Shown: piece by piece, positions 1-64,000 of the stretch | Layout of the letters: every line of letters begins with the position of its first letter | Position numbering within the stretch: position 1 is the stretch's first letter | Translations under genes and position numbers: made by a program | Assembly: GCA_041488275.1 (NCBI GenBank) | Contig: JBGPOY010000002.1 | Span: 80,872 to 144,871, forward strand | Length of the DNA stretch: 64,000 nucleotides | Direction of reading: 5' to 3' | Source: Candidatus Nanoarchaeia archaeon | GTDB lineage: Archaea > Nanobdellota > Nanobdellia > Woesearchaeales > ARS49 | Notes under the pieces: generated by a model | Told to the model about the DNA's origin: nothing | The model's input: the letters and a program-made list of their open reading frames with translations, nothing else | Databases searched by the model: none

Positions 1-1
1 C

Positions 2-388
2 GCGCTTTCCCAGAAAACCATCGACGCCTACCTGAAGCGCAGGCAGGGAAGCATTTTGAAATTCCTGCACGCCAAGCACGTCGGCATCATCGTGTCGAGC
101 AAGCCCGGGCAGTTCAACTTCAAGCGCGCCTTGGAGCTGAAAAAGCGCACGGACAAAAAGTACTACGTCTTCGTTTCCGAAACACTCAACTTCGCCGAAA
201 TGGAAAACTTCCCGTTCATCGACTGCTGGGTGAATACGGCGTGTCCGCGCATCGCGGACGAGAAAGCGGGCATCGTCAACATCAACGACCTGGTCGAAGA
301 CAAGGTCATCACGTTCTCAAAAATCGAAGGCGGCTACGACATCCCGATTTGGATGAGCAAGAAAGGAATGAAGAAGTCCGACAGTTAG
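2..388 (+). CDS. dph2: Diphthamide biosynthesis protein Dph2, C-terminal part (5' truncated by the window edge)
   Basis: Frame is open from the window start. GIIVSSKPGQ and CWVNTACPRI match the conserved C-terminal motifs of the Dph1/Dph2 family. Confidence 0.85.
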   Translation, partial: ALSQKTIDAYLKRRQGSILKFLHAKHVGIIVSSKPGQFNFKRALELKKRTDKKYYVFVSETLNFAEMENFPFIDCWVNTACPRIADEKAGIVNINDLVEDKVITFSKIEGGYDIPIWMSKKGMKKSDS

Positions 389-942
389 GGAACCTTGACT
401 TGCGTCCCCTGATAAATGCCGTTTGCCGCGGCGAATCCGGCGTTGACTTCCACGACATATTGCGCGGGCTTCAGCGACGGATACACGGCGCACGGGTCTT
501 CCTTGCACGGCGGAACGCTGCCCTTGACTTCATTCACGATTAAATCGCTGCCGATAAAAATCATGTCGAGCGGAATCTTGGTGTCTTTCATCCAGAACGT
601 TCTTTGCGACGCACTGTCAAATACGAACAGCATTCCTGACGTTGCGGGAAGCGTGGTGCGGTTCATAAGTCCCTGCGTGCGCAGTTCGTTGGTGTCCGCG
701 ACTTCGACGCTGATGACGGTGTTTGCTCCCTGCGTGAGGAACGTGACTTTCGGACCGCTGCATCCGGCGAGAATCAGCAGAAGAAACAAGATGATGCCGT
801 GCTTGAGAACGCCTCGCGCTCGGCCCGTCACGCGTCCTTGTTTTCCGTGCCCGTGCAGTATGGTCGTGCGCTCGCGACGGAGAAGTGCTGAGTCAACGCC
901 GTTCTTGCTGCCTCGCGCTCCCAGTGGCGTTCTCAAGCTCAT
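385..942 (-). CDS. DUF192 family protein, predicted lipoprotein (true start may be GTG at 831)
   Basis: ISVEVADTNELRTQGLMNR...GMLFVF...FWMKDTKIPLDMIFI...YVVEVNAG is typical of DUF192. Lipobox LILAG|C follows a hydrophobic stretch. ATG at 942 overlaps the sppA stop (ATGA). Confidence 0.85.
   Translation of the reverse strand: MSLRTPLGARGSKNGVDSALLRRERTTILHGHGKQGRVTGRARGVLKHGIILFLLLILAGCSGPKVTFLTQGANTVISVEVADTNELRTQGLMNRTTLPATSGMLFVFDSASQRTFWMKDTKIPLDMIFIGSDLIVNEVKGSVPPCKEDPCAVYPSLKPAQYVVEVNAGFAAANGIYQGTQVKVP
801..938. repeat. 138-bp segment bounded by a perfect 13-bp inverted repeat, with an internal 11-bp direct repeat
   Basis: GCTTGAGAACGCC (801-813) and GGCGTTCTCAAGC (926-938) are exact reverse complements. 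GCCTCGCGCTC occurs at 811-821 and 910-920. Confidence 0.6.
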
Positions 943-1892
943 GTCGTGAACTGAATGTTGTTCTCAACTTTCGGCATCGCGATGCCGGTGCCAATGCCCC
1001 TGCCGAGCGCGAACGACGCTTCCTTCATCACGCCGGAAAGACTTTGGAAGAAGCCGAGCGGTTTTTGGAATTCGACGGGTTCGGCGGTGATGTTGAGCGA
1101 GTCCTCGATGTACGCGAGCGCGTCGTCTTGGTTGCCGATTTTGTCAATCAGACCCATGTCGAGCGCTTCCGAGCCGAGGTAGACCCAGCCGGTCGCGATT
1201 TTGCGGACCTTGTCTTCGGGCAGTCCGCGGTTTTGCGCGACGGACTGGATGAACATCGTGTGAATTTTGTCGAGCTGGTCGCGGAACATTTTTTCTTCCT
1301 GCGGCGTGAGCGGTTTGTACGGGCTGCCGGCGTCCTTGAACTGGCCTGCCGTGAGGGATTCGTACGTCGCGTTGTAGCGGTTCAGGGTTCCCGCGAAATT
1401 GATGTAGCTCGCGAGCACGCCGATGCTGCCGACTTCGCTCATCCTGTTCGCGAAAATCTTGTCTGCCGCGGACGCGACCCAGTAGGCGCCGGACGCGCCG
1501 AGCTCGTGAATGACTGCGATAGTGGGCTTGTTCATTTTCAGGATTTCGTTTGCCATTTCTTCGCTCGCGACGGGCGTGCCGCCGGGGCTTTCGATGTCGA
1601 GAATCACCGCTTTGATGTTGGCGTCGGAGTCTGCTTCGCGCAGCCAGCCGATGACTTCTTTGCTTGAGACGCCCTGCTCGCCGAGAATGCCTGAACTTCC
1701 GTCGGGAGTGATGACGCCGTGAATCGGGATGATTGCAACGTTGCCGTTGTGCAAAGGCGTCGTGCTGAACGCGCTGACGACGCCGAAGAGCAGGAATCCG
1801 ACAAACGCAATCGAGAGCAGGCCTGAAATGATGCCGACAATCGTGAGGATGGAGCGCAGAACTGACGGACGTTCGCTCTCACCTTTTTTCAT
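939..1892 (-). CDS. sppA: Signal peptide peptidase SppA (S49 family), short archaeal type with N-terminal TM anchor
   Basis: Start MKKGES at 1892. Motifs VAIIPIHGVI, LDIESPGG, GASGAYWVASAAD, VGSIGV and GLIDKIG. Confidence 0.93.
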   Translation of the reverse strand: MKKGESERPSVLRSILTIVGIISGLLSIAFVGFLLFGVVSAFSTTPLHNGNVAIIPIHGVITPDGSSGILGEQGVSSKEVIGWLREADSDANIKAVILDIESPGGTPVASEEMANEILKMNKPTIAVIHELGASGAYWVASAADKIFANRMSEVGSIGVLASYINFAGTLNRYNATYESLTAGQFKDAGSPYKPLTPQEEKMFRDQLDKIHTMFIQSVAQNRGLPEDKVRKIATGWVYLGSEALDMGLIDKIGNQDDALAYIEDSLNITAEPVEFQKPLGFFQSLSGVMKEASFALGRGIGTGIAMPKVENNIQFTT

Positions 1893-1923
1893 ACGGCGAA
1901 GAAGCACGGAGCGGTATAAAAAC

Positions 1924-2358
1924 CTAGTGGATGTACTTGCGGATGATGCGGTCGTGACCGAAGCCCGTGTTCTTCGGCGGGCGCTTGAAGTACGCGATGT
2001 CGCGACCGTTGCTGTCCTTGAGCTTCCCGCCTGCGGGCTTGACGAGGAACTGCAGCACAATCGGGTGGCCGTACGTGACTTTGAGCCCGTACTCGTGGTA
2101 GCCGAGGAAGCGGACGACCCTGACGCGCAGCCCGGTTTCGTCTTTCGCCGCGCGCCGGATTGCCTGCGCGACCGTTTCCCCATACAGCATGGTTTTTCCC
2201 GGAAGATGCCACGTCCCTTTGCCGGGTCCGTCGTCGTGAGGCCCACGCTTGATGAGCACCACTCCTTTTGGTCCGTGAACGATGAGCTCGACACAGATGC
2301 GCGGGACTTTCTTGTAGATGCGAAGATAGGTCGCCCGCCCAAAGGGTTTCGGCTTCAT
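1924..2358 (-). CDS. NUDIX hydrolase with a degenerate Nudix box, GDP-mannose mannosyl hydrolase-like
   Basis: PRICVELIV..VVLIKR, W-LPGKTMLYGETVAQAIRRAAKDETGL and HPIVLQF. Confidence 0.75.
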   Translation of the reverse strand: MKPKPFGRATYLRIYKKVPRICVELIVHGPKGVVLIKRGPHDDGPGKGTWHLPGKTMLYGETVAQAIRRAAKDETGLRVRVVRFLGYHEYGLKVTYGHPIVLQFLVKPAGGKLKDSNGRDIAYFKRPPKNTGFGHDRIIRKYIH

Positions 2359-2437
2359 GGTTTGTCCGCTTGGGGCGCGCTTTTTATGCTTTGCGAACCC
2401 GATAGTCTTATAAACGGTATTCTGAACGATTCAAGTA

Positions 2438-2782
2438 ATGGGACGCAAGGACGAAGCACTCGCACAACAACAGCAACAGGAGGAGGAGATCCGCCGCACG
2501 CCGATGCCGCGCGGGACTCAGGTCTTGGGTGTGTGCGAACAACGCTTGGGCGGGAGTCACCTGCGCGTCCGCTGCCTCGACGGCAAAGTCCGCATCTGCC
2601 GCATTCCCGGACGCTTGAAGCGGTCCTTGTGGGTGCGCGAAAATGATATTCTGTTGATTGAGCCCTGGGAACTGGGCGGCGACGCGAAGGGCGATGTCGT
2701 GTTCAAGTACCGCCCGCTGCAGGCCGATGTCCTGCGCCGCAAGGGCTACCTGAAGGCCCTTGAGAACGCGAACGAATTCTGA
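2438..2782 (+). CDS. eif1a: Translation initiation factor aIF-1A
   Basis: QRLGGSHLRVRCLDGKVRICRIPGRLKRSLWVRENDILLIEPWE...KGDVVFKY. Confidence 0.95.
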   Translation: MGRKDEALAQQQQQEEEIRRTPMPRGTQVLGVCEQRLGGSHLRVRCLDGKVRICRIPGRLKRSLWVRENDILLIEPWELGGDAKGDVVFKYRPLQADVLRRKGYLKALENANEF

Positions 2783-2861
2783 TTTTGTCATCACTCGAGA
2801 ATAGAAATACTTATAAGACTCGTCCGTCCAAGAACACCCATTAACTTCGGGGGTTGTTCCT

Positions 2862-3326
2862 ATGTTTCGTGGATTCAGCGCATTTGTCGTTTCCGCCGTC
2901 ATCACGTTGATCGGCACTATCTGGTTGGAGCAGGAGCTCGTCAGGTATGTCGCGCCCGAAATGATCGGCATTCTCGTGCTCACGTTCGCGGCGATTGTCG
3001 CGGCGTTCGGCATCTGGAGCAACATGCGCTGGGGCCGCGTGCTTGCGGTCTTGTTCTTCGCGGCAGCTGCCGCGAACATCGCATTGATTGAGCGCTCGAT
3101 TCACGAAGCGTACATGGAATACCTGCTCCTGATGGCGTGGATTATCATCAGCTTCTGCTACAACGTGTTGCAGCTCGGCCACGACGCCTCTTCTTCGTTG
3201 GAAGCGTACAGCGCACACGTCGAGCCCGAAGTCACGCTCGACAACATCATGCCCACGCCCAAAATCGCGGCTCGCATTCGCAAGGTAAAGGCGGCGGGCA
3301 AAGCGAAGCGCAGCAAGAAGAAGTGA
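2862..3326 (+). CDS. Hypothetical membrane protein (about 4 TM, basic C-terminal tail)
   Basis: Four hydrophobic segments and a Lys-rich tail. Its stop overlaps the next GTG start. Confidence 0.6.
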   Translation: MFRGFSAFVVSAVITLIGTIWLEQELVRYVAPEMIGILVLTFAAIVAAFGIWSNMRWGRVLAVLFFAAAAANIALIERSIHEAYMEYLLLMAWIIISFCYNVLQLGHDASSSLEAYSAHVEPEVTLDNIMPTPKIAARIRKVKAAGKAKRSKKK

Positions 3327-3733
3327 TTTTTCCTTTATTGCTCGCGTTCGACGAAGAAGACCCGTTTCTCGAAGGCATTTGCAGCGTTTTCAACCGGCAG
3401 TATTCGAACGCCCGTCTCGAGTACGTGAAGACGAATGAGGGCGTGCGTGACCGATTCCGAAAAGAGCAGTATCGCGTCTTGTTCTACGACATCGGGCTCG
3501 ACAAAGACACGCATTATGGCTTTACCCAAGAGTTCAAGGAAGCGAATCCCGGAGTCTATCTCATCGGGTCAAGCATCGGCACGAGCATCTATCTTTATCG
3601 CGAAGTGCCTGAAGGTATTTTTCACGACCTCATGACGCTGAACGGGCTTATCGGTTTGCACCGGAGCGACACAACGCTGAGAACCGTGCTCGAGAGGGCG
3701 GAATTGAAGCTCGAACGGATTATTTCTCCTTAA
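3323..3733 (+). CDS. Stand-alone receiver (CheY-like) domain protein, atypical
   Basis: GTGA overlap with the previous stop. LLLAFDEED (beta1 acidic pocket), VLFYDIGL (phosphoacceptor-like Asp) and NPGVYLIGSS follow receiver-domain spacing. Confidence 0.55.
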   Translation: MIFPLLLAFDEEDPFLEGICSVFNRQYSNARLEYVKTNEGVRDRFRKEQYRVLFYDIGLDKDTHYGFTQEFKEANPGVYLIGSSIGTSIYLYREVPEGIFHDLMTLNGLIGLHRSDTTLRTVLERAELKLERIISP

Positions 3734-4160
3734 ACGACATCCAAATCAGCGCCACAATTCCTATCGTCAATGCGGAATCCGCGACGTTGAACGCGGGGAA
3801 GAAGCTGAAGTGGAGGAAGTCGGTCACACTCTGGAACGCGAGCCGGTCAATCAGGTTTCCTGCAGCTCCTCCGAGGATGAGCGCGGACGACCACGTCGTG
3901 TGGTGGTCTTCCAGGATTTTCTCGAGCGACGCGACGATGATGACGATGGCCGCCAACGCAACAAGCATGAAGATGAAATTCTGTCCTTGCAAAATGCCGA
4001 ACCCCGCGCCGGAGTTTTGGATGTGCGTGAACTCAAACACGCCGGGAATGACGGACACGGTTTTTCCGACTGAGAGCATGCGCGCGAACCATTTCGTGAG
4101 CTGGTCGAGAATAACGACGCCGACGGCGGTGCCCCAGAAGAGCGCGTGGCGGTTTACCAT
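3720..4160 (-). CDS. lspA: Lipoprotein signal peptidase (signal peptidase II, A8 family)
   Basis: All LspA motifs are present: LDQLTK, NSGAGFG, GAAGNLIDR, VTDF, FNVADS (both catalytic Asp), with 4 TM segments. Confidence 0.93.
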   Translation of the reverse strand: MVNRHALFWGTAVGVVILDQLTKWFARMLSVGKTVSVIPGVFEFTHIQNSGAGFGILQGQNFIFMLVALAAIVIIVASLEKILEDHHTTWSSALILGGAAGNLIDRLAFQSVTDFLHFSFFPAFNVADSALTIGIVALIWMSFKEK

Positions 4161-4444
4161 CGGACGCGCGGCATTTCCTTATTTTCCTGCAGCGTGCGCT
4201 CCAAGTGGTCAAGCCGTTGGACGATGTTGTCCAGCTGCGCCTTGAGCACGTCGAGTTTTGCGCCGATAAGCTCTAAGTCCTTTTCGCTCGTGCGCTGCGT
4301 GAGCGAAGACATATGCTGGAAGTTCGGGTCTTGTGACGGTCCGAGCGGCTCCATCGGTTGCAGTGAAGGAGTCGGCGTCGGTTCGAACTGCATCGGCGGC
4401 AGTTCCTGCTCTTCGTGCTTCCAGAACTTGAACTTTTCGAGCAT
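4154..4444 (-). CDS. Hypothetical protein, Pro-rich N-terminal half and coiled-coil C-terminal half
   Basis: Heptad pattern in KDLELIGAKLDVLKAQLDNIVQRLDHLERTL. Overlaps its neighbours by a few bases. Confidence 0.65.
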   Translation of the reverse strand: MLEKFKFWKHEEQELPPMQFEPTPTPSLQPMEPLGPSQDPNFQHMSSLTQRTSEKDLELIGAKLDVLKAQLDNIVQRLDHLERTLQENKEMPRVRW

Positions 4445-5154
4445 CAGCTTGCTCCGTCGACGTTGATGACGTAGCGGAGGACGGGATAGGGAAGGATGCG
4501 GATGGTGCGCGTCGTGATGCTCCCAGGGTACGCTCGGGCTGTTCCGGCGTTGATGCTCTTGACCAGCGCGTGCGCTTGCAGGAAATCGTTGACCATCGCC
4601 GCGAGCAAGAGTCCCTTGAACGCGTCGGCGGTCGTGTCGGGCAACTGGATTTCCTGCCCGATGGGAACGTGCGCGGCGGTGCGGACTTCCTTTGCGTAGT
4701 CCATGCGCGGGTCGGCTTCCGCCATCAATTCAAGCGCGCGCTTCGAGCTGAGATTGAGCCCGTCAATGTGGACGAACGGGATGGAATCGAACGCTCCGGG
4801 GTTGAGGATGAGCATGACATTGTTGCCGTCCAACGCCGTCTTGAAGTCGCCGGTGGAGTACGCTGCACGCAGTGCGCTCGTGTCGTTGATGACGCCGGGC
4901 ATCGGCGAGTTGTCGTGGACAAACGCGCCGAGCATCGTGCCCTTGTCGTCCAGCACGAAAAGCTTGGTGCCGTAGGCGAGCTGCTGTTCGAACTGCTGGG
5001 AGTCGTACGACAGCGCGAGGCTGCCGATGGCGAGCGCGAGTCCGAGAATCGTGAGGACGGTGTTCGCGATGCGGAAGACCTTGTAGTATGCCAGCGCCGA
5101 GAGTACAATCGAGATGGCGAAGAAAATGCCTGTTAGGACGTACGGGTTGACCAT
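4444..5154 (-). CDS. Hypothetical membrane-anchored protein (2 N-terminal TM)
   Basis: Two hydrophobic helices followed by a soluble domain. Coupled to the 4154-4444 ORF. Confidence 0.65.
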   Translation of the reverse strand: MVNPYVLTGIFFAISIVLSALAYYKVFRIANTVLTILGLALAIGSLALSYDSQQFEQQLAYGTKLFVLDDKGTMLGAFVHDNSPMPGVINDTSALRAAYSTGDFKTALDGNNVMLILNPGAFDSIPFVHIDGLNLSSKRALELMAEADPRMDYAKEVRTAAHVPIGQEIQLPDTTADAFKGLLLAAMVNDFLQAHALVKSINAGTARAYPGSITTRTIRILPYPVLRYVINVDGAS

Positions 5155-5196
5155 GCCTCTTTCAGCAGGGAAGTCGCAGAACGTAACTTATAAAGC

Positions 5197-6015
5197 TTAT
5201 GCCGGCTTCACGAGGCCGAGCAACTCGCGTTGTTTGCGCGCGTACCCGCCGAGTTTCTGGAAGCCGTAATGTTCTTCGAGGAAGGTGAGCGTGTCGTCGC
5301 TGGCGTTTTCGAGCAGCACGCAGAGGCGGTGTTCTTGGTCTTCGTTCAGCTGGTCGGCGCTGAGCAGCGCGTAGAGATTTTCAGGAACAACAGGAGTCGA
5401 CGGAGCGATGGGCGTTTGCGGCGCGGCAGGAGCTTGAACGCATTGCGCGACGGGCTTCGAAACTGCTTGGGGTGGCTGTGTAACAGGAGCGGTTGCGCGG
5501 GGCAGGTTCAGAATCGCGCGGCACGCGTCGCCGATATCGGCTGCGTACGGCGTCTGCGGTTTGTTTTTGTACGTCGTGTGGTGCGACGAGGGAACGTGGC
5601 GTTTGTTGTAATTGTGCTTGATGCAGATGGTGCTGATGCCGCGGACAATCGTCTGCGCGACCAGCTCCGGAACGGTCATGCCGTGCTGGACCGGAACGCG
5701 TCCGTCGAGTCCGGCGAAGAAATACGTCTTTTCCCAGTCCGTGAGCGCGTTGATGACGTCCGCAGGAACGAGACCGCTGCGCGTCATGCCGTAATAGATG
5801 GATTTCAGCGGTTCCTTGTTGAAGGTGCTGTAGAGCTTGTCGCTGAAGCCCGGTTCGAAAGGAATGCCGCGCTGATTGGTCTTCTTGACGAGCGCGTCGG
5901 TAAGGTCGCACTTGAGGTACTGCGTCGGACCGGCGTGCGTCTTGTTGACGATGCCATTCGCGAGCGTGCTCGGATGGGTTGCGAGTGCATTCAGGCGGGT
6001 CTCGAGCGATTCCAT
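5197..6015 (-). CDS. Hypothetical protein with a P/Q/A-rich linker
   Basis: Likely start MESLETRL at 6015, just after the stop of the 6017-6289 ORF. Globular N-terminal domain, low-complexity linker, small helical C-terminal domain. Confidence 0.6.
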   Translation of the reverse strand: MESLETRLNALATHPSTLANGIVNKTHAGPTQYLKCDLTDALVKKTNQRGIPFEPGFSDKLYSTFNKEPLKSIYYGMTRSGLVPADVINALTDWEKTYFFAGLDGRVPVQHGMTVPELVAQTIVRGISTICIKHNYNKRHVPSSHHTTYKNKPQTPYAADIGDACRAILNLPRATAPVTQPPQAVSKPVAQCVQAPAAPQTPIAPSTPVVPENLYALLSADQLNEDQEHRLCVLLENASDDTLTFLEEHYGFQKLGGYARKQRELLGLVKPA

Positions 6016-6016
6016 C

Positions 6017-6289
6017 TTAGTGTCCTCGGTATTCTGCTTGAGGAGTTTTCGTGGTTTCGCTGAGCTCGTAAGAAATGAATTCGAGTCCCGCGTACGCGGC
6101 AGCTGCCACGATGGCGGCGACGCTCCACGTGACCGGACTCTTGAGCACGGTCTTGATGAGTTCGTTGCGTTCACGGCGCTTGTTTTCTTCATAGCGCCAT
6201 TGGAGGTGCCGGTTCCATGCGGCCTGGAATTCCGCGCTCGGCTGAGCCGGAAGAATGGTGTCGGTTTCCTCGGAATGGATGTCGTACAT
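6017..6289 (-). CDS. Hypothetical single-TM protein
   Basis: Hydrophobic VTWSVAAIVAAAAYAGL segment. A TATA-like TATATAAA lies upstream at about 6313-6320. Confidence 0.55.
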   Translation of the reverse strand: MYDIHSEETDTILPAQPSAEFQAAWNRHLQWRYEENKRRERNELIKTVLKSPVTWSVAAIVAAAAYAGLEFISYELSETTKTPQAEYRGH

Positions 6290-6416
6290 ACGACGACAAA
6301 GCGCTTTTGTCCTATATAAATCTTTCTGTATTTACCACTTGGCGGTGACATTTAAATGGCGGGAAAGGACTGCGTCAGGACGTCGTTGGTAAAAGAAAAA
6401 TGTGAGAAAAAGGGAA

Positions 6417-6797
6417 CTAAATCAAAATGGCGCAGATGTGCCCTTCCTGACCCGGACGGTTCGTGATGCGCGCCTTGCCCTTGTCCGTTTCGATGACGGT
6501 TCCTTTCGTGAGGACGTTGCGTCGCACATAGTGGCGGTTCGCGGGGTTGCCGGTCACGATTTTGATGGTGGCCTTGACGTACTTCTTGGTCTTGGCGTCG
6601 AACAGGTTGCAGACGTTCGTGGAAGTCTGGTGCACTTTGGTGCCGCCGCCCTTGGTGCGCATCGTCTCGAGTTCACGGGCTGCAATCTTCGGGAGCGTCG
6701 GGTGATGGCCCAGTTCGTAGAGCTTCTTGCCGCGGTGCTCCTTCTTTCTGCCGCCGGAAGGCGTGCTGTCCTTGATTGCGCGTTGGATAACGACCAT
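6417..6797 (-). CDS. rps8e: 30S ribosomal protein S8e
   Basis: TPSGGRKK..RGKKLYELG, RTKGGGTK, NPANRHYVRRNVLTKGTVIET..GKARITNRPGQEG. Confidence 0.97.
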   Translation of the reverse strand: MVVIQRAIKDSTPSGGRKKEHRGKKLYELGHHPTLPKIAARELETMRTKGGGTKVHQTSTNVCNLFDAKTKKYVKATIKIVTGNPANRHYVRRNVLTKGTVIETDKGKARITNRPGQEGHICAILI

Positions 6798-6806
6798 GGT
6801 GAGACC

Positions 6807-7208
6807 TCACTTCGCCGCCGCGGGAGCGGCAGCCTTTTCTTCTTTCGGAGGCGCGAGCGGAGCTGCGCCTTCCTTCAACACTTTGAGATTGACTTGCGTG
6901 ATTTTCGGGTGAATCGTGTTGCCGCAGACGGTCTTGCGGTGCTTGATGCCGTTGGCGGTCTTCTTGAGACCGACGCCCTTGACGGCGAGAATTCGCTTTC
7001 TTTGGAAACCGGGGACGTCCCAGCGCATCGGGAAGCCGCAATAGTCGCTGCCGCCCGCAACTTCAAACTCGTAGCCGGGAAAACCAAAGTGGTCGCCCTT
7101 GACATGGTCCTTGATTTTCTTGCCTAAGAGTGCTTTGAATTCCGTGTCCGGAATTTCCTTCTGCACGCTGGTGCCGTTCTTCAGTCCAAAAATCAACTTT
7201 GCTGGCAT
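6807..7208 (-). CDS. rps6e: 30S ribosomal protein S6e
   Basis: LLGKKIKD..GYEFEVAGGSDYCGFPMRWDVPG...RKTVCGNTI..ITQVNLKV. Confidence 0.96.
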   Translation of the reverse strand: MPAKLIFGLKNGTSVQKEIPDTEFKALLGKKIKDHVKGDHFGFPGYEFEVAGGSDYCGFPMRWDVPGFQRKRILAVKGVGLKKTANGIKHRKTVCGNTIHPKITQVNLKVLKEGAAPLAPPKEEKAAAPAAAK

Positions 7209-7288
7209 GGTAGTCCCCCGAGCCGCATTGTTGCAGCGACTCAGCTTAGATACTCAGAATTCCCTTCAGGGGGTTTATAAATGTTCTG

Positions 7289-7639
7289 CTAATTGACGAG
7301 CTTCAGGCTTCCTGTAACGGCGTCGATGCGCTTCTCGTCGTGCGGGCCGATGGCCATGCATGTAATCGTGCCGGGGTCGACGTGCGTGTGTCCTGCATCC
7401 GTCACGACCGCGGCGATGAGTCCGGATTTTCTTGCTTTCTGTTCGTAGTCGAGCAGTTCGCGCAAGTCGGCGACTTTCAGAACTGATTTTTTCATTCCCT
7501 GCTGGCGCCAAATCATCACGTCCTCGGCGTCGGAGAGCGTCACCGCATCGACAGCAGCGTGGGCGACTTGCGCGGACATCTTGCCTTTGGAGAGCTTGAG
7601 GTCGTCGCGCACCAGAATGACCTGCTTGTAGTCTGCCAT
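7289..7639 (-). CDS. pth2: Peptidyl-tRNA hydrolase Pth2 (archaeal/eukaryotic type)
   Basis: YKQVILVRDDLKLSKGKMSAQVAHAAV, DAGHT and TCMAIGP. Confidence 0.96.
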   Translation of the reverse strand: MADYKQVILVRDDLKLSKGKMSAQVAHAAVDAVTLSDAEDVMIWRQQGMKKSVLKVADLRELLDYEQKARKSGLIAAVVTDAGHTHVDPGTITCMAIGPHDEKRIDAVTGSLKLVN

Positions 7640-7641
7640 GC

Positions 7642-8682
7642 TTACGGAGTGGGAGTTGCGGGTTTTAAAGGTTGCTTCAGGTGATGGTCAATCGCGGCGA
7701 CGAGTTCTTTCACGCCGGTTTCTTTTTCTGCGGAGACGAGCATCAGGTTTTGGGTGTGTTCGCTCGCCTGCTCGATTTGCTGCGTCGTGGCGGCGTCGGC
7801 TTTGTTCACGACGACAATGACGGGCACTTGCAATGTTTTCGCGACTTCCTTGAGCAGGTTTTTCTGGGCGTCCAAGGGGTAGCCGCAGAATTCGGTCGGG
7901 TCCAGCACGAAGAGGACGAGTTTCGCGAGATACTTCAGTGCGAGCGCGGCTTGCTTTTCGATGTTGTTGCGTTTGACGATGGGGCGGTCGAGGATGCCAG
8001 GAGTATCGACGAACTGCCACTTGGTCGTGCCGTGCGGGCGGTAGCCGAGCATCATTTGTTTGGTGGTGAAGGGATAGTCCGCGATTTCGGGAGCGCTGCC
8101 CGTGAGCGCGCGCAGGAGCGTGGACTTGCCGACGTTCGGGTAGCCCGCGATGACGATGGTGGGAATGGATGTTTTCAGCGTGGGCAGGACTTTCAGTGCT
8201 TTACGCGCGTCGTCGAGAATGACGAAGTCATTTTTGAGTTGCTTGACGATGGAGGAGATTCTGCCGTAGAACGACCGCTTGTGCCGCAGGAGAGCCGATT
8301 CGTCTGCGCTGTTGCGGAGCTTCTGGTTGTACTCGCGGAAAATCGTGTCGATGCGCTCGACGCCCCAGTTGATGCCGCCCAAGCTCTGCTTGACCTGTCC
8401 GACGTCGACGACGCACTTGGCGAGTTCGCGGTAGAACGGGTCGACGCGGTCCATGCTCGGGTATTGCGTGAGGATGAGCATGAAGTGGCGGTTCAAGGCG
8501 TTGCGGACGGCGTTGATGGAGTCGAGTTCCTTGCGTTGGAGGCGTTGGAACGAGTTGCCTTTCAGCGTTTTCATCGTCTCGGCGGCGTGTTCCTTTGCCT
8601 GATGGAACGCGATGTCGAGGTACGTCTGCGCGGTTTCGACCTTGCCGAGCTTTCCGAAGTTCATATCCGTCTGGAGCACCAT
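7642..8682 (-). CDS. NOG1 family GTP-binding protein
   Basis: N-terminal helical NOG1 domain (DPFYREL). G1 AGYPNVGKST, switch YPFTTK, G3 DTPGILDR, G4 NKAD. Start at 8682 or 8664. Confidence 0.92.
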   Translation of the reverse strand: MVLQTDMNFGKLGKVETAQTYLDIAFHQAKEHAAETMKTLKGNSFQRLQRKELDSINAVRNALNRHFMLILTQYPSMDRVDPFYRELAKCVVDVGQVKQSLGGINWGVERIDTIFREYNQKLRNSADESALLRHKRSFYGRISSIVKQLKNDFVILDDARKALKVLPTLKTSIPTIVIAGYPNVGKSTLLRALTGSAPEIADYPFTTKQMMLGYRPHGTTKWQFVDTPGILDRPIVKRNNIEKQAALALKYLAKLVLFVLDPTEFCGYPLDAQKNLLKEVAKTLQVPVIVVVNKADAATTQQIEQASEHTQNLMLVSAEKETGVKELVAAIDHHLKQPLKPATPTP

Positions 8683-8733
8683 AATCCTTTTAAATGCTCT
8701 CCTTCCGTCGCCACTTAGACAAATAAGGTGATT

Positions 8734-9813
8734 ATGGCAACAAAATATAGTGCAAGTCTTGACGTGGGCGAGGAACTCGACAACGAGTCGCCCAAGAAGA
8801 AGCGGCAACCGCTGATTGACGATTCTGAGCCTGAACAGGATAAGCCTTCTCTTGAGGATGATTTCAACGACTTGATTCGCAGGGAGTTGGGTGAAGAAGC
8901 GCCGAAGAAGCCGGTCAAGGCGGAAGCGGCTGTTGAAGCGCCTGTAATTAAGATTGAGCCAGTCAAGGAAGTTCCGAAGGTCGACAGACCGGTAAAACCA
9001 GTCAAGGAAATCAAGATTGAGAAGATTCAGAGCAAACCCACTCGTCCTGAACCGAAATTAGTAAAGGCGGAAACGCGCCCGATGCCGAAAGTCGAGGTCA
9101 AGCCCGAGCCCAAGAAGGTCGAGCAGCCGAAGCCGAAACCGGAACCGAAGAAAGTGGAAGTAAGAGTTGAAAAGAAGCCGGAAGTCAAGAAAGCAGAGCC
9201 GAAAGTCGAAAAAAAACCAACGCCCAAGGTCGAATCCAAGCGCGCAGAACAGAAGAAAACGGAATCCAAACGTGAACCGGGCTCGTGGTCGACGCGCTGG
9301 GCGATACTGATTGTCTTGATACTCATCGCAGGCGGTGCCGTGTACGCCGTCAACGCCTTGCGGAACGGCAAGGACGCGGCAGCTTTGGGCTGCGCAGCAG
9401 GATTTGTCGACCAAAAGAGCGGCGTGAGCGTGTCGTGGAACGACGCGAGCGCCGTTGAACGCTACTGGCTGCGCCAGGCGTTCGAGTCCGACAACGAATT
9501 GGACGCCGCGCGCATCGTGCACATGCTGGCCTGCGACCAGGCGTTCCTGAGCACGCTCTCAGACCCGAACGGGTATTCCTCGTGTCCGACGCCCGCGACG
9601 TACTTGATTGTGAACGAGCAGGCGCTCGCGGACAACCCCGTCGCCGCGCTCGACAACAGCAGCATGCTGACCAAGCTCGCGTCCGATGCGACGCTGAAAC
9701 AGTTCACGCTCGCGTACAAGCTTTCCGATCCTTCTGTTCGCGCGTGGAGCGTGTCCGTGACGGCGCCAATAAAGACAAATTCTACGAAGACCGCAAAGCC
9801 CGCAGTGCACTAA
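8734..9813 (+). CDS. Single-pass membrane protein: cytoplasmic K/P/E-rich low-complexity region and an external domain resembling a degenerate AglB/STT3 C-terminal core
   Basis: KPEPKKVE-type repeats, TM WAILIVLILIAGGAVYAV, then VSVSWNDAS..R...SDN...RIVHMLA...YLIV. The STT3 resemblance is an inference. Confidence 0.6.
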   Translation: MATKYSASLDVGEELDNESPKKKRQPLIDDSEPEQDKPSLEDDFNDLIRRELGEEAPKKPVKAEAAVEAPVIKIEPVKEVPKVDRPVKPVKEIKIEKIQSKPTRPEPKLVKAETRPMPKVEVKPEPKKVEQPKPKPEPKKVEVRVEKKPEVKKAEPKVEKKPTPKVESKRAEQKKTESKREPGSWSTRWAILIVLILIAGGAVYAVNALRNGKDAAALGCAAGFVDQKSGVSVSWNDASAVERYWLRQAFESDNELDAARIVHMLACDQAFLSTLSDPNGYSSCPTPATYLIVNEQALADNPVAALDNSSMLTKLASDATLKQFTLAYKLSDPSVRAWSVSVTAPIKTNSTKTAKPAVH

Positions 9814-9965
9814 GCAGTTCTCGTCGTTTCCGGCACGCAGGCAGTCTGGTCGTTCGTTGTCCAAGTCAAACCTACGCTACGACAATACTGCAGGGGTTGC
9901 ACTCGCGGAGAGCTCAACGAGGCATCAAGATTTAAAAGCAGTAACGAATCTCATCCTCACAAAAA

Positions 9966-10919
9966 ATGGTGCTCGCTGACCTCGGACTGTTCCTGCTCTC
10001 CAGCATCGCGCTCGTTGTTTTCGGCGCGATTCTCGTCCGCACGATGCTGCGCGTGGCGCAGTTCCTTCGCCTGAGCGAGTTCTTGGTCGCGTTCTTCATC
10101 ATGTCCATCGCGACGTCGCTGCCGGAGCTGTTCATCGGCATCCGTTCGGCGATGGCGGGCAACCCGTCGCTTGCGCTGGGAAACGTGATTGGGAGTATGA
10201 TTGCGGACCTGTCGCTCGTCGCGGGAATTGTCATCCTGCTCGCGCGCAAGGTCGAGATTAAGGAGAAACAACTGAAACGTGATTTGTGGCTGATGGTATT
10301 AATCGCCGTGTTGCCGCTCATCTTGATGGCTATCGGCGGCGAACTGTCACGCTTTGACGGCATTATTCTCTTGGCGTGCTACGTCGGCTACCTGACGTGG
10401 CTGTACATCGAACGCCACGACCACAAAACAGTGGGCGACCACGTCAGCAAACTGGAAGCGGTGCTGGACGTCATGCTGTTCTGCGGCGCGGGCGTCGCGC
10501 TGTTCTTTTCGGCGGAAGGCGTCGTTCTCGCGAGCACGAAGCTTGCCATTTCCCTTGATTTGCCGTCTATCTTGATTGGACTGATTTTTGTCGCGATAGG
10601 GACGTCGTTGCCGGAACTCGTGTTCGGAACTCGAGCGGTGCTCGCGCGGCATCCCCAATTGGCAATCGGCGATTTGGTCGGCGCGACCGTTGTGAACGCG
10701 CTGCTCGTGCTCGGCGTCACCGCAGTGATTACGCCGATTACGACGAGCATCGTGCTGTTTTTCACGAGCGCCGTATTTTTGGTATTCCTGCTCGTGATGT
10801 TCGCCACGATGGCGAGCAGACATCAGGGTTTTTCGTGGGAAGAAGGCGTCGTGCTGATTTTGTTTTACGTCCTGTTCCTGATTATTGAGCTGAATGTCAA
10901 GGAGTTCTTCATCAAATGA
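9966..10919 (+). CDS. Ca2+/cation antiporter (CaCA family, YrbG/NCKX-like)
   Basis: Two alpha repeats, IATSLPEL..GNVIGS and IGTSLPEL..GDLVGA, with about 10 TM segments. Confidence 0.92.
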   Translation: MVLADLGLFLLSSIALVVFGAILVRTMLRVAQFLRLSEFLVAFFIMSIATSLPELFIGIRSAMAGNPSLALGNVIGSMIADLSLVAGIVILLARKVEIKEKQLKRDLWLMVLIAVLPLILMAIGGELSRFDGIILLACYVGYLTWLYIERHDHKTVGDHVSKLEAVLDVMLFCGAGVALFFSAEGVVLASTKLAISLDLPSILIGLIFVAIGTSLPELVFGTRAVLARHPQLAIGDLVGATVVNALLVLGVTAVITPITTSIVLFFTSAVFLVFLLVMFATMASRHQGFSWEEGVVLILFYVLFLIIELNVKEFFIK

Positions 10920-12223
10920 GGTTTATTGCGGATTTGCACCTGCACGGCAAGTACGCGCGGGCGACGTCGAAAGACTTGACCCTGCCGATGCTCGAGAAGT
11001 ATGGTCGCATCAAGGGTTTGGATATTTTGGGAACAGGCGACTTTCAGCATCCGGAGTGGAACGCGCACCTGAAAGAGTCTCTGACCGAGATTTCCGGCAC
11101 AGGAATTTATCAAACGACTGGCGGGCAGAAATTTATGTTGCAAAGCGAGATTTCTTTGGTGTTTACGCAGGGCGGCAAAGGACGCCGCGTACATCTGGTC
11201 GTGCTTGCTCCTAATTTTGCTGTTGTTGACCACATCACCGCGGCGTTGAAACGCCGCGGGCGCGTGGATTACGACGGGCGCCCGATTTTCGGCATGAGCT
11301 GCGTTGAGTTTGTCGACATGATGCACTCTATCAGTCCTGATATTGAGATTATTCCTGCCCATGCGTGGACGCCGTGGTTCGGCGTGTTCGGCTCGAAAAG
11401 CGGGTTTGATTCATTGCAGGATTGTTTTTTGGACAAAACGAACAAGATTCACGCGATTGAGACAGGGTTGAGTTCGGACCCGCCGATGAACTGGCGCTTG
11501 TCGCAGCTCGATAAGGTGCAGCTGATTTCCACGTCGGACAGTCACTCGTTCTGGCCGTGGCGGATTGGTCGCGAGGCGACATTGTTTGACTTGAAGGAAG
11601 CGACGTATGATGGTATCTTGAAGGCGATTCGCACGGGCGAGCATTTGACGGGCACGATTGAAGTGAATCCGGCGTACGGCATCTATCATTATGACGGGCA
11701 CCGCGACTGCAAGGTGTCGTATTCTCCTGCCGAATCGAAAGCGCACAAGGGAATTTGTTCCAAATGCGGGAAACCGGTGACGGTCGGCGTGGCTGCGCGT
11801 GCTGAGGAGTTGGCGGATAGAGCGGAAGGGTACACGCCGAAGAACCCGAAGTATTATGTGGATTTAATTCCGCTGTCCGAATTGATTGCGGGGACTTTAG
11901 GAGTGGGTTTGGCGACGAAGAAAACGTGGGCGGAATTCAACAAGCTGATTGACGCGTTTGGGAATGAGTTCCGGATTTTGCTGGATGCTTCTGAAGCTGA
12001 GCTGAAGAAAGTTGTTTCTTCGGAGTTAACGGACGTGATTTTGAAGAACCGCTTGCAGCAGATTACCGTGACGCCGGGCTACGACGGTCTTTACGGCGTG
12101 CCGATGATTGGGAATCGGGTGCTGGAAGTGACTCCCGAAGGCGAGCACGCGCCGCACGGAACGCAGGCGGCGCAGACGGAAAGAAGTGTGAAGAAACAGA
12201 CAGGATTGGACCGCTGGACTTAG
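10916..12223 (+). CDS. Endonuclease Q family protein (PHP domain, TIGR00375-like)
   Basis: ADLHLHGKYARATS, GTGDFQHP, PAHAWTPWFG, IETGLSSDPPMNW, SDSHS, Zn-ribbon CxxC, and PGYDGLYG. Confidence 0.9.
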   Translation: MRFIADLHLHGKYARATSKDLTLPMLEKYGRIKGLDILGTGDFQHPEWNAHLKESLTEISGTGIYQTTGGQKFMLQSEISLVFTQGGKGRRVHLVVLAPNFAVVDHITAALKRRGRVDYDGRPIFGMSCVEFVDMMHSISPDIEIIPAHAWTPWFGVFGSKSGFDSLQDCFLDKTNKIHAIETGLSSDPPMNWRLSQLDKVQLISTSDSHSFWPWRIGREATLFDLKEATYDGILKAIRTGEHLTGTIEVNPAYGIYHYDGHRDCKVSYSPAESKAHKGICSKCGKPVTVGVAARAEELADRAEGYTPKNPKYYVDLIPLSELIAGTLGVGLATKKTWAEFNKLIDAFGNEFRILLDASEAELKKVVSSELTDVILKNRLQQITVTPGYDGLYGVPMIGNRVLEVTPEGEHAPHGTQAAQTERSVKKQTGLDRWT

Positions 12224-12519
12224 AATCTGCAGGCGGTTTTCTCAGGAGTGTTCATCCGGTAGTTCCTGATGTCTTCCTGCGTCGCGTAGCGGATGAATTC
12301 GATGATGCGCTTGTCGAGCGAAGGAATCGCCGCGATGCGGTACACGAACTGGTCGCCCGGTTTCAGGTCCTGAGGCGCGTCCTTGCGCTTCAGAAAGCCG
12401 GTGCCGTTGTAGATGCGGACGCAGAACGAATTGCCGCGCGCCAACTGGATAACGGTTCCGACGGTGACGGGTCCTTCGTAGGTTGCGACCTTCAGAGTTG
12501 ATTCAAGAGATTCTTTCAT
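12220..12519 (-). CDS. Small hypothetical protein, possible S1/OB-fold
   Basis: GTVIQLARGNSFCVRIYNGTGFL...LKPGDQFVYRI...KRII follows the S1 beta-strand pattern. Confidence 0.45.
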   Translation of the reverse strand: MKESLESTLKVATYEGPVTVGTVIQLARGNSFCVRIYNGTGFLKRKDAPQDLKPGDQFVYRIAAIPSLDKRIIEFIRYATQEDIRNYRMNTPEKTACRF

Positions 12520-12594
12520 CTTCGCTCACAATCGTGCGCCCCTCGGACGGTTTAAAAAGCTTGTGGTCAAGCCTGGGAAGAATTGCCTTCGGTG

Positions 12595-12825
12595 TTACTT
12601 CAACGCATTTTCCAAGTCGTCGCGCGTCAAGCCCGCCTGCTTCAGAATGCTCAGCAGGGTTCCTTTCGCAAGCTCGGAATGCTGCGGAACGACCGGTTTG
12701 CGCTTGACGCCGTCGCGCTCGCCGAACAGGATGACGTGGCTTCCGGTCTGGTCGAGGACCTTGAATCCGAACTGGTTGCAGAGCAGTTTGACGACTTCCT
12801 TGCCGGAAAGAACGGGTAATTTCAT
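12595..12825 (-). CDS. hicA: HicA family toxin (mRNA interferase)
   Basis: LPVLSGKEVVKLL...GF..QTGSHVIL...VVPQHSELAKGTLLSILKQAGL, with the conserved GSH motif. Confidence 0.93.
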   Translation of the reverse strand: MKLPVLSGKEVVKLLCNQFGFKVLDQTGSHVILFGERDGVKRKPVVPQHSELAKGTLLSILKQAGLTRDDLENALK

Positions 12826-13040
12826 GCCGCGACGATTTGCGTCACGATGGGAGAACTCGCGTCTTTGAAAACGTCACGCTCATCGGCGTCCGCGTGCTTG
12901 AGCCACAGCTCAAACGCTTCCTTGAGGTTCTTCAGCGCTTCCTCAACGGTCTTGCCTTGGCTTGCGAGCTCAATCTCGACGCCGCGGGCGACAAAGAATT
13001 TCGCTTCTTTTGAAATGACTGCGGAAAGACGGTATTCCAT
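12822..13040 (-). CDS. hicB: HicB family antitoxin (short form)
   Basis: AVISKEAKFFVA...ASQGKTVEEALKNLKEAFELWL. ATGA-coupled to hicA; start at 13040. Confidence 0.9.
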   Translation of the reverse strand: MEYRLSAVISKEAKFFVARGVEIELASQGKTVEEALKNLKEAFELWLKHADADERDVFKDASSPIVTQIVAA

Positions 13041-13095
13041 GCGTTCTTTTAATGAATGTTTGTTTAAATAAGTATCGCTGAAAACAGCGGAATGA

Positions 13096-13938
13096 TTAGA
13101 ATTTCCTAAACAAATCCTGAACGCCCTTGATGTGCTTTTTCTCAACCAAGGCGATGTAGAGGAGCGTGTAGTAGGTGGAGTTGACGAACGAGCCCAGGAT
13201 GCTCAGCGTGAGGATGACGAGCAGGAGCAGGATTGCCGTGAAAATCAAGGCGCCGATGCCCAAGACCGGGTAGAGCACGAACGCGATTCCGGCGAGGACG
13301 ATGAGTGACGCGAAAAAAACCAAGCTCGTGAGCGGTCCGATGCCGAACTCGAACGCCAGCACTTCCGGCCACGTCTTTGCCGAGTTCTGCAAGTCCTTGA
13401 CCGCTTCTCCGAACGTCTTTTCGGTGACAATCATCGCGGGAAGGACTAATTTGCCGATGATGCTGGTGAGCGTTTCCAACGTGTTTGCCAAGACTCCGCG
13501 AATCATGGACGTGACGTCGAAGCCGTTTCTCCGTCTGCCGCGCAGCGCGGCGGCGAGGAGCTTGATGCCGACCATCGTGAGCGTGAACAGGATGACGTCG
13601 CCGAGGTTGTGCCACGCGCGCTTCAGTCCCGAGGCGAGCGCCGTGTCTTTTCCTTTCGCGACTTCAAAGACCATCCAGCTTTGCGTTGCCGCCATGAACG
13701 TGTTGACGAACGTCATCACGAGCAGGAAGACGACGATGAAGATGAACTGCGCAATACCCTGCCGGAAACCCACCGACGCCCACATCAGCACGCCGATTAC
13801 TGCGGCAATCCCGAGCGCAACGATGTTGACGACCGGCAACAAGAGCGGAACAGCGAGGAGACTCTTGTCTCTTTTGAGAAACGCAAGCGACGTTTTGAAC
13901 AAAATCCACGAATTGCGGAGACGGTCGAAGATGCCCAT
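13096..13938 (-). CDS. Polytopic membrane protein, DUF6159-like
   Basis: MGIFDRLRNSWILFKTSLAFLKRDKSLL start, hydrophobic helices, and ALYIALV-type C-terminus. Confidence 0.65.
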   Translation of the reverse strand: MGIFDRLRNSWILFKTSLAFLKRDKSLLAVPLLLPVVNIVALGIAAVIGVLMWASVGFRQGIAQFIFIVVFLLVMTFVNTFMAATQSWMVFEVAKGKDTALASGLKRAWHNLGDVILFTLTMVGIKLLAAALRGRRRNGFDVTSMIRGVLANTLETLTSIIGKLVLPAMIVTEKTFGEAVKDLQNSAKTWPEVLAFEFGIGPLTSLVFFASLIVLAGIAFVLYPVLGIGALIFTAILLLLVILTLSILGSFVNSTYYTLLYIALVEKKHIKGVQDLFRKF

Positions 13939-14067
13939 GCAAGGCCGTGAGAAGTTCGTATTTATAATACTTCATCCGCAACCTTTTTAAAGCCCCCTTC
14001 TCCTTTCGCGTGTGGAACAGAGAAAAGTGCGATACGCTCCTTTTCTCATCCGTAGGGATGGGGTTAT

Positions 14068-14415
14068 ATGCAGAAACTGAAGCCAGTCATGCCCAGTTTG
14101 CGGGAAAAGAAACGCTATGTGGCGTTCGAGATACTCTCCAACGCGAAGCTGGACGTTCACGCGGTTGCGAAAGCAGTATGGAGTGCAGTCTTGCAGTTCA
14201 CGGGCGAGCTCGGCGCCTCAAAGATGGGCCTCATCGTTCTCACGGACTTGTACAACCGCACCAAGCAAAAAGGCATTGTCAGAGTCGCGCACACCGGTCT
14301 TGACGCAGTGAGAGCATCCTTCACGTTCATCACAACCATTGACGGACACCCTGTCACCGTAAGAAGCATCGCAGCAAGTGGCAGTATCACCAAAGCAAAG
14401 GACGCAATCCAATGA
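14068..14415 (+). CDS. rnp2: Ribonuclease P protein component 2 (Pop5/Rpp14 family)
   Basis: PSLREKKRYVAFEI, GELGASK, GIVRV..VRASF, SGSITKAK. Lies upstream of psmA, as in the archaeal superoperon. Confidence 0.92.
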   Translation: MQKLKPVMPSLREKKRYVAFEILSNAKLDVHAVAKAVWSAVLQFTGELGASKMGLIVLTDLYNRTKQKGIVRVAHTGLDAVRASFTFITTIDGHPVTVRSIAASGSITKAKDAIQ

Positions 14416-14594
14416 CTCTTTCATTCACCGCAAATCATAACCGCATCACCATCTACGACCACGCGCAAGGACGTTACTTGAGACAGCACGAAGTAACAAG
14501 TTTGCTCAGGACGTACGACATGAAACGCTACACCACGTTCGTTCAATCAAAATTCAACAAATTCAGCAACGCACAATTCCCGCACACGAATTAA
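14412..14594 (+). CDS. 60-aa ORF of unknown function inside the operon
   Basis: ATGA overlap with the rnp2 stop. Its stop directly precedes the GGAGGA SD of psmA, so it fills the whole gap. Confidence 0.45.
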   Translation: MTLSFTANHNRITIYDHAQGRYLRQHEVTSLLRTYDMKRYTTFVQSKFNKFSNAQFPHTN

Positions 14595-14606
14595 GGAGGA
14601 AACACT

Positions 14607-15356
14607 ATGGCGAAGGAAGAGAATATGCAACCGATGCAGCACCAGATGATGGGCTACGACCGTGCTATCACGATGTTCAGCCCCGACGGACGTTTGCTGC
14701 AAGTGGAATACGCAAAGAAGACCGTTCGCCAAGGTTCAACGGCCATCGGCATGGTTTGCACGGACGGAGTCATCCTCGTCGCGGACAAAAGAATCGTTGA
14801 CAAATTGATTATCCCTGAATCAGTAGAAAAGATTTTCCAGATTGACGACCACATCGCGGCGACTGCGTCAGGAATCCTGAGCGACGCACGAGTTCTGATA
14901 GAACGCGCCCAAGTCAAGGCGCAGCAGCACCGCGTCACGTACGACACGAGCATTGACACAAGCACCGTCGTCAAGGACGTCGCTTCCTTGTGCCAAATCT
15001 GCACGCAGTCCGGCGGTCTCAGACCGTTCGGCGTTTCGTTAATCATCGCCGGCATCGACTCGGACGGTCCGAAACTGTTCGAGACCGACCCGACCGGAAT
15101 TTTCTTCCAGTTCAAGGCAACCGTCATCGGCGAGGGCGAGCCAGAAATCGAGGAAATCCTCGGCAAGGAATACCACGAGCGCCTCACGATGCAGGACGGT
15201 CTTTCCTTAGCGCTGAACGCGTTGAGCAAAGTCCTTGACAAGAACTTCAACGTCGAGCGCGTCGACGCCGCGTTCATCTCGAACAAGGAAAAGAAATTCA
15301 TGAAGTTCAAGCGCAGCGACTTGGAAAAGGCGCTGAAAGAAATGAAGAAGAAATAA
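14607..15356 (+). CDS. psmA: Proteasome subunit alpha
   Basis: GYDRAITMFSPDGRLLQVEYAKKTV, SGILSDARVL and RPFGVSLIIAG. Confidence 0.98.
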   Translation: MAKEENMQPMQHQMMGYDRAITMFSPDGRLLQVEYAKKTVRQGSTAIGMVCTDGVILVADKRIVDKLIIPESVEKIFQIDDHIAATASGILSDARVLIERAQVKAQQHRVTYDTSIDTSTVVKDVASLCQICTQSGGLRPFGVSLIIAGIDSDGPKLFETDPTGIFFQFKATVIGEGEPEIEEILGKEYHERLTMQDGLSLALNALSKVLDKNFNVERVDAAFISNKEKKFMKFKRSDLEKALKEMKKK

Positions 15357-15379
15357 TCACGGTAACCCAAGGTGAACTT

Positions 15380-16102
15380 ATGGAAACAGTGAACATGAAA
15401 GACAAAGACGTTGTCGTCCCCGGCGACATCGTCGCTACGGGAATGGGCTTCCTTCCCAGCAAGGGCACGTACCGCGACGGCGACAGAATCATCGCCAGTC
15501 AGCTCGGACTCTTGAGTATTGAGGGCAAAGTTTTGAAAGTCGTCCCGCTCGCGGGCAACTACAGCCCGAAAATCGGCGACCGCGTCATCGCCACCGTCAA
15601 TGACGTATTATTCTCAGGCTGGCGTGTCGACCTCTACGGTCCGTACAGCGCAGTCCTCGGCGTCAAGGACGCCACGAACGAATTCATCGGACGAGGAGCA
15701 AACCTTGCCGAGATTTTCGCGCTCAGCGACGTCATCGTGTGCAAAATCGTGAACGTCACGAGCCAGAAGCTCATTGACGTTTCGCTGAGAGGCCCGGGCT
15801 TGCGCAAGCTCAAGGGCGGCAGAATCCTCCAAGTCAACGCGATGAAAGTTCCGCGAATCATCGGCAAAGACGGCTCGATGATTAGCATGATCAAGCAGGC
15901 AACGGGCGTCAACCTCGTCGTCGGCATGAACGGCATCGTCTGGATGGACGGCACGCCGGAAGGAGAAGTCCTCGCCGTGGAAACGATTAAGAAAATCCAG
16001 TACGAGGCGCACCTCCCCGGATTGACGAATACCATCAAGGAATTCCTCGAAAAGCGCACCGGACTCAAGGTTGAGCCGCGCGCGATGCAGGAAGGTGAAT
16101 AA
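15380..16102 (+). CDS. rrp4: Exosome complex RNA-binding protein Rrp4
   Basis: VVVPGD N-terminal domain, S1 (YSPKIGDRVIA) and KH (KVPRIIGKDGSM..GMNGIVW). Confidence 0.96.
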   Translation: METVNMKDKDVVVPGDIVATGMGFLPSKGTYRDGDRIIASQLGLLSIEGKVLKVVPLAGNYSPKIGDRVIATVNDVLFSGWRVDLYGPYSAVLGVKDATNEFIGRGANLAEIFALSDVIVCKIVNVTSQKLIDVSLRGPGLRKLKGGRILQVNAMKVPRIIGKDGSMISMIKQATGVNLVVGMNGIVWMDGTPEGEVLAVETIKKIQYEAHLPGLTNTIKEFLEKRTGLKVEPRAMQEGE

Positions 16103-16104
16103 TC

Positions 16105-16821
16105 ATGGCATACGTAAAACGTTTTGACGGGCGCAAATTCGACGAAACTCGCCCTATCGTCGCCAAGGTCGGAGTCATCCCGCGAGCTGACGGCAGTGCA
16201 ATGTTCCAAATCGGCAACACGACCGCGTACGCGGCCGTGTACGGTCCGAGAAACTTGCACCCCAAGTTCATGCAGGACCCGAAAACCGGCATCCTGCGCT
16301 GCGAGTACAACATGCTTCCCTTCTCCGGTCACGGCGAACGCGTCCGTCCGGGCGGCGGTCGCCGAGCAAGAGAAATCGGCATGGTCACGGAAAGCGCCTT
16401 GAGACCCGTTCTCGATTTGAAAGAATACCCGAATGCGGTCGTGGACGTCTACATCGACCTTCCGCAGACGGACGCCGGAACGCGCTGCGCAGGCATCACG
16501 GCAGCCGCGATGGCGCTCGCCGACGCGGGCATCGAGATGAAAGAGCTCGTCGCCGCAGTCGCGATCGGTAACGTTCAAGGAAGCATTGTCGCAGACTTGA
16601 CGTACGCCGAAGAGCAGAACAAGACCTCAACCGAAGGAGTGGCAGACACGCCGGTAGCGTTCCTGCCTCTCTCAGGCAAGGTCACGCTGCTCCAGATGGA
16701 CGGTCCCACCACGCGCGAACAACTCAAGAAATCGCTCCACCTCGGACGCGACGTGTGCAAAAAAATCGTCGAAATCCAGAAACAGGCGCTCCGCGCAAAG
16801 TACACAGGTGAATCCCAATGA
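16105..16821 (+). CDS. rrp41: Exosome complex exonuclease Rrp41
   Basis: RFDGRKFDETRP, ADGSA..GNT..AAVYGPR and DAGTRCAGI (RNase PH fold). Confidence 0.96.
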   Translation: MAYVKRFDGRKFDETRPIVAKVGVIPRADGSAMFQIGNTTAYAAVYGPRNLHPKFMQDPKTGILRCEYNMLPFSGHGERVRPGGGRRAREIGMVTESALRPVLDLKEYPNAVVDVYIDLPQTDAGTRCAGITAAAMALADAGIEMKELVAAVAIGNVQGSIVADLTYAEEQNKTSTEGVADTPVAFLPLSGKVTLLQMDGPTTREQLKKSLHLGRDVCKKIVEIQKQALRAKYTGESQ

Positions 16822-17597
16822 TGTCCGAACAAAAGGAACACATGCTCAAGTACTTGAGCAAAGGCATCCGGTACGACGGCAGAAAACCGCTGGACTACCG
16901 CGACGTGCACGTCGAGTACGGCGTCACGCACTCCGCCGAAGGTTCGGCAATTGTCCGCATTGGCGGAACCGAAGTCATGGCGGGCGTCAAGATATCCATC
17001 GAAAAGCCGTATCCGGACACTCCGGACAAAGGCAACCTCATGGTCAACGCCGAGCTCCGTCCGATGGCGAGCCCGAAGTTCGAAAGCGGTCCTCCTCAGG
17101 ACCAAGGCATCGAGCTCGCGCGCGTCATCGACCGCGGCATCAGAGAAAGCGAAGCCATTAACGTCCACGACCTGGTCATCAAGAAAGGAGAATTAGTGTG
17201 GAGCGTCGCCATCGACATCGTCGCCTTCAATGACGAAGGCAACCTGTTCGACGCCGCCGGACTTGCTGCGTTGGCAGCGCTGAAGGACGCGAAAATGCCG
17301 GGCAAGACCGAATTCAACAAGGCGGACTACGACAACCGTACCGAAGAAAAGCTTCCGCTGAAGCACTCGCCCGTGCCGATTACCGTCTTCAAGATGGGCA
17401 ACACCATCTTCGTGGACCCGATTTCCGAAGAGGAAGACGTCTACGACGCGCGCCTGACGGTCGCGTGCCGCGAAGACAGCACGCTCTGTGCGCTGCAAAA
17501 GGGCGGCGACGGAGCCTTGACGATTGAGGAAATCGACGAAATGGTCGGTATCGCGCTGGAGAAGTCCAAGATGCTCCGCGCAAAGCTGGGGAGGTAA
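16818..17597 (+). CDS. rrp42: Exosome complex component Rrp42
   Basis: IRYDGRKPLDYR, AEGSAIVRIGGT, FESGPP, ELARVIDRGIRES and DEGNLFDAAGLAA. Confidence 0.96.
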   Translation: MMSEQKEHMLKYLSKGIRYDGRKPLDYRDVHVEYGVTHSAEGSAIVRIGGTEVMAGVKISIEKPYPDTPDKGNLMVNAELRPMASPKFESGPPQDQGIELARVIDRGIRESEAINVHDLVIKKGELVWSVAIDIVAFNDEGNLFDAAGLAALAALKDAKMPGKTEFNKADYDNRTEEKLPLKHSPVPITVFKMGNTIFVDPISEEEDVYDARLTVACREDSTLCALQKGGDGALTIEEIDEMVGIALEKSKMLRAKLGR

Positions 17598-17599
17598 TT

Positions 17600-17836
17600 G
17601 TGGAAAAACACACAAAGTACGAAATCGCACGCATGCTCGGCGCGCGCGCACTGCAAATCGCGATGGGCGCGCCGTTCCTCGTCAAGCTGAGCGAGGAAGA
17701 CCTCGAAAAGATCGGGTACAACCCCATCCGCATCGCGCAGAAGGAATTGGAAGCAGGCGTCCTGCCCATCTCCATCAAGCGCCCGATGCCGAAGGTCCGC
17801 CACGTCGAAGTCAAGGAAGAAGCCAAAGCAGCATAA
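17600..17836 (+). CDS. rpo6: DNA-directed RNA polymerase subunit K (Rpo6)
   Basis: TKYEIARMLGARALQIAMGAP...PIRIAQKEL..GVLPISIKR. Confidence 0.96.
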   Translation: MEKHTKYEIARMLGARALQIAMGAPFLVKLSEEDLEKIGYNPIRIAQKELEAGVLPISIKRPMPKVRHVEVKEEAKAA

Positions 17837-17847
17837 TCTTATTTTTT

Positions 17848-18138
17848 ATGACCGACATCGTTACGAAGGAACGCCTGGAACGGTATTTCGACGTGACCGG
17901 TCGCGCGCTGAAGAAAGTCAAGATTGCCAAGGAAGTCAAGATTCACTGGAAAAAATCAGCCGCGGATTTTCTCGACATGGCGCAGCGTTACTACGACGAC
18001 GCCAAGCACTTCAAGGAAATGGGGCAGATTGTCACGGCATTCGCAGCGTTGAACTACGCCCACGGTTGGCTCGACGCCGGCGCGCGATTAGGATTATTCG
18101 ATGTCGGGCACGATTCTGAACTGTTCACGGTGGATTAA
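17848..18138 (+). CDS. DUF357 domain protein
   Basis: FLDMAQRYYDDAKHF...AFAALNYAHGWLDAGARLG. Confidence 0.9.
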   Translation: MTDIVTKERLERYFDVTGRALKKVKIAKEVKIHWKKSAADFLDMAQRYYDDAKHFKEMGQIVTAFAALNYAHGWLDAGARLGLFDVGHDSELFTVD

Positions 18139-18753
18139 ATGAGCGCAATGCTCCACATCATCCACCCGTATACGTACAAGATGAGCGGCGACAAGCTCAT
18201 CGTCGGCGACACGCCCTCAACAAAGGAACGCGACCAAGCGCTCGTTCAGTTTCTCCGTCCCGCGCTCGGTAACGTCCGTGTCATCAAGCACAACGACGTC
18301 TCGCAGATGGGCGTGATGGACTGCATCCGCGACGTGATGTTCGAGCAGGACAAGTATCTCAAGATTCTGATGGACAAGCGCATCGAAACCATCGGCACGA
18401 CGTGCTACGGCACGCCGATTCCCGACGTTCGACCGGAGCAGATTTCCGCCAAGGACTGGAAAACGTGGCAAAAGTTTCACGTCTCCCACACCGCGCTCGA
18501 GAAAATGGTCGGCTGGGGCGAGTACCATGTTGTCATCGGCGGCATGTTCGAGAACTGCGTCGCCACGAGCATCAGCTATTTCATCAAGCACTATGGCATG
18601 GCCGGCAAAATCGCGTGCGTGAAGGACTTGTGCGTCATCAACAAGCCCGAATCCGCCAAAGTCGTTGAAGAGATTCTCGTGAACAACGGCGTCAGGATGG
18701 CGACGCCGAAAGAAGGGCTTGAAGAGCTGCTCGGCACGCCTCGCAAGGTTTAA
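18139..18753 (+). CDS. Hypothetical protein, possible cysteine-hydrolase (isochorismatase-like) fold
   Basis: VVIGGMFENCVATS...ACVKDLC resembles the lvv.G..t..CV..T...v..DA signature of the isochorismatase family. Confidence 0.5.
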   Translation: MSAMLHIIHPYTYKMSGDKLIVGDTPSTKERDQALVQFLRPALGNVRVIKHNDVSQMGVMDCIRDVMFEQDKYLKILMDKRIETIGTTCYGTPIPDVRPEQISAKDWKTWQKFHVSHTALEKMVGWGEYHVVIGGMFENCVATSISYFIKHYGMAGKIACVKDLCVINKPESAKVVEEILVNNGVRMATPKEGLEELLGTPRKV

Positions 18754-18780
18754 ATAACGCGCAACTACCTTCTCAACCAG

Positions 18781-19329
18781 ATGGACCCGCGAATAAAAGA
18801 GGACATACTCGCAGTACTCACGAAGACTTCTGAGACGCTCAAGTCGGGCAACTTCATGGCGTTGGAGGAACTGTCCAACCACACGATTCACAACGCGTCC
18901 ATCTACCAGGACGAGGACTCCATCTCCACGGCGATTCTCGTGTACGCGCTCGCCAAGCTGGTGCAGCGCTGCACCGTGCAGGCGTGCCCTGCGCCGAACG
19001 TCGGCGGCGCCTTGGAAAAAGCAGTGGACGCCTTGCATCGCGACAAGGACAACCTTGTTCACGCGGCGTTCGCGGAAGCGTTCGACATCATCAGCAAGCA
19101 GGACGAACACCTGAAAATGTACGTCGAGGAAGTCCTGAACAAAGCACGAGTCAAGAAAGGCAGCAAACTCTACGAGCACGGCATCAGCGTCGGCAGAATC
19201 GCGGACATGCTCGGCATCACGCAGTGGGAATTGTACAACTACATCGGCAACACGATGATCGGTGAAACGGAAGAAATCCAGCTGAGCGCCACGAAACGCC
19301 TCGCGTTCGCAAGGAGTTTGTTTCCGTGA
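18781..19329 (+). CDS. Hypothetical protein with C-terminal HTH
   Basis: KLYEHGISVGRIADMLGITQWELYNYIG fits a helix-turn-helix pattern. GTGA-coupled to the PIN gene. Confidence 0.7.
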   Translation: MDPRIKEDILAVLTKTSETLKSGNFMALEELSNHTIHNASIYQDEDSISTAILVYALAKLVQRCTVQACPAPNVGGALEKAVDALHRDKDNLVHAAFAEAFDIISKQDEHLKMYVEEVLNKARVKKGSKLYEHGISVGRIADMLGITQWELYNYIGNTMIGETEEIQLSATKRLAFARSLFP

Positions 19330-20018
19330 AGCGCCTCTTTTTTGACACGGGTCCCTTAATCAGTCTTACCTCGAACAACCTCCTCCACTTGATTCCCAAG
19401 CTCAAAACGGTCTATGGCGGCGAGTTCGCCATCGTTCCGACGGTCCAGAAAGAACTCATCCAGAAGCCGTTGGAAACGAAGAAGTACAAGTTCGAGGCGC
19501 TCCAAGTGCAGCGCATCATCCAAGATGGAGTTCTCACCATCGTGAACGCGCCCAACGTCGCCCAGCGCGCCCAGCAATTGCTCGACACGGGCAACCGCAT
19601 CTTCCGCGTTCGGAGACAACCGTTGAGAATCGTCCAATTAGGAGAAATGGAAACACTAGCAGCAGCCACGCTTCTCGGCGCAGACGCGATGGTCATCGAC
19701 GAGCGCATCACGCGCACGCTCATCGAAGCGCCGCACGCGCTGCGCGACCTCTACGAAAAACGTTTGCACGAAAAGGTCGAGATGGACGCCAACGCCGTCA
19801 AACAATTCGAAGAGCTCGTGAAAGGCATCAAAATCATCCGTTCCGTAGAATTAGTCACCATCGCGTTCGAGAAAGGACTCCTCGACCAGTTCATCGTCCA
19901 AGTTCCCAACGCAAGAAAGGCATTGCTGGAAAGCCTGCTCTGGGGTGTCAAGCTGCACGGCGCAGCAGTAAGCGAAGACGAAATCAACGAACTGCTGAAA
20001 CTTGAACTCAAAAAATAA
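19326..20018 (+). CDS. PIN-domain (VapC-like) nuclease
   Basis: LFFDTGPLI (beta1 Asp), VQKEL, QLGEMETL and MVIDER give the PIN acidic residue pattern. Confidence 0.75.
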   Translation: MKRLFFDTGPLISLTSNNLLHLIPKLKTVYGGEFAIVPTVQKELIQKPLETKKYKFEALQVQRIIQDGVLTIVNAPNVAQRAQQLLDTGNRIFRVRRQPLRIVQLGEMETLAAATLLGADAMVIDERITRTLIEAPHALRDLYEKRLHEKVEMDANAVKQFEELVKGIKIIRSVELVTIAFEKGLLDQFIVQVPNARKALLESLLWGVKLHGAAVSEDEINELLKLELKK

Positions 20019-20402
20019 TTATTTCTTCAGCTTCGCGCCGAGCCACGTGCACGCGGGCGTCAGAATTGCGAGCGAAATCGGATACCAGAGCGGTCCCAAG
20101 TTTCTTCCGAAGTACGCGCCAATCAAACTGACGACAAATCCGAACCAGCCCAGAATCATGGCGTGCCGCATCGGGTGGTCGGGAGCAAGCCGTGCCGCGA
20201 GATAGCCTCCCAGAACCGTATAGACGCACCGGTAGAACAGCGCGAGCACCAGCAACGACGTGATGAACAAGCCGTGCGCCATCTGGTCAGCGTAGCTGGG
20301 AAGCACGCCCGTCAATTCAAGAATAAAGTCAGTTCCGATAGACAATGCCGCGCCGACGATCAGTCCGGAAATCAACGCAATCGCGCTTTTGAGCAGTTTC
20401 AT
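20019..20402 (-). CDS. Hypothetical 4-TM membrane protein
   Basis: Four hydrophobic segments, including GGYLAARLAP..PMRHAMILG and GPLWYPI. Confidence 0.7.
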   Translation of the reverse strand: MKLLKSAIALISGLIVGAALSIGTDFILELTGVLPSYADQMAHGLFITSLLVLALFYRCVYTVLGGYLAARLAPDHPMRHAMILGWFGFVVSLIGAYFGRNLGPLWYPISLAILTPACTWLGAKLKK

Positions 20403-20406
20403 TGGT

Positions 20407-21261
20407 TTACCCCTTCGCCACTATCGTGTAGAACGCGTCGAACAGCGGCGTATCAGTAGAAAGCGAATAGAACTTGGCGTTCGTCTCCAAACACGCGTGC
20501 TTGACCATCGCGTTGTGGACTTCGAGCATGTTCAGATACTTCTTCTTCAAGTACGGACTAATGTACGTGCGTAAAATGCCGCCGCTCTCGCTGTCTTTTA
20601 GCTTCACTTCGCCCTCGACGTCCAATTCCTTCTCGGTCTTATCCAACACTTGAATCAAGCGAACGTCGTGGTTCTTGAAGCGCAAAAGAACGCTCTTAAT
20701 CTCGTTCACGTCGTACAGAAAGTCAGAAACGATGATGACGAGCGACCGCGAGCCAATCATTTTCTTATAACGCCCCAATGACTCTTCAAAATTAGTAACG
20801 CCTTTGGCGTGCTTCGCGTTCAGGTAATCAACGATGCCTGCCAGCTGTTTGCGCCCCTTGCGCGGCTTGAACAGTTCCAGTTTTTCTGCGAACGTGCTCA
20901 TCACGAAGCGCTCATTGTTCTTCATCGCCAAGTACGCGAACCCGATGCCGAGCATTGCGGCGTAGTCAGACTTCTTCACGGGGCTGCCGAAATTCATGGA
21001 AGCGGAAAAATCGGCGATGATGTGCACGGTCAGGTTGCGCTCTTCTTCGTGCTTCTTAATCACCAGTCGATCGGTGCGAGCGTAGACCTTCCAGTCAATC
21101 ATGCGGTAGTCTTCGCCCGGCGCGTAGGAAGAATAGTCCTGAAACACGAGCCCCTTGCCCAAGAACGCCGTCCTTCTCTCCCCAATATAGTTCGACGTGA
21201 GGTGCTTGTTGACAATCAGAGAAAAGCGGTCCAGGATTTTCAGGAAGCTGAGGTCAATCAT
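20407..21261 (-). CDS. DUF58 family protein (vWA-like, MoxR-associated)
   Basis: GKGLVFQDYSSYAPGEDYRMIDWKVYART..IKKHEEE, ADFSASM and IVSDFL. Confidence 0.93.
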   Translation of the reverse strand: MIDLSFLKILDRFSLIVNKHLTSNYIGERRTAFLGKGLVFQDYSSYAPGEDYRMIDWKVYARTDRLVIKKHEEERNLTVHIIADFSASMNFGSPVKKSDYAAMLGIGFAYLAMKNNERFVMSTFAEKLELFKPRKGRKQLAGIVDYLNAKHAKGVTNFEESLGRYKKMIGSRSLVIIVSDFLYDVNEIKSVLLRFKNHDVRLIQVLDKTEKELDVEGEVKLKDSESGGILRTYISPYLKKKYLNMLEVHNAMVKHACLETNAKFYSLSTDTPLFDAFYTIVAKG

Positions 21262-22196
21262 TTCAGCAATTGCTTGACGACGTCGTCCTCGGTGAGTCCC
21301 TGCCGTTCGGCTTCGAAGTTCAAGACAAGGCGGTGCCGCAAAACAGGAGCCGCAAGCGCCGTAATGTCGTCCTTGCTGACGAACTTTCGGCCTTCCAGCA
21401 ACGCTCGCGCTTTCGACGCGAGAATCAGGCCGATAGAAGCACGGGGCGACGCCCCATACTCAATAAGGTCCTTCTTTGCGCGCGTCGAGGTCACAATCTT
21501 CACTGCGTACTGCTTCAGGTCGTTCGCAATCGGCATTTGCCGCGTCAACTGCTGCAAATACAACAGGGTTTCCTTGTTCAGGATGGGCTTCAGTATCGGT
21601 TTTTTGATAATCTCGGTAAACCTGTCCACAATCTCGATTTCTTCGTCAAACGTCGGGTATTGCGCTTTCACCTTCAACAAGAATCGGTCGCTTTGCGCTT
21701 CGGGAAGAGGATACGTTCCTTCCTGTTCAATCGGGTTCTGCGTCGCAATCACGAAGAACGGTTCGTCGAGCTTGAACGTGTTGTTTCCGACCGTCACTTG
21801 CTTTTCCTGCATGGCTTCGAGCAATGCAGACTGCGTTTTCGGAGTCGCTCGGTTGATTTCGTCCGCAAGAACAACATTCGCAAAGACCGGACCGGGCTGG
21901 AACTTGAACGTGCGCTTGCCTGCCGTGCTTTCCTCAATGATGTAAGTACCAGTAATGTCGGAAGGCAGCAAGTCAGGCGTGCTTTGGATGCGGGAGAACT
22001 TCAAGTCAATCAGTTGCGCGAGCGTCTTGACGGACAGCGTCTTTGCCAGTCCCGGATAGCCCTCAAGCAGTACATGCGAGTCGCAGAACAGCCCGATGAC
22101 CATCTGGTGCAGCATTTCCTTCTGCCCCACGATGACTTTATCGATCTCGCTGAAGAGGTATTCGAACGTCTTTTTGACTTCCTCAACGCTTTTCAT
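21258..22196 (-). CDS. moxR: MoxR family AAA+ ATPase
   Basis: LLEGYPGLAKT, RIQSTPDLLPSDITG, LADEINRATPKTQSALLEAMQE and ATQNPIEQEGTYPLPEAQSDRF. Confidence 0.97.
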   Translation of the reverse strand: MKSVEEVKKTFEYLFSEIDKVIVGQKEMLHQMVIGLFCDSHVLLEGYPGLAKTLSVKTLAQLIDLKFSRIQSTPDLLPSDITGTYIIEESTAGKRTFKFQPGPVFANVVLADEINRATPKTQSALLEAMQEKQVTVGNNTFKLDEPFFVIATQNPIEQEGTYPLPEAQSDRFLLKVKAQYPTFDEEIEIVDRFTEIIKKPILKPILNKETLLYLQQLTRQMPIANDLKQYAVKIVTSTRAKKDLIEYGASPRASIGLILASKARALLEGRKFVSKDDITALAAPVLRHRLVLNFEAERQGLTEDDVVKQLLK

Positions 22197-22248
22197 AATT
22201 CACCTTTTTCGTTCCTGTTGATTCCGTTGTTTGATTTATAAACTTTGC

Positions 22249-23079
22249 CTACTTGGGGATGTTCTTGAAGTAGTTCCTGACAATGCCTTGGTATTCCTTG
22301 GGAATGTCTTCGCTGAAGGTCTTGTCCGAGCTCGCCTGAATGTCCGTAGCCGTAGGCTGGTCCGTGAATTTCTTGGAATCGGGAGGGCGAACATCGCCAA
22401 TCTTGACGCCCGAGGCTTCAGGATTAATCTCCAAGTTCAATTCGTCCGTGCCGAGCTCCACAACCGACGAATTCCCATAGAGCGACGATTCGTCAATCAA
22501 AGTAACTTCCTTCAGCAGTTTTGCCCTGCTGTCTTCCTGTTTCGACAGCTTGCCGAAGAGCGTTTGGTTGTTGTGCGCCCCAAACAGCCCGCCGGAAATA
22601 CCGGACAAACCGGCGCCGTTCAACAACGCGGTGCCGTCGATAAACTTGATGTTCAACGCAGAAACGGAGATAATCGCAAAACACAATAACGCAATCACGA
22701 CGAGCTGTCGGGTCACTTTGCCGAACCCGATAAACGCGCTCGTCTGGATGAGCTGCATCTTGCCCAAGACTTCCGTATGCAGCGCGCGCACGACTTCGTT
22801 CTCGGTCTCGACGCTGTCCGCTGCTGTTCGCAAAGCCTCGCGCAATTGCGGCACACGGTTCTCGACGTCCGCGTACCCCAACGCTTTGAGCACTTTGCGC
22901 CCGTGGAAGACGAAATAGATGAAGAACGGAATCAGCGCCCACGTCCAGGAAAGCCCGAGCAGCAGCGCGGCAAGGAGGCTGAACAGCAGGATAATCATGC
23001 TGTCCACGAGGCTGTTGAACAGCCCGATGCTGAACAGCGTGCTCCGCAGTTCCAGCAATGCCTTGCCGATGGGCTTCAT
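22249..23079 (-). CDS. Membrane protein of the MoxR operon (3 TM and acidic C-terminal region)
   Basis: Two N-terminal TM, VENRVPQLREALRTAAD, a third TM, and C-terminal IPKEYQGIVRNYF. Confidence 0.7.
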   Translation of the reverse strand: MKPIGKALLELRSTLFSIGLFNSLVDSMIILLFSLLAALLLGLSWTWALIPFFIYFVFHGRKVLKALGYADVENRVPQLREALRTAADSVETENEVVRALHTEVLGKMQLIQTSAFIGFGKVTRQLVVIALLCFAIISVSALNIKFIDGTALLNGAGLSGISGGLFGAHNNQTLFGKLSKQEDSRAKLLKEVTLIDESSLYGNSSVVELGTDELNLEINPEASGVKIGDVRPPDSKKFTDQPTATDIQASSDKTFSEDIPKEYQGIVRNYFKNIPK

Positions 23080-23585
23080 CAGCAGTTGCCCTCCGAACCG
23101 TCATCCGTGTTCTGCAGACAGGAAATGCGGTCTTTGTAGACGATGATGTCGCCGCGCAGCTTGGAGTTGTCGCTGCCCAAGGAAGCAACCTGCGAGTTCA
23201 ATGAAGAAACTTGGTTGCTCAACGACGTAATCTGCGAGTTCTTGGATGCCAATTGTCCGGTAGCGTCCGTCAATTGCGCGTTCAAGTCCGTCTTTTCCTT
23301 GGCAAGCGCGTCGCTCGTCGCCTTTGCCTCGGTGTACTTTTCGGTGAACTGGTCTTCGCGGTTTTGCTTGAGGTCCAGCTCAATCTGGGCCTTTTGCAGG
23401 ACATCCTGATAGTTCTTGGCCTGCACCGTGAGGTTGTTCAGCTCGGCGAGCTTGTCGTTGTACTGCTTGTTGATGTTGGTGAAGCGGTCCTGGAAGTAGA
23501 TGGTCGCGCCGACAAGCGACGACGCAATCAAAAAAATCAACAACAGCAAAAGCAAGTTCGCGTTTCGTGTTATGTAGCTTGTCAT
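23079..23585 (-). CDS. Single-TM coiled-coil protein of the MoxR operon
   Basis: N-terminal TM followed by about 120 aa of heptad repeats. Ends in a Cys-x9-Cys motif. Confidence 0.7.
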   Translation of the reverse strand: MTSYITRNANLLLLLLIFLIASSLVGATIYFQDRFTNINKQYNDKLAELNNLTVQAKNYQDVLQKAQIELDLKQNREDQFTEKYTEAKATSDALAKEKTDLNAQLTDATGQLASKNSQITSLSNQVSSLNSQVASLGSDNSKLRGDIIVYKDRISCLQNTDDGSEGNC

Positions 23586-25996
23586 CGTCGCATCATCCTC
23601 CTCAACAAAATTTCAATCAGGAACAGGCCTGACGCCAGGAGCGCGAGCTCCCAGCGGAAGTAGTCTTTCGCGGTAATCGTCTTGGTTGCGTGGTTCTTGG
23701 CGAACGCGACCATGCTGGCAGTATCGTCTGCCTCGAAGCGCGTGCCGCCGGTCTGCCCGATCAATTGGTCGAGCTCCTTGCTCGGACCGAGAGGCGCGAG
23801 CTCGGCGGGATAGTTGGCGGCGTACGTCGCGCCGAGAATCTGGTGGAACCCCACTGCGTCAGGAGTGACGCTTGCCTGATACGTGTCGGGCTTGATTTTG
23901 AAGAACTCCAGCCCTTGCGCCGTCGGCTGCGTTGCCGTTTTGAGCGTCAGCTGCGTCGCTTCCTTAACGTGCGTGTCCTTGACGTCCACAAGGTCGTTGC
24001 TCTTTCGGTCAGGGTCGCCGTTGGCCCAGTTAATCGAGCGCACCAGGAGCTTGCTGTTGCCGGCGCCCAGTAACTCGCCAGCCCACGACGTGCCGTCATC
24101 GGTCGCGTACGCGACGACGCGTCCCAATCCCATATGCCAGACCGTCACGAGCGGCTCGCCGGTGCTGGTGACGACGAGCATGCGTCCGGTCGTCTTCGGC
24201 GCGACCGAGTTGTAACCGTGAATCGTGGCGCTGATATTCAGTCCGTCTGTGATGAAGTGGTTGCTGTCGAGCACGTCAACGCCCCATTCGTTCGGCTGCG
24301 GCGTGTTCTCGGGTTTTTTCACGTTGCCAAACAGCAGGTTTAATCGGCTCGTCTGTGACGCGCGGAAGTAAATGCCGCCGCCGAGCGCGGCAAGACTCGA
24401 GAGGACGCCTTCATCCATGCGGTTTTCGATGAACGCTTCGTCGCCGACCACGGCTCCGACGGTGTAGACCTTGATGCCGCTCTTGCGCGCGAGCAGGACC
24501 GCATCGCGCGCGGCTGCCTGGTCGTTCGGGAACAGCAGACCGTCGCTAATCATGACGATGTTCTTGCTGCCCGGCACGCCCTTGAGCATGTCGGTCGCCA
24601 TCTGCAGTCCGAGATGCATCTTGCTGCTGCCCGCGCCGTACACGGTCGCAATCGTGTGGTCGAGCCCCGCTTGCTCGTACTTGTAGCCGAGCGGCGCGAT
24701 GAGGTATGCCTTGTTGCGGAACGCGGCGACGCCGACCTTCACGTTCGAGCTCATCTGGTCCAAGACGCTGACCGCGATTTGCCGCGCGATGGCGATGCCG
24801 CCGCCTTCGTCTGCCGCCGTGCTTGCCGACGCGTCCATCAGGATGACGATGTTCACGTCGCCGGGCTCGCGTCCGGGCTCTCCTACAACAACCGGGAGAA
24901 GACTTTCAAACATGGAATTCTGGTACGCGCCGCGGTCGTAGGAAGAAGCGCCGCCGACGACAAACATCCCGTTGCCGTCCTGAATGTAGTCGCTGAGCCG
25001 CGTGACATCGTCGTCAGAAATTTGCGCGCCGTACACGCCGTTGACGACCACGGAATAGTAGGGCGACAAGTCGGTGGTGAGCGTGCCGCCGCGCGTGACG
25101 TCGTAAATCTGGCGCAGGAGCGTTTCAATCGGCGTGTCAGGCGCCTGGCTCCAAAGGAAGACCTTGGGTTTCGGGACGACCTTGACAGTCTTGTAGTAGA
25201 CATTGTTCTCCGCGAACTTGTCCTGCGCGTCGATGCGCGCCTCAATCTGGTGATAGCCTTCGGAGAACTGCTTGGTGATGGTGCGCGTGCGCTCGCCGTC
25301 GTTGGTATCGAGCGCGAGCTTTCCGTCGATAGTAACGGTCAAGTGGACGGAGTTGCCGCTCTGCGACGCCCAGCCCGTGCTGATTTGGAACGTGTTGTCG
25401 ACATTCGCGACCGTCTTGTCCGCGCCCTCGACCGAAACCCACGCGTCGTCCGTCGTGGGGTGCAGGTTGATGGCGTTGAACGTGATGTTGTGGTTCGCGG
25501 CAAACAACGCGACGTCGCCGAGCCCCGCGCCGTTCGTCGCCTGCCCGTCGGTGATGAGGATGACGCTGTCGCCGTCCTTGACCGTGTTGAGGATGCCGTC
25601 GCCGAGAGGACTCGTGTCGCCGCTCGCGATGCTGTGGATTTCGACGTTCACCGCCTGTTCGAGCTTGGCTTTCAGATTCTCAGCGAGCTTTTCCGGATAC
25701 AGCGTCATCGACGTCGACGTGTCGTAGAGAATCTTCAACTCAGGGTCGCCGGTGACGGTCTTGGAATGCTCGACGTACGGTGACGCGAGCGCAAGCACGA
25801 GCGCGCAGATAATCAGGATTCTCGTAAAGAGCATCACCCATTGCTGGCGTCTGCGCATGCGCTTCGTGAGTTGGTCTTCCGCGAGCCGGACAAAGTCCCT
25901 GCGCAGAATGAAGAACATGATGACAATCAAAATCGGCGCGAGCCAGAGCAGCTGCGGGTGTTCCAGATGAGAAAGCAGCGCGAGCCAGTCGGTCAT
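23582..25996 (-). CDS. Large vWA-domain membrane protein with GATase1-like region
   Basis: N-terminal BatA-like TM hairpin, YDTSTSM/ITDG and MDASAST/ISDG MIDAS-like motifs, GLGRVVAYATDDG..WAG, and a C-terminal TM. Confidence 0.85.
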   Translation of the reverse strand: MTDWLALLSHLEHPQLLWLAPILIVIMFFILRRDFVRLAEDQLTKRMRRRQQWVMLFTRILIICALVLALASPYVEHSKTVTGDPELKILYDTSTSMTLYPEKLAENLKAKLEQAVNVEIHSIASGDTSPLGDGILNTVKDGDSVILITDGQATNGAGLGDVALFAANHNITFNAINLHPTTDDAWVSVEGADKTVANVDNTFQISTGWASQSGNSVHLTVTIDGKLALDTNDGERTRTITKQFSEGYHQIEARIDAQDKFAENNVYYKTVKVVPKPKVFLWSQAPDTPIETLLRQIYDVTRGGTLTTDLSPYYSVVVNGVYGAQISDDDVTRLSDYIQDGNGMFVVGGASSYDRGAYQNSMFESLLPVVVGEPGREPGDVNIVILMDASASTAADEGGGIAIARQIAVSVLDQMSSNVKVGVAAFRNKAYLIAPLGYKYEQAGLDHTIATVYGAGSSKMHLGLQMATDMLKGVPGSKNIVMISDGLLFPNDQAAARDAVLLARKSGIKVYTVGAVVGDEAFIENRMDEGVLSSLAALGGGIYFRASQTSRLNLLFGNVKKPENTPQPNEWGVDVLDSNHFITDGLNISATIHGYNSVAPKTTGRMLVVTSTGEPLVTVWHMGLGRVVAYATDDGTSWAGELLGAGNSKLLVRSINWANGDPDRKSNDLVDVKDTHVKEATQLTLKTATQPTAQGLEFFKIKPDTYQASVTPDAVGFHQILGATYAANYPAELAPLGPSKELDQLIGQTGGTRFEADDTASMVAFAKNHATKTITAKDYFRWELALLASGLFLIEILLRRMMRR

Positions 25997-27819
25997 ACGT
26001 CACCTCGAATCTTGACGTAGAGCAATTCGATAAAGAGGATGAGCAGCGCGGCGAACAGCAAGGGCATTTCCCAGTCGAGCGTGCGGAGCTCCCGAACGGG
26101 CTTGAGCTGGACGGTGTCGGGCGTGTCTCCGACCGTCGTGCGAGGATTGATGTCGGATTCCTGTTCGTTCAACAAATTAACGGCGACCGTGCGGTCCGAG
26201 AGCGTGTAGAGTCCTGCCCTGTCGAGGATGATGCGGTTGGTGGTCTGAGAACCGGAAGGCGTTTGGACGTCTTCGGGATGGTCAAGCAGGAGAGTGTTGC
26301 CCGTTCGGTCGTTCATTCCCGTCACGTCTTTCTGGCCGGTGGCGTACTTGATGAGTTCGTACCAGAAAATCGGGTAGTACGGCGAGAACTTGAAGTCCGA
26401 ACCCTTCTCGAGGATGCCGTACCAGATGAGCTTACCGCCGCCGGGCACGGTCGCGACGGTGATGACGGCGGTGCCGTTGCCGACGGTCGCGATGGGGACG
26501 ACGCCTGCTTGCAAATTGGTCGTGAAGTATTTCGGCAGCTTGCCGAACTCGATGTTGGTGGTGAAGCGCGTCGGCGTTTCGACGGTGATGAAGCCGTTCT
26601 CGCCCTGGCCGGTGAGCCCGAACGGAACCAGTCCTCGGTAATCGATGTTGAGCGAGTCGTCCTGCGCCGCGACGATTGCGGTCTTCGCGTTCTTCTGGAC
26701 GTTCTTGAGCATGTCGTCGTACGTTCCCGCGAGCACTTGGTTGCTGTCGACGTCGTGCACGATAACAACGTCGAAGTTGCCCTTCGCCACGACCGGAGGC
26801 TGGCTGACGGTCAAGTCCACGTTCGACCACGCCTTGAGCGCGTTGGTGAGGAACTGGCTCGGGTTGTTGGTGAGCAAAAGCACTTTGACGGGCTGGCGTT
26901 CGGGAGCGCTCGTGTACGCGGTGTTGTCGACGAGCAAATCATCGTCTTCCTCAATGTGAATCTTGGTGACTTTCGGCAGCGTCTCAAAAACGTAGGGAAC
27001 AATGCCTTTTGCGGGAATGGTGAGCGGCTTGTCGTCGCTTCCGATTTGCAGCGTGACGGTTTTTTCTTCGTCGTTGAAGTTCTTGACGTACACGGTGGTG
27101 GACTGGTCGTCGACTTTCAAATCAACGATGCCGACGTTGTGCTTGCCTGCGGTGCCGACGTTGATGTAGTTCACGACCAAGTCGCGCGACTGCAGAACGG
27201 CTTTCGCGGTGTCGGGGTCGACGCCCGTTGTGGAGATAAAGTCGCTGATGACGATGACGCGCCCTTCCTTGCCACGGAGGACTTCGCCTGCGAGGATGAT
27301 GGCGTCGCCGATGCCGCTGCCCGCATCCGTGGGGCGTAACAAGTTGAGCACGGCTTGCGCGTCGCCGCTGCCGATGTCCTGCGCGAGCAGTCTCGGGCGC
27401 TCTTCCGCGACGACGATGCTGTTGTGCGACGTGAGCGCGCCTTTCGCGGCGGAGATTGCTTTGTCGAAGCGGGTGGTCGCGCCTTCTTTGGTCTGCATGC
27501 TGGCGCTGGCGTCAATCACGATGACCGTGTTCGCCGCCGCGATGTCGTGCTGGACCTTGATAGACGGCTGGGCCGGGATGAGCAAGAGCGCAAGGAGGAT
27601 GAGCAGCTGCACAATCATCATGAAGTCGTGCACGAACATGCGGAAAAAGCTCAGGAGCTTGTTGCGTCCGGTCGCTTTCATGAAGAACATCAGGCTGGGG
27701 ATTTCCCGCATCTTCGGCTTCGGGCGGATAAGATAGAACAGGATGAGGGGCACGAGCAGGAACAGCCACCAGAGTCTGCTGGGTTCCCCTATTACGAGCG
27801 GTCCGAGTGCGAATGCCAT
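25993..27819 (-). CDS. BatA and vWA domain-containing membrane protein
   Basis: LWWLFLLVPLILFYLIRPKPKMREIPSLMFF (BatA), VIDASASMQT and ISDF (MIDAS), C-terminal TM. ATG at 27819 follows a GGTGAG SD. Confidence 0.85.
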   Translation of the reverse strand: MAFALGPLVIGEPSRLWWLFLLVPLILFYLIRPKPKMREIPSLMFFMKATGRNKLLSFFRMFVHDFMMIVQLLILLALLLIPAQPSIKVQHDIAAANTVIVIDASASMQTKEGATTRFDKAISAAKGALTSHNSIVVAEERPRLLAQDIGSGDAQAVLNLLRPTDAGSGIGDAIILAGEVLRGKEGRVIVISDFISTTGVDPDTAKAVLQSRDLVVNYINVGTAGKHNVGIVDLKVDDQSTTVYVKNFNDEEKTVTLQIGSDDKPLTIPAKGIVPYVFETLPKVTKIHIEEDDDLLVDNTAYTSAPERQPVKVLLLTNNPSQFLTNALKAWSNVDLTVSQPPVVAKGNFDVVIVHDVDSNQVLAGTYDDMLKNVQKNAKTAIVAAQDDSLNIDYRGLVPFGLTGQGENGFITVETPTRFTTNIEFGKLPKYFTTNLQAGVVPIATVGNGTAVITVATVPGGGKLIWYGILEKGSDFKFSPYYPIFWYELIKYATGQKDVTGMNDRTGNTLLLDHPEDVQTPSGSQTTNRIILDRAGLYTLSDRTVAVNLLNEQESDINPRTTVGDTPDTVQLKPVRELRTLDWEMPLLFAALLILFIELLYVKIRGDV

Positions 27820-27872
27820 GCTCACCAACTTTTCAGTATAGAAAAACGTATACTGATTCCCAGTTTATATAG

Positions 27873-28910
27873 TTATTGGTTGGGAATCTTGTATGATTTT
27901 GCTATGATGTTGAGGTAGTCGCGTGGCACGACGTTCAGTCCGCCGACCGCGACCGTAAGGTCGAGCCCCATCCATTCCTGCTTGTACGCGTTCTGGACGA
28001 GCTCGGACAGCTTGATTTTCAGCTGGGCAATTTCGTTCTCGGCAATGGGCTTGCTACGCTCAAACAGCCCGGGCAGTTCCAATTCCTTGTTCTGAATCGT
28101 GACCGCCGTCTGCATCACGCCGAGGATGGACGCCGTCGCGGTGTCGGTCATGCGCGAGTGGTATTCCTTCTGGAATTTCTCGGACGTGCCCATGCCGAGC
28201 AGCTTCATCCCGCGGACATAGTCCATGCTGTGGTGGAGCTTGACGGTCGCGAGAAATTCCGCCGCGCTGGCGGGGCTCTGGGAGCGGATGTCGTTCCACA
28301 CGTCGAGGTTGAAGCGGTCCAGACTGAAATAGGTTTCCACCAGCTTTGCGCCGGTGTACACGACGCTGCCGTGTTTGGCGTCCGAGTCGAGGCGTTCGCG
28401 GCGCCGGTGCAAAAGCATGTCCCGCTTGCCGAGCGACCCGAGCTTGGACCATTCGAGAATGTTCAGTTGGATGTCTTTCTTGTTGAGGTCCCAGCCGTCT
28501 CGATCGTGCTTGCGGACGTGCTGTCCCGTCGGGAAAATGAGGTTGCCGTGCTCGTAGTCGAACGTGAGCGGTCCCGAAAGAATGCCGAGGTGCAGGTACG
28601 TGTCAAGGCTTTCGTAGCCGCTCCCGCCGAATCCGGTGCAGCCGTGGTGCGACGTGTCGGTCGTGATGACCAGCACGGGCTCTTTCGGATGGCTCGCGAG
28701 CTCGTCGCTCAACTGCCGAACTTTTTTTTCGAGGTCGGTTTCTTCCAGCATGCCTGCGATAATGAAGAAGTCGCGAATCTTGTCGCCGGTGCCCTTGCCT
28801 TTTCGGATGTCGGACTGAATCTTTCTGAACTCGTCTGCCTTCTTTTTCTGCAGCGCTTCCTCCTGCTTGGAAAGGTCGCCGAGTTTCTGCAGTTGTTCCT
28901 TCACAGGCAT
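27873..28910 (-). CDS. Hypothetical protein
   Basis: 345-aa ORF with normal codon usage. Coiled N-terminus, HHGCTGFGG motif, beta-rich middle region. Confidence 0.65.
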   Translation of the reverse strand: MPVKEQLQKLGDLSKQEEALQKKKADEFRKIQSDIRKGKGTGDKIRDFFIIAGMLEETDLEKKVRQLSDELASHPKEPVLVITTDTSHHGCTGFGGSGYESLDTYLHLGILSGPLTFDYEHGNLIFPTGQHVRKHDRDGWDLNKKDIQLNILEWSKLGSLGKRDMLLHRRRERLDSDAKHGSVVYTGAKLVETYFSLDRFNLDVWNDIRSQSPASAAEFLATVKLHHSMDYVRGMKLLGMGTSEKFQKEYHSRMTDTATASILGVMQTAVTIQNKELELPGLFERSKPIAENEIAQLKIKLSELVQNAYKQEWMGLDLTVAVGGLNVVPRDYLNIIAKSYKIPNQ

Positions 28911-29007
28911 TCCTAGTGAAGGGCTAATTAAATCAATTATGGTAGTCAAGGATAGAGAAAGCGGATTTCAGCGGGGTTTTTATACTTCCTTTCATTTTTG
29001 AGGGTGT

Positions 29008-29322
29008 ATGAACGTCAAAACGTGGTGGGAAACGCCGACAACGCGCTGGGCAAGCATTTTCTTTCTTGTTGAAGTCGCGGAAATCGCTTACTTGCAGTTG
29101 ATGACGTGGTGCGGCGCGAGAGAAGTCGCGGCCTGCGTTACTCCTCCTCTCACGCTGCTGAGCACGGCTGCGTTTTCGCTCCAGATTCCGGCAGTCGTTT
29201 TCAAGGCGCTGCCGTTGTCGAAAGACGCAATCATGATTACTGCAGCAGTAGCAACGCTGGTGTTGTATTGCGTCGCCGGCTTCCTTGTCGGAAAATATAT
29301 TGAGAAACGAAACGCACAGTAA
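29008..29322 (+). CDS. Small hypothetical membrane protein (3 TM)
   Basis: Hydrophobic 104-aa ORF with a GAGGG SD-like motif before the ATG. Confidence 0.55.
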   Translation: MNVKTWWETPTTRWASIFFLVEVAEIAYLQLMTWCGAREVAACVTPPLTLLSTAAFSLQIPAVVFKALPLSKDAIMITAAVATLVLYCVAGFLVGKYIEKRNAQ

Positions 29323-29327
29323 TTTTT

Positions 29328-30326
29328 CTATTGCGGCTCTCTTTGCATACGCGGATACGTTCCCGGCGGCATAAACACGGCGACAATCTTGGCGGCGACG
29401 CCTTTGTTTTTGGCTTTCAAATCTTCCGCGCCGAGTTTTGCTTTGCCTAACGCAATCAATTCGCCTTTCATGGTCAGCAGCGCGATGACGTCTTCTGCTT
29501 CGATGTCGGCTTCCAATTTGACAATGCCGGGAATGTGCAGCAAAGCGCCGTGGCACAGGCTTTCCACGGCAGAATCAAGGACCCAGATTTTCGGCAGGTG
29601 CGCAACGCCGTTCTCGACGGGCTGGATGCAGTGCCGGATGAATTTCTCATTTTTTTCCTCGCGCAAATACCACAGCGCGTCTTCAACGTCCTGTAGCGAA
29701 ACCATCGTTTGCGCTTTGAACGGTCCGGCTTTCGTGCGGACAAGTTCTGCCATGTTGGCGCCGATGCCGAGCTTTTCGCCGACGTCGTGGCACCATTTAC
29801 GCACGTACGTTCCTGCCTGACAGCCCATGCGGAAGAGCACATCGCGCCCTTCGACTTCGAGCACGTCGATGTAGTAGACTTCGCGTTCGCGCAACTGCCG
29901 CTTCACCGCGCTTCGGACGGGAGGAAGCTGTTTGATTTTGCCGGTGAATTCCTTGATGACGCTGTAAATTTTTCCCTGCGGAATGTCATCGTGGAGGTGC
30001 ATCAGGGCGACGTATTCTTTTCCTGCGGTCAATAACGCCTGCACGACGCGCGTCGCGCGCCCGAGAGCAATCGGCAACACACCGGTAACGGCGGGGTCGA
30101 GCGTGCCGGAATGTCCTGCTTTTTCGATGCCGAGAACGGTTTGCACGTACGCAGACACTTGGTGAGAACTCGGTCCTGAAGGCTTGTTGAGATTGATGAT
30201 GCCGTATGTCAGCAGCTCTTCGACCGGACGCTTGTCGGGAGCGCAGCCGAACTTCGGGTCGGTCTTGGACTTCTTCTTGTCAATGATTTCAGGATTCCGA
30301 AGTTCGAACGGGAGGACCGATGCCAT
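29328..30326 (-). CDS. cbf5: H/ACA RNA-guided pseudouridine synthase Cbf5 (TruB family, PUA domain)
   Basis: GIINLNKPSGPSSHQV, AGHSGTLDPAVTG, KEYV, QLPPVRSAVKR, CQAGTYVRK and a PUA C-terminus. Confidence 0.96.
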   Translation of the reverse strand: MASVLPFELRNPEIIDKKKSKTDPKFGCAPDKRPVEELLTYGIINLNKPSGPSSHQVSAYVQTVLGIEKAGHSGTLDPAVTGVLPIALGRATRVVQALLTAGKEYVALMHLHDDIPQGKIYSVIKEFTGKIKQLPPVRSAVKRQLREREVYYIDVLEVEGRDVLFRMGCQAGTYVRKWCHDVGEKLGIGANMAELVRTKAGPFKAQTMVSLQDVEDALWYLREEKNEKFIRHCIQPVENGVAHLPKIWVLDSAVESLCHGALLHIPGIVKLEADIEAEDVIALLTMKGELIALGKAKLGAEDLKAKNKGVAAKIVAVFMPPGTYPRMQREPQ

Positions 30327-30397
30327 CGGTTTCCGAGGAACAAAGAGGGTATTTAAATGGTATGTACAAGGTATGGAGAAAAGAAAAAAATAAGAAT

Positions 30398-31120
30398 TTA
30401 GATTTCCGCGTGCACCGAAGCGTTGCCCTTCGCGGACGACTTGCCGCCGAGACCGACCTTGATTTCGCCGTTCTCGATTTCGACATCGGCGTCCGTGTCA
30501 ATCTTCAGCCCGACGCCCACGTTGCCGTGCTCGTCCATCCCGACTTCCTCGTCAGAATCGACGTGACCGCCGGAGACCCTGACCTCATCGTCAGAATCGA
30601 CTTCGACATCGGCGTTCGAGTGCGTCTTGAGGTGCACGACCGGAGCGAGAATGTAGCTGCCATTGCCCGTGACGTGCAGCGACCTGTCCGCAATGAAGTC
30701 GAACGTGACCGCGGAAGTGGTGTTCGCTGCAACAACGATCTTGCCGACAATCTTCAGTTCGCCCGACGGGAGCTTCGCCTCGTGCGTGCCGTTCGCGTCG
30801 GTGACGACCACTTTCGAGATGTCAAGCCGCACCTGGTCGTACGTTCCTGATGCCAGCTGGACGTCGGCGAGCGCGACCGTGCTTCCCTGCGCCTTCAACG
30901 CGAGCAAGTCATAGGTCTGGGCTGCCGACGTGACCGTCGTCCAGCTGTCGCTCGCGCCGTGGACGCGGACGCTGTCGACCGTCACCTTGACGCTCGTGAC
31001 CGCGCCCATGCTTGCCGCTGCGTCCGTAATCGCGAATACGGCGCGTCCGGTTTTCGCGTTCGGCAGAGCGCATGCGGTCAGCAGAACAACTAATGCGATA
31101 ATTGAGAGAATCTTTTTCAT
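30398..31120 (-). CDS. DUF4382-like lipoprotein
   Basis: MKKILSIIALVVLLTA|C lipobox. FAITDA..SVKVTVDSVRVH, YDLLAL, GTYDQVRL and VTFDFIADRS. Confidence 0.75.
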   Translation of the reverse strand: MKKILSIIALVVLLTACALPNAKTGRAVFAITDAAASMGAVTSVKVTVDSVRVHGASDSWTTVTSAAQTYDLLALKAQGSTVALADVQLASGTYDQVRLDISKVVVTDANGTHEAKLPSGELKIVGKIVVAANTTSAVTFDFIADRSLHVTGNGSYILAPVVHLKTHSNADVEVDSDDEVRVSGGHVDSDEEVGMDEHGNVGVGLKIDTDADVEIENGEIKVGLGGKSSAKGNASVHAEI

Positions 31121-31184
31121 ACATTCACCTCGTATTTTTAGGAGGGATTATGACTGCGTGATTTAAAAGCGTTTCGTCGAGAAA

Positions 31185-31685
31185 CTAGTGCTTCTGTTCA
31201 GGGTTCTTCCTGACCGGCGTGGGATGCGGCTGCGCAGGAGTGTGACCGGGAGCGGGCTTCGGCGTCGGAGCCGCGGGCTTGTGTTCTGGCTTCTTCTCTT
31301 CGTGCTGGTGATCGTGCGCTGCGTCGTCGTGCTTGTGCTCGTCCTTCTTCGTCATTTTCTCGGCGAGCTTTTGCGCGACGCCCTTCTTTTCAGGCGCCTT
31401 CATGGCTGCTTCGGGGAAGGGCGTGCCGAACAACTGCACCGTAACGATTCCCTTGTCGTCCTTGCGGCACTGCACTTTGATGTGGTGCGGCGGGTTGCGA
31501 ATGCCGTGCTTCCAGACAAAGTCGTTGACGTCGTTCAGAACTTTGACGTTCGCGACGGGTGTCTTCATGTGGCGTGCCGCAAACTCTTTGATGGCTTTCG
31601 CTGCCTTCTTGCTCCGTTTGTAGGTCGCGACCTTTTGGTATTCGCGCCTCAACGGAATCGTGTAGGTTCTTTCGAGCGTTGCCAT
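31185..31685 (-). CDS. rpl31e: 50S ribosomal protein L31e with His/Pro/Lys-rich C-terminal extension
   Basis: LERTYTIPLRRE...KRSKKAAKAIKEF..RHMK...VWKHGIRNPPHHIKV. Confidence 0.95.
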   Translation of the reverse strand: MATLERTYTIPLRREYQKVATYKRSKKAAKAIKEFAARHMKTPVANVKVLNDVNDFVWKHGIRNPPHHIKVQCRKDDKGIVTVQLFGTPFPEAAMKAPEKKGVAQKLAEKMTKKDEHKHDDAAHDHQHEEKKPEHKPAAPTPKPAPGHTPAQPHPTPVRKNPEQKH

Positions 31686-31689
31686 AGGA

Positions 31690-31863
31690 TTATGCCTTCG
31701 TCTTGATGCGTCGCCAGCTGCGCTTCACGTGGGTATGCCTTCCCGGGTGGACTCTCCTTCCCTTGCCGTACTTCTTCGGGACGGTCCAGAAAGGCGCCCA
31801 CTTGGTCTGGCGTGCCTTTTTCGCGAGTCGCTGTTTCCGCGACGGGTGTTTGTATCGTGCCAT
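31690..31863 (-). CDS. rpl39e: 50S ribosomal protein L39e (57 aa, not in the supplied ORF track)
   Basis: Translated by hand: MARYKHPSRKQRLAKKARQTKWAPFWTVPKKYGKGRRVHPGRHTHVKRSWRRIKTKA. Sits in the canonical position between PDCD5 and L31e. Confidence 0.92.
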   Translation of the reverse strand: MARYKHPSRKQRLAKKARQTKWAPFWTVPKKYGKGRRVHPGRHTHVKRSWRRIKTKA

Positions 31864-31864
31864 G

Positions 31865-32122
31865 TTACTTGAACGTGATTTTTGTTTCTCTTTTCTTCGG
31901 GTCCATTTGCGTCAAAAGCTGTTTCAATGCCGCGTCCGTGACCGGCACCGAAAGCTTCTGTTGCTGGAGCAACTGCGCAACGACCACAAGCGTCTGCAGC
32001 CACTTCTTGGTGTCAGCCGCCTTGATGTTGCTCAGGCGCGACAAGGCGTCCTTGTCGAGCGCGCTCCTCGCGATGGAATCCAACTGCGCAACCTGCTGTG
32101 CAAGTTCGGCGTCGTTATCCAT
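31865..32122 (-). CDS. PDCD5-family DNA-binding protein
   Basis: ALDKDALSRLSNIKAAD...LVVVAQ..VTDAALKQLL...KRETKITFK. Found in the S19e-L39e operon. Confidence 0.88.
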   Translation of the reverse strand: MDNDAELAQQVAQLDSIARSALDKDALSRLSNIKAADTKKWLQTLVVVAQLLQQQKLSVPVTDAALKQLLTQMDPKKRETKITFK

Positions 32123-32693
32123 TCGCGGGAGTCTCTACCGGAGCCGCCGGAGCGACCTTCTTGACCGGTTTCTTGGCGGCAGGTTTCACGGCATTCGCCG
32201 CCTTGCGGGCGTCAGTTGCTGCCTGAATTTGTTCTGCCGTCGGCATTCTCGGGATGATGATGTTGTGATGCTTCATCAGCGCGTCGCTTGCCTTGTCGAG
32301 CATGCTGTGCGCCTTGGGCGTAATCATGCGGCCTTTGTGGACGCCTTTCGCGCCCTGCTTGACCAATCCTGCTTTTTCGAGCTGCTGAAGAATCTTGCGC
32401 GTGACGTTGCCGCTGCCCGGCTTGAACGTTTCCGGCTGGTGGCCTCTGTTTTGCGCGCCGCCGTAGTGCTTTCTCAACTTGGACGTGCCGACCGGACCGA
32501 TGATGGCGATGCGGCGCAACATTGCGGCTGCGCGGACGTGCCACCAGTCTTTTTGCGTCGGCGGTCGTTGTCTATCGACGCCCGTCTTGACGAATGGACC
32601 CCAGCTGGGCTGCTTGATTTCAGGAGCGGACTTTTTCAGTTCAGAAGCCACTGCGTGGATGAGCGGATCTGCCGGAACGTCATGATAACTCAT
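32115..32693 (-). CDS. rps19e: 30S ribosomal protein S19e with C-terminal extension
   Basis: DVPADPLI, PSWGPFVKTG...DWWHVRAAAMLRRI..GPVGTSKLRKHYGG and KILQQLEKAGLV. Confidence 0.97.
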   Translation of the reverse strand: MSYHDVPADPLIHAVASELKKSAPEIKQPSWGPFVKTGVDRQRPPTQKDWWHVRAAAMLRRIAIIGPVGTSKLRKHYGGAQNRGHQPETFKPGSGNVTRKILQQLEKAGLVKQGAKGVHKGRMITPKAHSMLDKASDALMKHHNIIIPRMPTAEQIQAATDARKAANAVKPAAKKPVKKVAPAAPVETPANG

Positions 32694-32787
32694 TGTTGTT
32701 TCCCTTCAGTTTGCGCTTGCGCGCGACGGTTGGATGTTCTTGCGAACCACCCAGATAGATTGGGTTCACTCGAGGGGGTATTTAAAG

Positions 32788-32806
32788 CTTTCGCGCAGCG
32801 CGAAAG
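32788..32806. other. Perfect 8-bp hairpin between the rps19e promoter and the 3' end of the upstream ORF
   Basis: CTTTCGCG-CAG-CGCGAAAG, next to a TTTAAA TATA-like box. Possible terminator or operator. Confidence 0.35.
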
Positions 32807-32820
32807 TTCGCTGAGCGGCC

Positions 32821-33255
32821 TCAGCGTAAGTTACTGCTGATAGACGCGAGCGGCTTCTTCGCCTCAACCATCTGCAAAAACGTCTGGTGCGAATCGTAGA
32901 ACCCTTTCGACGCGACGTACGGGTTCAGTTTTTCGACGCGTCCGACGGGATTTGGCGCAAAGCCGCGCTTGACGATGGTGTCGAGCGTGTTGTGATAGTC
33001 GTCCAAGAAGCGTTTTGCCGGTTCGGAGTCGATGAACTCGGGCGTGAGCGGCAGCGTGTACTTGGCGAGTCTGCGCGACCAATTATAGAGTTCGTGGCTT
33101 CCCGCCAGGCTCAGCCCAATTGTGTATTCCTCACCCGTGACGATGCCGAAGAATCGCCTGTGCCCGATGCGGTGCGCGTGCACGATGTCGACGGTGCGTT
33201 CTTTCGCGCGTTCGAGCGCGGTCAGCATGCTGTTGACTTCCTTGATGATATTCAT
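32821..33255 (-). CDS. Hypothetical protein
   Basis: 144-aa ORF starting MNIIKEVNSM, with a GAAG SD-like sequence and TATATA upstream. Confidence 0.55.
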   Translation of the reverse strand: MNIIKEVNSMLTALERAKERTVDIVHAHRIGHRRFFGIVTGEEYTIGLSLAGSHELYNWSRRLAKYTLPLTPEFIDSEPAKRFLDDYHNTLDTIVKRGFAPNPVGRVEKLNPYVASKGFYDSHQTFLQMVEAKKPLASISSNLR

Positions 33256-33292
33256 AGAACTTCTTCCCCAGAACACCCTATATAAAACTGTC

Positions 33293-33778
33293 TTAAGAAC
33301 CGTCGTACGCGCGCTGCAAGGAAGCGATGTCGATTTTCTTCATCTGCAGCATCGCCTGCATGACTCGCTGCGACTTCGCCGCGTCCTTGTCGCGCAGCAT
33401 CTTGTCCAAAATCGTAGGCGTCACCTGCCACGACACGCCGAACTTGTCTTTCAGCCAGCCGCACGGTCCTTCCTGCCCGCCTTTCGACAGCTTCTTCCAC
33501 ATCGTGTCGACTTCTTCCTGTGACTCGCAGTTCACGACGAACGAAATGGCCTCGCTGAACTTGAAAACAGGACCGCCGTTGAGCCCCATAAACTCTTGAC
33601 CATTGAGCGTGAACGTGACGACCAACACCGAACCTTTCGGTCTGCCGGACGCTTTCGCGCTCGCTTCGTCATAGTGGCTGATGTTGCCCATCTTGGAATT
33701 CTTGAAAATCGAGACGTAGAACTTCGCGGCTTCTTCCGCCTGGTCATCGAACCACAGGCACGGGGAGATTTTCTGCAT
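33293..33778 (-). CDS. VOC family protein (PhnB / 3-demethylubiquinone-9 3-methyltransferase-like)
   Basis: MQKISPCLWFDDQAEEAAKFYVSIF, FMGLNGGPVFKFSEAISF, CGWLKDKFGVSWQV and MLQMKKIDIA. Confidence 0.93.
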   Translation of the reverse strand: MQKISPCLWFDDQAEEAAKFYVSIFKNSKMGNISHYDEASAKASGRPKGSVLVVTFTLNGQEFMGLNGGPVFKFSEAISFVVNCESQEEVDTMWKKLSKGGQEGPCGWLKDKFGVSWQVTPTILDKMLRDKDAAKSQRVMQAMLQMKKIDIASLQRAYDGS

Positions 33779-33868
33779 AACCATAGAACGCAATCGAGCA
33801 GTTATAAACATTTCGCGGGCGCCGATTCACCACAACCTTTTTATCCCCTGCTTCTGCAGTCAAGCCTT

Positions 33869-35776
33869 ATGTCCAAGATTACGCTGACGTATCCTGACGG
33901 CAGCAAAAAAGAGTTTGAAAAAGGCGTCACCGGAATGTACGTCGCCGAAAGCATCGGCAAGCGCCTCGCGAGCGACGCGCTCTCCATTAAAGTAGACGAC
34001 CGCGTCCAATCCCTCACGCTCCCGATAGAAGCCAACTCAAAAATCAAGATTCTCACGTGGACGGACAAGGAAGGCAAGGAAACCTTCTGGCACTCCACCG
34101 CGCACGTGCTCGCCCACGCAATCAGCAGATTGTACCCGAACGCGAAGAACACCATCGGTCCGCCGGTTGAGGACGGATTTTTCTACGATTTCGACGACCT
34201 CAAAATCACGCCCGAAGACTTCCCGAAAATCGAAGCGGAAATGAAAAAGATTGTCGAAGCGAATTTCCCCATCGAAAAGCACGACTGGACGCTCGCCGAC
34301 ATCAAGAAGCATCAAGGCAACAACCCGTACAAGCTCCAGTTAGCACAAGAATTCACCGAGCGCGGCTGGAAACTCACGGCGTATAAGCAAGGAGAATTCA
34401 TTGACCTCTGCGAAGGCCCGCACGTTCCCAGCACAGGAGTCATCAAGGCGTTCAAACTCATCAAGCTCGCCGCCGCGTACTGGAAAGGCGACCAAAAGAA
34501 CAAGCAGCTGACGCGCGTCTACGGCATCGGATTCCCGTCGCAAAAAGACCTGACTGCGTGGACCACGCTTCAGGAAGAAGTCGCGAAGCGGGACCATAGA
34601 AAAATCGGCAAGGAGCTCGGCTTGTTTATGTTCCACGAATGGTCTCCCGGAAGCCCGTTCCTTCTGCCGCGCGGCACCGTCCTGTTCAACGAACTGCAAA
34701 ACTTTGTGCGCGCAGAATACGTCAAGCGCGGCTACACCGAAGTCATCACGCCGCAGCTCTACAACAAAGCGCTGTGGGAAACGTCAGGACACTGGCAGCA
34801 TTACCGCGACAACATGTTCACGATGACCATCGACGGCGAGGATTTCTCGCTCAAACCGATGAACTGTCCGAGCCACTGCCTGATTTACCGGGAACACGCG
34901 CACTCGTACCGCGACCTCCCGTTGAGAATCGCGGACTTCTGCTTCCTGCACCGCAACGAAGTCAGAGGAGCATTGGGCGGCATGACGCGCGTGCGCAAGT
35001 TCAGCCAGGACGACGCGCACATCTTCTGCCGCGTCGACCAGATTCAGGACGAAATTCATCAACTGCTCGACTTTGTCCGGTTCATTTACACGGACACGTT
35101 CAAGATGGAAGTCTCGGCAAGTCTGAGCACGAAGCCGCAGGATTCATTGGGCGACGCGCAGACGTGGCAGATGGCCGAAACCGCGCTTTCAGAAGCACTC
35201 AACAAGCAAAAAATCAAGTTCACCGTCAAAGCAGGCGAAGGCGCGTTCTACGGTCCGAAAATTGATTTCGAAGTCAAGGACGCGCTCGGAAGACTGTGGC
35301 AGCTCGCCACGATTCAGCTCGACTTCCAGATGCCGCAGCGCTTCAAGCTCGAATACGCAGACAAGGATAACACGCTGAAGACTCCTGTGATGATTCACCG
35401 CGCGATTCTCGGCTCGCTCGAGCGCTTCATGGGCGTGCTCGTCGAGCATTACGCGGGCAAGTTCCCGGTCTGGCTCGCGCCCGTCCAAGCAAGAATCCTC
35501 CCGCTCTCGGACAAGTTCAACGGCTACGCAGGAGAAGTCGGATTGCACTTGCGCAACCACAACATCCGCATCGAAGTCGACACGAGCGTGGAAACGCTGA
35601 ACAAGAAAGTCCGCAACGCCCAGCTCGACCAAATCCCGTACATCCTCGTCGTCGGCGAAAAAGAAATGGCTGCGAAATCCGTCGCAGTGCGCACCCGCGA
35701 CGGCAAAGTCCACGGCGAAGTCGCCACCGGCAAGTTTATTGACGCCTTACTCCGCGAGATTGCGGAGAAGAAGTAG
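33869..35776 (+). CDS. thrS: Threonine--tRNA ligase, bacterial type (TGS + editing + catalytic + anticodon-binding domains)
   Basis: ITLTYPDGS TGS start, HSTAHVLAHA and DLCEGPHV editing motifs, RDHRKIG, PMNCPSHC, LHRNE, FYGPKID and MIHRAILGSLERF. Confidence 0.98.
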   Translation: MSKITLTYPDGSKKEFEKGVTGMYVAESIGKRLASDALSIKVDDRVQSLTLPIEANSKIKILTWTDKEGKETFWHSTAHVLAHAISRLYPNAKNTIGPPVEDGFFYDFDDLKITPEDFPKIEAEMKKIVEANFPIEKHDWTLADIKKHQGNNPYKLQLAQEFTERGWKLTAYKQGEFIDLCEGPHVPSTGVIKAFKLIKLAAAYWKGDQKNKQLTRVYGIGFPSQKDLTAWTTLQEEVAKRDHRKIGKELGLFMFHEWSPGSPFLLPRGTVLFNELQNFVRAEYVKRGYTEVITPQLYNKALWETSGHWQHYRDNMFTMTIDGEDFSLKPMNCPSHCLIYREHAHSYRDLPLRIADFCFLHRNEVRGALGGMTRVRKFSQDDAHIFCRVDQIQDEIHQLLDFVRFIYTDTFKMEVSASLSTKPQDSLGDAQTWQMAETALSEALNKQKIKFTVKAGEGAFYGPKIDFEVKDALGRLWQLATIQLDFQMPQRFKLEYADKDNTLKTPVMIHRAILGSLERFMGVLVEHYAGKFPVWLAPVQARILPLSDKFNGYAGEVGLHLRNHNIRIEVDTSVETLNKKVRNAQLDQIPYILVVGEKEMAAKSVAVRTRDGKVHGEVATGKFIDALLREIAEKK

Positions 35777-36949
35777 TTTCTCGCCGCGATACTCCGCGCG
35801 TGCATACGCAACCACGTTTCTTTTCACCATCTCTGCAACATCCGCGTACGATTTTCCTTTCAGTTGCCGCGCGAACTCCCCGTCGTTGAGCTCCCAGGGA
35901 AGTTTGACGTTCGTTTCGTATTTGCGGCGGTGCATGCGGACTGCGTCGGTCAATTCTTCCGTTGTCGGCATCTCCATTCTGATTATTTTGCTCAGCCGCG
36001 GCGGGCGCAGCAGCGCTGCATCGACGTTCTTCTCCAAGTTCGTCGCCGCAATGATTATCCTGTCTTTCCGCGTTCCCACGCCGTCCAACTCGGCGCACAT
36101 CGTTCCGACCAGTGACGCGGTCGCCTCGTGCGTGTCCATCGCCCGTGAACGTCCGAGCGCGTCAATCTCGTCGAGAAACACGACGCCCGAAACGTCCAGT
36201 TTCCGTTTCAGATTCTTCGCGCTCGTGCCGTACATGCACGACAATACGCCAGGAATCCGGATTTCGTGGAACGGCAAGTCGACTTCATTGGCGAACGCCT
36301 TGACCAAATACGTTTTGCCGCAGCCCGGAGGTCCGGCGAGCAGCACCGACGCCTCCAACGGGTTCAGGTTATACTTCGCGAACGTCTCTGTGTGCCGAAG
36401 GTCCTCGGCAATCGCCATCAGCTCTCGCTTTGCGGGATTGTTTCCCGCGACGTCGGAAAACCGCACGCGTTCCGTCATCTTTCGCGGCGCCATTTCATTT
36501 CCCTGCAGCGCGCAGAAATAGCGTTTCGTCAGCTGAATCAGTTCGTGCGCGTCGCTCGCGTGCCGCACGCCTTCGATGTACGATGACACGGCGCTTTGCA
36601 CGACCAAGCGGCTCCGGATGTCCGGATCGGTCGCGTACACATCCGTTTTGAGCGGAGCGAACGCGTTTTCCTCGTCGAGCAGACTATCATCCGCCTGCGG
36701 GCACGCGCGCAGTAGCGTTTCGATGCCGGCGTTCGCTCCCGTGCGCGCGGCGCGCAACTCTTCGGCGGCAAGTGCTTTGCGGTCCTCGCCGATAAGCTTG
36801 CGCGCGCACAAATAGGCGCCCGTGAACGCGTGCCACGCCTCGTCGACAATCGCGGCCGCGTCTGATTTTCTCAGCCGGGCGTCCAACGCCTCGCGAATCT
36901 GTCCCGACGCGTGCACTGCTTCCAGCAAAAGCGCGCCGTCACGCGCCAT
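35747..36949 (-). CDS. Classic-clade AAA ATPase, single module with helical N-terminal domain
   Basis: VRFSDVAG..AKREL, Walker A GPPGCGKT, pore loop MYG, Walker B VFLDEID, SRH AATN..VDAALLRPPR. No TM and no protease domain. Confidence 0.9.
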   Translation of the reverse strand: MARDGALLLEAVHASGQIREALDARLRKSDAAAIVDEAWHAFTGAYLCARKLIGEDRKALAAEELRAARTGANAGIETLLRACPQADDSLLDEENAFAPLKTDVYATDPDIRSRLVVQSAVSSYIEGVRHASDAHELIQLTKRYFCALQGNEMAPRKMTERVRFSDVAGNNPAKRELMAIAEDLRHTETFAKYNLNPLEASVLLAGPPGCGKTYLVKAFANEVDLPFHEIRIPGVLSCMYGTSAKNLKRKLDVSGVVFLDEIDALGRSRAMDTHEATASLVGTMCAELDGVGTRKDRIIIAATNLEKNVDAALLRPPRLSKIIRMEMPTTEELTDAVRMHRRKYETNVKLPWELNDGEFARQLKGKSYADVAEMVKRNVVAYARAEYRGEKLLLLRNLAE

Positions 36950-38117
36950 ACGCTTCTCGTCGGGCGCGGTCGATGATTTCGCGCACCGAGTTCCGCACTT
37001 CGCCGTTCACGTTCTCGAGCGCGTTCGACAACTCTTCGCACCGCGCCTGGTCTTTCGTCGAAAACGTGTAGCCGGGCGCGATGTCGAGCTTCAGCAGGTC
37101 GACGTTTGCTTCGTCCTGTCCCGTCGTGAATTCGGCGATGCCCTGCCCGAACCCTTGGTACTTCTTGACCAGTTCCAAGCCGCGCAGCGGCACGTCGATA
37201 TCAACAATGTCCGTGTGCCGGACGCGGAAGTCTCTCAGGAATTCCTGGTCGCACTTCAACCGCGTGTCGAGCTGGTCGAGCACATGAGCGGCCATCCGCA
37301 TGCTCGCGTGGTTGCGCTTCGCGTACTGCAAAAATACCCAGGTGTGGCGGATTTTTCCTGCTAGTTCGTCGTAGCGTTTCTGCGTCGGCGCCAAGTCCTT
37401 CGCGACGCACGCGCCAATGTCCCTGCCTGCGTTGTATTCCTCGCGCGTGACTCCCTGCTTGTGACGCTCGCGCTCCAAATCCAGCTGTTTCTTCGTCGCG
37501 AGCAGGTACTTCTCGCACGACTCGAACTCGTCGCCGAACTTCAGTAAATTTTCGTAGAGTTTGTTCCTGTCATCTTCGAGCGCGTATTCTTTCGCGCGCG
37601 CCTTCCGCAGTTCACCCGCGTTTTCGTCAATCGCGCTTTGGTACTCGCCCACAATCTGGTCGATTCTCCGGAACGTGAGCGTCTTGCGCTTCTCCTCGAC
37701 AAACGTCACGGCAAAATCAGTCCTGCGACCGACGCTCTCCACAATTTTGTCCGCGACGGAATACGCTGCACGCTGCAGTTTCTCAGGCAGCGTCAAATAC
37801 GCGCTCAAGTCGTTCGCCGTTGGATGCGCGCCGGAGTCGTGCTTCAGCACGAGCCCGCTCAGCGTTACGTAAAGATCGTCGACTTTTGATTTGTAGCTGC
37901 TCAGCTTGCTCTGCGTCACTTGCGTTTTCTCGACGCTGACGGCGTTGTGGTTTTGGTCGACGTACGCCTGCCGGTCTTCGGGGCTCTTGGAATTCCACAG
38001 CCCGATGGCGGCGATACGGCTGCTGACGTCGCCTTTTGCTCGCGCGACCGCGACAAAGTCGTCCATCGCGCGGTCGTCCACGCGGGAATCGATGGATTCG
38101 TGTTGTCCGTTGTTCAT
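36939..38117 (-). CDS. Long coiled-coil protein, possibly distant TelA/KlaA-like
   Basis: Start MNNGQH at 38117 (ATGA-coupled). All-helical; IDQIVGEY...NKLYENLLKFGDEFESCEKYLLATKKQL recalls the TelA core. Confidence 0.6.
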   Translation of the reverse strand: MNNGQHESIDSRVDDRAMDDFVAVARAKGDVSSRIAAIGLWNSKSPEDRQAYVDQNHNAVSVEKTQVTQSKLSSYKSKVDDLYVTLSGLVLKHDSGAHPTANDLSAYLTLPEKLQRAAYSVADKIVESVGRRTDFAVTFVEEKRKTLTFRRIDQIVGEYQSAIDENAGELRKARAKEYALEDDRNKLYENLLKFGDEFESCEKYLLATKKQLDLERERHKQGVTREEYNAGRDIGACVAKDLAPTQKRYDELAGKIRHTWVFLQYAKRNHASMRMAAHVLDQLDTRLKCDQEFLRDFRVRHTDIVDIDVPLRGLELVKKYQGFGQGIAEFTTGQDEANVDLLKLDIAPGYTFSTKDQARCEELSNALENVNGEVRNSVREIIDRARREAYGA

Positions 38118-38347
38118 TTTCGTTCCCTCAGGTAGTCGCGTTTTTCCTTGACGCGGTCTTCCAGCCATTCCAATCCGCGCGTCGTGTAGTGCAGCGTGTC
38201 CTGCGTGAGTTTCAGCCCTGTTTCGGCGGCTCGCTCGAGCGAGCTCGGCGGCTGTTTCTTTGTTTCACAGCTCGCGAGCGTGTACAGCCCCGCGACCGTG
38301 ATGCCGCCGTACACGGCAATGTTCTTGACCAGTTTGCAGATGCCCAT
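38114..38347 (-). CDS. Small membrane protein or lipoprotein
   Basis: Hydrophobic N-terminus with YTLAS|C lipobox-like motif, followed by an amphipathic helix. Confidence 0.6.
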   Translation of the reverse strand: MGICKLVKNIAVYGGITVAGLYTLASCETKKQPPSSLERAAETGLKLTQDTLHYTTRGLEWLEDRVKEKRDYLRERK

Positions 38348-38525
38348 GGTATAATCACCAATCGTTAACGAGTGACTGCCTTTTAGGTGGGTTGCGCCTC
38401 AGAAGACGGAAGAATTGCGGCCAGCGCCGTAAAACAGGCTCTCCGGCAGTATGGTCGTTCGTCATTCTTGGTTGGAGTAAGACTTATAAACCATAAGACC
38501 TGTTCTTCGGGAAAAGGGTGATTGA

Positions 38526-39233
38526 TTGGGAGACGAAACACTGATTCCGGCGTTCGTGCAGGCCTATGCGGTCGGGCACGTCGCGATGGAGTCCGGCGAT
38601 AAGGGCGCGGCAGTCAAGGCATATCAGGACTTGCTGGCGAGCTACAAGCTCATCACGACCAGTTCTTTAGGGAAACCGCACAAGGACCTCGCGTACCAGC
38701 AAGTGCAGTCGCTCTACCACGACATTCAATCAATGCCTTCGGCAACCGTGTTGAAGAATGCCTCTCCCGTCAAGACTGCTTCAACGGCTCCCGTGGAATC
38801 ATCATACGCGTCAACGCAATCCTCCGCTGCCAAAGACTCCGCTCCTCGCGATTCCTTCCTTTCCAAACTTTCTCCGCGCGATTACGTCACGCTGAGCTTC
38901 TTCGCAGTATTAATCGTGCTCGTCCTGTTTGTCAAGCCCGAGTTTCTCGGTTTTGCCGCAGGCACGCCGAACGCCGCTCCGAGATGGTACGCGCCGACGA
39001 CGCTCACGGCAACCGCAGGACAGGCGTTTGTCTTTGATTTGTCGACGGCGTTCCGCGACCCCGACGGCGAGACGCTCGTCTATCTCGCGTCCGGAAGTCC
39101 GGGACTGCAAGTCACGATTCGCGGCAGCGTCGTTTCCGTGCTTCCGTCCGCGGCGGGCAATTACGTTCTGACGATGATGGCGAGCGACCTGTCGCACACG
39201 ACAAAAGTGCCGGTCGCGCTCCAGGTCTCCTGA
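38526..39233 (+). CDS. Type II membrane protein: helical (MIT/TPR-like) N-domain, S/T/A linker, TM, cadherin-like Ig domain
   Basis: ESGDKGAAVKAYQDLL helical repeat, TM VTLSFFAVLIVLVLFV, NAAP...AFRDPDGETLVY...MMASD. Confidence 0.7.
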   Translation: MGDETLIPAFVQAYAVGHVAMESGDKGAAVKAYQDLLASYKLITTSSLGKPHKDLAYQQVQSLYHDIQSMPSATVLKNASPVKTASTAPVESSYASTQSSAAKDSAPRDSFLSKLSPRDYVTLSFFAVLIVLVLFVKPEFLGFAAGTPNAAPRWYAPTTLTATAGQAFVFDLSTAFRDPDGETLVYLASGSPGLQVTIRGSVVSVLPSAAGNYVLTMMASDLSHTTKVPVALQVS

Positions 39234-39239
39234 GGCCCG

Positions 39240-42200
39240 ATGGCCAAGACCTCGTTTATTCTCACAACAATTCTCGTAGTAGTCCTTGCGCTTGCGTTCA
39301 CGGTTTCGCCATCCATTACGGGTAACGTCGCAGGCGCGCAAAAGCAACGCGCACCGCGCGAGACTGCTCCTCCCGCGTCGTTTCCCGCCATCGACCCCGC
39401 GATTGACGCCGCATTGAACGCAAACGGCAAGGCAAAAGTCATCATCACGCTCAAACCCGACACGACCGCAATCGCCGTCGAGGGGCTCACGCCGCGCCAG
39501 CAAAAAATTCATTCAGTCCAGCAAAAACTGCTCGCGCGCATCACCAACGCGAGCGGCATCGCCGACACAGAAACCGAAAACGTCCGTACGCTCACCAACG
39601 CTCCGGTCATCACCGCAACCTTGGGCAGGCGCGCCATCGCGATTCTCACGTCAAGCCCCGAAATTCAATCAGTCCAGCTCGCGCGCACGCTCAGCATCGA
39701 CCTCACCACGACCGTGAACGTCATCAAAGCCAGCAACGTCTGGGGCGAAGTCGTCAACGGCGTCAACGTCACGGGCGCCGGGCAGAGCATCTGCGTCATC
39801 GACACCGGAATCGACCCGAGCCACGCCACGTTTGCGGGAAAAATCGTTGACCAGCATTGCTACTGCGACAACAACTGCTGCCAAGGACTGAACGAGTCAA
39901 CCAACGCCACCGACGACAACAGCCACGGCACGCACGTCGCCAGCACGGCAATGGGCAACGGCGGCGGCGTCATCGGCGTCGCAAAGGGCGCGAGCGTCGT
40001 CGCGATGAAAGTCTGCGACAGCGGCGGCAGCTGCTCCGACTCCGACATCGCGCTCGCCATCGACTACTGCATCAACAAGTCATCCCAATACAACATCAGC
40101 GTCATTACGATGAGCCTGAGCGACGGCGGCGCGTACGCGACGCAGGGCAGCTGTCCGACAGGAATGGACGCGCTGATTTCTTCCGCAATCTCAAACAACA
40201 TCTTCGTTACTGCGGCGTCCGGTAACCAGTTCAGCACGACCGGCATCGGCTACCCCTCGTGTTCCCCGAACGCGACGAGCGTGGGCGCAACGACGCACGA
40301 CGGCAGCAGCATTGAAACGTCGTACAGCAACCGCGGGCCGCTGCTCGACGTCGTTGCACCGGGAACGAGCGTCGTCGCCGCAAACCTCGGCGGCGGAACC
40401 ATTGCAAAAACAGGAACGAGCATGGCAACGCCGCACGTCGCGGGCGTCGGCGCATTGCTCGCCCAAAATGCGCGCCTCCACAACCAGACCTTTGACCCGC
40501 AGTTGGCGGAACAGATTTTGAAAGAGACGGCACAGTCCTCATCAAGTTTCAGACTCGTCAACGTCCAAGCCGCGTTGCTGCGTTTCAATTCTAACTACAC
40601 CTACAACAGCACCAACAATTCGCTCGCGAACCCGAGCGTCGGGCGCGTGTTCTTCCGCGGAACGCAGAACGTCAGCCGATTGGCGGACTGCTTCAATCTC
40701 ACGGCGAACAACATCACGCTGCGCGACACGAACGCGAACTGCACGCAGTTCAACAACTCCGCGACGGTTCGGCTTGAAAACCTGCCGTTCCACGACGCCA
40801 AACCGTTCCTCAACGGCGCGCCGTGCTCCTCGCTCGAATGCCAGAACAAAACCGTCAACAACGGCGCGCTTACCTTTGATGTCACGCACTTCTCGAGTTA
40901 TACTGCCGGCACGGCCGCGAATCTCTCGATTTCCGACGACACGGACAACGAGAGCCGATTCATCGGCGACCAAGTCACCTTCCGCGCGAACTTCAGCAAC
41001 TCCACGGGACCGGTCAACACGACCGCGGGCGCGTGCCTTATCGCCATCAACAGCACCGGCGCTTACGGCGCGTTCCAAAACATGACCTCGACGAACGGCG
41101 CGTACCGGTACAACCAATCGTTCGCTTCAGTATTCACCGGCACGTACAACGTGACGTGCACGAGTTTCAACGAAACGCTTTCTACTGTCGACGGCGTCAA
41201 CCTGACAACGGACGCGCTCGCTCCCGTCGTCACGCTCCTCGCGCCGGCAAGCACCGTGACCACAAGCAGATTCGTCCGCTTCACGTACAACGTCAGCGAC
41301 AACAGCACGCTCCAGAATTGCGCGCTCTACCTCAACAGCACGTTGAACTCGACCAACACGAATGTCGTGAGGAACATCAATCAAACTTTCAACGTCACGC
41401 TGATGAACGGGAACTATTCGTGGAACGTCACCTGCACGGACGCAAGCGGCAACATCGGTTCAACCGCGACAACCGTGCTTGTCAACGTCACGAATTTCGC
41501 ACCGTACCTTCTCACGCCGATTGCCAACAAAACGTTCACGGAAGACACGAACACAACCGCCAATCTCTCGGCGGCGTTCAACGACAGCAACGGCGACCCG
41601 CTCACGTTCACGTCGGTCGCGAGCCTGAACATCAGCGTCGCCATCGACAACACGACCGGCGTCGCGACGCTTTTGCCGCTCGCGAACTGGTCGGGCTCAG
41701 GCAGCGTCGTCTTCACCGCGATTGACGTCGTCGGCGCGGGCAACACGTCAAACAATGTCTCCATCAACGTCACGTTCGTCAATGACGCTCCTTCATTGCA
41801 ATCCTCCCTCCCGAGCCAGAGCTGGTCGAGCGCGAGCAACGACAACGCGTTCGACCTCGACACCTATTTCACGGACTCGGACAACGCGACGCTCCTCTTT
41901 ACGAGCAACGGCACGAGCAGCATCACTGTCAGCATCGACCCGTCGACGCACGCCGTGAACTTCACGCAGTCCTCAGGATTCACGGGCACGGAACTCGTGA
42001 CGTTTACCGCCAGCGACGGCAGTTTGAGCACGCTCAGCAACCTCGTCACGCTCACAGTTTCATCGTCGGGCGGCGGCGGGGGCGGAGGAGGCGGAGGCGG
42101 TGGCGGCGGAGGCAGCAGCTGCGTCGACACGTGCACCGTTTCGGGAACGCACCTCGGCTGCACCGCGGCAGGGCAAGATATCCAGTGCGGCTACGGTTCA

Positions 42201-42620
42201 ACCTTGTGCCTGCATCCCATCACGCTCGACTGCGCCGCGGGAACCACCTGTCAGTCAGACGGCTGCGCCAAGAAAATCTGCTCGGAAGAATGGTTCTGCG
42301 ACGAGTGGACTGCGTGCGCGGACGGAAAGCAGACGCGCGACTGCACCGAAGCCAACGCGTGCGGCACCGAACTCGCGAAACCCGCGATGACGCGCAACTG
42401 CACAATCGAACCGAAAACCTACGAAATCCAAACGCCCGCTGCAACCGACCAACCGATTGAAGTCATCAACACAACGTGCGTCGGAAACGCCTGCGCGAAC
42501 GTCACGAGCTCCGTTGTCGGGCCGGGAGCAATCGAACTGAAGGCGGTCATCATCGGACTCATCACCTTGCTGATGGGTTCCTACCTGTTTTTCCGCTTTC
42601 ACCGCTTCAGCAAGCACTAA
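39240..42620 (+). CDS. Secreted, membrane-anchored S8 (subtilisin-like) serine protease with Ig/cadherin-like repeats, poly-Gly linker and Cys-rich domain
   Basis: Catalytic triad VIDTG, HGTHVA and GTSMATPHVAG. Propeptide, NDSNGD and TDSDN repeats, 15-Gly run, WFCDEWTAC..QTRDC, and a C-terminal TM. Confidence 0.93.
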   Translation: MAKTSFILTTILVVVLALAFTVSPSITGNVAGAQKQRAPRETAPPASFPAIDPAIDAALNANGKAKVIITLKPDTTAIAVEGLTPRQQKIHSVQQKLLARITNASGIADTETENVRTLTNAPVITATLGRRAIAILTSSPEIQSVQLARTLSIDLTTTVNVIKASNVWGEVVNGVNVTGAGQSICVIDTGIDPSHATFAGKIVDQHCYCDNNCCQGLNESTNATDDNSHGTHVASTAMGNGGGVIGVAKGASVVAMKVCDSGGSCSDSDIALAIDYCINKSSQYNISVITMSLSDGGAYATQGSCPTGMDALISSAISNNIFVTAASGNQFSTTGIGYPSCSPNATSVGATTHDGSSIETSYSNRGPLLDVVAPGTSVVAANLGGGTIAKTGTSMATPHVAGVGALLAQNARLHNQTFDPQLAEQILKETAQSSSSFRLVNVQAALLRFNSNYTYNSTNNSLANPSVGRVFFRGTQNVSRLADCFNLTANNITLRDTNANCTQFNNSATVRLENLPFHDAKPFLNGAPCSSLECQNKTVNNGALTFDVTHFSSYTAGTAANLSISDDTDNESRFIGDQVTFRANFSNSTGPVNTTAGACLIAINSTGAYGAFQNMTSTNGAYRYNQSFASVFTGTYNVTCTSFNETLSTVDGVNLTTDALAPVVTLLAPASTVTTSRFVRFTYNVSDNSTLQNCALYLNSTLNSTNTNVVRNINQTFNVTLMNGNYSWNVTCTDASGNIGSTATTVLVNVTNFAPYLLTPIANKTFTEDTNTTANLSAAFNDSNGDPLTFTSVASLNISVAIDNTTGVATLLPLANWSGSGSVVFTAIDVVGAGNTSNNVSINVTFVNDAPSLQSSLPSQSWSSASNDNAFDLDTYFTDSDNATLLFTSNGTSSITVSIDPSTHAVNFTQSSGFTGTELVTFTASDGSLSTLSNLVTLTVSSSGGGGGGGGGGGGGGGSSCVDTCTVSGTHLGCTAAGQDIQCGYGSTLCLHPITLDCAAGTTCQSDGCAKKICSEEWFCDEWTACADGKQTRDCTEANACGTELAKPAMTRNCTIEPKTYEIQTPAATDQPIEVINTTCVGNACANVTSSVVGPGAIELKAVIIGLITLLMGSYLFFRFHRFSKH
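42069..42113 (+). repeat. (GGN)15 poly-glycine codon run
   Basis: ggc ggc ggc ggg ggc gga gga ggc gga ggc ggt ggc ggc gga ggc, in frame in the protease. Confidence 0.9.
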
Positions 42621-42652
42621 ACGGGCTTCTTTCACCATATAGTTAGTGTTAG

Positions 42653-42663
42653 CAACATTTATA
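42653..42663 (+). promoter_or_regulatory. BRE/TATA-like promoter of module 1 (CAACATTTATA)
   Basis: An identical 11-mer lies upstream of the paralogous gene at 50665-50675. About 40 bp before the start codon. Confidence 0.6.
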
Positions 42664-42701
42664 TACTGAAAACCAGGATTCCCCGAACATAAAAGAGGGT
42701 T

Positions 42702-44888
42702 GTGATGAGGAAAGGACAGCTAACCATATTCATCATTATTGGCTTGGTCATCGTTGTTGCGGTGGGCACGGTCATCTTTCTCAACGCACGGCTCGCCAAT
42801 CCCGCGTACACGCTCCCGCAGGCGGAGAAAGTCGCGGAGCAGGCGCAGCCGGTCCAGGACTACATCAACAACTGCATCGACATCGTCGCCCGCAGAGGAT
42901 TGCAGGAAATCGGCGACCACGGCGGCTATCTCTCCGTCAAAGACATCCCTGACGCAAAGCTCAATCCGTCCGACCCGACGGAAGGCGACGTCCTGTTCCT
43001 TTCTCCCGACAGCACGTACGGCGTGCCGTACTGGTGGTCCATGACGTCCAAGAACGACTGTACCGGCGGCTGCGCGTTCGCGAGCAAGCGACCGGCGCTT
43101 ACCGCCCGCCAAGGCAGTCCGAGCATCGAAGGGCAGCTCGCGCAGTACGTCAAGGACAATCTCGACACCTGTCTCAAGAGTTTTGAAAGCTTCTCCGCCG
43201 ACGGCATCAACGTCCAGCAGCAGACCGACAGCGAAGTGAAGGCCATCGTCACCGACGACAGCGTCGTGGTCGCGGTCACGCAGCAGTTCGACGCTTCATC
43301 GACCGCAGGACGCAATTCGCTCCACCAGTTTGTCGTCACGCTTCCGGTTCACCTGAAAGACATCTACAATCTCGCAACCAACATTACGGTGCTTGAATCA
43401 GAAAACGCGTTCCTCGCCAAGCACGCGCGCGACCTCATCTCCGTCTACGGACGCACGGACAGCGACGCTCTCCCGCCGGTGGGCAGTGTCGAGTTTGAGC
43501 TCGGTCCGGGCACCGTCTGGGTCAAGAACACCGTGCAGCAGCGCATTCAGCAGCTGTTGCAGGACGATGTTCCCCTGCTCCAAGTCTTCGGCACGCGCAA
43601 CTACCGTCCGATTGAAGTGCAGGGCGCCGTCACGAACAAGGACACCGTCTTCAACGCGCTCAACCGCAACGCGCTTATCCCCGAACTCAAGGCTTTCCCG
43701 AACGTCGAGGCGCGCTTCGCCTACCTTCCGGCGTGGAAACCGTACTTCGACCTCAACTGCAACGGACAAGTCTGCAGACCGGAAAGCATGATCAACTCAT
43801 TCGGATTCCTTTTCGGTGTGCAGCGCTACAATTTCGCGTATGATCTCAGCTATCCCGTGATGGTCGAGCTCTCGGACCCGGACGCGTACAACGGCAACGG
43901 ATACTCGTTCCGGTTCGCCCTCGAAGGCAACCTGCGCAACAACGCGCCCGTGACCGCAGATTGGAGCGCGCTCGACGTCCCGCAGCCCGCCGAGACGACG
44001 AGTCTGCTGTGCGATGAAGCGCAGCGGTCTTCCGGATTGGTCAACATCACGCTTACCGATAGCGTCTCACGCAAGCCGGTTGACGGAGGCGTCCTGTTCC
44101 GGTGCGGAGCCGAGGGATGCGTCGTCGGGCAGACAACCGACGGCAAACTCAGCACCCGCCTTCCGCGCTGCATCGGCGGCAGGATTTCAGGAGTGCAGAC
44201 GGACTACGTTTCCGACATTGCGGACATCCAGACGGGCACGGACGACAGCCAGCGCGTTGACGTGGTCATGCATCCGGTGGTCGCACTCAACGTTTCCGCA
44301 GAAAAGTTCCGCCTCCGCAAAGACCCTGTCTCGCAGAGCTGGAATTTCGACGACACGCCCGCGCCTTTCGGCATGTACGACCAGGCGCTCATCACGATGG
44401 TGCGCAAATCCGACTACGACCAGGAACAGTTCAGCACGTTCGCGTCAGTCTGCGGCAATGTACTTGTCAAAGGCGCCGAGCTCAGCAAGGACATCCGCTT
44501 CACGGCGGGAAACTACTCCGTCACGATTTCAACGCTCTACCACGCGAACCTGACGATTCCCGCGGACCGCAGGCACTACACGATTCATCATCTTTTGAGC
44601 ACCGAGACGAAATATTATTACGTTCCTGAGAACCCGATTTTCTTCGGCAACAACACGGACAACCCGTGCGTTTCCGAACGACCGTTCCCGTCTGGGCTGA
44701 TGCAGTTCAACTGGGAAATCACGCCCGCCATGCTGAGCCGCGCGCGTTCGGTGCTGTTCAAGACCGTCGTCATCGGCGCGGAAATCCCCGGCACGGTGCT
44801 CAAGATTGAAGACCTCGACCAGTTGCGCGCCACGCAGGCGTACTTCGACAGCGAGCGCGACCTGATGACTCCCGAGGTGCGCCCGTGA
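42702..44888 (+). CDS. Large protein with class III (type IV pilin-like) signal peptide; module component A1
   Basis: MRKG|QLTIFIIIGLVIVVAVG. Paralogous to 50734-52671 (QPV, GGYL, VPxW, NLxxCL, FxYDxxYPV, DPxAxxGxGxxFxFA, TRLP). Confidence 0.8.
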   Translation: MMRKGQLTIFIIIGLVIVVAVGTVIFLNARLANPAYTLPQAEKVAEQAQPVQDYINNCIDIVARRGLQEIGDHGGYLSVKDIPDAKLNPSDPTEGDVLFLSPDSTYGVPYWWSMTSKNDCTGGCAFASKRPALTARQGSPSIEGQLAQYVKDNLDTCLKSFESFSADGINVQQQTDSEVKAIVTDDSVVVAVTQQFDASSTAGRNSLHQFVVTLPVHLKDIYNLATNITVLESENAFLAKHARDLISVYGRTDSDALPPVGSVEFELGPGTVWVKNTVQQRIQQLLQDDVPLLQVFGTRNYRPIEVQGAVTNKDTVFNALNRNALIPELKAFPNVEARFAYLPAWKPYFDLNCNGQVCRPESMINSFGFLFGVQRYNFAYDLSYPVMVELSDPDAYNGNGYSFRFALEGNLRNNAPVTADWSALDVPQPAETTSLLCDEAQRSSGLVNITLTDSVSRKPVDGGVLFRCGAEGCVVGQTTDGKLSTRLPRCIGGRISGVQTDYVSDIADIQTGTDDSQRVDVVMHPVVALNVSAEKFRLRKDPVSQSWNFDDTPAPFGMYDQALITMVRKSDYDQEQFSTFASVCGNVLVKGAELSKDIRFTAGNYSVTISTLYHANLTIPADRRHYTIHHLLSTETKYYYVPENPIFFGNNTDNPCVSERPFPSGLMQFNWEITPAMLSRARSVLFKTVVIGAEIPGTVLKIEDLDQLRATQAYFDSERDLMTPEVRP

Positions 44889-47857
44889 AAAAGTTCTTTG
44901 CGGTGTTGTTCATTGCCCTCCTCGCGTCGATGCCGATTGCGTTCGCGCAGTCGCTCAACATCCAGCAGTTTGCGGGCAGGGACAACGTGCGGAACGTCGC
45001 CCAGCCGACGGACACGCTGGTCATCAAGGCGCTGGTCAGCATTCCCGGCGATGACACCATCACCAACGACCAAGTGCGGCTTACGACGAGCAGCGGCATC
45101 ACCTACCTGTTTGATTCCTGCGGTCAGCAGGGCGCGACCGCGACGTGCACGCTCCGGTATGACCTCGTCGGCGAAGGCGGCACCGATTCCTACGCCATCT
45201 CGCTCTTTGACGACGACAACAAGGAAGTCACCAGCGACGTCGAAGTGCTCACCAACGACTTCATCGACCCCGCGCTCACGTCATTCTCCGTCGACCCGTC
45301 GGTGCTCGGCACCGGCCCCACGACCGTGACGTACGCCGCAGAAGACTACGCGTTCTCGCCCGGCGACACGAGCGCGTGCGCCGGCGTCGGTAAAATCAAT
45401 CTCTACGAAGGCGGAACATCGGGAACGCCGACCGCGACGATTCCGGGCGGCGCCGACTGCACGTTCTCGGGCACGTTCCAGTACGCGGCTCACAACTCGG
45501 GGAACATCAACTTCTGCGCGCAGGCCGTTGACCGCCTGAACCGCAAGAGCCTTCCGATGTGCACCAATCTTTCCGTCGACAAGAGCCCGCCGCAGTTCAC
45601 CGGCTTCCGAGTCACGACCAAGGACGGCTTTGCCGTGCACGCCATTCCTCCGGACGGCATTCTCTCGGACGTCGCGGTCACCCTCAACGAGCAATCGCTC
45701 GACGTGAACAGCGTCCGCGCCGATTTCAACACGCTCACGCAGGACGGACAGCACGGTGACACGTCACCGCAGGAAATCGGCTCCGGAACTTCTCGCGAGG
45801 TCATCTTCCACGACATTCCCGTCAACAAGGTCAGCCCGTGCGAGTTCACCGTCAAGGCGGCTGACGTTTTCGGCAACATCGCTTCCCAGAAGTTCACGTG
45901 CGCCATCGTGCAGGACACCAGCCCGCCGCAGGCGCTGGGCGCAACGACCGGCTACACATCCGCCGACGGCACCGTTTTGCTGGGCATCCAAGGCGTGCTG
46001 ACGGTTCGATTCAGCGAGGCGTCGATGGAACGCGCGAACGCCTACCTCGACGCCACGCCTCTCGGGCTGGGCTCAAACCGCAAGGCCGAAACGTGCGTGC
46101 AGTCCGGCAGCGAATGGGACTGCCAATGGCACCTGCCGGGAAGCGTTCCGGCGGGGCGTTATGCGGTCACCATCCAGAGCAACACCGCCGACGACTTGGG
46201 CAACCAACTCGGCACGGCGGCTTCCTATTCCATCGACTTTGACCGCGACCCGCCGCGCATTATTTCAGGGCCCTCATTCCAGGCGTTCCACCCTGCGGTC
46301 GATTACGGCACGCAGGTCGTGAACGGTGACACGATTGAACTCTCGTACAATGTTTCCGGCGGTACAAGCGCGGTCGGCAACTTCAGCCAAATCGGCGGCG
46401 GGCAGACCGCGGGCCTGTGCGACTCGGAGCTGTGCACGTTCTCGGCGCAAATCCAGCAGTCCGGCGGTTACACTGCAAAACTGCCCCTGACCTTCTTCGA
46501 CGACGCGGGCAACTTCGTGACCGCCGTCTACAATCTCACGGTGTACAGCGTCCTCAACGAAACCGACCCGCACTGGTGGGGCAATCCGGTCGTGGACTGC
46601 TCGCCGAGCGTCGTGGACCGCAGTTCAGCGGCGCTCATCAACCACCAAGTGTACTGCCACATCAAACTGCACTCGTACGACCCGAAGGCGGACATCGTCG
46701 CGACCTCGATTGTTCCGGGCGAATGCACGGGCAACCTGCAGTCTAGTATCGCGGACGTCTCGCTGGTCAACAACGGCTTCCTCAGCAAGGACCCGTATAT
46801 GCGCGTGCTGCTCGCGACGCGCGAGTATCCCGAACAAACGCTCAACATCACGTGCCCCATCTATATCCTGACCAAGATTGGCAACGGGTTTACGCAGTTC
46901 CCCGAAAAGGAGAACGTCACGATGCGCGTGTCGTTCGGTACCTCCGCGATGGGTTCGTTGGGCGCAGGGCTCGACGACAAAATCAACAACGCGGTCGCCA
47001 GTGCCGACGGATTGAGCAAGTGGCTCGACACCGCCGTCAAATTCCTCGACTTCGGCAACAAGGTCTGCACGCTCCGAAACCTCCTCGTGGACGTCATGGG
47101 TGCGTTTGAAGTCGTGCACGCCGTGCTCACGGCGGTGGCAACGGCTGCACCTCTCGCGGAAGGAGTGCGTGCGGCGTGGTGCGGAACCAAGTCGAGCTAT
47201 GAAGGCACGTTCGGCGGCATTGACAAAATGCTTGCGCCCTTCTGCGGATTTCTGAACTGCAAGGGCATCGCTGGTGGATTGCTCGGCGACTTTAACTACG
47301 GCGGGCTCACGGCAGGACAGGGCGCGGCGGGAGAATCGGGACAGCTTCCCGCGATTATCGACCCCAAGCAAAGCTTTGTCTGGAGCGCGCTCACGCTCTG
47401 CGTGCCCGGCTTGATTTACAACGTCGACAAATACCGCCAGATTCAGTGCCGATACGCGACGTGCCTGCTCCGCGACGTCAAAAAGAACGGCGTTCCCGTA
47501 AGCGTGTGTGACGACGAGAAATCGTACCTGACCTGCAATTACTTCTGGGGTCAGGCGTTCAACGCAATCCCCTTCGCCAACATCGTGCAGTACGGCATCA
47601 ACCTCGTCAAGGAAGTCCTCGCAAACCCGTTCGCGGCGCTTACTCTTGCGATTAGCGTCGTGTGTCCGGCGACCTGCCCCAGCGGCACGCTGAACATCGG
47701 CTGCGCGTTCGCCAAAGTCTTTGAAGTCGTCGGCAGAGTCATCGGCGACGTGCAGAGCATCAAGGGTCCGGGCTTCTTCAAGCTTGGTCAGGGACCGTGC
47801 AATGATTTGAAGCAGGCGAAATCCGAAGCCGCAGCGCCGGCGGCGGGTGCGGCATGA
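44885..47857 (+). CDS. Large secreted Ig-like repeat protein with Cys-rich hydrophobic helical C-terminal core; component B1
   Basis: Sec signal MKKFFAVLFIALLASMPIAFA|Q, DxxPP Ig-type linkers, many Cys, amphipathic helices. GTGA-coupled to A1. Confidence 0.8.
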   Translation: MKKFFAVLFIALLASMPIAFAQSLNIQQFAGRDNVRNVAQPTDTLVIKALVSIPGDDTITNDQVRLTTSSGITYLFDSCGQQGATATCTLRYDLVGEGGTDSYAISLFDDDNKEVTSDVEVLTNDFIDPALTSFSVDPSVLGTGPTTVTYAAEDYAFSPGDTSACAGVGKINLYEGGTSGTPTATIPGGADCTFSGTFQYAAHNSGNINFCAQAVDRLNRKSLPMCTNLSVDKSPPQFTGFRVTTKDGFAVHAIPPDGILSDVAVTLNEQSLDVNSVRADFNTLTQDGQHGDTSPQEIGSGTSREVIFHDIPVNKVSPCEFTVKAADVFGNIASQKFTCAIVQDTSPPQALGATTGYTSADGTVLLGIQGVLTVRFSEASMERANAYLDATPLGLGSNRKAETCVQSGSEWDCQWHLPGSVPAGRYAVTIQSNTADDLGNQLGTAASYSIDFDRDPPRIISGPSFQAFHPAVDYGTQVVNGDTIELSYNVSGGTSAVGNFSQIGGGQTAGLCDSELCTFSAQIQQSGGYTAKLPLTFFDDAGNFVTAVYNLTVYSVLNETDPHWWGNPVVDCSPSVVDRSSAALINHQVYCHIKLHSYDPKADIVATSIVPGECTGNLQSSIADVSLVNNGFLSKDPYMRVLLATREYPEQTLNITCPIYILTKIGNGFTQFPEKENVTMRVSFGTSAMGSLGAGLDDKINNAVASADGLSKWLDTAVKFLDFGNKVCTLRNLLVDVMGAFEVVHAVLTAVATAAPLAEGVRAAWCGTKSSYEGTFGGIDKMLAPFCGFLNCKGIAGGLLGDFNYGGLTAGQGAAGESGQLPAIIDPKQSFVWSALTLCVPGLIYNVDKYRQIQCRYATCLLRDVKKNGVPVSVCDDEKSYLTCNYFWGQAFNAIPFANIVQYGINLVKEVLANPFAALTLAISVVCPATCPSGTLNIGCAFAKVFEVVGRVIGDVQSIKGPGFFKLGQGPCNDLKQAKSEAAAPAAGAA

Positions 47858-49890
47858 CGCGCGCGAAACTGCTGACCTTGTTGTTGCTCACGCTGTTCAT
47901 TCTTTCCTCAGTGCCGGCGTTCGCGGACTTGTACGTCGCGCCGCCCGCGGCAGCGCCCGGCACGCCCGCCGCGTCGGCAGGCGGCACGCCCTCGGCGTTG
48001 ACGCCGACCAGCTCCGCGGCGCCGAAAGTCTACTACGCGTTCAAGACGCAGGACGGACGGCAGGGAGTCTGGGACGCGCCCAGCGGGACGGCGTCCGCGC
48101 AAGTGCTGCAGCAAGTGCAATCGCAGTTCGGGGGAGCGAGCCTCATCTTCCCGACGCCGATTGCGAAATCGCTCGCGGATTTCAAGAAGGCGCACCCGAG
48201 CGCGGAATTCGGCGCGTACGGAGAAGGCACCGCGCAAAACACGCGCTACCTCAATCTCGGTCCGCTCTTCCTCGACCAGGATCCGGTGACGGGCGAAGTC
48301 AGGACGCTCGTGAAAATCGGCAACATCCAGTACGAGTACAGCGGCGTCGTCAGCCAGCTCGGCGTCCAGACGGACCTGAAGACCGGCGCGCAAACGCTGA
48401 CGTACGCCAACAAACCGGTCAATCCGAACGTCGACGACAATGGCAAGCTCTACTTTGAAGTCATTGACGCAAAAGGCGCGGCGACGGGAGAAAGCATTCA
48501 GCCCATTCCGCAGGGCGCGATTGATTTCGCGCCGAACGGCGAGCGGCAGATTCTCGACTCCAAAAACAACGTGCTCGGCACGTTTAGCATTGCAGAATGG
48601 CAGAGCGGCGGTTTCGAAAGCAAGCAAGACACGCTCGTTGCGGCGGCGGCGCAGCTTTCCGCGCAGGGAGCGTCATTGCAGGGCGCAAAGCTCGTCAACG
48701 GACAGTTTGTCTATCATTCAACGCTCGGCAAGGACGTGGTCGTCAGCGGCGACGCCCTGACCGTGACGCGCGGAACGCTCACGACGGACGGCAGCGGCAT
48801 CGACACGACGAAAGACTACCAGACGACGACGTTTGGCGATAAAGGGCAAGTCGCCGAGCGCGTGGTAAAGTCAGGCGACACCACGACAACGTACACGTTC
48901 ACCAAGGAACGCTGGACTATTAACGACAATCAGGGCGAGCTGCAGTCATTGACGGTGCTCCGAAAACCCGACGGAAGCCTTGTCGGCGCCGAGGTCTCGT
49001 CCGGACTTTACTATAACCCCGAGAGCGGCAAATACTTCGATGTAGCCGGCAAAGAACTGGCCGGCAAGGACCTGGACAAGGCGCTCGAGAACAACGAAGG
49101 CGCGGCAACAAACGTCAAGCTGGCGGACGCGGGCCAGGAACAGCTGCTCGCGGCGCAGCCCGGCTTGTGGTCGCAATTGCTGACCGGCGACAACATCGGC
49201 GGTATGCTCAAACAGCTCGCTTCGGGATACGAAGAATGGCGCGGCATCGGCGCGTACGGCTCCCTGTTCATCGGCAATCAGCAGCTCGCTGAACGCCGCC
49301 AAAGAATCAACGACGCGTTCTGCAGCGTCGGACTCGGCATTGACTGCATCACCGAAAAGATTTGTGAAGGCTACAGCGACCGGACGTCCGGCGCCAACAC
49401 GATAGTGACCGTCGTGCCCGGACAAGCCGTGCACGCTGCCGCTCATCTCGAGGCGGAAAAATCCGAAACCACCTACGTCCAAAACGCGTCAGGCTCGTAC
49501 GCCGTGAGTTTGTACCATGTGACATTCTACGCTTCCAGCCCCGACGACGCAAACGACGTCCAGCTCACCTTTTATTACGAGGGCGGAACGTATAACTGGT
49601 ATCCTGCTCCGGGACAGCACATCGAAAAAGGAGGTTCGGTCAGCGCGCAGGGCAACGGCGCCATCGTGAAGTACAGTCCTCGAGAGTACACGCAGGTGTG
49701 CATCATCCTTGCGCAAGGAATCAGGACCGGCACGGGTGGAAGCGCGAGCAGGCTGTGCGTTCCGATTGTCGCGAGCGGCATCTCGCCCAGCGGAGTGGCG
49801 CCCGCGGCGGCGCAGAACGCGTCGTCAACATCGTCGGGAGGAGGCAGTTCGCCCGCGGCTCCGACGTCGATTCCCGGCGGCGGATTCTGA
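47854..49890 (+). CDS. Secreted beta-rich protein with Cys-containing C-terminal domain; component C
   Basis: Signal MTRAKLLTLLLLTLFILSSVPAFA|D, A/P linker, beta-rich body, CSVGLGIDCITEKIC. ATGA-coupled. Confidence 0.75.
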   Translation: MTRAKLLTLLLLTLFILSSVPAFADLYVAPPAAAPGTPAASAGGTPSALTPTSSAAPKVYYAFKTQDGRQGVWDAPSGTASAQVLQQVQSQFGGASLIFPTPIAKSLADFKKAHPSAEFGAYGEGTAQNTRYLNLGPLFLDQDPVTGEVRTLVKIGNIQYEYSGVVSQLGVQTDLKTGAQTLTYANKPVNPNVDDNGKLYFEVIDAKGAATGESIQPIPQGAIDFAPNGERQILDSKNNVLGTFSIAEWQSGGFESKQDTLVAAAAQLSAQGASLQGAKLVNGQFVYHSTLGKDVVVSGDALTVTRGTLTTDGSGIDTTKDYQTTTFGDKGQVAERVVKSGDTTTTYTFTKERWTINDNQGELQSLTVLRKPDGSLVGAEVSSGLYYNPESGKYFDVAGKELAGKDLDKALENNEGAATNVKLADAGQEQLLAAQPGLWSQLLTGDNIGGMLKQLASGYEEWRGIGAYGSLFIGNQQLAERRQRINDAFCSVGLGIDCITEKICEGYSDRTSGANTIVTVVPGQAVHAAAHLEAEKSETTYVQNASGSYAVSLYHVTFYASSPDDANDVQLTFYYEGGTYNWYPAPGQHIEKGGSVSAQGNGAIVKYSPREYTQVCIILAQGIRTGTGGSASRLCVPIVASGISPSGVAPAAAQNASSTSSGGGSSPAAPTSIPGGGF

Positions 49891-50642
49891 TGCCGTATTG
49901 GAAGAGCGTCGGAAAGGTCTTCCTCGACGCGTTTCGTCTTGACATCCGATTTGTATTCGTGCTCGTCTATGATATTCTGTTCTTTCTTTTGCTTGCCGGC
50001 GTCGGCGTTCTTGGCGGCAAAGCGCTGGGAAGCATTGCCTCGGGATTCACCGGCATTAACACATCGATCATCACTGCGGAAACCGCCGCGGCGGTTAAGT
50101 CATTTTTCGTCACCAGCATTGCAGCGATTCTGGGATTTCTTGCGCTTGTCTTTATCATTTACGCAGTCTTGCAGGCGCTCGCGTGGGCGACCATTATCCA
50201 ACGCCGCCCGACGATAAAGTACCTCGTGCAGTTTTTCCTGCTCAACTTCGGCTGGCTTATAGGTTGGACTGCCGTCGGCTGGTTTTTCACCGCGGGACTG
50301 CAGGGCGGATACGTGACTGCGGGCGTCATCGTGCTCGCCATCCTGTTCACGCATCTTACGTTCGTGATGCAGCACGCGTTCGTGTTCGAGAACAAGGGCA
50401 TCAAGGCGTCGATGGGGCGCGCATTCTCGCTCGGGCTGGGCGGCATCCATCGGTTTATCGTTCCGTACCTGCTTGCGGCGGCGGTTTTCTTCATCTGGGC
50501 GCAGCTTTGGCGCCTCGTGCCGGTCCAAACTCCTTCGGGGTTCGCGTTCGCGGCGCTCGCGTGCATCATTTTCGCTCCTTTCTTGGCATGGCTGAAGTTC
50601 TACCTGCACGCGCTGTTGCAATCGTTCGCTCACACTGCCTGA
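49890..50642 (+). CDS. Polytopic membrane protein (about 6 TM); component D1
   Basis: ATG at 49890 overlaps the TGA of C. Motifs YDILFF and LQALAW are shared with 59093-59902. Confidence 0.75.
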   Translation: MPYWKSVGKVFLDAFRLDIRFVFVLVYDILFFLLLAGVGVLGGKALGSIASGFTGINTSIITAETAAAVKSFFVTSIAAILGFLALVFIIYAVLQALAWATIIQRRPTIKYLVQFFLLNFGWLIGWTAVGWFFTAGLQGGYVTAGVIVLAILFTHLTFVMQHAFVFENKGIKASMGRAFSLGLGGIHRFIVPYLLAAAVFFIWAQLWRLVPVQTPSGFAFAALACIIFAPFLAWLKFYLHALLQSFAHTA

Positions 50643-50664
50643 ACAGTATATATAGAGTGGAGAA

Positions 50665-50675
50665 CAACATTTATA
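50665..50675 (+). promoter_or_regulatory. BRE/TATA-like promoter of module 2 (CAACATTTATA)
   Basis: Identical to 42653-42663. Both copies have ATATAG 9-10 nt upstream. Confidence 0.6.
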
Positions 50676-50733
50676 AAGCGTGAAAGCCGCGCGTAGGTAA
50701 AGTAATTCGAGTACTTGAAAAAGTGGTGAGTTC

Positions 50734-52671
50734 GTGAGGAGAGGGCAGCTAACCATATTCATCATCTTGGGACTAGTCGTCTTGCTGGCAGTAGGCGTCG
50801 TGCTCTACTTCACCGCCACGCAGGTCGTTTTCCGCGGAGGTACACTCGTTCCGCGCGAAGCCCAGCCCGTTTACGACTTTGTTTCCGCCTGCGCTTCGTC
50901 CATTGCGCAGGACGGTATCATCCTCCAAGGCGCGCAGGGCGGCTATCTTTCCCTGCCGCGCGACATCGAGCGCACGCCGACCGCGTACGTTCCGCTCGAC
51001 AGTCAAGGCGTGCTGAAAGTTCCGCTGTGGTTCTACGAAGGCAACAGCCGTATCCCGACGCTCGCGCTCCTTGAAGCCGACCTCGGCAACTATGTGGAGA
51101 ACAATCTCGAGTCGTGCCTCCAAAACTTCAGCGCGTTCAAGGACCAGTACCCTGTTGTCGAGAAATCGCCTCCGAAAGTGCAGGCGGTCATCAGTGACGC
51201 AGGAGTCACGCTCAAAATCACGTACCCGATTGCCATTCAGCGGCAGGACAAAACCATCGACGTGCAGGACTTTGTCGTCGAAGAAAAGGTCCTTTTGAAG
51301 CAGGCGTACGAGCTCGCGGTCAAGACAATGCAGCGCGAGGACCGCGACGCGTGGTTCGAGAACCTCACGATGGACCTGATGACCGCAGACCCCGCAATCC
51401 CGTTCGACGCGCTCACGTTCGACTGTTCCGAAAAGACGTGGAGACTGACGGACATCCGCACCGAAATGCAGGAAGTGCTGCGCGTCAACCTGCCCGCCAT
51501 CCGCGTGCAGAACACCGTCACGGCGCCGTTCCAGGAAAAGGATTCCGCGTACGTGGCCGCGACGAAGTTCAAGCTCGACGACTTCTTCCTCGGTCGTACG
51601 CCCGCGCACACGCCCGACGACGTGTTCGAATACCAGCGCCAGCGCCTCGACGTCGGGATTCCGAAGTCCTCGCTCGCGGCGGCGTTCACGTACAACCCCG
51701 CGTGGGGGCTGGACGTCAACGGCGAACCGAACCGCGGCGGCGTGCTCTCGAGCAAACTCACGAAGGGCGCGGCACAGTATCTCAGCTTTCTCTGTACGAA
51801 CTTCTACCACTTCAGCTACGACGTCATTTATCCCGTCGTCATGACCGTCCGCGACCCGAACGCGTTCCTCGGCGCCGGATTCACGTTCCAGTTCGCCTTC
51901 CCTGTCATCATCAACGGCAACGAGGGCGCGAGAAAGTCGTTCGGCTACTCGCAATTCCAGGGTTTCGAGACGTCGCAGGGATTCTGCGACAACCTCGGCA
52001 ACCAAGTCGTCGAAGTGCGCGCGTCAGGTCTGGAGCCCGACATCGGTGTGGTCGAACAGCCCGACGTCACCGTCGACTACCAGTGCGTCACGCAATTCTG
52101 CACGCTCGGCACGACGCGCGCGGACAACGGATTCTACCGCCTCGTCACGCGCCTGCCGGAAGGGTGCAGCACACCGTTCATCACGGCGAGCAAGGACGGC
52201 TATCTCCCCGTGACTGTGCCCGTGCGAGACAGCCTCGTGCAAGTCACGCTCCCGCGCCTGCGCGAAACGCACGTCAACGTCCTCAAGCACCCCTACGATC
52301 TCGCGAGCAAAAAGTTCCTCGACCCGCAGCCGCTGAGCGAGGGCGAGAACGTCACGCTCTTCGTGCACGTCCAGAACACGACCTTCGACCAATTCATCAC
52401 GTTCCCGAGCGGCAACAACACCGTTGAACTTGTCGACGGCACCGCGACGTACGGCTTCAACGCCGTGCTCACGCTGTTCGGCGACCTCGTCGGCGGCTAC
52501 CAGACCGAGAATTTGACCGTGCGCGGCCGCGACCTCGACGGCAGGGACACGCTCACGCTCCACGTCGTCGAAGTCGTTCCCGCGACGCAAAGCGACCAGT
52601 ACCGCGCCGACACCGGCACGTTCCTCCAAAGCGGAACCTATGCGGATATGCTCAAGCCGACGTTCACATGA
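50734..52671 (+). CDS. Large protein with class III signal peptide; component A2
   Basis: MRRG|QLTIFIILGLVVLLAVG. Colinear paralogue of 42702-44888. Confidence 0.8.
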   Translation: MRRGQLTIFIILGLVVLLAVGVVLYFTATQVVFRGGTLVPREAQPVYDFVSACASSIAQDGIILQGAQGGYLSLPRDIERTPTAYVPLDSQGVLKVPLWFYEGNSRIPTLALLEADLGNYVENNLESCLQNFSAFKDQYPVVEKSPPKVQAVISDAGVTLKITYPIAIQRQDKTIDVQDFVVEEKVLLKQAYELAVKTMQREDRDAWFENLTMDLMTADPAIPFDALTFDCSEKTWRLTDIRTEMQEVLRVNLPAIRVQNTVTAPFQEKDSAYVAATKFKLDDFFLGRTPAHTPDDVFEYQRQRLDVGIPKSSLAAAFTYNPAWGLDVNGEPNRGGVLSSKLTKGAAQYLSFLCTNFYHFSYDVIYPVVMTVRDPNAFLGAGFTFQFAFPVIINGNEGARKSFGYSQFQGFETSQGFCDNLGNQVVEVRASGLEPDIGVVEQPDVTVDYQCVTQFCTLGTTRADNGFYRLVTRLPEGCSTPFITASKDGYLPVTVPVRDSLVQVTLPRLRETHVNVLKHPYDLASKKFLDPQPLSEGENVTLFVHVQNTTFDQFITFPSGNNTVELVDGTATYGFNAVLTLFGDLVGGYQTENLTVRGRDLDGRDTLTLHVVEVVPATQSDQYRADTGTFLQSGTYADMLKPTFT

Positions 52672-55600
52672 TACCCCGAAACGAAAAAATCTCGAGCAAC
52701 CCCGGCAGTGTTGTCGTAGGTGCAAGTTCTGACGCTCACAACCAACGACAAAACTACCGGAGAGCCTGTCACGACGGACCAAACGGCTTGGGGCGCGGAG
52801 CACGGCTGGGACTCCTCACGCTGTTGCTTTCGCTCTTCCTCATGTCATCCGTTTTCGGTCTTTCGATTTCCATCAACGGCAACCCTGCGAAGAACGTCAA
52901 CGGCAACTCCGCGACGATTCAGTGGAACACCGACGTGGACGCCACCAGCAGAGTAGATTTCGGCAAGTCCATCTCCCTCGGGCAGAATGTCGAAAATCTG
53001 ACGTTCACGCGCTTCCACAGCGTCCTCATCGAAGGGCTGGACGTCAATGTCAAGTATTACTTCCAAATCACCAGCATTGCCCAGTCGGGCGAGTATAAGG
53101 TCGCGGACAACAACGGGCAGTTTTACACGTTCACGACGGTGCCGAATGCCAACACGGTTCCGCCCGGATTCGCGAACATCCGCGCAACGGCATTGGGCGA
53201 CGACAGCACGACATTCCAGTGGAGCACGACCAAGCCCGCGAGCACGCTCGTCTCGTTCGGCGAAACCAAGCCCTACCAAATCAGCGAGGACAGCGCGCTC
53301 GTCGTTGACCACGTCGTCACGATTCCCACGACGTCAGGCAAACTCTACGCGGTCTTCATCGGCGGATGCGACAGCGACAGCAACTGCGTGAACGCGACCA
53401 ACAGCGTCAAGTTCCTCGCCGGCGCGCAGACCGGAACGCCGCCGCTGACGACGAGCATTCCGCAGTACACGCGCGACAACCGCCTCGACGTCGCGGGCGT
53501 CACGCGGCCGTTCTCGACCGTCGATATCTTCGTCAACACCATCAAGCAGCGTACCGTGACCGCGGAAGGCAACGGCACGTTTCGCGCGCCCAACATCATC
53601 CTCACCAAGCCGTCGGCGTCAAACGACGTCAAGCTCGTCGTGACCGATGCGGCGGGCAACACCGTCGAGCAAACGTACACGGTGAAAGTCGACCCGACGC
53701 CGCCGAACGTTCAGCTGAACCCGATTCCGGCGGTCGCGAGCGCGACGCCGCTCACGATTTCCGGCACCGTCAACAAGCATACCAAGATTACCTATGAAGT
53801 CCAAAGCGCGTTTGACACGACGCCGCCCGCGCGTGCAACCGGTCTGAAAACCTCAAGCGTCCAGCCGAACAGCGTCGCGCTTTCGTGGACGGACAATGCC
53901 GAAGCGGACCTCGGCGGGTATGCGGTCTACCGCGACGGCGTCCGCATCGCCACGACCGCGAAAGCGACGTTCACCGACACCGTCAGTTCCGGTTCCAGTT
54001 ACACCTACCGCGTCAGCGCGTTCGACAAGAGCTGCAACGAGGGTCCGCTGAGCGACAGCATCATCGTGCAGGCGCCGAACGGCGGAACGCAATTGACGAG
54101 CGAGCCGTCCGAAGTTCCCGTTGCGTGCGCGTCGCAAAAGCAGACGCTCGACGCGAGCGGACCGTTCTCGTTCGGCGCGGCGTTGCAGGACGGCGACAAC
54201 CACATCCGAATTACGGTCACCGACGACGCAGGCAACAAGGTCGTCTTCCTCAACACGACGCGTTTGGACAATCAGGCGCCGCGCATCCTCTCCGACAACC
54301 TCGACCGGCTTTCGCCGACGTACATCCCGCAGGTGACGGTGAAAGGAAAAATCAGCGAGAAAGCGACCGTCTTCATTTACGTCAACGGCGACCGCAAGCA
54401 TCCGTTCTTCGCGGTCACGGACGACGACGGAACGTTCTCGATTGATGTCGCGCTGCAGCACGTTATTTCAACGGGCAACGGCACCGTTGGCGTTCCCAAC
54501 CTGCCCGGTCAGGCCGCGATTGAAAGCGGCGCTTCTCGCGTCACGGGCGCGTTTGTCGTCGACGCCGGAACCGGCGGCTATCCCAACACGCTCACGATGG
54601 AAGTCATCGACCAGGCAGGGCTCAAAACCACCAAAGGACCGGTGAACGTCCTGTACGCATTGTGCGGTCAGGGCTCGTGGTTCAAGGTCGACATCGGCGA
54701 GCTTTCGCCAACGGTCGTCATTCCGCGGCTCATCATCGAAGGAGTCCAGCAGGTCGGATTCCCGGTCAACGTCACGTATCAGGGCGCCGGAACCGCGGTC
54801 ATCCAGCGCGTCACCGTCACGCCCGTTCCTCTCAGCAACGCCGAAGCCGACAATTACGACACGGGCTGGGCGCGCATCAACCCGATTTTCCCGCGCAAGA
54901 CGTACGGCAACAGCGCGGCAGGATACATCCAACTCGTCTTCGACGCTCAATCGCCCGCGACGGGACAGACGACCTCGCAAAAGGAAGATGAGCTGTACAA
55001 GCACCGTGCGGGCAAGGAATGCCTCACGCCCGGCGTCGGCTGCGCAAAGTTCTTCCTCGAAGTTGACATCGAGGCGCAGGAATCCATTCCCAAGAAGTTT
55101 ATCGACATCCGCAACGACCTTACGACCGGCAACGTCAGCGTCGAAACCATCCGCCAGAAGAACTGCCTCCCGATTGAAGTCCAGATGGACGTTCCGCTGC
55201 ACTTGAGCGACAAGATTCCCAAGCACTTCCTCGAGGCGACGAGCCAGTTCCTGACCTCAGCAATGGACACGATTGACTCGCTCCTGCGCCCGCTCACCAC
55301 CATCGGCACATACACGCTCTATACGTGCTTCGCGATGAACGCGTGGCTCTTTGTCAAGTTTATCGACGAGAGCTGGAGCTGCGACATCGCGAGTCACGTT
55401 CCCAGCACGAGTTTCAATCAGGCAGTCGCCCAAATCGGCGCCTGCGACCAGGCGTATCCTCCGGACAAAGAGTCCGGCAAGAACACCGCGTGCACTTCGT
55501 GTTCCAAGGCCGTCAATAACCGCGTCAGTTTCGAGCGCACGCTGCGCAAGGTATGCGACCGCGTCGGCTGCCCCAGCGTTCCGACGCTCCAGACCTACAT

Positions 55601-58600
55601 CGGCGACCAGCAGAAGAAAGGCGTCGTCGACACGGGCGTCGTTGACACGGCAGGCAACAAACTCTACGCAGGCAACAGCTGCGGATTCACGGGGAAGGAA
55701 GTGGTCGGCACGAACACCGCAATCACGAGCGAGAACGAACACTTGCCGGACTTCACCGCGTCCCTCAAGTCTCAACCTGTCGGATTCGGCTACGACTCCA
55801 TCAAGAACCAGTACGTCTCCTACCAAAAGCACAAGGACGACGAAGCGCCGAAGCTCGGCGCCGCGCTCCCGACGACCACGCCGACGGCAGGCACGTCGAC
55901 GGTGAACTGCGCGGGCATCCACGCCGCGAGTCCGGAGTGCTGTGGCTACGATTACTATAAGGAATGGGGCAGCGCGTGCGGCATCCCGGGCATCCTCGAA
56001 ACGTACGACGAGCTCGAACAGAGCGCGTGCCTCGCGGCCCAGTCGGCGAACAAGATTCCCGACTTCGAACAGGCGGCCAGCGCCGCGGCGAATTCGCCGG
56101 TCAAGTGCAACTCCCTCTTCAACTCCGCCGCGGGATTCTGCGACCCCGCAGGCAAGCCCGTCGGCGACACGATTCCAACGGGCGTGTTCTACAACAGCAA
56201 CCCGACCGCGAGCGCGAACAGCCGCGAAGTCTACATCCGCATCGACCCCGTTCCGCCGGAAGACCCGAAGTCCTACAAGATTTTCCGCGGCTACGTCTTC
56301 CAGCGCTTTGTCGAGGACCGGCTTCCTCCGGGACAGCGCATCAACGACACGAGCCAGGCGCGCACTATCAACCAGAAGAACGACTTTATTCCCGACAAGG
56401 AACTCACGTCATTCTTTACCGACACATCCGGACCGGTGACCGACGCGCAAGTCGGAGCGTTCGCGCACGCGCTGTGCGATGACTTGGGTTCGGCAAACGT
56501 CGGCGTGTGCAACTCGAAGGCCAAGGACGTCTACACGAAAGTCCGCAACAGCATCGGCATCCCCGACCGAACGTATCTTGTTCGTCCGGACCTCGACGGC
56601 ATCCTGCGCAGCGTGCAGTGCGTCTGCCTCCCCGCAGTCACGAGCTATTTGACATTCTGGCGCACAGTCCTGAGCAACGTCAAGGGCTGCGTCGACCACA
56701 TTCGGCTCACGGGCGACGGCAGCTCCGGCATCTGTCAGGCGACGCTCAGCACGTACGTGTGCGACATGCTCTACGACCTTCTCCGCTGTTTCATCCAGAA
56801 GTTCGGCAATTCAGGAGCCGGCACGCGCGAGGAAGGCGCGGGCGTGGGCAACCTGCTTGGCGCGCTTTCAGGAGCGGGCGGCAAGATGCAGCAAAGCGTC
56901 CAAGGCAGATACGGCGACACGGCATTGTGGAAGACGATGTTCCAAGATCACGCTCTCTTGCACAGCATTTGCGCGTTCGCGTTCACCGGCAAATGGGACC
57001 TGAACGTCGCGGGCATCTTCCAGCAGACCGTCAACCAAATCCCGATTGAAAGCCAAGGACTCATCTATCCCGCAGACCGAAGGTACGTCGCGTACAACCC
57101 GGTCACCACGCCGAAAGGTTTGACAACGTGGCTGTACCACTTCGGCGTCGGGCTCATTGCAGGAGCTGACCTCGACTACACGCTCACGCTCAAGTGCTCG
57201 AGCGGACTGCAGTGCAGCGAGAGCGACGGATTCAAGGGCGGCAAGTGCGACTGCTTCGGCGCGCAGGAACAGACGCTCCCCGTCATCGCGCCCGGACTCG
57301 GCAACGGCAAACTGCGCAAGAACGACGCGCTCAACACCGAACTCTTCTATTCCGTGCAGGCGGGCGACTCCGGCAGCGGCGTCCGGTACGACACCGCAAT
57401 CCTGCAGTGGCAGTTCAAGGATTCGCGAGGACAAATCCTGACGGGCAAGGCGGAATCGAAGATTCACCTCACGGGAGGGGACGCGCCCAACTTCTGCTCC
57501 ATCCAGCTGCTCGGAACGCCGCTGTACCTGTGCAAGTTCAGCGTCGGCGACATCTCGGGAGTCAGCATCACGAAAGACCCCGTCATCACGAGCCCCGCGG
57601 GCAACGTCACGCTGTTGAAGAGCCCCATCGAGTTCCGCATGAACGTCAATCTCTTCGGCAGCCCCGATCCTCGACCGCAAGGCGGCGTCAGCGCAGGACA
57701 AAACACGAAATTCCTCGTGTACGAAATCCGCAACGGCAACGGCATCATCGTCGACCAAAACAAGCAGATTCCCGTCAAGATAGACACGGAAGGCGACAAG
57801 GAATATGTCATACGCTCAAAGACGATTTCGGAAGCGATGTTCGGTGTCGCGGGCACGGTTGATTACTCAAATGCAATATCCTTGAAAGTTCCGCCCGGCA
57901 CGCCCGCAGGAATATGGGACGTCAACAATTACCGCAAGAACGGACAGGTGGCGCTTTCGCCCGCGCCCGCGACGCAAATCGGCGGTCTCGTGCAGGGACA
58001 AAACATCAATCTGGTCGTTGTCTTCAACGGAGCCAGCGCCGATGTCTATGAATCGGACGGTCTTGCCGAAGTGCAGGGCAACCCGCCGAAAGGCAGCGAC
58101 GCCATCAACCCCGGCAGATGGGGCTTGTACGCGAAGCTGGTCGGAAGCGTCCGCACGTTCCCCATCCAGAACGGCAACGGGCTGTACTTGACGGGACCGA
58201 TTGGCATTTCGGGACTGCCGCCCAACGCAATCGTGCAGTTGAGCTTCCTCCGGCTTCCGCCGACAGGCAGCGAAATGCTCATTCATTACACTCCTGCCGC
58301 GTCCAACCCCTGCGCGAACTATCAGAACACTCCCGACACGTGGAGCGCGACGTTCACGGTCTTTGACGGACGAAAGCCGCTCTACGGCGGACTGTTCGAG
58401 CCGAACTTCGACCAAATCAGCGTTGACGCGGACGGCAACCCTGCGCAAAAGAGCATCCGCTTCCAGTCGGTGTGCAAGGACTCGTACGCCGGCGCCGGTT
58501 CCATCAGCACGCCCGGCTTCCCGACGAATTTGCGCATCTGCTCGCCCGATCCGACGGTCTCGAATGAGAACGCGTGCTTCTGTGGTACCGCCCAAGAAGC

Positions 58601-59096
58601 GCTGCGCGACGCTCAGCTCGGCATTCTCAAGCACAACTGCGGGCAGGGCAACGACGTCCATCCAGGACAGAATTACTGCGGATACACGATTGACAACCTG
58701 CGCAGCTGCAGCACCGGTCCTGTTGCGGGATTGCCCGTGCTCTTCAACATCTCGTTTTTCGAAGTGGATACGAACGGCAATCCGACAAACGTGGAACGCC
58801 GAGTCGGAACCGACAACACCGTCACGCTTCAGGCAAACAGGCAGTACGGTCTTTCCGCGATTGGTTATTACGCGTCGCCGTACGACCTCACCGTTACCTC
58901 TCCGAGTAGCGAGCCTTCGACGTTCCAGGCGTCCATTGACTCAGGAAAGCGGCAGCTTCCGCTGTTTGGCAGCAACGGCCTCCTCGGAACGGCACAGACG
59001 CTGAACGTCAACACGGGCAGCTACACAATCACCGTGGCCGATTCCAACGATCCCGGCAAGACCAGCATCTATGCGCTTCGCGTGACTGCGCAATGA
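52668..59096 (+). CDS. Giant (about 2100 aa) secreted FN3/Ig-domain, Cys-rich protein; component B2 (alternative TTG start at 52788)
   Basis: Signal LGLLTLLLSLFLMSSVFG. FN3 motifs (IQWNTD...YYFQI; LSWTDNAEADLGGYAVYRDG...YTYRVSAFD), Ig linkers, and a Cys-rich helical core homologous to B1. Confidence 0.85.
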   Translation: MIPRNEKISSNPGSVVVGASSDAHNQRQNYRRACHDGPNGLGRGARLGLLTLLLSLFLMSSVFGLSISINGNPAKNVNGNSATIQWNTDVDATSRVDFGKSISLGQNVENLTFTRFHSVLIEGLDVNVKYYFQITSIAQSGEYKVADNNGQFYTFTTVPNANTVPPGFANIRATALGDDSTTFQWSTTKPASTLVSFGETKPYQISEDSALVVDHVVTIPTTSGKLYAVFIGGCDSDSNCVNATNSVKFLAGAQTGTPPLTTSIPQYTRDNRLDVAGVTRPFSTVDIFVNTIKQRTVTAEGNGTFRAPNIILTKPSASNDVKLVVTDAAGNTVEQTYTVKVDPTPPNVQLNPIPAVASATPLTISGTVNKHTKITYEVQSAFDTTPPARATGLKTSSVQPNSVALSWTDNAEADLGGYAVYRDGVRIATTAKATFTDTVSSGSSYTYRVSAFDKSCNEGPLSDSIIVQAPNGGTQLTSEPSEVPVACASQKQTLDASGPFSFGAALQDGDNHIRITVTDDAGNKVVFLNTTRLDNQAPRILSDNLDRLSPTYIPQVTVKGKISEKATVFIYVNGDRKHPFFAVTDDDGTFSIDVALQHVISTGNGTVGVPNLPGQAAIESGASRVTGAFVVDAGTGGYPNTLTMEVIDQAGLKTTKGPVNVLYALCGQGSWFKVDIGELSPTVVIPRLIIEGVQQVGFPVNVTYQGAGTAVIQRVTVTPVPLSNAEADNYDTGWARINPIFPRKTYGNSAAGYIQLVFDAQSPATGQTTSQKEDELYKHRAGKECLTPGVGCAKFFLEVDIEAQESIPKKFIDIRNDLTTGNVSVETIRQKNCLPIEVQMDVPLHLSDKIPKHFLEATSQFLTSAMDTIDSLLRPLTTIGTYTLYTCFAMNAWLFVKFIDESWSCDIASHVPSTSFNQAVAQIGACDQAYPPDKESGKNTACTSCSKAVNNRVSFERTLRKVCDRVGCPSVPTLQTYIGDQQKKGVVDTGVVDTAGNKLYAGNSCGFTGKEVVGTNTAITSENEHLPDFTASLKSQPVGFGYDSIKNQYVSYQKHKDDEAPKLGAALPTTTPTAGTSTVNCAGIHAASPECCGYDYYKEWGSACGIPGILETYDELEQSACLAAQSANKIPDFEQAASAAANSPVKCNSLFNSAAGFCDPAGKPVGDTIPTGVFYNSNPTASANSREVYIRIDPVPPEDPKSYKIFRGYVFQRFVEDRLPPGQRINDTSQARTINQKNDFIPDKELTSFFTDTSGPVTDAQVGAFAHALCDDLGSANVGVCNSKAKDVYTKVRNSIGIPDRTYLVRPDLDGILRSVQCVCLPAVTSYLTFWRTVLSNVKGCVDHIRLTGDGSSGICQATLSTYVCDMLYDLLRCFIQKFGNSGAGTREEGAGVGNLLGALSGAGGKMQQSVQGRYGDTALWKTMFQDHALLHSICAFAFTGKWDLNVAGIFQQTVNQIPIESQGLIYPADRRYVAYNPVTTPKGLTTWLYHFGVGLIAGADLDYTLTLKCSSGLQCSESDGFKGGKCDCFGAQEQTLPVIAPGLGNGKLRKNDALNTELFYSVQAGDSGSGVRYDTAILQWQFKDSRGQILTGKAESKIHLTGGDAPNFCSIQLLGTPLYLCKFSVGDISGVSITKDPVITSPAGNVTLLKSPIEFRMNVNLFGSPDPRPQGGVSAGQNTKFLVYEIRNGNGIIVDQNKQIPVKIDTEGDKEYVIRSKTISEAMFGVAGTVDYSNAISLKVPPGTPAGIWDVNNYRKNGQVALSPAPATQIGGLVQGQNINLVVVFNGASADVYESDGLAEVQGNPPKGSDAINPGRWGLYAKLVGSVRTFPIQNGNGLYLTGPIGISGLPPNAIVQLSFLRLPPTGSEMLIHYTPAASNPCANYQNTPDTWSATFTVFDGRKPLYGGLFEPNFDQISVDADGNPAQKSIRFQSVCKDSYAGAGSISTPGFPTNLRICSPDPTVSNENACFCGTAQEALRDAQLGILKHNCGQGNDVHPGQNYCGYTIDNLRSCSTGPVAGLPVLFNISFFEVDTNGNPTNVERRVGTDNTVTLQANRQYGLSAIGYYASPYDLTVTSPSSEPSTFQASIDSGKRQLPLFGSNGLLGTAQTLNVNTGSYTITVADSNDPGKTSIYALRVTAQ

Positions 59097-59902
59097 AATC
59101 CGCTTTTCTCAAGACGCTCCGCGATATCAGAGCGCGTTGGTATCTTGTGCTCGTTATCGTGTTCGTCGACGTGCTGTTCTTCTACTTTTTCGGCAAGACG
59201 TACGCCACTATCTTTCAAGAAGTGTCCGTGCATCTTGACACGATTAATGCGCTGCTGCAGACGAGCATCGGAGGGCTGACGCAGAACCAGGACCCGAACG
59301 CATTGCAAATCGGCATTGAACAGTTCACGGCGGAGTTCACGGCGGTGAAGCTTGGCATCGTGCAGATTCTGACCTGGCTGTGGGGCTTCTGGACGTTCCT
59401 GCAAGGGGGAGCGTGGTACGCCGCGCACCAGATTGCCGGAACCGTGCGCGAAAAGCGGTTCTTCCGGCGCACGTGGACATTTATCTGGCAGTTCGTGGTC
59501 GCGACGCTCGTCGGGTACGGCGTGTTTCTCGCCCTGCTCGGCGGCATACTGAAGTTGTCGTTCATCGCGTTCTCCAACCCCATCCCCTTGCTCGGGCAGA
59601 CCGGCATCAACCTCATCGCGGGCATCGGCGCGTTCGTGTTCCTGTACTTCCTGACGACATCGTATGCCGCCATCGGCGCGGGATTCGTGAAACGCTTCCT
59701 GCGCGCTGCGTTCTACAACTTCACGGACACAGGGCTCGCGTACGTCATCACCCTGGGAATTCTGTTCCTGCTGGGGCAGACGCTCGCGCTCATCGCCGCA
59801 AGCAACGTGATTCTCGCGCTCGCGTTCGGAATCATTATTGTCCTGCCCGTCGGAGCGGCGCTCCGCGTATTCTTGGTTGAAGTCGTTCGAGAAACGACGT
59901 AA
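59093..59902 (+). CDS. Polytopic membrane protein (about 6 TM); component D2
   Basis: ATGA-coupled to B2. VDVLFF and LQGGAW match D1. Confidence 0.75.
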   Translation: MKSAFLKTLRDIRARWYLVLVIVFVDVLFFYFFGKTYATIFQEVSVHLDTINALLQTSIGGLTQNQDPNALQIGIEQFTAEFTAVKLGIVQILTWLWGFWTFLQGGAWYAAHQIAGTVREKRFFRRTWTFIWQFVVATLVGYGVFLALLGGILKLSFIAFSNPIPLLGQTGINLIAGIGAFVFLYFLTTSYAAIGAGFVKRFLRAAFYNFTDTGLAYVITLGILFLLGQTLALIAASNVILALAFGIIIVLPVGAALRVFLVEVVRETT

Positions 59903-59940
59903 AAAGTGAAACGAAGAGAAAAATAAGAGTAAAAACAAAA
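59903..59940 (-). terminator. U-rich archaeal terminator between convergent genes
   Basis: A-rich plus strand (AAAGTGAAACGAAGAGAAAAATAAGAGTAAAAACAAAA) gives T-tracts on the minus strand after the 59950 stop. Confidence 0.45.
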
Positions 59941-59949
59941 GATGCTGCT

Positions 59950-60642
59950 TTACGCAGCGGGTTTCTTCGGAATCGCGCTGTAGTCGTCCGACAATCCGCC
60001 CACGATGCGCAGCCAGAGCTGCAGGTCGCTGTGCGGGTTCGGCGAGGGACCGAGCTTGACGCCTTCCGCGGCCGCTTTCTTGAGCTCGTCTTCGAGACTT
60101 GCCTTGTTGTCGGTCGTGACTTTCGTCATGTACGCGTGGAAGTTCGCGGCGCCTTCGGCGCTGTCGGTTTTCTCTTCCATCTTGGACACGGTGTACTGCG
60201 TGCGCAGCTTGCCCATGCTGTCGTTGAGCGGCTTGACGTAGCTCTGCACGTTGAGTGCGGAGAGCGTCTTCGCGTCTTTCAGCGAGGTCGCGAAGCGCTT
60301 CTTGTCGAGGCCGAGCAACTGCTTGAAAATCGCCCAGTCGACGAAGTCCTTGTCGTCCTTGCTGGCGAGCATCGCGTCCTTGGCTTCTTTCGGAGCGTTC
60401 GGGAAGAGATAGTCGTTGAACAGGACACGCGCGCCGATGTCGGTCAGCTTGTTGGCTGCTTCGTCGTCGAGCTTCAGAATCTTGCTGTCCCCGCCCCTTT
60501 CGCCGATGTAATCAACCGCTCCTTTCAGCAGGCTGTATGCCGGCTTCGTGAGCGCAGGATGGCGTCCTTTTTCGATGTTCAGGACGTCCTTCGTGATTTT
60601 CTCGTATGCTTCAAATGCGTGGGGTTGTGCTTCGTTTGCCAT
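59950..60642 (-). CDS. Hypothetical all-helical soluble protein
   Basis: 230-aa ORF with strongly C/G-ending codons, a GAGG SD and its own TATA box at about 60697-60703. Confidence 0.7.
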   Translation of the reverse strand: MANEAQPHAFEAYEKITKDVLNIEKGRHPALTKPAYSLLKGAVDYIGERGGDSKILKLDDEAANKLTDIGARVLFNDYLFPNAPKEAKDAMLASKDDKDFVDWAIFKQLLGLDKKRFATSLKDAKTLSALNVQSYVKPLNDSMGKLRTQYTVSKMEEKTDSAEGAANFHAYMTKVTTDNKASLEDELKKAAAEGVKLGPSPNPHSDLQLWLRIVGGLSDDYSAIPKKPAA

Positions 60643-60720
60643 AGTCGTTGTTCCTCTTTGTCATTGCTGACACTTGCCTCTCTGGTGGCGCCCAAACTAT
60701 ATAAGCCTTTCGCTTTTGTA

Positions 60721-60749
60721 GTCCCTATTAAGTGACACTAAATAGGGAC
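60721..60749. promoter_or_regulatory. 29-bp near-perfect palindrome (putative operator) in the divergent promoter region
   Basis: GTCCCTATTAAGTG-A-CACTAAATAGGGAC has 14-bp arms with one mismatch. The half-site GACACTAAA is repeated at 60784-60792. Confidence 0.65.
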
Positions 60750-60807
60750 AGTTTTCGGACCGTTATCGTCGAGAGGCGACTGCGACACTAAAGTCACACA
60801 AAAGGGG

Positions 60808-60821
60808 AGTATTTAAATACT
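60808..60821 (+). promoter_or_regulatory. Palindromic TATA box of the Fis-type gene
   Basis: AGTATTTAAATACT is a perfect palindrome about 25 bp before the ATG at 60845. Confidence 0.55.
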
Positions 60822-60844
60822 ATGTTTGCTTTGTCCCAGTCAGC

Positions 60845-61525
60845 ATGGCAGTTCAGAACCTCGAAAAAACCATCGAAGAGAAGGTCAAACCCTTGGTAGC
60901 GGACGCCATGCAGAAATTTCTCGGCGTGACCATCAACGAAATCGAGAACGACATTTCGGGCAAAATCAAGCGCTCGCCGCTGATGGACTATGACGCGGAT
61001 GTCAGCCTCGGCTTCAAGCGCGCCAAACTCGCGTTCAAAAAGTACTACTTGACGCGCCTGCTGCAGAACCATCTCGGCAACGTGTCCGAAGTCGCGCGGA
61101 TTGCCGGCCTCGACCGCCGCAGTATTCATAGACTCATCACCTCGCTCAAGATTGATATTAAGCGCTACCGCGAAGAACTCCTGCGCGGCTCGTACGTGAA
61201 ACAAGAGGCAGTCAAAGGCATCATCGAACAAACGCTGGACCACTACCGCACCAGCCTGAACCCCGATCGACTTGCGCTTCTTTACCGATTTGCGCCGACG
61301 CTGAGCAAGGACATCGTTGACCAGTTGCCGGAAACTCCTCTGTCGCTGGCTGACGCCGAACTTGAATTCGAGCGCAAGTATTTCTCGAAGGCGCTCGGCT
61401 TGTTCAACCGCAACATCTCGAAGACGGCAAGAGCCATCGGCATCCGGTACGAGACGTTGCATAGAAAGCTCAAGTCGCTCGGATTGCTGCCGTCGATGTT
61501 AGAAGCGCTTGATGTTCACCAGTGA
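60845..61525 (+). CDS. Protein with two tandem Fis-type (HTH_8) DNA-binding domains
   Basis: FKKYYLTRLLQNHLGNVSEVARIAGLDRRSIHR and FERKYFSKALGLFNRNISKTARAIGIRYETLHRKLKSLG. Confidence 0.85.
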   Translation: MAVQNLEKTIEEKVKPLVADAMQKFLGVTINEIENDISGKIKRSPLMDYDADVSLGFKRAKLAFKKYYLTRLLQNHLGNVSEVARIAGLDRRSIHRLITSLKIDIKRYREELLRGSYVKQEAVKGIIEQTLDHYRTSLNPDRLALLYRFAPTLSKDIVDQLPETPLSLADAELEFERKYFSKALGLFNRNISKTARAIGIRYETLHRKLKSLGLLPSMLEALDVHQ

Positions 61526-61915
61526 GACGAGCACGGTGAACTGGTCCCAGCACGGCACGCAGCCCGTGCGCAGGTGCGTGTTCACGCGCAATCGTTCTTC
61601 GTCAGGCACGTTCTCTCCGCGAAAGACGTAGTCAAGCAGCAGCGTTTTGACGGGCGCGCACACTCGTTCCGGAACAGCAGCGCGCGTCTTCTCGGTCGCG
61701 AACTTGATGATGGCGTCCAGCCCTTTGTGGTGACGCGTCACTCCTACCCGCACGGCCGGCGCAGTGCCCTGAAAATAATCGTAGAGCGTTTCGTGCTTCT
61801 TTCCGCCGAGCCGCAGCGCATACTCCGCAACAATGCTTGCAGCCATCAGCTGTGGTCCGGCGTAGAGTTTGATTTCCGGCGGCATTGCCGAACGGAACGC
61901 GCTCGCAAATATCAA
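61499..61915 (-). CDS. Hypothetical protein with C-terminal H..C..C (zinc-finger/anti-sigma-like) motif
   Basis: 138-aa ORF containing VNTHLRTGCVPCWDQF. Its 3' end overlaps the Fis-type gene. Confidence 0.45.
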   Translation of the reverse strand: MIFASAFRSAMPPEIKLYAGPQLMAASIVAEYALRLGGKKHETLYDYFQGTAPAVRVGVTRHHKGLDAIIKFATEKTRAAVPERVCAPVKTLLLDYVFRGENVPDEERLRVNTHLRTGCVPCWDQFTVLVSLVNIKRF

Positions 61916-62078
61916 CCTTCCTTCCGCATTTCCGTCACAAGTCGGTGATTAAACCCTCGTCGACAAAAGTGGTTCTGCACTACAACAATGTTTAAATAAG
62001 CCGTTGAATGGATGCAGTGGAACGAGAGAAGTCCCGCGAATTCTCTTACACAAAGACGGTATATATGAGGTGGCCTTG

Positions 62079-63293
62079 ATGAAGACCGGAATTGTCGCGC
62101 TTCTGCTTGCTAGTATGTTCATTCTCGCAGGATGCCAGTATCTGAAGCCCGCGTTCGCGCCCTCGGTCGATTGCTCGGCGGGCGTGCTGGACAATTCCAC
62201 CATGACCAAGACGCCCACCGGCGCAGCAACCATCGCTCCCGCGGCGCCGAAGGCTGCCGCAGTTGAGAAGTCGCGCGACGGCGTTCCGGTCAAGACCGTC
62301 ACCGAAGGCGACCTCGTCTCGTTCCCGAATTTGCGCGCGTCCGACCCGGACGGCGACAAGCTCGCATACTCATTCACGTCCCCGTTGAACAAGTCCGGCG
62401 TTTGGCAGACCAAGCTCGGCGACGCGGGAGAATACAAAGTAGTCATCACGGCAACCGACACGAAAGGCGCTGCAGTCACGCAGGACGTCATCCTCAAGGT
62501 GCTTGCGGGCAACCACGCTCCGACGATTGACATGACGGACGTTTCGGCGAAAGAAGGCGACAAGATCGCGCTCGCGCCGAAAGTCGCGGACCCCGACGGC
62601 GACAAGGTCACCGTCGCGTACAGCGGCTGGATGACGACGAACACGAAGGCGCTCGGCTTCACCGACGCCGGCACGCACCAAGTCACCATCACGGCAGACG
62701 ACGGCAAGGGCGGCAAGACGTCCAAGACCGTTTCGGTCAACGTCGCTGACGTCAACCGCGCTCCGGCCATCGCTCCGATGCAGGACATCGCAATCAAAGA
62801 AGGAGCTAAGATTGAGCTCCAGCCCAAGGCAACCGACATTGACGGTGACAAGCTCACCTTCACGTACACGGCACCGTTCGACGCGAGCGGCGTCTGGCAG
62901 ACGAAGAAGGGAGACGAAGGCGTCAAGAAGGCCTCCGTCACCGTCGACGACGGAAAGGGCGGCAAGGCAAGCACCAGCTTTATCATCGCGATTGAAGCGC
63001 TCAACGCGGCACCGACCATCTCGGGACCGACACAGCTCGCGGTCAAGGAAGGCGACAGCGTCAACCTCGGCACCAGCTACACGGTCTCCGATGCGGACAA
63101 GGACGCGGTCACGGTCTCGTACGCGGGCTGGATGACCACGGCGACCAAGCAGGTCACGTACGCCGACCAAGGCACGCACGACGTCACCATCACGGCGGAC
63201 GACAAGAACAACGACCCGGTCAAGAAGACCATCCAGGTCGTCGTGGCTGACGTCAACCGTCCTCCCACGTTCGACGCCGGAAGCTTCAATTAA
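62079..63293 (+). CDS. Lipoprotein with four cadherin-like Ig repeats
   Basis: MKTGIVALLLASMFILAG|C lipobox after a GAGGTGG SD. Repeated DPDGD/DIDGD/DADKD and NHAP/NRAP/NAAP/NRPP linkers. Confidence 0.85.
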   Translation: MKTGIVALLLASMFILAGCQYLKPAFAPSVDCSAGVLDNSTMTKTPTGAATIAPAAPKAAAVEKSRDGVPVKTVTEGDLVSFPNLRASDPDGDKLAYSFTSPLNKSGVWQTKLGDAGEYKVVITATDTKGAAVTQDVILKVLAGNHAPTIDMTDVSAKEGDKIALAPKVADPDGDKVTVAYSGWMTTNTKALGFTDAGTHQVTITADDGKGGKTSKTVSVNVADVNRAPAIAPMQDIAIKEGAKIELQPKATDIDGDKLTFTYTAPFDASGVWQTKKGDEGVKKASVTVDDGKGGKASTSFIIAIEALNAAPTISGPTQLAVKEGDSVNLGTSYTVSDADKDAVTVSYAGWMTTATKQVTYADQGTHDVTITADDKNNDPVKKTIQVVVADVNRPPTFDAGSFN

Positions 63294-63320
63294 TTTTTTA
63301 TTCTCTTCTTTTTATTTTTC
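63294..63320 (+). terminator. T-rich archaeal terminator
   Basis: TTTTTTATTCTCTTCTTTTTATTTTTC immediately after the stop codon. Confidence 0.6.
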
Positions 63321-63459
63321 AATTGCTGCTTGAGAAATCGCTACGGCAATTCATCGTCGTCTTTCTTCGTCGTGCACTCGATGCACAGGCCTCGATGGTC
63401 CAATGGAATCCAGTCTTCGCCGCACTTCCAACATGTTCCGTCGGAGTCAGCCATAGAAC

Positions 63460-64000
63460 TCAGCGTATCTTCGCGCCGTCGGGGACGTCGACTTTAATTT
63501 CTCCGGATTTTGTTTTGAGGGGTTTGCCGTTGTACACGGCGACGCCGCCTTTCGTGGTAATTGTAATCTTGGCAAAGTCGTCAATCGTGATTTGTTCTTG
63601 CTTTGGCGCGATGCCGTCCACGGTGACTTGGTCGCCGGGCTGCGCTTTTCCTGCGTCGAGGACTTTCACGACGCCCTGTTTTTCGGCGGCGAGCAGCATG
63701 CCCTGACTTTCGATGCCGCGGAGATTCGCGGGCTGCAGGTTGGACACAACAACAATCTTTTTGCCCACGAGTTCTTCGGGGCGGTAGTACTGTTTCAAGC
63801 CCGCAACCAGTTGGCGGTGCTCGTTCCCGAGATGAATCTGCAGCACGAGCAGCTTGTCCGCGTTCGGGTGCTGCGCGGCGCTCTTCACTTCCGCGACCTT
63901 GAGGTTCAGTATTGAGAAAGGATCTTCCTTGACGTGCTCGAGCTTCAGGAACGAGGGTTTCGTCGGAGCGAGCGTTCCTTTCGTCGTTTTGCCGAACACG
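63460..64000 (-). CDS. metG: Methionine--tRNA ligase C-terminal tRNA-binding (OB/Trbp111-like) domain; 5' part lies outside the window
   Basis: LNLKVAEV...HPNADKLLVLQI.LG.E.RQLVAGL..Y.PEELVGKKIVVVSNLQPANLRGIESQGMLLAAE. The frame is open to the window edge; a stand-alone Trbp fusion cannot be excluded. Confidence 0.8.
   Translation of the reverse strand, partial: VFGKTTKGTLAPTKPSFLKLEHVKEDPFSILNLKVAEVKSAAQHPNADKLLVLQIHLGNEHRQLVAGLKQYYRPEELVGKKIVVVSNLQPANLRGIESQGMLLAAEKQGVVKVLDAGKAQPGDQVTVDGIAPKQEQITIDDFAKITITTKGGVAVYNGKPLKTKSGEIKVDVPDGAKIR

Follow-up and report, generated by a model that had tools for sequence, protein, structure and literature searches.

Bacterial signal peptidase II (LspA), which is inhibited by globomycin or myxovirescin, acts on prolipoproteins whose lipobox cysteine carries a diacylglyceryl group, an ester lipid derived from sn-glycerol-3-phosphate. 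LspA enzymes from Pseudomonas aeruginosa (5DIR, 6FMS, and 9EMZ) and Staphylococcus aureus (6RYO and 6RYP) have a fold of four helices and a beta-cradle with a pair of catalytic Asp residues, and those of Escherichia coli and P. aeruginosa consist of 164–169 residues. In archaea, the AliA/AliB system of Haloferax volcanii (arCOG02177/arCOG02178; PMC12462473) serves the same end, as it leads to the anchoring of lipobox proteins to the archaeal membrane. AliA and AliB catalyze lipidation and resemble Lgt marginally at best; this system has no known signal peptidase II, and AliA has been reported in some DPANN archaea (PMC12462473). According to current papers (PMC12462473, 2025; bioRxiv 10.64898/2026.03.08.710431), neither Lgt nor Lsp has an identified homologue in archaea, and the lipoprotein signal peptidase is the missing downstream component in archaea. 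Bacterial genes for isoprenoids, fatty acids, and G3P dehydrogenase have been reported in Woesearchaeota, for which bacterial hosts were suggested (Castelle et al. 2021, PMC8204110).

We analyzed a 64-kb stretch of DNA from an archaeon of this group (hereafter, the window), in which a gene at positions 3720–4160 on the reverse strand, lspA, encodes a lipoprotein signal peptidase (signal peptidase II) of peptidase family A8, in contrast to the lipidation enzymes of H. volcanii. The gene starts with ATG, and its product of 146 residues is compact compared with the bacterial enzymes. Residues 12–143 matched Pfam PF01252 (Peptidase_A8) at model positions 2–141 of 142, with an E value of 4.4e-36 and 124.6 bits (cutoff, 25), and the product scored 105.3 bits against the NCBIfam equivalog TIGR00077 lspA (cutoff, 73.95). 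By these curated thresholds, it belongs to the same family as the bacterial enzymes, and its identity to the solved LspA enzymes was 34–37%. In a full-length alignment with 9EMZ, 5DIR, and S. aureus 6RYO, D114 and D128 corresponded to the catalytic Asp124 and Asp143 of P. aeruginosa LspA, respectively, and D19, K23, N49, G51, N102, D105, R106, and N125 were also shared. The motifs in common with bacterial LspA are D/K, N-x-G, G-x-x-G-N-x-x-D-R, and F-N-x-A-D, and the alignments revealed G101, F124, and A127 as further clade-invariant positions. Both catalytic Asp residues and the other key residues were invariant in 20 relatives with identities of 55–65%.

The AlphaFold2 model of the product (pLDDT 80.6) consisted of four transmembrane helices (residues 4–27, 61–84, 86–109, and 126–145) and a beta-cradle, with strands at residues 34–49 and 112–118. 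Foldseek matched this model to 6RYP, 6RYO, and 5DIR with a probability of 1.00 and TM-scores of 0.81–0.83; no other fold matched, and the next entry had an E value of 1.5. A sequence-only reading of the window had claimed a complete LspA motif set with both catalytic Asp residues for this gene, and Pfam, TIGR00077, the alignment, and the fold all agree with that claim. The open reading frame at 3720–4160 is a canonical, intact LspA, and its product is expected to be enzymatically active.

Among the best 80 genome matches to this LspA, 51 were from Woesearchaeota/Nanoarchaeia, and orthologues of lspA were found in about 50 species genomes of this group. Known LspA enzymes are from Bacteria, whereas the host here is an archaeon, and the archaeal sequences form a separate, well-supported clade. 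In the LG+C20 tree, one branch (starred; 98/87) parted all archaeal LspA sequences, including that of the window, from the bacterial ones. One nominally bacterial sequence (L084) was placed on the archaeal side; it is on a contig carrying genes for the archaeal/eukaryal translation factor aIF1A and for p96, a small protein described below, and therefore we regard this contig as a mislabelled archaeal one. The nearest bacterial LspA sequences, with identities of 42–45%, were from Dehalococcoidia, Nitrospirota/Thermodesulfovibrionales, and Thermodesulfobacteriota, and grouped together on the opposite side of the tree. Since the bacterial sequences were picked by their similarity to the archaeal profile, the tree does not prove the donor lineage or a strictly single origin. 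The background assumed in the sequence-only reading, that archaea generally lack recognizable Lgt and LspA, is in line with PMC12462473, but public annotation already names Woesearchaeota genes 'signal peptidase II' and 'prolipoprotein diacylglyceryl transferase'. The genes are thus present by name in databases, and the literature searched, outside which most subscription journals lie, is silent on them, with no mention found of LspA or Lgt in Woesearchaeota/DPANN.

The genes adjoining lspA were analyzed in the window and in related genomes. Directly upstream, p96 (4154–4444, reverse strand) encodes a small protein in which the conserved motif M-G-x-x-D-K-L-x-F-W-K-K is found at the N-terminus and a coiled coil at the C-terminus, along with a linker rich in Pro and Gln. 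The stop of p96 overlaps the start of lspA by 7 nt. Of the 51 archaeal loci, 43 have a p96 homologue immediately upstream of lspA, with a median gap of −7 nt and an overlap in 28 cases, and no such homologue adjoins lspA in the true bacterial loci. In the window, lspA is translationally coupled to this lineage-specific coiled-coil protein, which the bacterial loci do not have. This conserved order and the single archaeal clade in the tree argue for vertical inheritance over a recent transfer, two possibilities that an A8 family phylogeny had been expected to distinguish. A database search with p96 yielded 17 relatives of the same clade, all annotated as 'hypothetical' and all on LspA-bearing contigs. 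The next gene upstream, p236 (4444–5154, reverse strand), is the first of the overlap-coupled trio p236-p96-lspA, and its orthologues occupied the equivalent position in 12 loci. It encodes a membrane protein with two N-terminal transmembrane helices and an extracytoplasmic alpha/beta domain. The predicted model of p236 had a pLDDT of 83, and its PDB matches to LytR-CpsA-Psr-type proteins (E values of 0.04–0.12 and TM-scores of about 0.3) were unconvincing and were not taken as a match. Searches of Pfam and NCBIfam with p96, p236, p272, p136, and p154 yielded sub-threshold noise alone. On the other side of lspA, sppA (939–1892, reverse strand) encodes a signal peptide peptidase of family S49 with 317 residues (PF01343, E value of 2.4e-42). 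Enzymes of the SppA class break down signal peptides once they have been cleaved off. An SppA gene was also found about 1–3.4 kb downstream of lspA in four relatives (L007, L026, L044, and L071).

The stop of sppA overlaps a gene for one of four proteins in the window that had been claimed to contain a lipobox. With a lipobox defined as [LVI][ASTVI][GAS]C at the end of a signal peptide, all four were present as written (the arrow precedes the lipobox Cys), and the Cys was conserved in orthologues for two of them. The overlapping gene (385–942, reverse strand) encodes a DUF192 (COG1430) protein with the lipobox LLILAG↓C (PF02643, E value of 8e-32). When translated from the upstream ATG, its Cys is residue 61, which is too deep for a signal peptide, whereas translation from the GTG at 831, the likely true start, places the Cys at residue 24, as is normal for the signal peptide of a lipoprotein. 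The Cys is kept in the orthologues of L007 (LLLLAG↓C) and L072 (LALTTS↓C). The second candidate (30398–31120, reverse strand) is a DUF4382 protein (PF14321, E value of 6.6e-22) whose lipoprotein signal peptide, MKKILSIIALVVLLTA↓C, is canonical, and its residues 1–18 showed a weak match to the lipid-attachment site LPAM_1. The third candidate, a 77-residue protein with the lipobox GLYTLAS↓C, is encoded at 38114–38347 on the reverse strand by the first gene of an operon, followed by genes for a coiled-coil protein and an AAA ATPase (35747–36949), and its lipobox is kept in the orthologues of L008 (YALSS↓C) and L010 (YGLAS↓C). The fourth candidate (62079–63293, forward strand) is a 404-residue surface protein with the signal peptide MKTGIVALLLASMFILAG↓C and Big_9/PKD/cadherin-like repeats (Pfam Big_9, E value of 5e-18, plus PKD and Cadherin_4). 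In all six frames, a PROSITE-style lipobox pattern also matched about 11 shadow open reading frames and was undiscriminating alone; thus, we make no claim of enrichment from the pattern. What sets the four real proteins apart is the n-h-c architecture of their signal peptides. The DUF192, DUF4382, 77-residue, and Ig-repeat proteins are probable substrates of LspA.

No Lgt was found within the 64-kb window. In two relatives, an Lgt gene (PF01790, E value of 2.6e-74) was located on the same contig as lspA, at a distance of 4.3 kb in L011 and 3.2 kb in L091. When the Lgt of L011 was used as a query, the best 120 matches showed identities of 55–70% and retained every key residue of E. coli Lgt, apart from a few conservative substitutions at E243 and R246. 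Among these best 120 matches, those with a named source were all from Woesearchaeota/Nanoarchaeota, and most had no source name. In L089, the Lgt gene was located among genes for aEF1A, S10, Rpb6, and exosome components. A candidate for the Lgt of the source genome was sought by the amino-acid composition of a high-GC genome, and none was conspicuous in the best 120 matches to the Lgt of a low-GC relative. Compared with the bacterial Lgt-LspA(-Lnt/Lit) pathway, in which an N-terminal acylation enzyme (Lnt, Lit, or LnsAB) is optional, lipobox substrates and a canonical LspA are common to both, and the Lgt of the lineage keeps Y26, H103, R143, N146, E151, G154, Y235, R239, and E243. On the other hand, the 'head' insertion of E. 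coli Lgt is missing from the archaeal Lgt, and in four relatives, unlike in the bacterial pathway, Lgt is preceded by a polytopic membrane protein (about 260 residues) that is conserved and belongs to no known family. Canonical Lgt is thus common among Woesearchaeota, two relatives have it on one contig with lspA, and in the source genome LspA may pair with such an Lgt.

The sequence-only reading had named a misassembly or contaminant at lspA as the finding that would overturn its interpretation. This possibility deserved attention, given that LspA is otherwise a bacterial family and that some close relatives bear bacterial labels (P0004, 'Binatia', and L084, 'Parcubacteria'), but the 'bacterial'-labelled contigs carry p96 and/or aIF1A and are therefore mislabelled. 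The contig with lspA contains the exosome operon (proteasome alpha-Rrp4-Rrp41-Rrp42) and the archaeal markers Cbf5, NOG1, S6e, S8e, PTH2, and aIF1A, and lspA, which overlaps its neighboring genes, is flanked on both sides by archaeal marker genes within 1–4 kb. Downstream, aIF1A (eIF-1A family; PF01176) is encoded at 2438–2782 on the forward strand and is a conserved convergent neighbor of lspA; in most archaeal loci, it is found on the opposite strand about 0.1–2.5 kb downstream of lspA (mostly 0.6–1.8 kb). Upstream of the lspA cluster and in the same direction, NOG1 GTPase, PTH2, and ribosomal proteins S6e and S8e (Pfam) are encoded at 6417–8682 on the reverse strand. The stretch around lspA was also recovered in independent assemblies from JGI (67-kb contig) and Logan (21-kb contig). 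The GC3 of lspA was 0.77, compared with 0.68–0.84 for the neighboring genes, and its GC content was likewise equal to that of its neighbors. Because the contig is archaeal, the stretch was assembled independently, and the composition is that of the neighboring genes, lspA is neither a contaminant nor a product of misassembly. The gene order kept in 43 or more archaeal genomes likewise speaks against these artefacts and against a very recent transfer, and we give virtually no credence to contamination from a bacterium, a chimeric assembly, or such a transfer, all of which the results refute. A working LspA in a Woesearchaeota-type DPANN archaeon, acquired once from Bacteria long ago and vertically inherited since then, is in our judgment probable.

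Two other readings accept an archaeal LspA and differ in what it does. LspA might follow an AliA-type enzyme and cut prolipoproteins that carry ether-linked archaeol, instead of a diacylglyceryl group, on the Cys. The lipid groove of LspA, as seen in the 5DIR and 6RYO structures, is a general hydrophobic site, which would accommodate this hybrid route. According to PMC12462473, AliA (arCOG02177) occurs in DPANN 'with some gaps', and archaea still lack a known lipoprotein signal peptidase, but much of the lineage has a canonical Lgt with all its catalytic residues, and this gene is physically linked to lspA in two relatives. Moreover, no AliA-like gene was seen beside lspA in any locus, in a search that used no AliA model, and we consider the hybrid route unlikely. 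The LspA fold could also have been put to another use, such as the processing of non-lipoprotein membrane substrates or a role in a p96/p236 module unrelated to lipoproteins. In favor of such a use, lspA is tightly coupled to p96 and, in some genomes, to p236 in a lineage-specific manner that has no parallel in bacteria, and both proteins are of no known family. However, the residues for LspA catalysis and substrate binding are all invariant, and the co-occurrence in the lineage of lipobox proteins with a conserved Cys and canonical Lgt is most simply matched by the canonical function, which makes another use very improbable.

A vertically inherited, bacterial-derived Lgt-LspA pathway is thus the most likely reading. 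The sequence-only reading had suspected a bacterial-like pathway, and at the level of the lineage this suspicion is borne out by an Lgt that is widespread and, in two relatives, linked to lspA. In such a pathway, lipobox prolipoproteins would be exported through Sec, as in Bacteria, and canonical Lgt would attach a lipid to the lipobox Cys via a thioether bond. LspA, as a four-helix membrane aspartyl protease with D114 and D128, would then cut directly before the lipidated Cys, and the released signal peptide would be cleared by SppA, which is encoded 1.8 kb from lspA. The order of these steps and the identity of the lipid are suggested by analogy with the bacterial pathway.

We tentatively extend this reading to an order-level branch of DPANN, comprising Woesearchaeales and relatives, although we think the extension somewhat more likely to fail than to hold. 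The branch may possess, instead of AliA, a bacterial Lgt-LspA pathway that is complete and has been inherited vertically, may use sn-glycerol-3-phosphate ester lipids that are self-made or come from a bacterial partner, and may have p96 and the membrane protein of about 260 residues as accessories of LspA and Lgt, respectively. If this is true, a lipoprotein signal peptidase would have been identified in archaea for the first time, and these organisms would show how enzymes can function in nature on both sides of the archaeal/bacterial 'lipid divide'. A large archaeal lineage conserves canonical LspA as a core gene and also has conserved lipobox substrates and a canonical Lgt, and these are concrete genes for asking whether LspA and Lgt work on archaeal lipids. 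They also bear on which lipids the membranes of Woesearchaeota contain and on how a membrane-bound system for protein processing came to be fixed after its transfer between domains.

Rfam and tRNA scans of the 64-kb window gave no matches. The source archaeon, a member of the Woesearchaeota group, is small and uncultivated. A search of sequencing runs of any type with a 3.5-kb query yielded no RNA data and a single DNA run, which is probably the source sample.

The lspA gene (3720–4160, minus strand) starts with ATG and encodes a protein of 146 amino acid residues. Pfam Peptidase_A8 covered nearly the whole of this product (E = 4.4e-36; 124.6 bits, gathering score 25 bits), and the NCBIfam equivalog TIGR00077 lspA scored it at 105.3 bits, over the curated cutoff of 73.95 bits. 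A sequence search of the PDB matched LspA structures only, those of P. aeruginosa (5dir, 6fms, and 9emz; E about 1e-18) and S. aureus (6ryo and 6ryp; E = 8e-18), with alignments spanning residues 8–145. In the alignment to 9emz, N102, D105, R106, D114, N125, and D128, which include both catalytic aspartates (D114 and D128), corresponded to N112, D115, R116, D124, N140, and D143 in native P. aeruginosa numbering, respectively. Also kept were the TM1 Asp/Lys (D19 and K23) and, in the beta-cradle loop, Asn-x-Gly (N49 and G51). None of the residues named here varied when the 20 closest relatives (55–65% identity) were aligned, which indicates purifying selection on the putative active site. The AlphaFold2 model, with the 20-relative alignment as input (pLDDT 80.6, pTM 0.74), had four long helices and two beta elements, arranged along the chain as is typical of LspA. 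Significant Foldseek matches to it in the PDB were LspA chains only (probability 1.00, TM 0.81–0.83, rmsd 1.8–3.3 Å), and the first non-LspA match had an E value of 1.5. All testable criteria of sequence and structure thus place the protein in the LspA family, with predicted peptidase activity, and the intact LspA with both catalytic Asp described in the sequence-only reading agrees with the Pfam, TIGR00077, and 9emz results.

The same 64 kb encodes the proteasome alpha subunit, Rrp4, Rrp41, and Rrp42 of the archaeal exosome superoperon (14607–17597), Cbf5 with DKCLD-TruB-PUA domains (29328–30326), and the GTPase NOG1. PTH2, ribosomal proteins S6e and S8e, and aIF1A immediately surround lspA, which is the final gene of the co-directional run NOG1-PTH2-S6e-S8e-p90-p272-p236-p96-lspA. 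The stop of p96 overlaps the start of lspA by 7 nt, and p96 and p236 overlap by 1 nt. Four contigs from independent assemblies encode an identical LspA protein; two of them, a JGI contig of 67 kb and a Logan contig of 21 kb, share the gene order around lspA. The GC content (0.56) and GC3 (0.77) of lspA were inside the range of its neighbours (GC3 0.68–0.84). A misassembly or contaminant at lspA, named earlier as what would refute the LspA reading, was excluded because independent assemblies agree, the neighbours are archaeal, and the composition equals theirs. The gene is part of an archaeal genome.

The p96 family, encoded in the window at 4154–4444 (minus strand) and upstream of lspA in loci of relatives (L007–L086), comprises small proteins of 63–183 residues that matched no known family. 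They share an N-terminal motif, MG(I/L)(L/F)DKLxFWKKxDEF, followed by a Pro/Gln-rich low-complexity linker and a C-terminal coiled coil, DLELIxSKLDxIKAxLxSxxQRLxxLE, often with a terminal Trp. The N-terminus is presumably similar to the amphipathic helix with which PspA/Vipp1 proteins begin and bind membranes. The p236 gene (4444–5154, minus strand) encodes a protein with two transmembrane helices and an extracytoplasmic alpha/beta domain that was modelled with confidence. The only structures near this protein were LytR-CpsA-Psr-type enzymes, which bind polyprenyl-phosphate-linked substrates; the matches (E = 0.04–0.12, TM about 0.3) were too weak to assign p236 to that type.

The closest named database proteins were "signal peptidase II [Candidatus Woesearchaeota archaeon]" and entries from "Nanoarchaeota archaeon" and "Nanoarchaeia archaeon". 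LspA is a trait of the lineage and not of this one genome. When prokaryotic species, each represented by a single genome, were scanned with the LspA clade alignment, 563 relatives were obtained; among the best 80 of these, 51 were archaeal records (Woesearchaeota, Nanoarchaeia, Nanoarchaeota, and Nanobdellota), and many more bore the label "uncultured Methanosarcinales archaeon". The latter was read as a probable placeholder, since these sequences interleaved with Woesearchaeota-labelled ones in the tree, some being nearly identical. In the maximum likelihood tree of 82 sequences (LG+C20+F+G4, ultrafast bootstrap and SH-aLRT), a starred branch (98/87) separated all 51 archaeal LspAs and the window protein from the bacterial sequences, namely Chloroflexota, Nitrospirota, Thermodesulfobacteriota, Pseudomonadota, and E. 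coli. A single origin of the archaeal clade is likely, with the caution that the bacterial sequences had been picked for their similarity to the archaeal profile, a sampling that limits what the tree says about both the donor and the single origin. The only "bacterial" sequence on the archaeal side was that of L084 (PBQF01000005.1, "Parcubacteria group bacterium"), which, judged by its gene content, is a mislabelled archaeal contig because aIF1A and a p96 gene adjoin its lspA. Of the 51 archaeal loci, 43 had a p96 homologue immediately upstream of lspA (median gap −7 nt; overlapping genes in 28) and three had one 0.3–3 kb away, whereas in five it was undetected; none was found in the 28 true bacterial lspA loci. 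In most archaeal loci, aIF1A was downstream of lspA and convergent. This conserved gene order supports vertical inheritance in the archaeal lineage, which the sequence-only reading had set against recent transfer and with which the A8 phylogeny is consistent. A 6.6-kb contig labelled "Candidatus Binatia bacterium" (database matches P0004/P0244) also carries a p96 homologue. Its label, that of L084, and those of many "uncultured Methanosarcinales archaeon" records look wrong, given the p96-lspA pair and/or aIF1A and the nesting of the LspAs among Woesearchaeota.

The four lipoboxes proposed for candidate substrates were all present in the window sequence. Textbook lipoprotein signal peptides were found in a DUF4382 protein (MKKILSIIALVVLLTA/C), whose residues 1–18 weakly matched the Pfam lipid-attachment-site model, in an Ig/PKD/cadherin-repeat surface protein (MKTGIVALLLASMFILAG/C), and in a DUF192 protein (...KHGIILFLLLILAG/C). 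For the DUF192 gene (minus strand), an in-frame 5′ extension of about 37–46 codons (window 801–942) reaches the ATG chosen by the gene callers, which overlaps the sppA stop. Because this ATG puts the lipobox Cys at residue 61, translation more plausibly begins at the GTG at 831, which gives a normal signal peptide. The DUF192 orthologue in L007, a locus of a relative, begins MKRILLLFGLLLLAG/C. Two other genomes had DUF192 orthologues that kept the lipobox Cys, as did the orthologues of a 77-residue protein in L008 and L010; this conservation covers two proteins, the orthologues of the DUF4382 and Ig/PKD/cadherin-repeat proteins lying outside the flanks examined. Statistical enrichment is not claimed, since the lipobox pattern by itself also matches about 11 shadow ORFs in the window. 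At a distance of 1.8 kb from lspA, the gene for the signal peptide peptidase SppA (S49) is coupled by overlap to that of the DUF192 lipoprotein. Four other genomes likewise have an SppA gene downstream of lspA. The lipobox class is one of three predicted export signals used in the window, because signal-peptidase-I-type signals (e.g., ...SVPAFA/DL at 47854) and prepilin-like class III signals (MMRKGQLTIFIIIGL at 42702 and MRRGQLTIFIILGL at 50734) also occur. The class III signals belong to two large paralogous proteins (42702–44888 and 50734–52671, plus strand), which belong to a run of very large secreted proteins at 39240–59096, among them an S8 subtilase and a 2142-residue protein.

In the simplest reading, a bacterial-derived Lgt-LspA pathway would have become one of the core functions in this archaeal lineage: prolipoproteins with a lipobox would be exported and then lipidated on Cys, and LspA would cleave the lipidated prolipoprotein before Cys via the D114/D128 dyad. 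A phmmer search of the 64 kb, translated in six frames, with E. coli Lgt as the query detected no Lgt in the window. The chief alternative, which we consider improbable, is a hybrid route with AliA (arCOG02177) producing archaeol-modified proteins that LspA would then cleave. For the Lgt-LspA pathway, the evidence for Lgt in the Woesearchaeota is direct at the lineage level. A full-length Lgt (PF01790, E = 2.6e-74) is encoded 4.3 kb upstream of lspA on the Woesearchaeota MAG contig L011, 3.2 kb separate Lgt and LspA on L091 (GCA_019322485.1), where aIF1A adjoins, and Lgt lies amid aEF1A, S10, Rpb6, and exosome genes on L089. The L011 Lgt had at least 120 database matches at 55–70% identity; among the 120 listed, all named sources were Woesearchaeota or Nanoarchaeota, most matches being unnamed. 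The E. coli Lgt residues Y26, H103, R143, N146, E151, G154, Y235, and R239 were kept in all 120 matches listed and E243 in 119, and the head insertion of E. coli Lgt was missing in them.

Lgt is directly preceded in four divergent Woesearchaeota by a gene for a polytopic membrane protein of about 256–262 residues without a Pfam match (L011, 4173–4955; L089, 7416–8186; L091, 9220–9999; L093, 9197–9985). These proteins were pairwise related (phmmer E = 1e-20 to 1e-72) and may represent a lineage-specific Lgt partner. On L089, whose gene content is archaeal, a short PlsY-type glycerol-3-phosphate acyltransferase gene (6774–7232, minus strand; PF02660, 152 residues) adjoins the Lgt operon divergently, a hint that Woesearchaeota may have ester-lipid chemistry of the bacterial type. 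According to Castelle et al. 2021 (PMC8204110), MEP-pathway genes of bacterial kind occur in Woesearchaeota close to bacterial genes for fatty acids and a bacterial G3P dehydrogenase, and some of these archaea may be episymbionts of bacteria. Because of these bacterial lipid genes and the PlsY-type gene near the L089 Lgt, a phosphatidylglycerol-type donor for the lipobox Cys is plausible, the genes giving hints only.

In the literature searched, no paper connected LspA or Lgt with Woesearchaeota or DPANN; the Woesearchaeota lspA and Lgt genes are already named in public annotation. The finding contradicts the current statement that archaeal homologues of Lgt or Lsp have not been identified (PMC12462473) and supplies testable genes. 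The local detail that the window contributes is the coupling of p236, p96, and lspA, the neighbouring pair of sppA and a lipoprotein gene, and the conserved lipoboxes. Elsewhere in the window, a cluster at 20407–27828 (minus strand) encoding a MoxR AAA ATPase, DUF58 and DUF7502 proteins, and two large VWA/BatA-like membrane proteins (DUF7406/7407/7408) resembles the bacterial Bat aerotolerance operon.

Follow-up and report, generated by a model that had tools for sequence, protein, structure and literature searches.

The bacterial Psp system is built from the same three kinds of part as the archaeal operon described here, namely small membrane proteins (PspB and PspC), a helical effector (PspA) and an AAA+ protein (PspF), and these too share one locus under an operator of their own. 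PspA has an AAA+ protein as its target, binding and controlling it. PspF, a sigma54 activator, belongs to a different AAA+ clade, and to our knowledge archaea lack sigma54. The archaeal operon further differs from Psp in that its helical protein has no match to PspA in sequence, nor in fold as far as a model of pLDDT 62 can tell. If the reading favoured below is right, the operon would also resemble Vps4/CdvC and its substrate ESCRT-III/CdvB, with a single-ring classic AAA protein that has a helical N-domain and is encoded beside a helical-hairpin substrate protein. It departs from this pattern in that the ATPase lacks an MIT fold, the partner carries no Snf7 or PspA signature and sister lineages do without the ATPase. 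The operon is specific to a lineage of tiny, uncultured Woesearchaeota-type DPANN archaea.

The operon lies in a stretch of 64,000 nucleotides, here called the window, and consists of three genes:

38114-38347, minus strand: small gene, 77 aa.
36939-38117, minus strand: middle gene, 392 aa.
35747-36949, minus strand: AAA gene, 400 aa.

An ATGA overlap joins the small gene to the middle gene, which starts at 38117 (MNNG, 392 aa, the length also given by the database gene call). The reading frame of the middle gene stays open as far as 38168, and a GAGGG/GGAGG Shine-Dalgarno-like motif precedes its ATG in the window and in the relatives. Its overlap with the AAA gene measures 11 nt and is identical in all four of the other close lineages, the start codon of the AAA gene and a Shine-Dalgarno-like motif being contained within the last codons of the middle gene. 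Gene order and overlaps are kept in five close lineages (the window and four others). Third-codon-position changes far outnumber those at the first and second positions in all three genes and in every pairwise comparison; the counts at positions 1, 2 and 3 are 9, 8 and 35 for the small gene between lineages L001 and L003, 93, 59 and 214 for the middle gene between the window and L001, and 107, 72 and 194 for the AAA gene. This bias indicates that all three genes are coding and under purifying selection. An earlier note on this DNA had described three overlap-coupled genes forming an undescribed operon; the co-oriented reading frames and the selection acting on each confirm the first part, and the conserved overlaps and the absence of family matches agree with an operon that is undescribed, conserved and translationally coupled.

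The product of the third gene divides into two parts:

36482..36949, minus strand: ATPase N-domain (residues 1-156), a five-helix domain in the AF2 model (pLDDT 74, pTM 0.73).
35747..36481, minus strand: classic-clade AAA module (residues 157-400; Pfam AAA, 5.4e-27).

The motifs of the AAA module (GPPGCGKT as Walker A, VVFLDEID as Walker B, ATN as sensor 1 and LLRPPRLS with both Arg fingers) are invariant in the orthologues and align residue by residue with D1 and D2 of p97. With 95 bits against a Pfam cut-off of 21 the protein belongs to the classic AAA family (PF00004), the sole domain matched in Pfam, and it has neither a TM segment (maximum 19-residue hydropathy 0.89) nor a Peptidase_M41 domain. 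Motif alignment, Pfam and hydropathy are thus in accord with the earlier picture of a protein with intact Walker A and B, an MYG pore loop and Arg fingers but no TM or protease domain, that is, by its sequence, a soluble classic AAA ATPase with intact catalytic motifs. The best-scoring solved relative is D2 of the Cdc48/p97/VAT group (102 bits to p97 D2, ~32-35% identity), FtsH also scoring 102 bits and p97 D1 71. Walker A is identical to that of D2, the arrangement of Walker B, sensor 1 and double Arg finger is the same, and the pore loop SCMYGTS, a C-M-Y-G variant, aligns in the same register with TMWFGES of p97 D2 (MYG versus WFG). In NCBIfam the scores are 122 bits for FtsH (cut-off 600), 119 for CDC48 (cut-off 803; the model covers the D2 part only), 99 for PAN and 62.7 for CdvC (cut-off 650), and Vps4_C is absent among the best 25 of 31 Pfam matches. 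On these scores the module is nearest to Cdc48/p97 D2 and FtsH and is not Vps4-like, contrary to the Vps4/CdvC-type ATPase proposed before. The earlier note had held that its proposal would fall if the ATPase clustered with FtsH or Cdc48 and did not interact with its partner; the first half of this, a grouping with Cdc48/FtsH-type AAA modules, is what was found. The likeness has its limits. Cdc48 and VAT possess a double-psi-barrel N-domain and a D1, whereas the operon ATPase is a single-module protein of 400 aa with neither, and its lid falls short of the Pfam AAA_lid_3 model. From FtsH it differs in having no N-terminal TM segments and no C-terminal M41 protease.

The five modelled helices agree with the suggestion of a helical N-domain, but an MIT-like one must be rejected, since the best match of the N-domain model in a Foldseek search of the PDB reached only E 1.4, and the top 50 contained no MIT domain. 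A remnant of the Cdc48 D1 lid, considered because BLAST had returned the two-module ATPases P0110 and P0113, was also discarded (hhalign P 0.15 over 22 columns). In the database search the N-domain is common to only three orthologue clusters, and the next-best proteins are of Cdc48 type, matching at ≤35% identity and over the AAA module only. A homologue search with the N-domain alone returned just the query and missed known orthologues, a result that marks the limit of its sensitivity and is not evidence. As modelled, the N-domain appears to be a novel helical bundle.

The small protein begins with a basic n-region (MGICKLVKN, basic through K5 and K8), followed by a hydrophobic h-region (residues 10-25), a LASC lipobox with Cys27 and then ~50 aa that are charged and predicted to be helical. 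Its length varies only from 77 to 81 aa across lineages. M1, G2, Y13, G14, L21, Y22, S26 and C27 are invariant in eight lineages, in which the lipobox takes the forms LASC, MASC, LSSC and FTSC ([LMF][AST]SC). The window also carries a Peptidase_A8 (SPase II-like) gene at 3723-4151, and L012 and L014 have homologues close to the locus. The basic n-region, h-region, lipobox and peptidase gene together are those expected of a lipobox lipoprotein, so that the small lipoprotein of the earlier note is supported at least as a membrane-targeted protein. No family match was obtained in Pfam, NCBIfam, PHROGs or PADLOC. Conservation is higher in the hydrophobic segment than in the 'mature' part, a pattern seldom expected of a cleaved signal, and similar numbers of Lys and Arg lie on either side of that segment, which gives no clear sign of the topology. 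The protein is best described as a putative lipoprotein or single-pass membrane protein. Were it a cleaved lipoprotein, its mature part would be extracellular, and as the other two proteins have no export signals a simple role as their anchor would fail. Lipoproteins have been reported to be prevalent in DPANN archaea (PMC12462473).

The middle protein, 392 aa long in a family of ~320-400 aa, is soluble and predicted to be all-helical, with neither a hydrophobic segment (maximum 19-residue hydropathy 0.82) nor a signal peptide. Residues 144-220 and 232-300 show a strong 3.5-residue hydrophobic periodicity, equalled by 0 and 6, respectively, of 2000 shuffles, and the layout suggests a heptad-periodic helical hairpin (~144-220 and 232-300) whose tip is variable, after which come a Gly-rich block (303-355) and a C-terminal helix that ends in Tyr-x-Gly, both conserved. 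The partner of ~390 aa with long helices noted previously is supported. Its relatives are few: an exhaustive profile search of 1.84 billion representatives found only five real clusters of the family. A further hit, P0011 (4294 aa), was spurious, being a eukaryotic collagen-VI-like vWA repeat protein in which one 45-residue stretch was matched seven times. Pfam, NCBIfam and PHROG contain no significant match (three PHROG matches with E 0.028-0.14 are at chance level), a PDB sequence search with the family was also empty, and a lone weak BrxF match in PADLOC (E 0.0072) is taken as chance. By these searches the middle protein is an orphan family. No specific relative of it or of the AAA protein was found in viral contigs.

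AF2 modelled the middle protein with low confidence (pLDDT 62), and the 50 best Foldseek matches of this model in the PDB, all with TM ≤0.35, are generic long helices. They include no PspA, Vipp1 or ESCRT-III, and Pfam TelA, PspA_IM30 and Snf7 match none of five family members (the window protein and four remote relatives; for TelA at E≤1 for the former and E≤0.1 for the latter). Proteins of the TelA/KlaA family (PF05816) are, like the middle protein, all-helical, soluble and of similar length, and one phage 'tellurite resistance protein' model occurs among the weak fold matches, but at rank 48 in BFVD with E 0.19 and TM 0.32 it is noise. A segment resembling the TelA/KlaA core, as had been claimed, is thus not seen, and a likeness to ESCRT-III or PspA likewise finds no backing in Pfam or in the fold matches of this model. 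The generic long-helix matches from the PDB and BFVD fold searches were not accepted as grounds for calling the protein a pore-forming toxin, an SMC protein or TelA.

Relatives of the locus were sought by scanning genome contigs with the small-protein alignment as query, the close alignment having missed even the lineage of the window itself. The AAA clade comprises the window and four other lineages, with the AAA gene placed between the pair of small and middle genes and a convergent ThrRS gene. Outside the clade the pair alone is kept at the same rpS8e/ThrRS locus in five further lineages, sisters of the first, with no AAA gene and the convergent ThrRS directly next. The AAA slot is filled in L015 by an unrelated helical gene of 235 aa. 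Linkage of the three genes across genomes, which the earlier note had made a test, therefore holds within one clade and fails outside it, and the fixed trio of anchor, polymer and ATPase has to be given up. Since five sister lineages hold the pair only, the ancestral unit is the pair; judged by gene content, the AAA gene is a clade-specific add-on and the pair the old core. Judging from the database search alone, the AAA-less genomes are unlikely to carry an AAA orthologue at another place. The middle protein changes abruptly at the point where the AAA gene appears. Between the window and L001 identity is 80% for ThrRS and 73% for the middle protein, and between the window and L019 it is 78% for ThrRS, 24% for the middle protein and 53% for the small protein. 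At a ThrRS identity of 74%, the middle protein is 58% identical inside the AAA clade versus 28% between two AAA-less lineages. This jump in divergence, measured against one marker (ThrRS), coincides with the presence of the AAA gene and is compatible with co-adaptation to the ATPase. The slot between the pair and ThrRS may also simply be tolerant of insertions.

We infer, for the most part and tentatively, that the operon encodes a membrane-associated coiled-coil assembly which in the AAA clade is probably remodelled by a dedicated unfoldase; this reading we put somewhat short of an even chance. The coiled-coil middle protein would assemble on the cytoplasmic side of the membrane, either with the small membrane protein or on a signal from it. 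An AAA hexamer would recognize the coiled-coil protein through its N-domain and its pore loops would unfold or disassemble it, or alternatively the ATPase might take the coiled-coil protein as an adaptor. If the AAA protein is a remodeller of the coiled-coil protein, the ATPase would be an optional recycling or remodelling factor and not a core part. As a hypothesis, the generic proposal that an AAA protein remodels a helical partner at the membrane is plausible. It is somewhat unlikely that the ATPase is functionally independent, a pared-down Cdc48-D2-like protein serving general unfolding or proteostasis which came to lie in a permissive slot and is merely co-transcribed with a pair that has its own, unrelated function. 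The five lineages that have the pair without the ATPase, the other gene filling the slot in L015 and the generic scores of the module (FtsH, CDC48 and PAN at 122, 119 and 99 bits) would all fit such independence. It accords less well with the 11-nt overlap and the Shine-Dalgarno-like motif inside the middle gene in 5/5 AAA lineages, with an N-domain unique to the operon context and with the coincidence of the divergence jump and a tighter constraint on the middle protein with the presence of the AAA gene.

The original proposal was more specific, a membrane remodelling or repair module in the manner of TelA, PspA or ESCRT-III with a lipoprotein anchor and a Vps4/CdvC-type disassemblase bearing an MIT-like N-domain. 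The parts list (small membrane protein, long helical hairpin, AAA protein) is similar and the hairpin has heptad periodicity, yet the failure of the three Pfam families, the fold search with TM ≤0.35 throughout, the lack of an MIT match, a CdvC score far below those of FtsH and CDC48, and the absence of the AAA gene from half of the lineages make it improbable. We regard as no less improbable a conflict or defence system in which a fast-evolving coiled-coil sensor is coupled to an IetA-like effector AAA. Measured against ThrRS the middle protein does evolve very fast, the third gene is modular, and PADLOC IetA models match the AAA protein at 6e-28, but the IetA score of 96 bits is at the level of the generic Pfam AAA (95 bits) and the NCBIfam IteA score is 80 bits against a cut-off of 510. 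IetAS moreover has an IetS protease partner, whereas no gene for a cytoplasmic protease of this type is adjacent in any lineage, and in L001 and L003 the interval from the trio to the surface cluster is free of one. The pair is inherited vertically in a fixed housekeeping locus (rpS8e/ThrRS), is not island-borne and has no viral or mobile-element link that we could find. Scarcely credible is a ClyA-family alpha-pore-forming effector, kin to AhlB, SmhB and XaxA/B, handled by the ATPase before export. AhlB, SmhB and AhlC do head the Foldseek PDB list of the middle protein (E 4e-3 to 0.1), but on a low-confidence model the family gives TM 0.16-0.34 and rmsd 14-32 Å, SMC arms and chemoreceptors score alike, and neither a hydrophobic head or tongue, nor a signal peptide, nor a secretion gene is seen.

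Should the ATPase act on the coiled-coil protein, as in the remodelling of a coiled-coil assembly favoured here, it would add, beside Vps4 with ESCRT-III, a second case of independent origin in which an AAA unfoldase serves a single helical partner. The sister lineages with and without the AAA gene offer a natural comparison, and the operon is a well-delimited target for complex structure prediction and heterologous biochemistry.

Two elements upstream of the small gene suggest how the pair may be regulated:

38377..38389, minus strand: conserved box CACCTAAAAGGCA, ~38 nt upstream of the small-gene ATG, a candidate TATA-like promoter element.
38407..38419, no strand assigned: degenerate palindrome copy CGGAAGAATTGCG, one mismatch to CGGAA-N3-TTCCG, 60-72 nt upstream of the small gene, operator-like.

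The box, of the form (C)ACCTAAAA(A/G)GCA, is found 26-38 nt upstream of the ATG in 9/10 lineages. The window contains four one-mismatch matches to the palindrome versus 4.4 expected, so that its copy alone is at chance level, and counts of the short motifs TTCCGGAA and CTTCCGS in the window were uninformative. In the relatives, on the other hand, the fetched loci contain one or two exact CGGAA-N3-TTCCG copies, confined to the region 60-90 nt upstream of the small gene. The sequencing runs that were looked up hold only the DNA metagenome of the source sediment and no RNA. Palindrome and promoter box are kept regardless of which divergent neighbour is present, and the small and middle genes seem to be under their own conserved candidate promoter region, with an operator-like palindrome that is likewise conserved. 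The genomes of DPANN archaea are tiny, and a conserved, regulated pair at a housekeeping locus in such genomes is likely to matter for the biology of the cell. It is conceivable, if unlikely, that the small lipobox protein and the hairpin protein form a new Woesearchaeota-specific membrane-associated cytoskeletal or envelope-stress system whose palindromic operator is its own and whose third component is exchangeable, being in one clade a dedicated, Cdc48-derived disassembly ATPase that arose independently of Vps4; such a 'filament plus AAA recycler' machine, if real, would be a case of convergence. A subtilase gene (39240-42620) also lies near the operon.

The small, middle and AAA genes lie tightly packed on one strand:

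38114-38347, minus strand, small gene, 77 aa
36939-38117, minus strand, middle gene, 392 aa (ORF open from 38168, real start ATG at 38117)
35747-36949, minus strand, AAA gene, 400 aa (ATG within the middle gene, 11 nt before its end)

The stop codon of the small gene overlaps the ATG of the middle gene at 38117 as ATGA. In relatives as in the window, a Shine-Dalgarno-like motif (GAGGG/GGAGG) precedes this ATG; the public gene call likewise gives 392 aa for the middle protein. The AAA gene is convergent with the ThrRS gene, the 3' end of which it overlaps by 30 nt. This packing, together with the codon-position pattern of purifying selection found in each of the three genes when the window is compared with four other lineages, confirms the trio of genes recognized in the earlier note. 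The operon is real and undescribed, and consists of a very narrow new subfamily of AAA ATPases attached to an orphan gene pair.

The ATPase contains one AAA domain (residues 202-326; Pfam, 5.4e-27) and no other significant Pfam match. Residue alignment locates Walker A (GPPGCGKT), Walker B (VVFLDEID), sensor-1 (ATN), LLRPPRLS with both Arg fingers, and a pore loop that reads SCMYGTS where p97 D2 has TMWFGES, all at positions that do not change across orthologues. Against curated family models every bit score falls far below the model cut-off: FtsH 122, the D2 part of CDC48 119, PAN 99, IteA 80 and CdvC 63, an order that does not favour the Vps4-type ATPase proposed earlier. Against solved structures, the AAA module scores 102 bits with p97 D2, 102 bits with FtsH and 71 bits with p97 D1. 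Among 5.8 billion proteins searched, the whole ATPase is common to only three other clusters (63-69% identity), and the next-best relatives are Cdc48-type proteins aligned over the AAA module alone at 35% identity or less. The N-domain (first 156 residues) is modelled with moderate confidence (pLDDT 74, pTM 0.73) as five helices. A Foldseek search of the PDB with this model detects no relative (best E 1.4) and no MIT domain, so the MIT-like N-domain of the earlier reading is also lost. As the family scores are below cut-off, the orthologues few and the N-domain without relatives, the ATPase is a new small subfamily within the classic AAA clade and not a member of Vps4/CdvC, Cdc48, FtsH or PAN. 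BLAST matches to two-module ATPases hinted at a decayed D1 lid at residues 69-155, for which profile-profile comparison gives no support.

For the middle protein, sequence and fold searches point to no family. It has neither a signal peptide nor a TM segment, and no significant match in Pfam, NCBIfam, PHROGs, PADLOC or PDB sequences; the only entries, such as a PADLOC match to BrxF (E 0.0072), are at chance level. A word-based search finds four close relatives (57-72% identity), and an HMM search run exhaustively over 1.84 billion representatives only five real clusters. An AF2 model from the shallow family alignment is all-helical but of low confidence (pLDDT 62), with two very long helices (144-220, 232-300) and, between them, a loop in which family members differ by indels. 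In each of these helices hydrophobic residues recur with a significant period of 3.5 residues, as would be expected of a coiled-coil hairpin. The C-terminal helix, ending in EAYG, and block 303-355 are among the conserved parts of the protein. Fold searches with the model yield only weak, non-specific long-helix matches (TM 0.16-0.35), among them AhlB/SmhB/AhlC toxins, SMC and Rad50 arms, chemoreceptors and F-BAR. The 4294-aa eukaryotic protein P0011, a multi-vWA collagen-like protein, matches block 316-360 seven times (total E 2e-4; region compared, residues 198-369), and pairwise alignments cover a whole vWA domain at ~21% identity to the middle protein; we treat it as a repeat-inflated chance match.

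The small protein contains two basic residues and a 16-residue hydrophobic stretch followed by L-A-S-C. Ser26 and Cys27 do not vary across eight lineages, position -3 being L/M/F and position -2 A/S/T; this agrees with the definition of a lipobox quoted in PMC12462473, where predicted lipoproteins are reported to be prevalent in DPANN. The window also encodes a signal peptidase II-like protein, found near the locus in two relatives as well:

3723-4151, minus strand, Peptidase_A8 (signal peptidase II/LspA-like) homologue

It is 57% identical to the counterpart near the locus in L012, a remote relative; given the work on AliA/AliB, it is of interest that a DPANN archaeon should have a lipoprotein signal peptidase of bacterial type. 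The hydrophobic segment, with Y13, G14, L21 and Y22 invariant, is more conserved than the charged, helical ‘mature’ part of ~50 residues, so it may stay in place as a membrane helix and not be discarded as a signal. The topology decides whether contact with the two cytoplasmic proteins is possible.

All five close lineages (the window, L001/2, L003-6/8, L009 and L010/L007) retain the small-middle-AAA order together with the overlap of 11 nt. Remote lineages, two of them recorded as Candidatus Woesearchaeota archaeon, retain the small and middle genes with a 4-8-nt overlap, between divergent rpS8e and convergent ThrRS, and tblastn detects no AAA-like sequence in their loci. ThrRS directly follows the pair in L011, L012, L018 and L019, and the contig of L014 stops at the middle gene. 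The three genes are thus not the fixed module once supposed: the pair is the ancestral unit and the AAA gene a clade-specific addition. In L015 the AAA slot (7202-7909) is filled by P0131, an unrelated 235-aa helical protein without a family match, so the third position of the operon seems to be exchangeable. The block eIF-1A ... Peptidase_A8 ... rpS8e is the immediate neighbour of the small gene in deep relatives. Within the window this block (2438-6797) is ~30 kb from the ThrRS-AAA-middle-small block (33866-38347), which is inverted relative to it; hence the locus has undergone rearrangement. L001 and L003 have the trio right next to a pair of surface-protein genes (645 aa and ~2100 aa) equal in size to the window's second surface module, and the TM/Ig gene (38526-39233), subtilase and first surface module of the window are missing from both. 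As this adjacency is not seen in deeper lineages, it is probably a matter of synteny, not function.

Upstream of the small gene, at -60 to -90, lies a palindrome, CGGAA-N3-TTCCG, frequently extended to CCGGAA-N3-TTCCGG, with a T run after it. Apart from L012 and L015, each lineage has a single exact copy or two of them spaced by 21 nt, the window having a one-mismatch copy; the palindrome is absent elsewhere in all fetched loci. Around position -38 there is a conserved CACCTAAAA(A/G)GCA box.

38407-38419, no strand assigned, one-mismatch palindrome copy in the window, at chance level if taken alone
Palindrome/box region: window 38377-38419; L001 5681-5714; L010 1448-1481; L014 5608-5672; L019 5930-5942

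The palindrome is kept with either divergent neighbour, rpS8e or the surface cluster, and therefore belongs to the small-gene operon, which suggests a dedicated transcription factor. The palindrome probably serves as a regulator's operator site.

The rate at which the middle protein diverges, with ThrRS as the marker, bears on its relation to the ATPase.

Amino acid identity of ThrRS, small and middle proteins between loci (window 36939-38117 and L019 6240-7409 compared for the middle protein)
Window vs L001 (AAA clade): ThrRS 80%, small 62%, middle 73%
Window vs L003 (AAA clade): ThrRS 74%, small 62%, middle 58%
Window vs L019 (AAA-less): ThrRS 78%, small 53%, middle 24%
L012 vs L018 (both AAA-less): ThrRS 74%, small 62%, middle 28%

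L001 and L019 are at similar ThrRS distances from the window, but their middle proteins are 73% and 24% identical to that of the window; likewise, at 74% ThrRS identity, middle proteins are 58% identical inside the AAA clade and 28% between two AAA-less lineages. By these contrasts the middle protein evolves unusually fast, with a step-like change where the AAA gene appears and tighter constraint where it is present. Such a pattern would be expected if the protein had co-adapted to a binding partner, an inference drawn from a single marker gene.

What is conserved and regulated, then, is a pair made up of a membrane protein with a lipobox and a protein with a coiled-coil hairpin, to which, in one clade, a classic AAA ATPase with intact catalytic motifs and a unique N-domain is translationally coupled. 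The coiled-coil protein would assemble at the membrane, and the ATPase would recognize it via the N-domain and then remodel or disassemble it by threading. We hold this account of a membrane coiled-coil assembly tentatively, as a possibility somewhat short of even. The ATPase could instead be a general unfoldase, independent of the pair, that merely landed in the operon; with the AAA gene confined to one clade on one side and the step in middle-protein divergence on the other, we consider this rather doubtful. The homology-based reading of the earlier note (TelA/PspA/ESCRT-III with Vps4) is improbable: the TelA core, the MIT-like domain, the Vps4 type and the fixed three-part module each failed a direct test. 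Family searches matched the middle protein to none of TelA, PspA and Snf7, and a phage ‘tellurite resistance protein’ ranked only 48th in the fold search (E 0.19). A defence or conflict system is similarly unlikely, and a pore-forming effector, despite the toxins among the weak fold matches, is highly improbable.

Two records, L016 and L018 (CAZJXP010000001.1 and CAYHVU010000014.1), are labelled ‘uncultured Methanosarcinales archaeon’ yet carry a Woesearchaeota-type locus of rpS8e, the pair and a ThrRS gene whose product is 68-72% identical to that of the window; the label is probably wrong.

Follow-up and report, generated by a model that had tools for sequence, protein, structure and literature searches.

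A large woesearchaeal protein family with a prepilin-type N-terminus, encoded beside giant secreted proteins, probably anchors an undescribed cell-surface complex

Two gene modules with paralogous A genes

The window, by which we mean the whole stretch of 64,000 nucleotides that was analysed (the read data behind it come from one sediment DNA metagenome, with no RNA run on record), carries two gene modules on its plus strand. Each contains a gene of the family described here (A), a gene for a giant, Cys-rich secreted protein (B) and a gene for a 6-TM protein (D), and a further secreted protein (C) is encoded in the first module. The genes and associated features are the following:

38526-39233, plus strand: single-pass Big_9 membrane protein, conserved upstream
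39240-42620, plus strand: S8 subtilase with a C-terminal anchor, conserved upstream
42654-42665, plus strand: TATA-like AACATTTATATA, ~40 nt before the A1 start, read directly; putative promoter
42702-44888, plus strand: gene A1 (728 aa from GTG 42702; 727 aa from ATG 42705 in the database record)
44885-47857, plus strand: B1, secreted 990-aa partner (4-nt overlap between A1 stop and B1 start)
47854-49890, plus strand: C, secreted 678-aa protein, overlap-coupled to B1
49890-50642, plus strand: D1, multi-pass membrane protein at the end of module 1 (start uncertain; ORF 49698-50642)
50666-50675, plus strand: the same TATA-like AACATTTATA before A2, read directly; putative promoter
50734-52671, plus strand: gene A2, the A1 paralog (645 aa)
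50734-50745, plus strand: leader of A2, M-R-R-G; the H-domain begins at 50746
52668-59096, plus strand: B2, secreted 2142-aa partner of A2 (4-nt overlap; fn3/Ig-like domains only in Pfam)
59093-59902, plus strand: D2, multi-pass membrane protein at the end of module 2

The TATA-like element occurs before A1 as well as before A2, and A therefore heads each module. The true start of A1 is probably ATG 42705. At the N-terminus A1 reads V-MRKGQLTIFIIIGLVIVVAVG and A2 reads VRRGQLTIFIILGLVVLLAVG; around the predicted cleavage site (arrow) the two are nearly alike (MRKG↓QLTIFIIIGL and MRRG↓QLTIFIILGL), as was claimed in the first-pass annotation, which described them as near-identical and of class III type. 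The same annotation reported motifs shared in colinear order, and this agrees with the BLASTP alignment, in which A1 and A2 are colinear across ~580 residues (E 5e-32, 25% identity) and which identifies them as paralogs. A six-frame scan of the whole window recovered only two such N-terminal motifs, that of A1 and that of A2.

Family spread and gene neighbourhood

The A1/A2 family is large, undescribed, order-wide in the Woesearchaeales and without database annotation. It comprises 4,212 representatives at 50% identity and 116 full-length homologs, and a scan of species genomes with the A2 alignment found relatives in at least 177 of them, each belonging to Woesearchaeota or Nanoarchaeia. Full-length A1 and A2 had no match in Pfam and NCBIfam.

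Two or three diverged modules are present per genome, flanked across the loci by housekeeping genes. The A gene is directly followed by B in 99 of 108 cases (A1-type 74/83, A2-type 25/25) and 61 A-B start/stop overlaps were counted, a gene order that supports A and B as an obligate, often overlap-coupled pair. No module was without D, whose stop overlaps the start of A in the third paralog set. Within 10 kb of the module, no T4F ATPase, platform protein or A24 peptidase was found at ~80 loci. D1 and D2 were themselves considered as A24 peptidases and ruled out (no Pfam match, no GxGD motif by eye). The AAA ATPase and coiled-coil genes that lie upstream in the window were discarded as module parts, as they are not conserved neighbours elsewhere, and two apparent A-B fusion ORFs (L077 and L011), candidate Rosetta-stone evidence, turned out to be masked-N runs bridging two genes.

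The N-terminal signal

The following features were assigned at the N-terminus of A1:

42705-42716, plus strand: predicted leader M-R-K-G (from the logo of 122 homologs and the EppA sites KG↓Q)
between 42716 and 42717, plus strand: predicted prepilin-peptidase cut, after G (from the motif)
42717-42782, plus strand: hydrophobic H-domain, predicted alpha1N-like helix QLTIFIIIGLVIVVAVGTVIFL, with invariant Q+1, F+5 and G+9

The N-terminal logo represents 122 distinct homologs (88-89 A1-type and 34 A2-type), and the leaders in the family are 3-6 residues long. Gln occupies position +1 in all 122; position -2 is K/R in 116 (A1-type 83/88, A2-type 33/34; the remainder S or Q) and position -1 is G, A or S and no other residue, both in the A1-type (47, 22 and 19, respectively) and in the A2-type (23, 8 and 3). 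Position +3 is T, S or A, position +9 is G, and position +5 is F/Y in 121/122 and V in one. The lack of Glu at +5, which had been noted for A1 and A2, is thus a family-wide property (0/122 homologs with Glu). In some of the distant short (256-aa) paralogs a T is found at -1. An uninterrupted hydrophobic stretch of ~21 residues starts straight after the predicted cut; the corresponding AF2 helix spans residues 3-32. With an entropy of 1.04 bits for residues 3-15 and of 2.02 bits for the whole protein, the N-terminal segment has double the average conservation of the protein and belongs to the best-conserved parts, whereas the TM anchors and Sec signals encoded in the same operon (TMBig9, S8, B1 and C) are conserved no better than their own proteins.

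The charged residue at -2, the G/A/S at -1 and the hydrophobic stretch of ~20 residues are those of a class III signal, and of the residues typical for the EppA type (DUF361, QxSxE) the +1 Gln is present and the +5 Glu is absent. The sequences therefore support the view that the A N-terminus has every sequence feature of an EppA/Epd-like class III (prepilin-type) signal. The Epd pilins of M. maripaludis are processed by EppA at KG↓QV, KG↓QL, KG↓QI and RA↓QI, where the +1 Gln is required by the enzyme, and archaeal prepilin peptidases in general depend on G/A/S at -1 together with a charged -2 residue (PMC4371748); the A motif matches these experimentally defined sites, minus the +5 Glu. Glu5 is needed for homopolymerisation and dispensable for processing, and Glu5 mutants still co-assemble (PMC4471445). 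Its loss fits a subunit unable to homopolymerise yet able to enter a mixed filament.

In the flanks of related loci lie canonical small pilins of 175 aa (KKA↓QAAMEF) as well as pilin-like proteins with K[KR]G↓Q that measure 134-256 aa, in some relatives at 2-7 kb from the module; the lineage thus uses this cleavage motif. In related genomes, the small pilin-like proteins with K[KR]G↓Q are also without a +5 Glu, and by this comparison its lack is not peculiar to A. When the first 70 residues of A1 and A2 were searched against Pfam, including the Class_IIIsignal model PF04021, and NCBIfam, no match was obtained at E ≤ 10 other than noise (e.g. FtsL, TrbK, Tad). For PF04021 this is a weak test, because the model is also weak on the canonical-looking small pilins of the lineage, one of which reaches only E 0.044 and a second of which is not matched. 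In DPANN genomes, T4F core genes at scattered positions are common, as are system-1 (Epd) pilins, the latter being the commonest T4F parts, and large binding proteins that bear a class III signal are widespread in archaea (PMC13705601).

Domain architecture

The structure of A1 was derived from an AF2 model (pLDDT 91), which was compared with the PDB and BFVD libraries using Foldseek. Behind the signal the following parts were distinguished:

42783-42836, plus strand: variable linker, residues 28-45, the least conserved segment (pLDDT ~70)
42837-43346, plus strand: first head module, residues 46-215 (AF2 model and comparison with shorter paralogs)
43347-43961, plus strand: rest of the ~380-residue alpha/beta head, residues 216-420 (model and conservation)
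44037-44867, plus strand: three beta-sandwich domains (~446-700, carboxypeptidase-regulatory/Ig-like) and a C-terminal helix, 702-722 (AF2 and Foldseek)

The N-terminal helix is the only TM segment in A, and 8-10 Cys are conserved. In the model, helix 3-32 is followed by the variable linker (here 33-45), by helix 46-72 and later by a 4-strand sheet, and no alpha1C continuation is apparent. The first head module holds, in this order, the C58 helix, a GGY motif, a CxGxC loop, the NLxxC157L helix and a four-stranded antiparallel sheet; it is common to the shorter paralogs, including the 256-aa 'mini-A' proteins, which consist of the signal and this module and for which a search recovered 15 clusters in all. 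The best-conserved stretch of the head is RYNFAYDxSYPV (374-392), joined by E408, N410 and R412. All Cys motifs listed in the first-pass annotation were recovered and are conserved in the family: C58 lies in helix 46-72, C157 in NLxxCL, and CxxxxCxxG...TRLPxC at 468-490, within the three-beta-sandwich region.

For the three C-terminal beta-sandwich domains of the model, Foldseek returned carboxypeptidase D/N regulatory (transthyretin-like) domains with a probability of 1.0 (2nsm, 1qmu and 3mn8; rmsd 3.3-4.0 A over 81-93 columns), and the full model gave generic beta-sandwich matches only. The likeness exists at the level of the fold only, because Pfam (including PF13620) gives no match, and the earlier description of a carboxypeptidase-regulatory-like beta C-terminus thus holds for the fold and not for the sequence. 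Residues 1-435 gave no match to a type IV pilin or other fold in Foldseek; the N-domain comparisons with PDB and BFVD yielded nothing significant, and there was no pilin among the PDB matches listed. An HMM profile of the N-domain had a designed protein as its sole match among the PDB sequences (E 1e-3), which was judged meaningless. As modelled, the ~380-residue head is a confidently predicted fold without a solved relative. With no pilin fold detected by Foldseek, and with a variable linker of lower confidence between helix and head, the initial label of 'giant pilin' is too strong; it overstates the case, and 'pilin-signal anchor or adaptor' is therefore what the data support.

Comparison with known systems

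The closest relatives of the signal are the EppA-processed Epd pilins of M. maripaludis (T4F system 1, DUF361/QxSxE), which share with A the short basic leader, the site composed of K/R and G/A before the cut and Q-[ILV] behind it, the obligatory +1 Gln, S/T at +3 and a hydrophobic helix of ~20 residues. However, Epd pilins are small and carry Glu at +5, whereas A is 650-730 aa long, has Phe/Tyr at +5, has no detectable pilin head and is not matched by the Pfam Class_IIIsignal model. In being a large non-pilin extracellular protein bearing a class III signal, A resembles the bindosome proteins of Saccharolobus solfataricus (GlcS, AraS, TreS), which are processed by the prepilin peptidase and have their genes apart from those of the T4F base machinery serving them. 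Unlike these, A lacks a solute-binding fold and an ABC neighbour (neither a Pfam match nor a fold of solute-binding proteins was found in A, nor were ABC genes found in the flanks), and has a giant secreted protein as its fixed partner.

The combination of a Glu5-less subunit bearing a pilin signal with a large secreted non-pilin protein is also seen in the minor-pilin tip complexes (GspK/GspIJ; FimU-PilVWX with PilY1), and GspK likewise lacks Glu5; yet the minor pilins of these complexes keep the pilin fold and sit in pilus operons, and A shows neither. SlaB, the S-layer stalk of the Sulfolobales, likewise carries serial beta-sandwiches on one membrane anchor and is encoded beside the gene of a giant surface protein, but it has a C-terminal anchor and a coiled coil, whereas A has an N-terminal anchor, no C-terminal TM, no coiled coil and a large novel head. 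Modular type IV pilins such as PilB of Streptococcus sanguinis (PMC8179133) are built like A from an N-terminal signal, a base module and C-terminal grafted modules, with mini-A (256 aa) corresponding to the signal and the first module. They differ from A in that its base module cannot be recognised as one of pilin type; as only 15 mini-A clusters were found, the modular-pilin argument stays weak.

Proposed role of A and alternative explanations

Because A is encoded beside a giant secreted protein, we take it as probable that the A proteins anchor a cell-surface complex not described so far. The reading that we prefer, and to which we give a probability of about one half, is that A is a prepilin-peptidase-processed anchor or adaptor for B; that A binds B we infer from the synteny. 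An A24 prepilin peptidase of the EppA/PibD type, encoded elsewhere in the genome, would remove the leader of 3-6 residues (MRKG) at the cytoplasmic face, after which an N-terminal Gln and the hydrophobic helix of ~21 residues would remain. The helix would be the sole anchor, either in the membrane, in the style of a bindosome or pseudopilus, or within an Epd-like type IV filament, as part of its core; with Phe in place of Glu at +5, A is not expected to homopolymerise and would be a minor, cap or base subunit. The flexible linker would bear a rigid extracellular stalk, made up of the novel, disulfide-bonded head of ~380 residues and the three beta-sandwich domains, and this stalk would bind and position the co-translated secreted giant B (plus C), beside the 6-TM D. 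The original proposal of a tip or adaptor subunit that presents B on a type IV filament or pseudopilus is partly supported: it is favoured by the class III signal, by the A-B pairing and by the fitting loss of Glu5, and is opposed by the undetected pilin fold and by the absence of T4F genes within 10 kb.

A could also be a true minor pilin with a capping or priming function in an Epd-like type IV pilus, showing B at the tip, as GspK/PilX-type subunits do with PilY1, although we regard this as doubtful. The EppA-type signal without Glu5, the obligate partnership with a large, secreted protein that is not a pilin and the nearby small pilin-like genes in some relatives speak in favour, as does the pilin-sized mini-A, which suggests a modular-pilin build; against these stand the undetected pilin fold, the flexible linker after the helix, the absence of assembly genes nearby and the small size of the mini-A family. 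Moreover, the small pilin-like proteins of the lineage are also without Glu5, and the loss of Glu5 therefore does not single out a tip position. If A were instead an uncleaved type II signal-anchor, its helix would be conserved through packing against the 6-TM D or another partner. The helix-linker-head layout is indeed like that of a monotopic membrane protein, D accompanies A in every module (with the D stop/A start overlap in the third paralog set), pilin fold and nearby pilus machinery were both undetected, and some short paralogs have T at -1. We nevertheless consider this unlikely, since the G/A/S at -1, the ~95% K/R at -2 and the invariant +1 Gln are maintained despite 25-30% identity elsewhere: this constraint lies at the cytoplasmic edge of the helix, where a peptidase would read it and bilayer packing would not select for it. 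In addition, proven EppA sites show the identical motif and the other anchors of the operon are without such conservation.

Seen as a part of the core envelope, A might be a SlaB-like membrane stalk, with a cleaved or uncleaved N-terminus, and B the canopy of a Woesearchaeal cell wall, and the modules would then not be devices for host contact. The housekeeping-gene surroundings and the 177 species genomes mark the module as core genome, the anchor gene is coupled to a giant gene, just as the stalk and giant genes are in slaA-slaB, and Foldseek matched the beta-sandwiches to SlaB (8qox_B, E 4e-4, probability 0.98). This match spans generic beta-sandwiches only, however, with a TM-score of 0.12; SlaB uses a TM helix at its C-terminus, together with a coiled coil, as anchor where A is anchored N-terminally, and two to three diverged modules per genome and an S8 protease would be unusual for an S-layer, which makes this explanation quite improbable. 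Finally, the nearly invariant D381, S383, E408, N410 and R412, which lie on adjacent strands with conserved aromatics around them, might be taken for the active site of an enzyme, e.g. a glycan- or peptidoglycan-active hydrolase, in which case A would be a pilin-signal-anchored catalyst. This we hold to be very improbable: searches of Pfam, NCBIfam and PDB sequences gave no match and no enzyme fold was matched, a conserved His and a nucleophile motif are both absent, and B2 has Ig/fn3 domains only.

Implications for the Woesearchaeota

Among the uncultured archaea, the Woesearchaeota and their relatives belong to the most abundant groups. They are believed to lead an attached life on other cells, yet we know of no identified apparatus for this attachment. 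We tentatively suggest, as a possibility that we would not yet bet on, that the A-B-(C)-D modules represent a lineage-defining, undescribed contact organelle of the Woesearchaeota, in which pilus machinery encoded elsewhere would insert the Glu5-less A at the cap or base position of a short pseudopilus and the novel head would hold the giant, Cys-rich B outward so that it meets a partner cell. If so, A would constitute a new functional class of T4F cargo, having neither a pilin fold nor the nature of a binding protein. If the A N-terminus is pilin-like in its processing, the known reach of archaeal T4F would come to include large cargo of a new kind, and the peptidase site and the A-B pair would provide a testable handle on how DPANN archaea build their surface.

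The A genes and their N-terminal signal

The window carries archaeal proteasome and exosome genes and belongs to an uncultured DPANN archaeon. Two paralogous genes for large surface proteins with pilin-like N-termini are found in it:

42702-44888 (+), A1, 728 aa from GTG; in the database record, GCA_041482495.1 contig JBGPDW010000001.1, translation begins at the next codon, ATG 42705 (727 aa)
50734-52671, A2, 645 aa

The products align colinearly over ~580 residues (25% identity, E 5e-32), and the near-identity of their N-termini claimed in the first-pass annotation was borne out (A1 MRKGQLTIFIIIGLV, A2 (M)RRGQLTIFIILGLV); in a six-frame search of the window the motif occurred only in these two genes. 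The shared colinear Cys-containing motifs it described are likewise present in both proteins and are conserved across the family.

The N-terminal comparison drew on the related loci, with 89 distinct sequences of the A1 type and 34 of the A2 type. The leader preceding the predicted prepilin-peptidase cut (written as /) is just 3-6 residues long.

Residues around the predicted cut in A-type N-termini
-2: K or R in 116/122; S or Q in the remainder
-1: solely G, A or S (A1-type 47/22/19; A2-type 23/8/3)
+1: Gln in 122/122
+3: T, S or A
+5: Phe or Tyr in 121/122, Val in one, Glu in none
+9: Gly

The Epd pilins of M. maripaludis are processed at RA/QI, KG/QV, KG/QV, KG/QL and KG/QI; G, A or S at -1 is needed by all prepilins, a charge at -2 by archaeal peptidases, and Gln at +1 by the pilin-specific peptidase EppA (PMC4371748). 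Since the residues at the cut in the A proteins match these sites and rules, their motif may be read from sequence as an EppA-type class III site in all respects but +5, where Epd-type pilins have Glu and the A proteins nearly always Phe or Tyr.

The flanks of related loci encode canonical small pilins with +5 Glu (175 aa, MVMKKKA/QAAMEFLMTYGW; 145 aa, MAMMRKA/QASIEVV) and pilin-like proteins of 134-256 aa that start with K[KR]G/Q and lack it, which suggests that class III-type signals are in use in the lineage. In one subclade, small pilin-like genes of this latter size, without +5 Glu (MKRG/QTGIGLVILG or MKRG/QQSIALVLLG), are placed between ThrRS and the module of A1 and TMBig9 (a single-pass Big_9 membrane protein gene); their place in the window is taken by an AAA ATPase and a coiled-coil gene:

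L031: 766-1497
L019: 6516-6992 and 7067-7792
L018: 1238-2586
L038: 6696-7217
L028: 6241-6645

Predicted structure

The full-length AlphaFold2 model of A1, built with 67 homologs, was confident (pLDDT 91.2) and comprised:

residues 3-32, helix
residues 33-45, loop (pLDDT about 70)
residues 46 to about 420, alpha/beta domain
residues 422-433, disordered linker
residues 446 to about 700, three beta-sandwich domains
residues 702-722, terminal helix

All Foldseek matches of the whole model were beta-sandwich proteins (the TIE protein, sortase pilins, SlaB with E 4e-4, and carboxypeptidase regulatory domains), and the carboxypeptidase-regulatory-like C-terminus expected from the first-pass annotation holds at fold level (probability 1.0, rmsd 3.3-4.0 A). 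A model of residues 1-435, from an alignment of 61 loci, reached pLDDT 92.1 and pTM 0.86; it gave nothing significant in Foldseek searches of the PDB library (best E 0.029, probability 0.04) or BFVD, a sequence profile of the N-domain had no meaningful match in the PDB, and no type IV pilin was among the Foldseek matches listed for the A1 models. The head is thus modelled with confidence, and the empty searches suggest that its fold has no solved relative; a pilin fold is not supported by the models.

The first ~160 residues of the head (helix 46-72 with C58, GGY, a CxGxC loop, helix 142-165 with C157 and a four-strand sheet) form a module found again in shorter paralogs, namely a ~620-aa type and 256-aa 'mini-A' proteins (E 5e-13 against A2 residues 2-200), a small family of 15 clusters. 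This reuse resembles the build of modular pilins. The mini-A proteins, which have the size of pilins and occur in a narrow clade only, consist of an A-type N-terminus (KKT/QVTLF, with T at -1) and this module alone, unlike the giant A proteins to which they are related:

L067: 5877-6647 (+), mini-A, 256 aa
L057: 3962-4732 (+), mini-A, 256 aa

Family distribution and gene order

Neither Pfam nor NCBIfam recognised any part of A1 or A2, and a literature search found no published description of the family. A word-index search retrieved 116 full-length homologs (690-780 aa), every one 'hypothetical'; an exhaustive representative search with A2 gave 4,212 clusters at E<=1e-3 and 1,989 at E<=1e-10. 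Of the genomes scanned, one per species, 177 contained relatives, and all 80 records listed carried DPANN-type labels. The homologs are all named Woesearchaeota or Nanoarchaeia; record titles reading 'uncultured Methanosarcinales' and 'Binatia' were taken to be mislabelled because the same operon adjoins in those records.

Comparison of the window's proteins with all ORFs of 84 loci (phmmer) revealed a strongly kept order, TMBig9-(S8)-A1-B1-C-D1-A2-B2, in which S8 is a subtilase, B a giant secreted partner, C a secreted protein and D a multi-pass membrane protein. A B gene directly follows 74/83 A1-type genes and 25/25 A2-type genes, the other 9/83 being a third paralog (840-916 aa) overlap-coupled to an upstream D gene. 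The A-B junctions overlap in 61 cases; within the window 4-nt overlaps join A1/B1, B1/C, A2/B2 and B2/D2, and the same AACATTTATA box precedes each A gene. The other flanking genes are housekeeping genes (tRNA synthetases, S6e, PTH2, TruD), and no T4F ATPase, platform or peptidase gene was found in the flanks. Given this order and these flanks, the module belongs to the core genome, with A-B as its invariant unit.

B2 of the window contains fn3/Ig domains only. Two apparent A-B fusions (L077:~1860-1960, L011:~11770-11870) were rejected as runs of masked N, which in the genome_contigs records span the gap from the A stop codon to the start of B and yield false ORFs of 1,100-1,600 aa, a trap for Rosetta-stone arguments. 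In the third module that some genomes carry, the 840-916-aa A paralog (KKA/QVTIYIIIG, Tyr at +5) comes after a B-like giant gene and a D-like 6-TM gene, and its start overlaps the stop of the latter. The coordinates of this module and of other genes noted are:

L021: 1045-4373; L024: 5853-9178; L068: 639-4207; also L010, L017 and L080, third module
39240-42620 (+) in the window, S8 subtilase upstream of A1, with 15 consecutive Gly, a C-terminal region rich in Cys and a TM anchor at the C-terminus
L074: 7662-8870 (-) and 31 other loci, ~400-aa single-pass membrane protein
L003: 15601-16446 and L025: 3634-4476, Bro-N domain gene
20407-27828 (-) in the window, Bat/aerotolerance-type operon: DUF58-like gene (20407-21261, -), MoxR-like AAA (21258-22196, -) and two BatA/VWA proteins (23582-27828, -; Pfam VWA, BatA, DUF7406-7408)

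The subtilase goes with the module at six loci only, all of the clade closest to the window, and is thus accessory rather than core. The ~400-aa protein had no match in Pfam; its N-domain is small, helical and cytoplasmic (VVDYVKSLLQKGYDIS..IRN.MLKYGY), its ectodomain is rich in Cys, and its gene, divergent and just upstream of A1 in 32 loci, seems to take the place of the TMBig9 gene of the window's clade. Bro-N domains are typical of viruses and mobile elements; here the gene lies inside or beside the A-B-C module in a few relatives.

Anchor, tip or stalk

The readings were scored independently and overlap. That A is a processed class-III-signal anchor or adaptor, the general reading, is given about even odds (0.5). 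An uncleaved signal-anchor is rather unlikely: the segment from -3 to +10 ranks among the best-conserved stretches of A (entropy 1.04 bits vs 2.02 for the whole protein; the linker of residues 28-45 after the helix is the least conserved, 2.71), and in the TMBig9, S8, B1 and C families neither TM anchors nor Sec signal peptides are better conserved than the proteins that carry them, two controls that speak against a plain anchor. Positions -2, -1 and +1, where the constraint lies, sit on the cytoplasmic edge of the helix, where a peptidase would read them.

A filament tip subunit, a special case of the general reading, is a possibility of lesser weight, though ahead of the uncleaved anchor. 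Glu5 is needed for homopolymerisation, not for processing, and subunits mutated at Glu5 can still assemble together with wild-type ones (PMC4471445); the small pilin-like proteins show that A is not alone in lacking it, which makes a missing Glu5 a weaker argument for a tip position. An S-layer stalk, which fits a cleaved or uncleaved N-terminus alike, is doubtful and somewhat less probable than either, and an enzymatic head is very improbable.

Among known systems, the A proteins resemble EppA substrates in their N-terminal sequence, and bindosome proteins as large class-III-signal cargo encoded far from the machinery. Such binding proteins are widespread in archaea with genes away from the machinery, T4F core genes are mostly scattered across the genome in DPANN, and system-1 (Epd-type) pilins are encoded by 1,990 DPANN genomes (PMC13705601). 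From Epd/DUF361 pilins the A proteins differ in the absent +5 Glu and the lack of a detected pilin head, and from bindosome binding proteins in that they lack both an SBP fold and an ABC transporter context; for these reasons we filed them as class III signal surface proteins, not pilins. In the best-supported reading, as an anchor or adaptor, A would have its processed hydrophobic N-terminus as sole anchor, and its extracellular stalk would partner the co-translated giant B; the helix may stay in the membrane, in the style of a bindosome or pseudopilus, or may join an Epd-like filament as a minor or cap subunit that does not polymerise.
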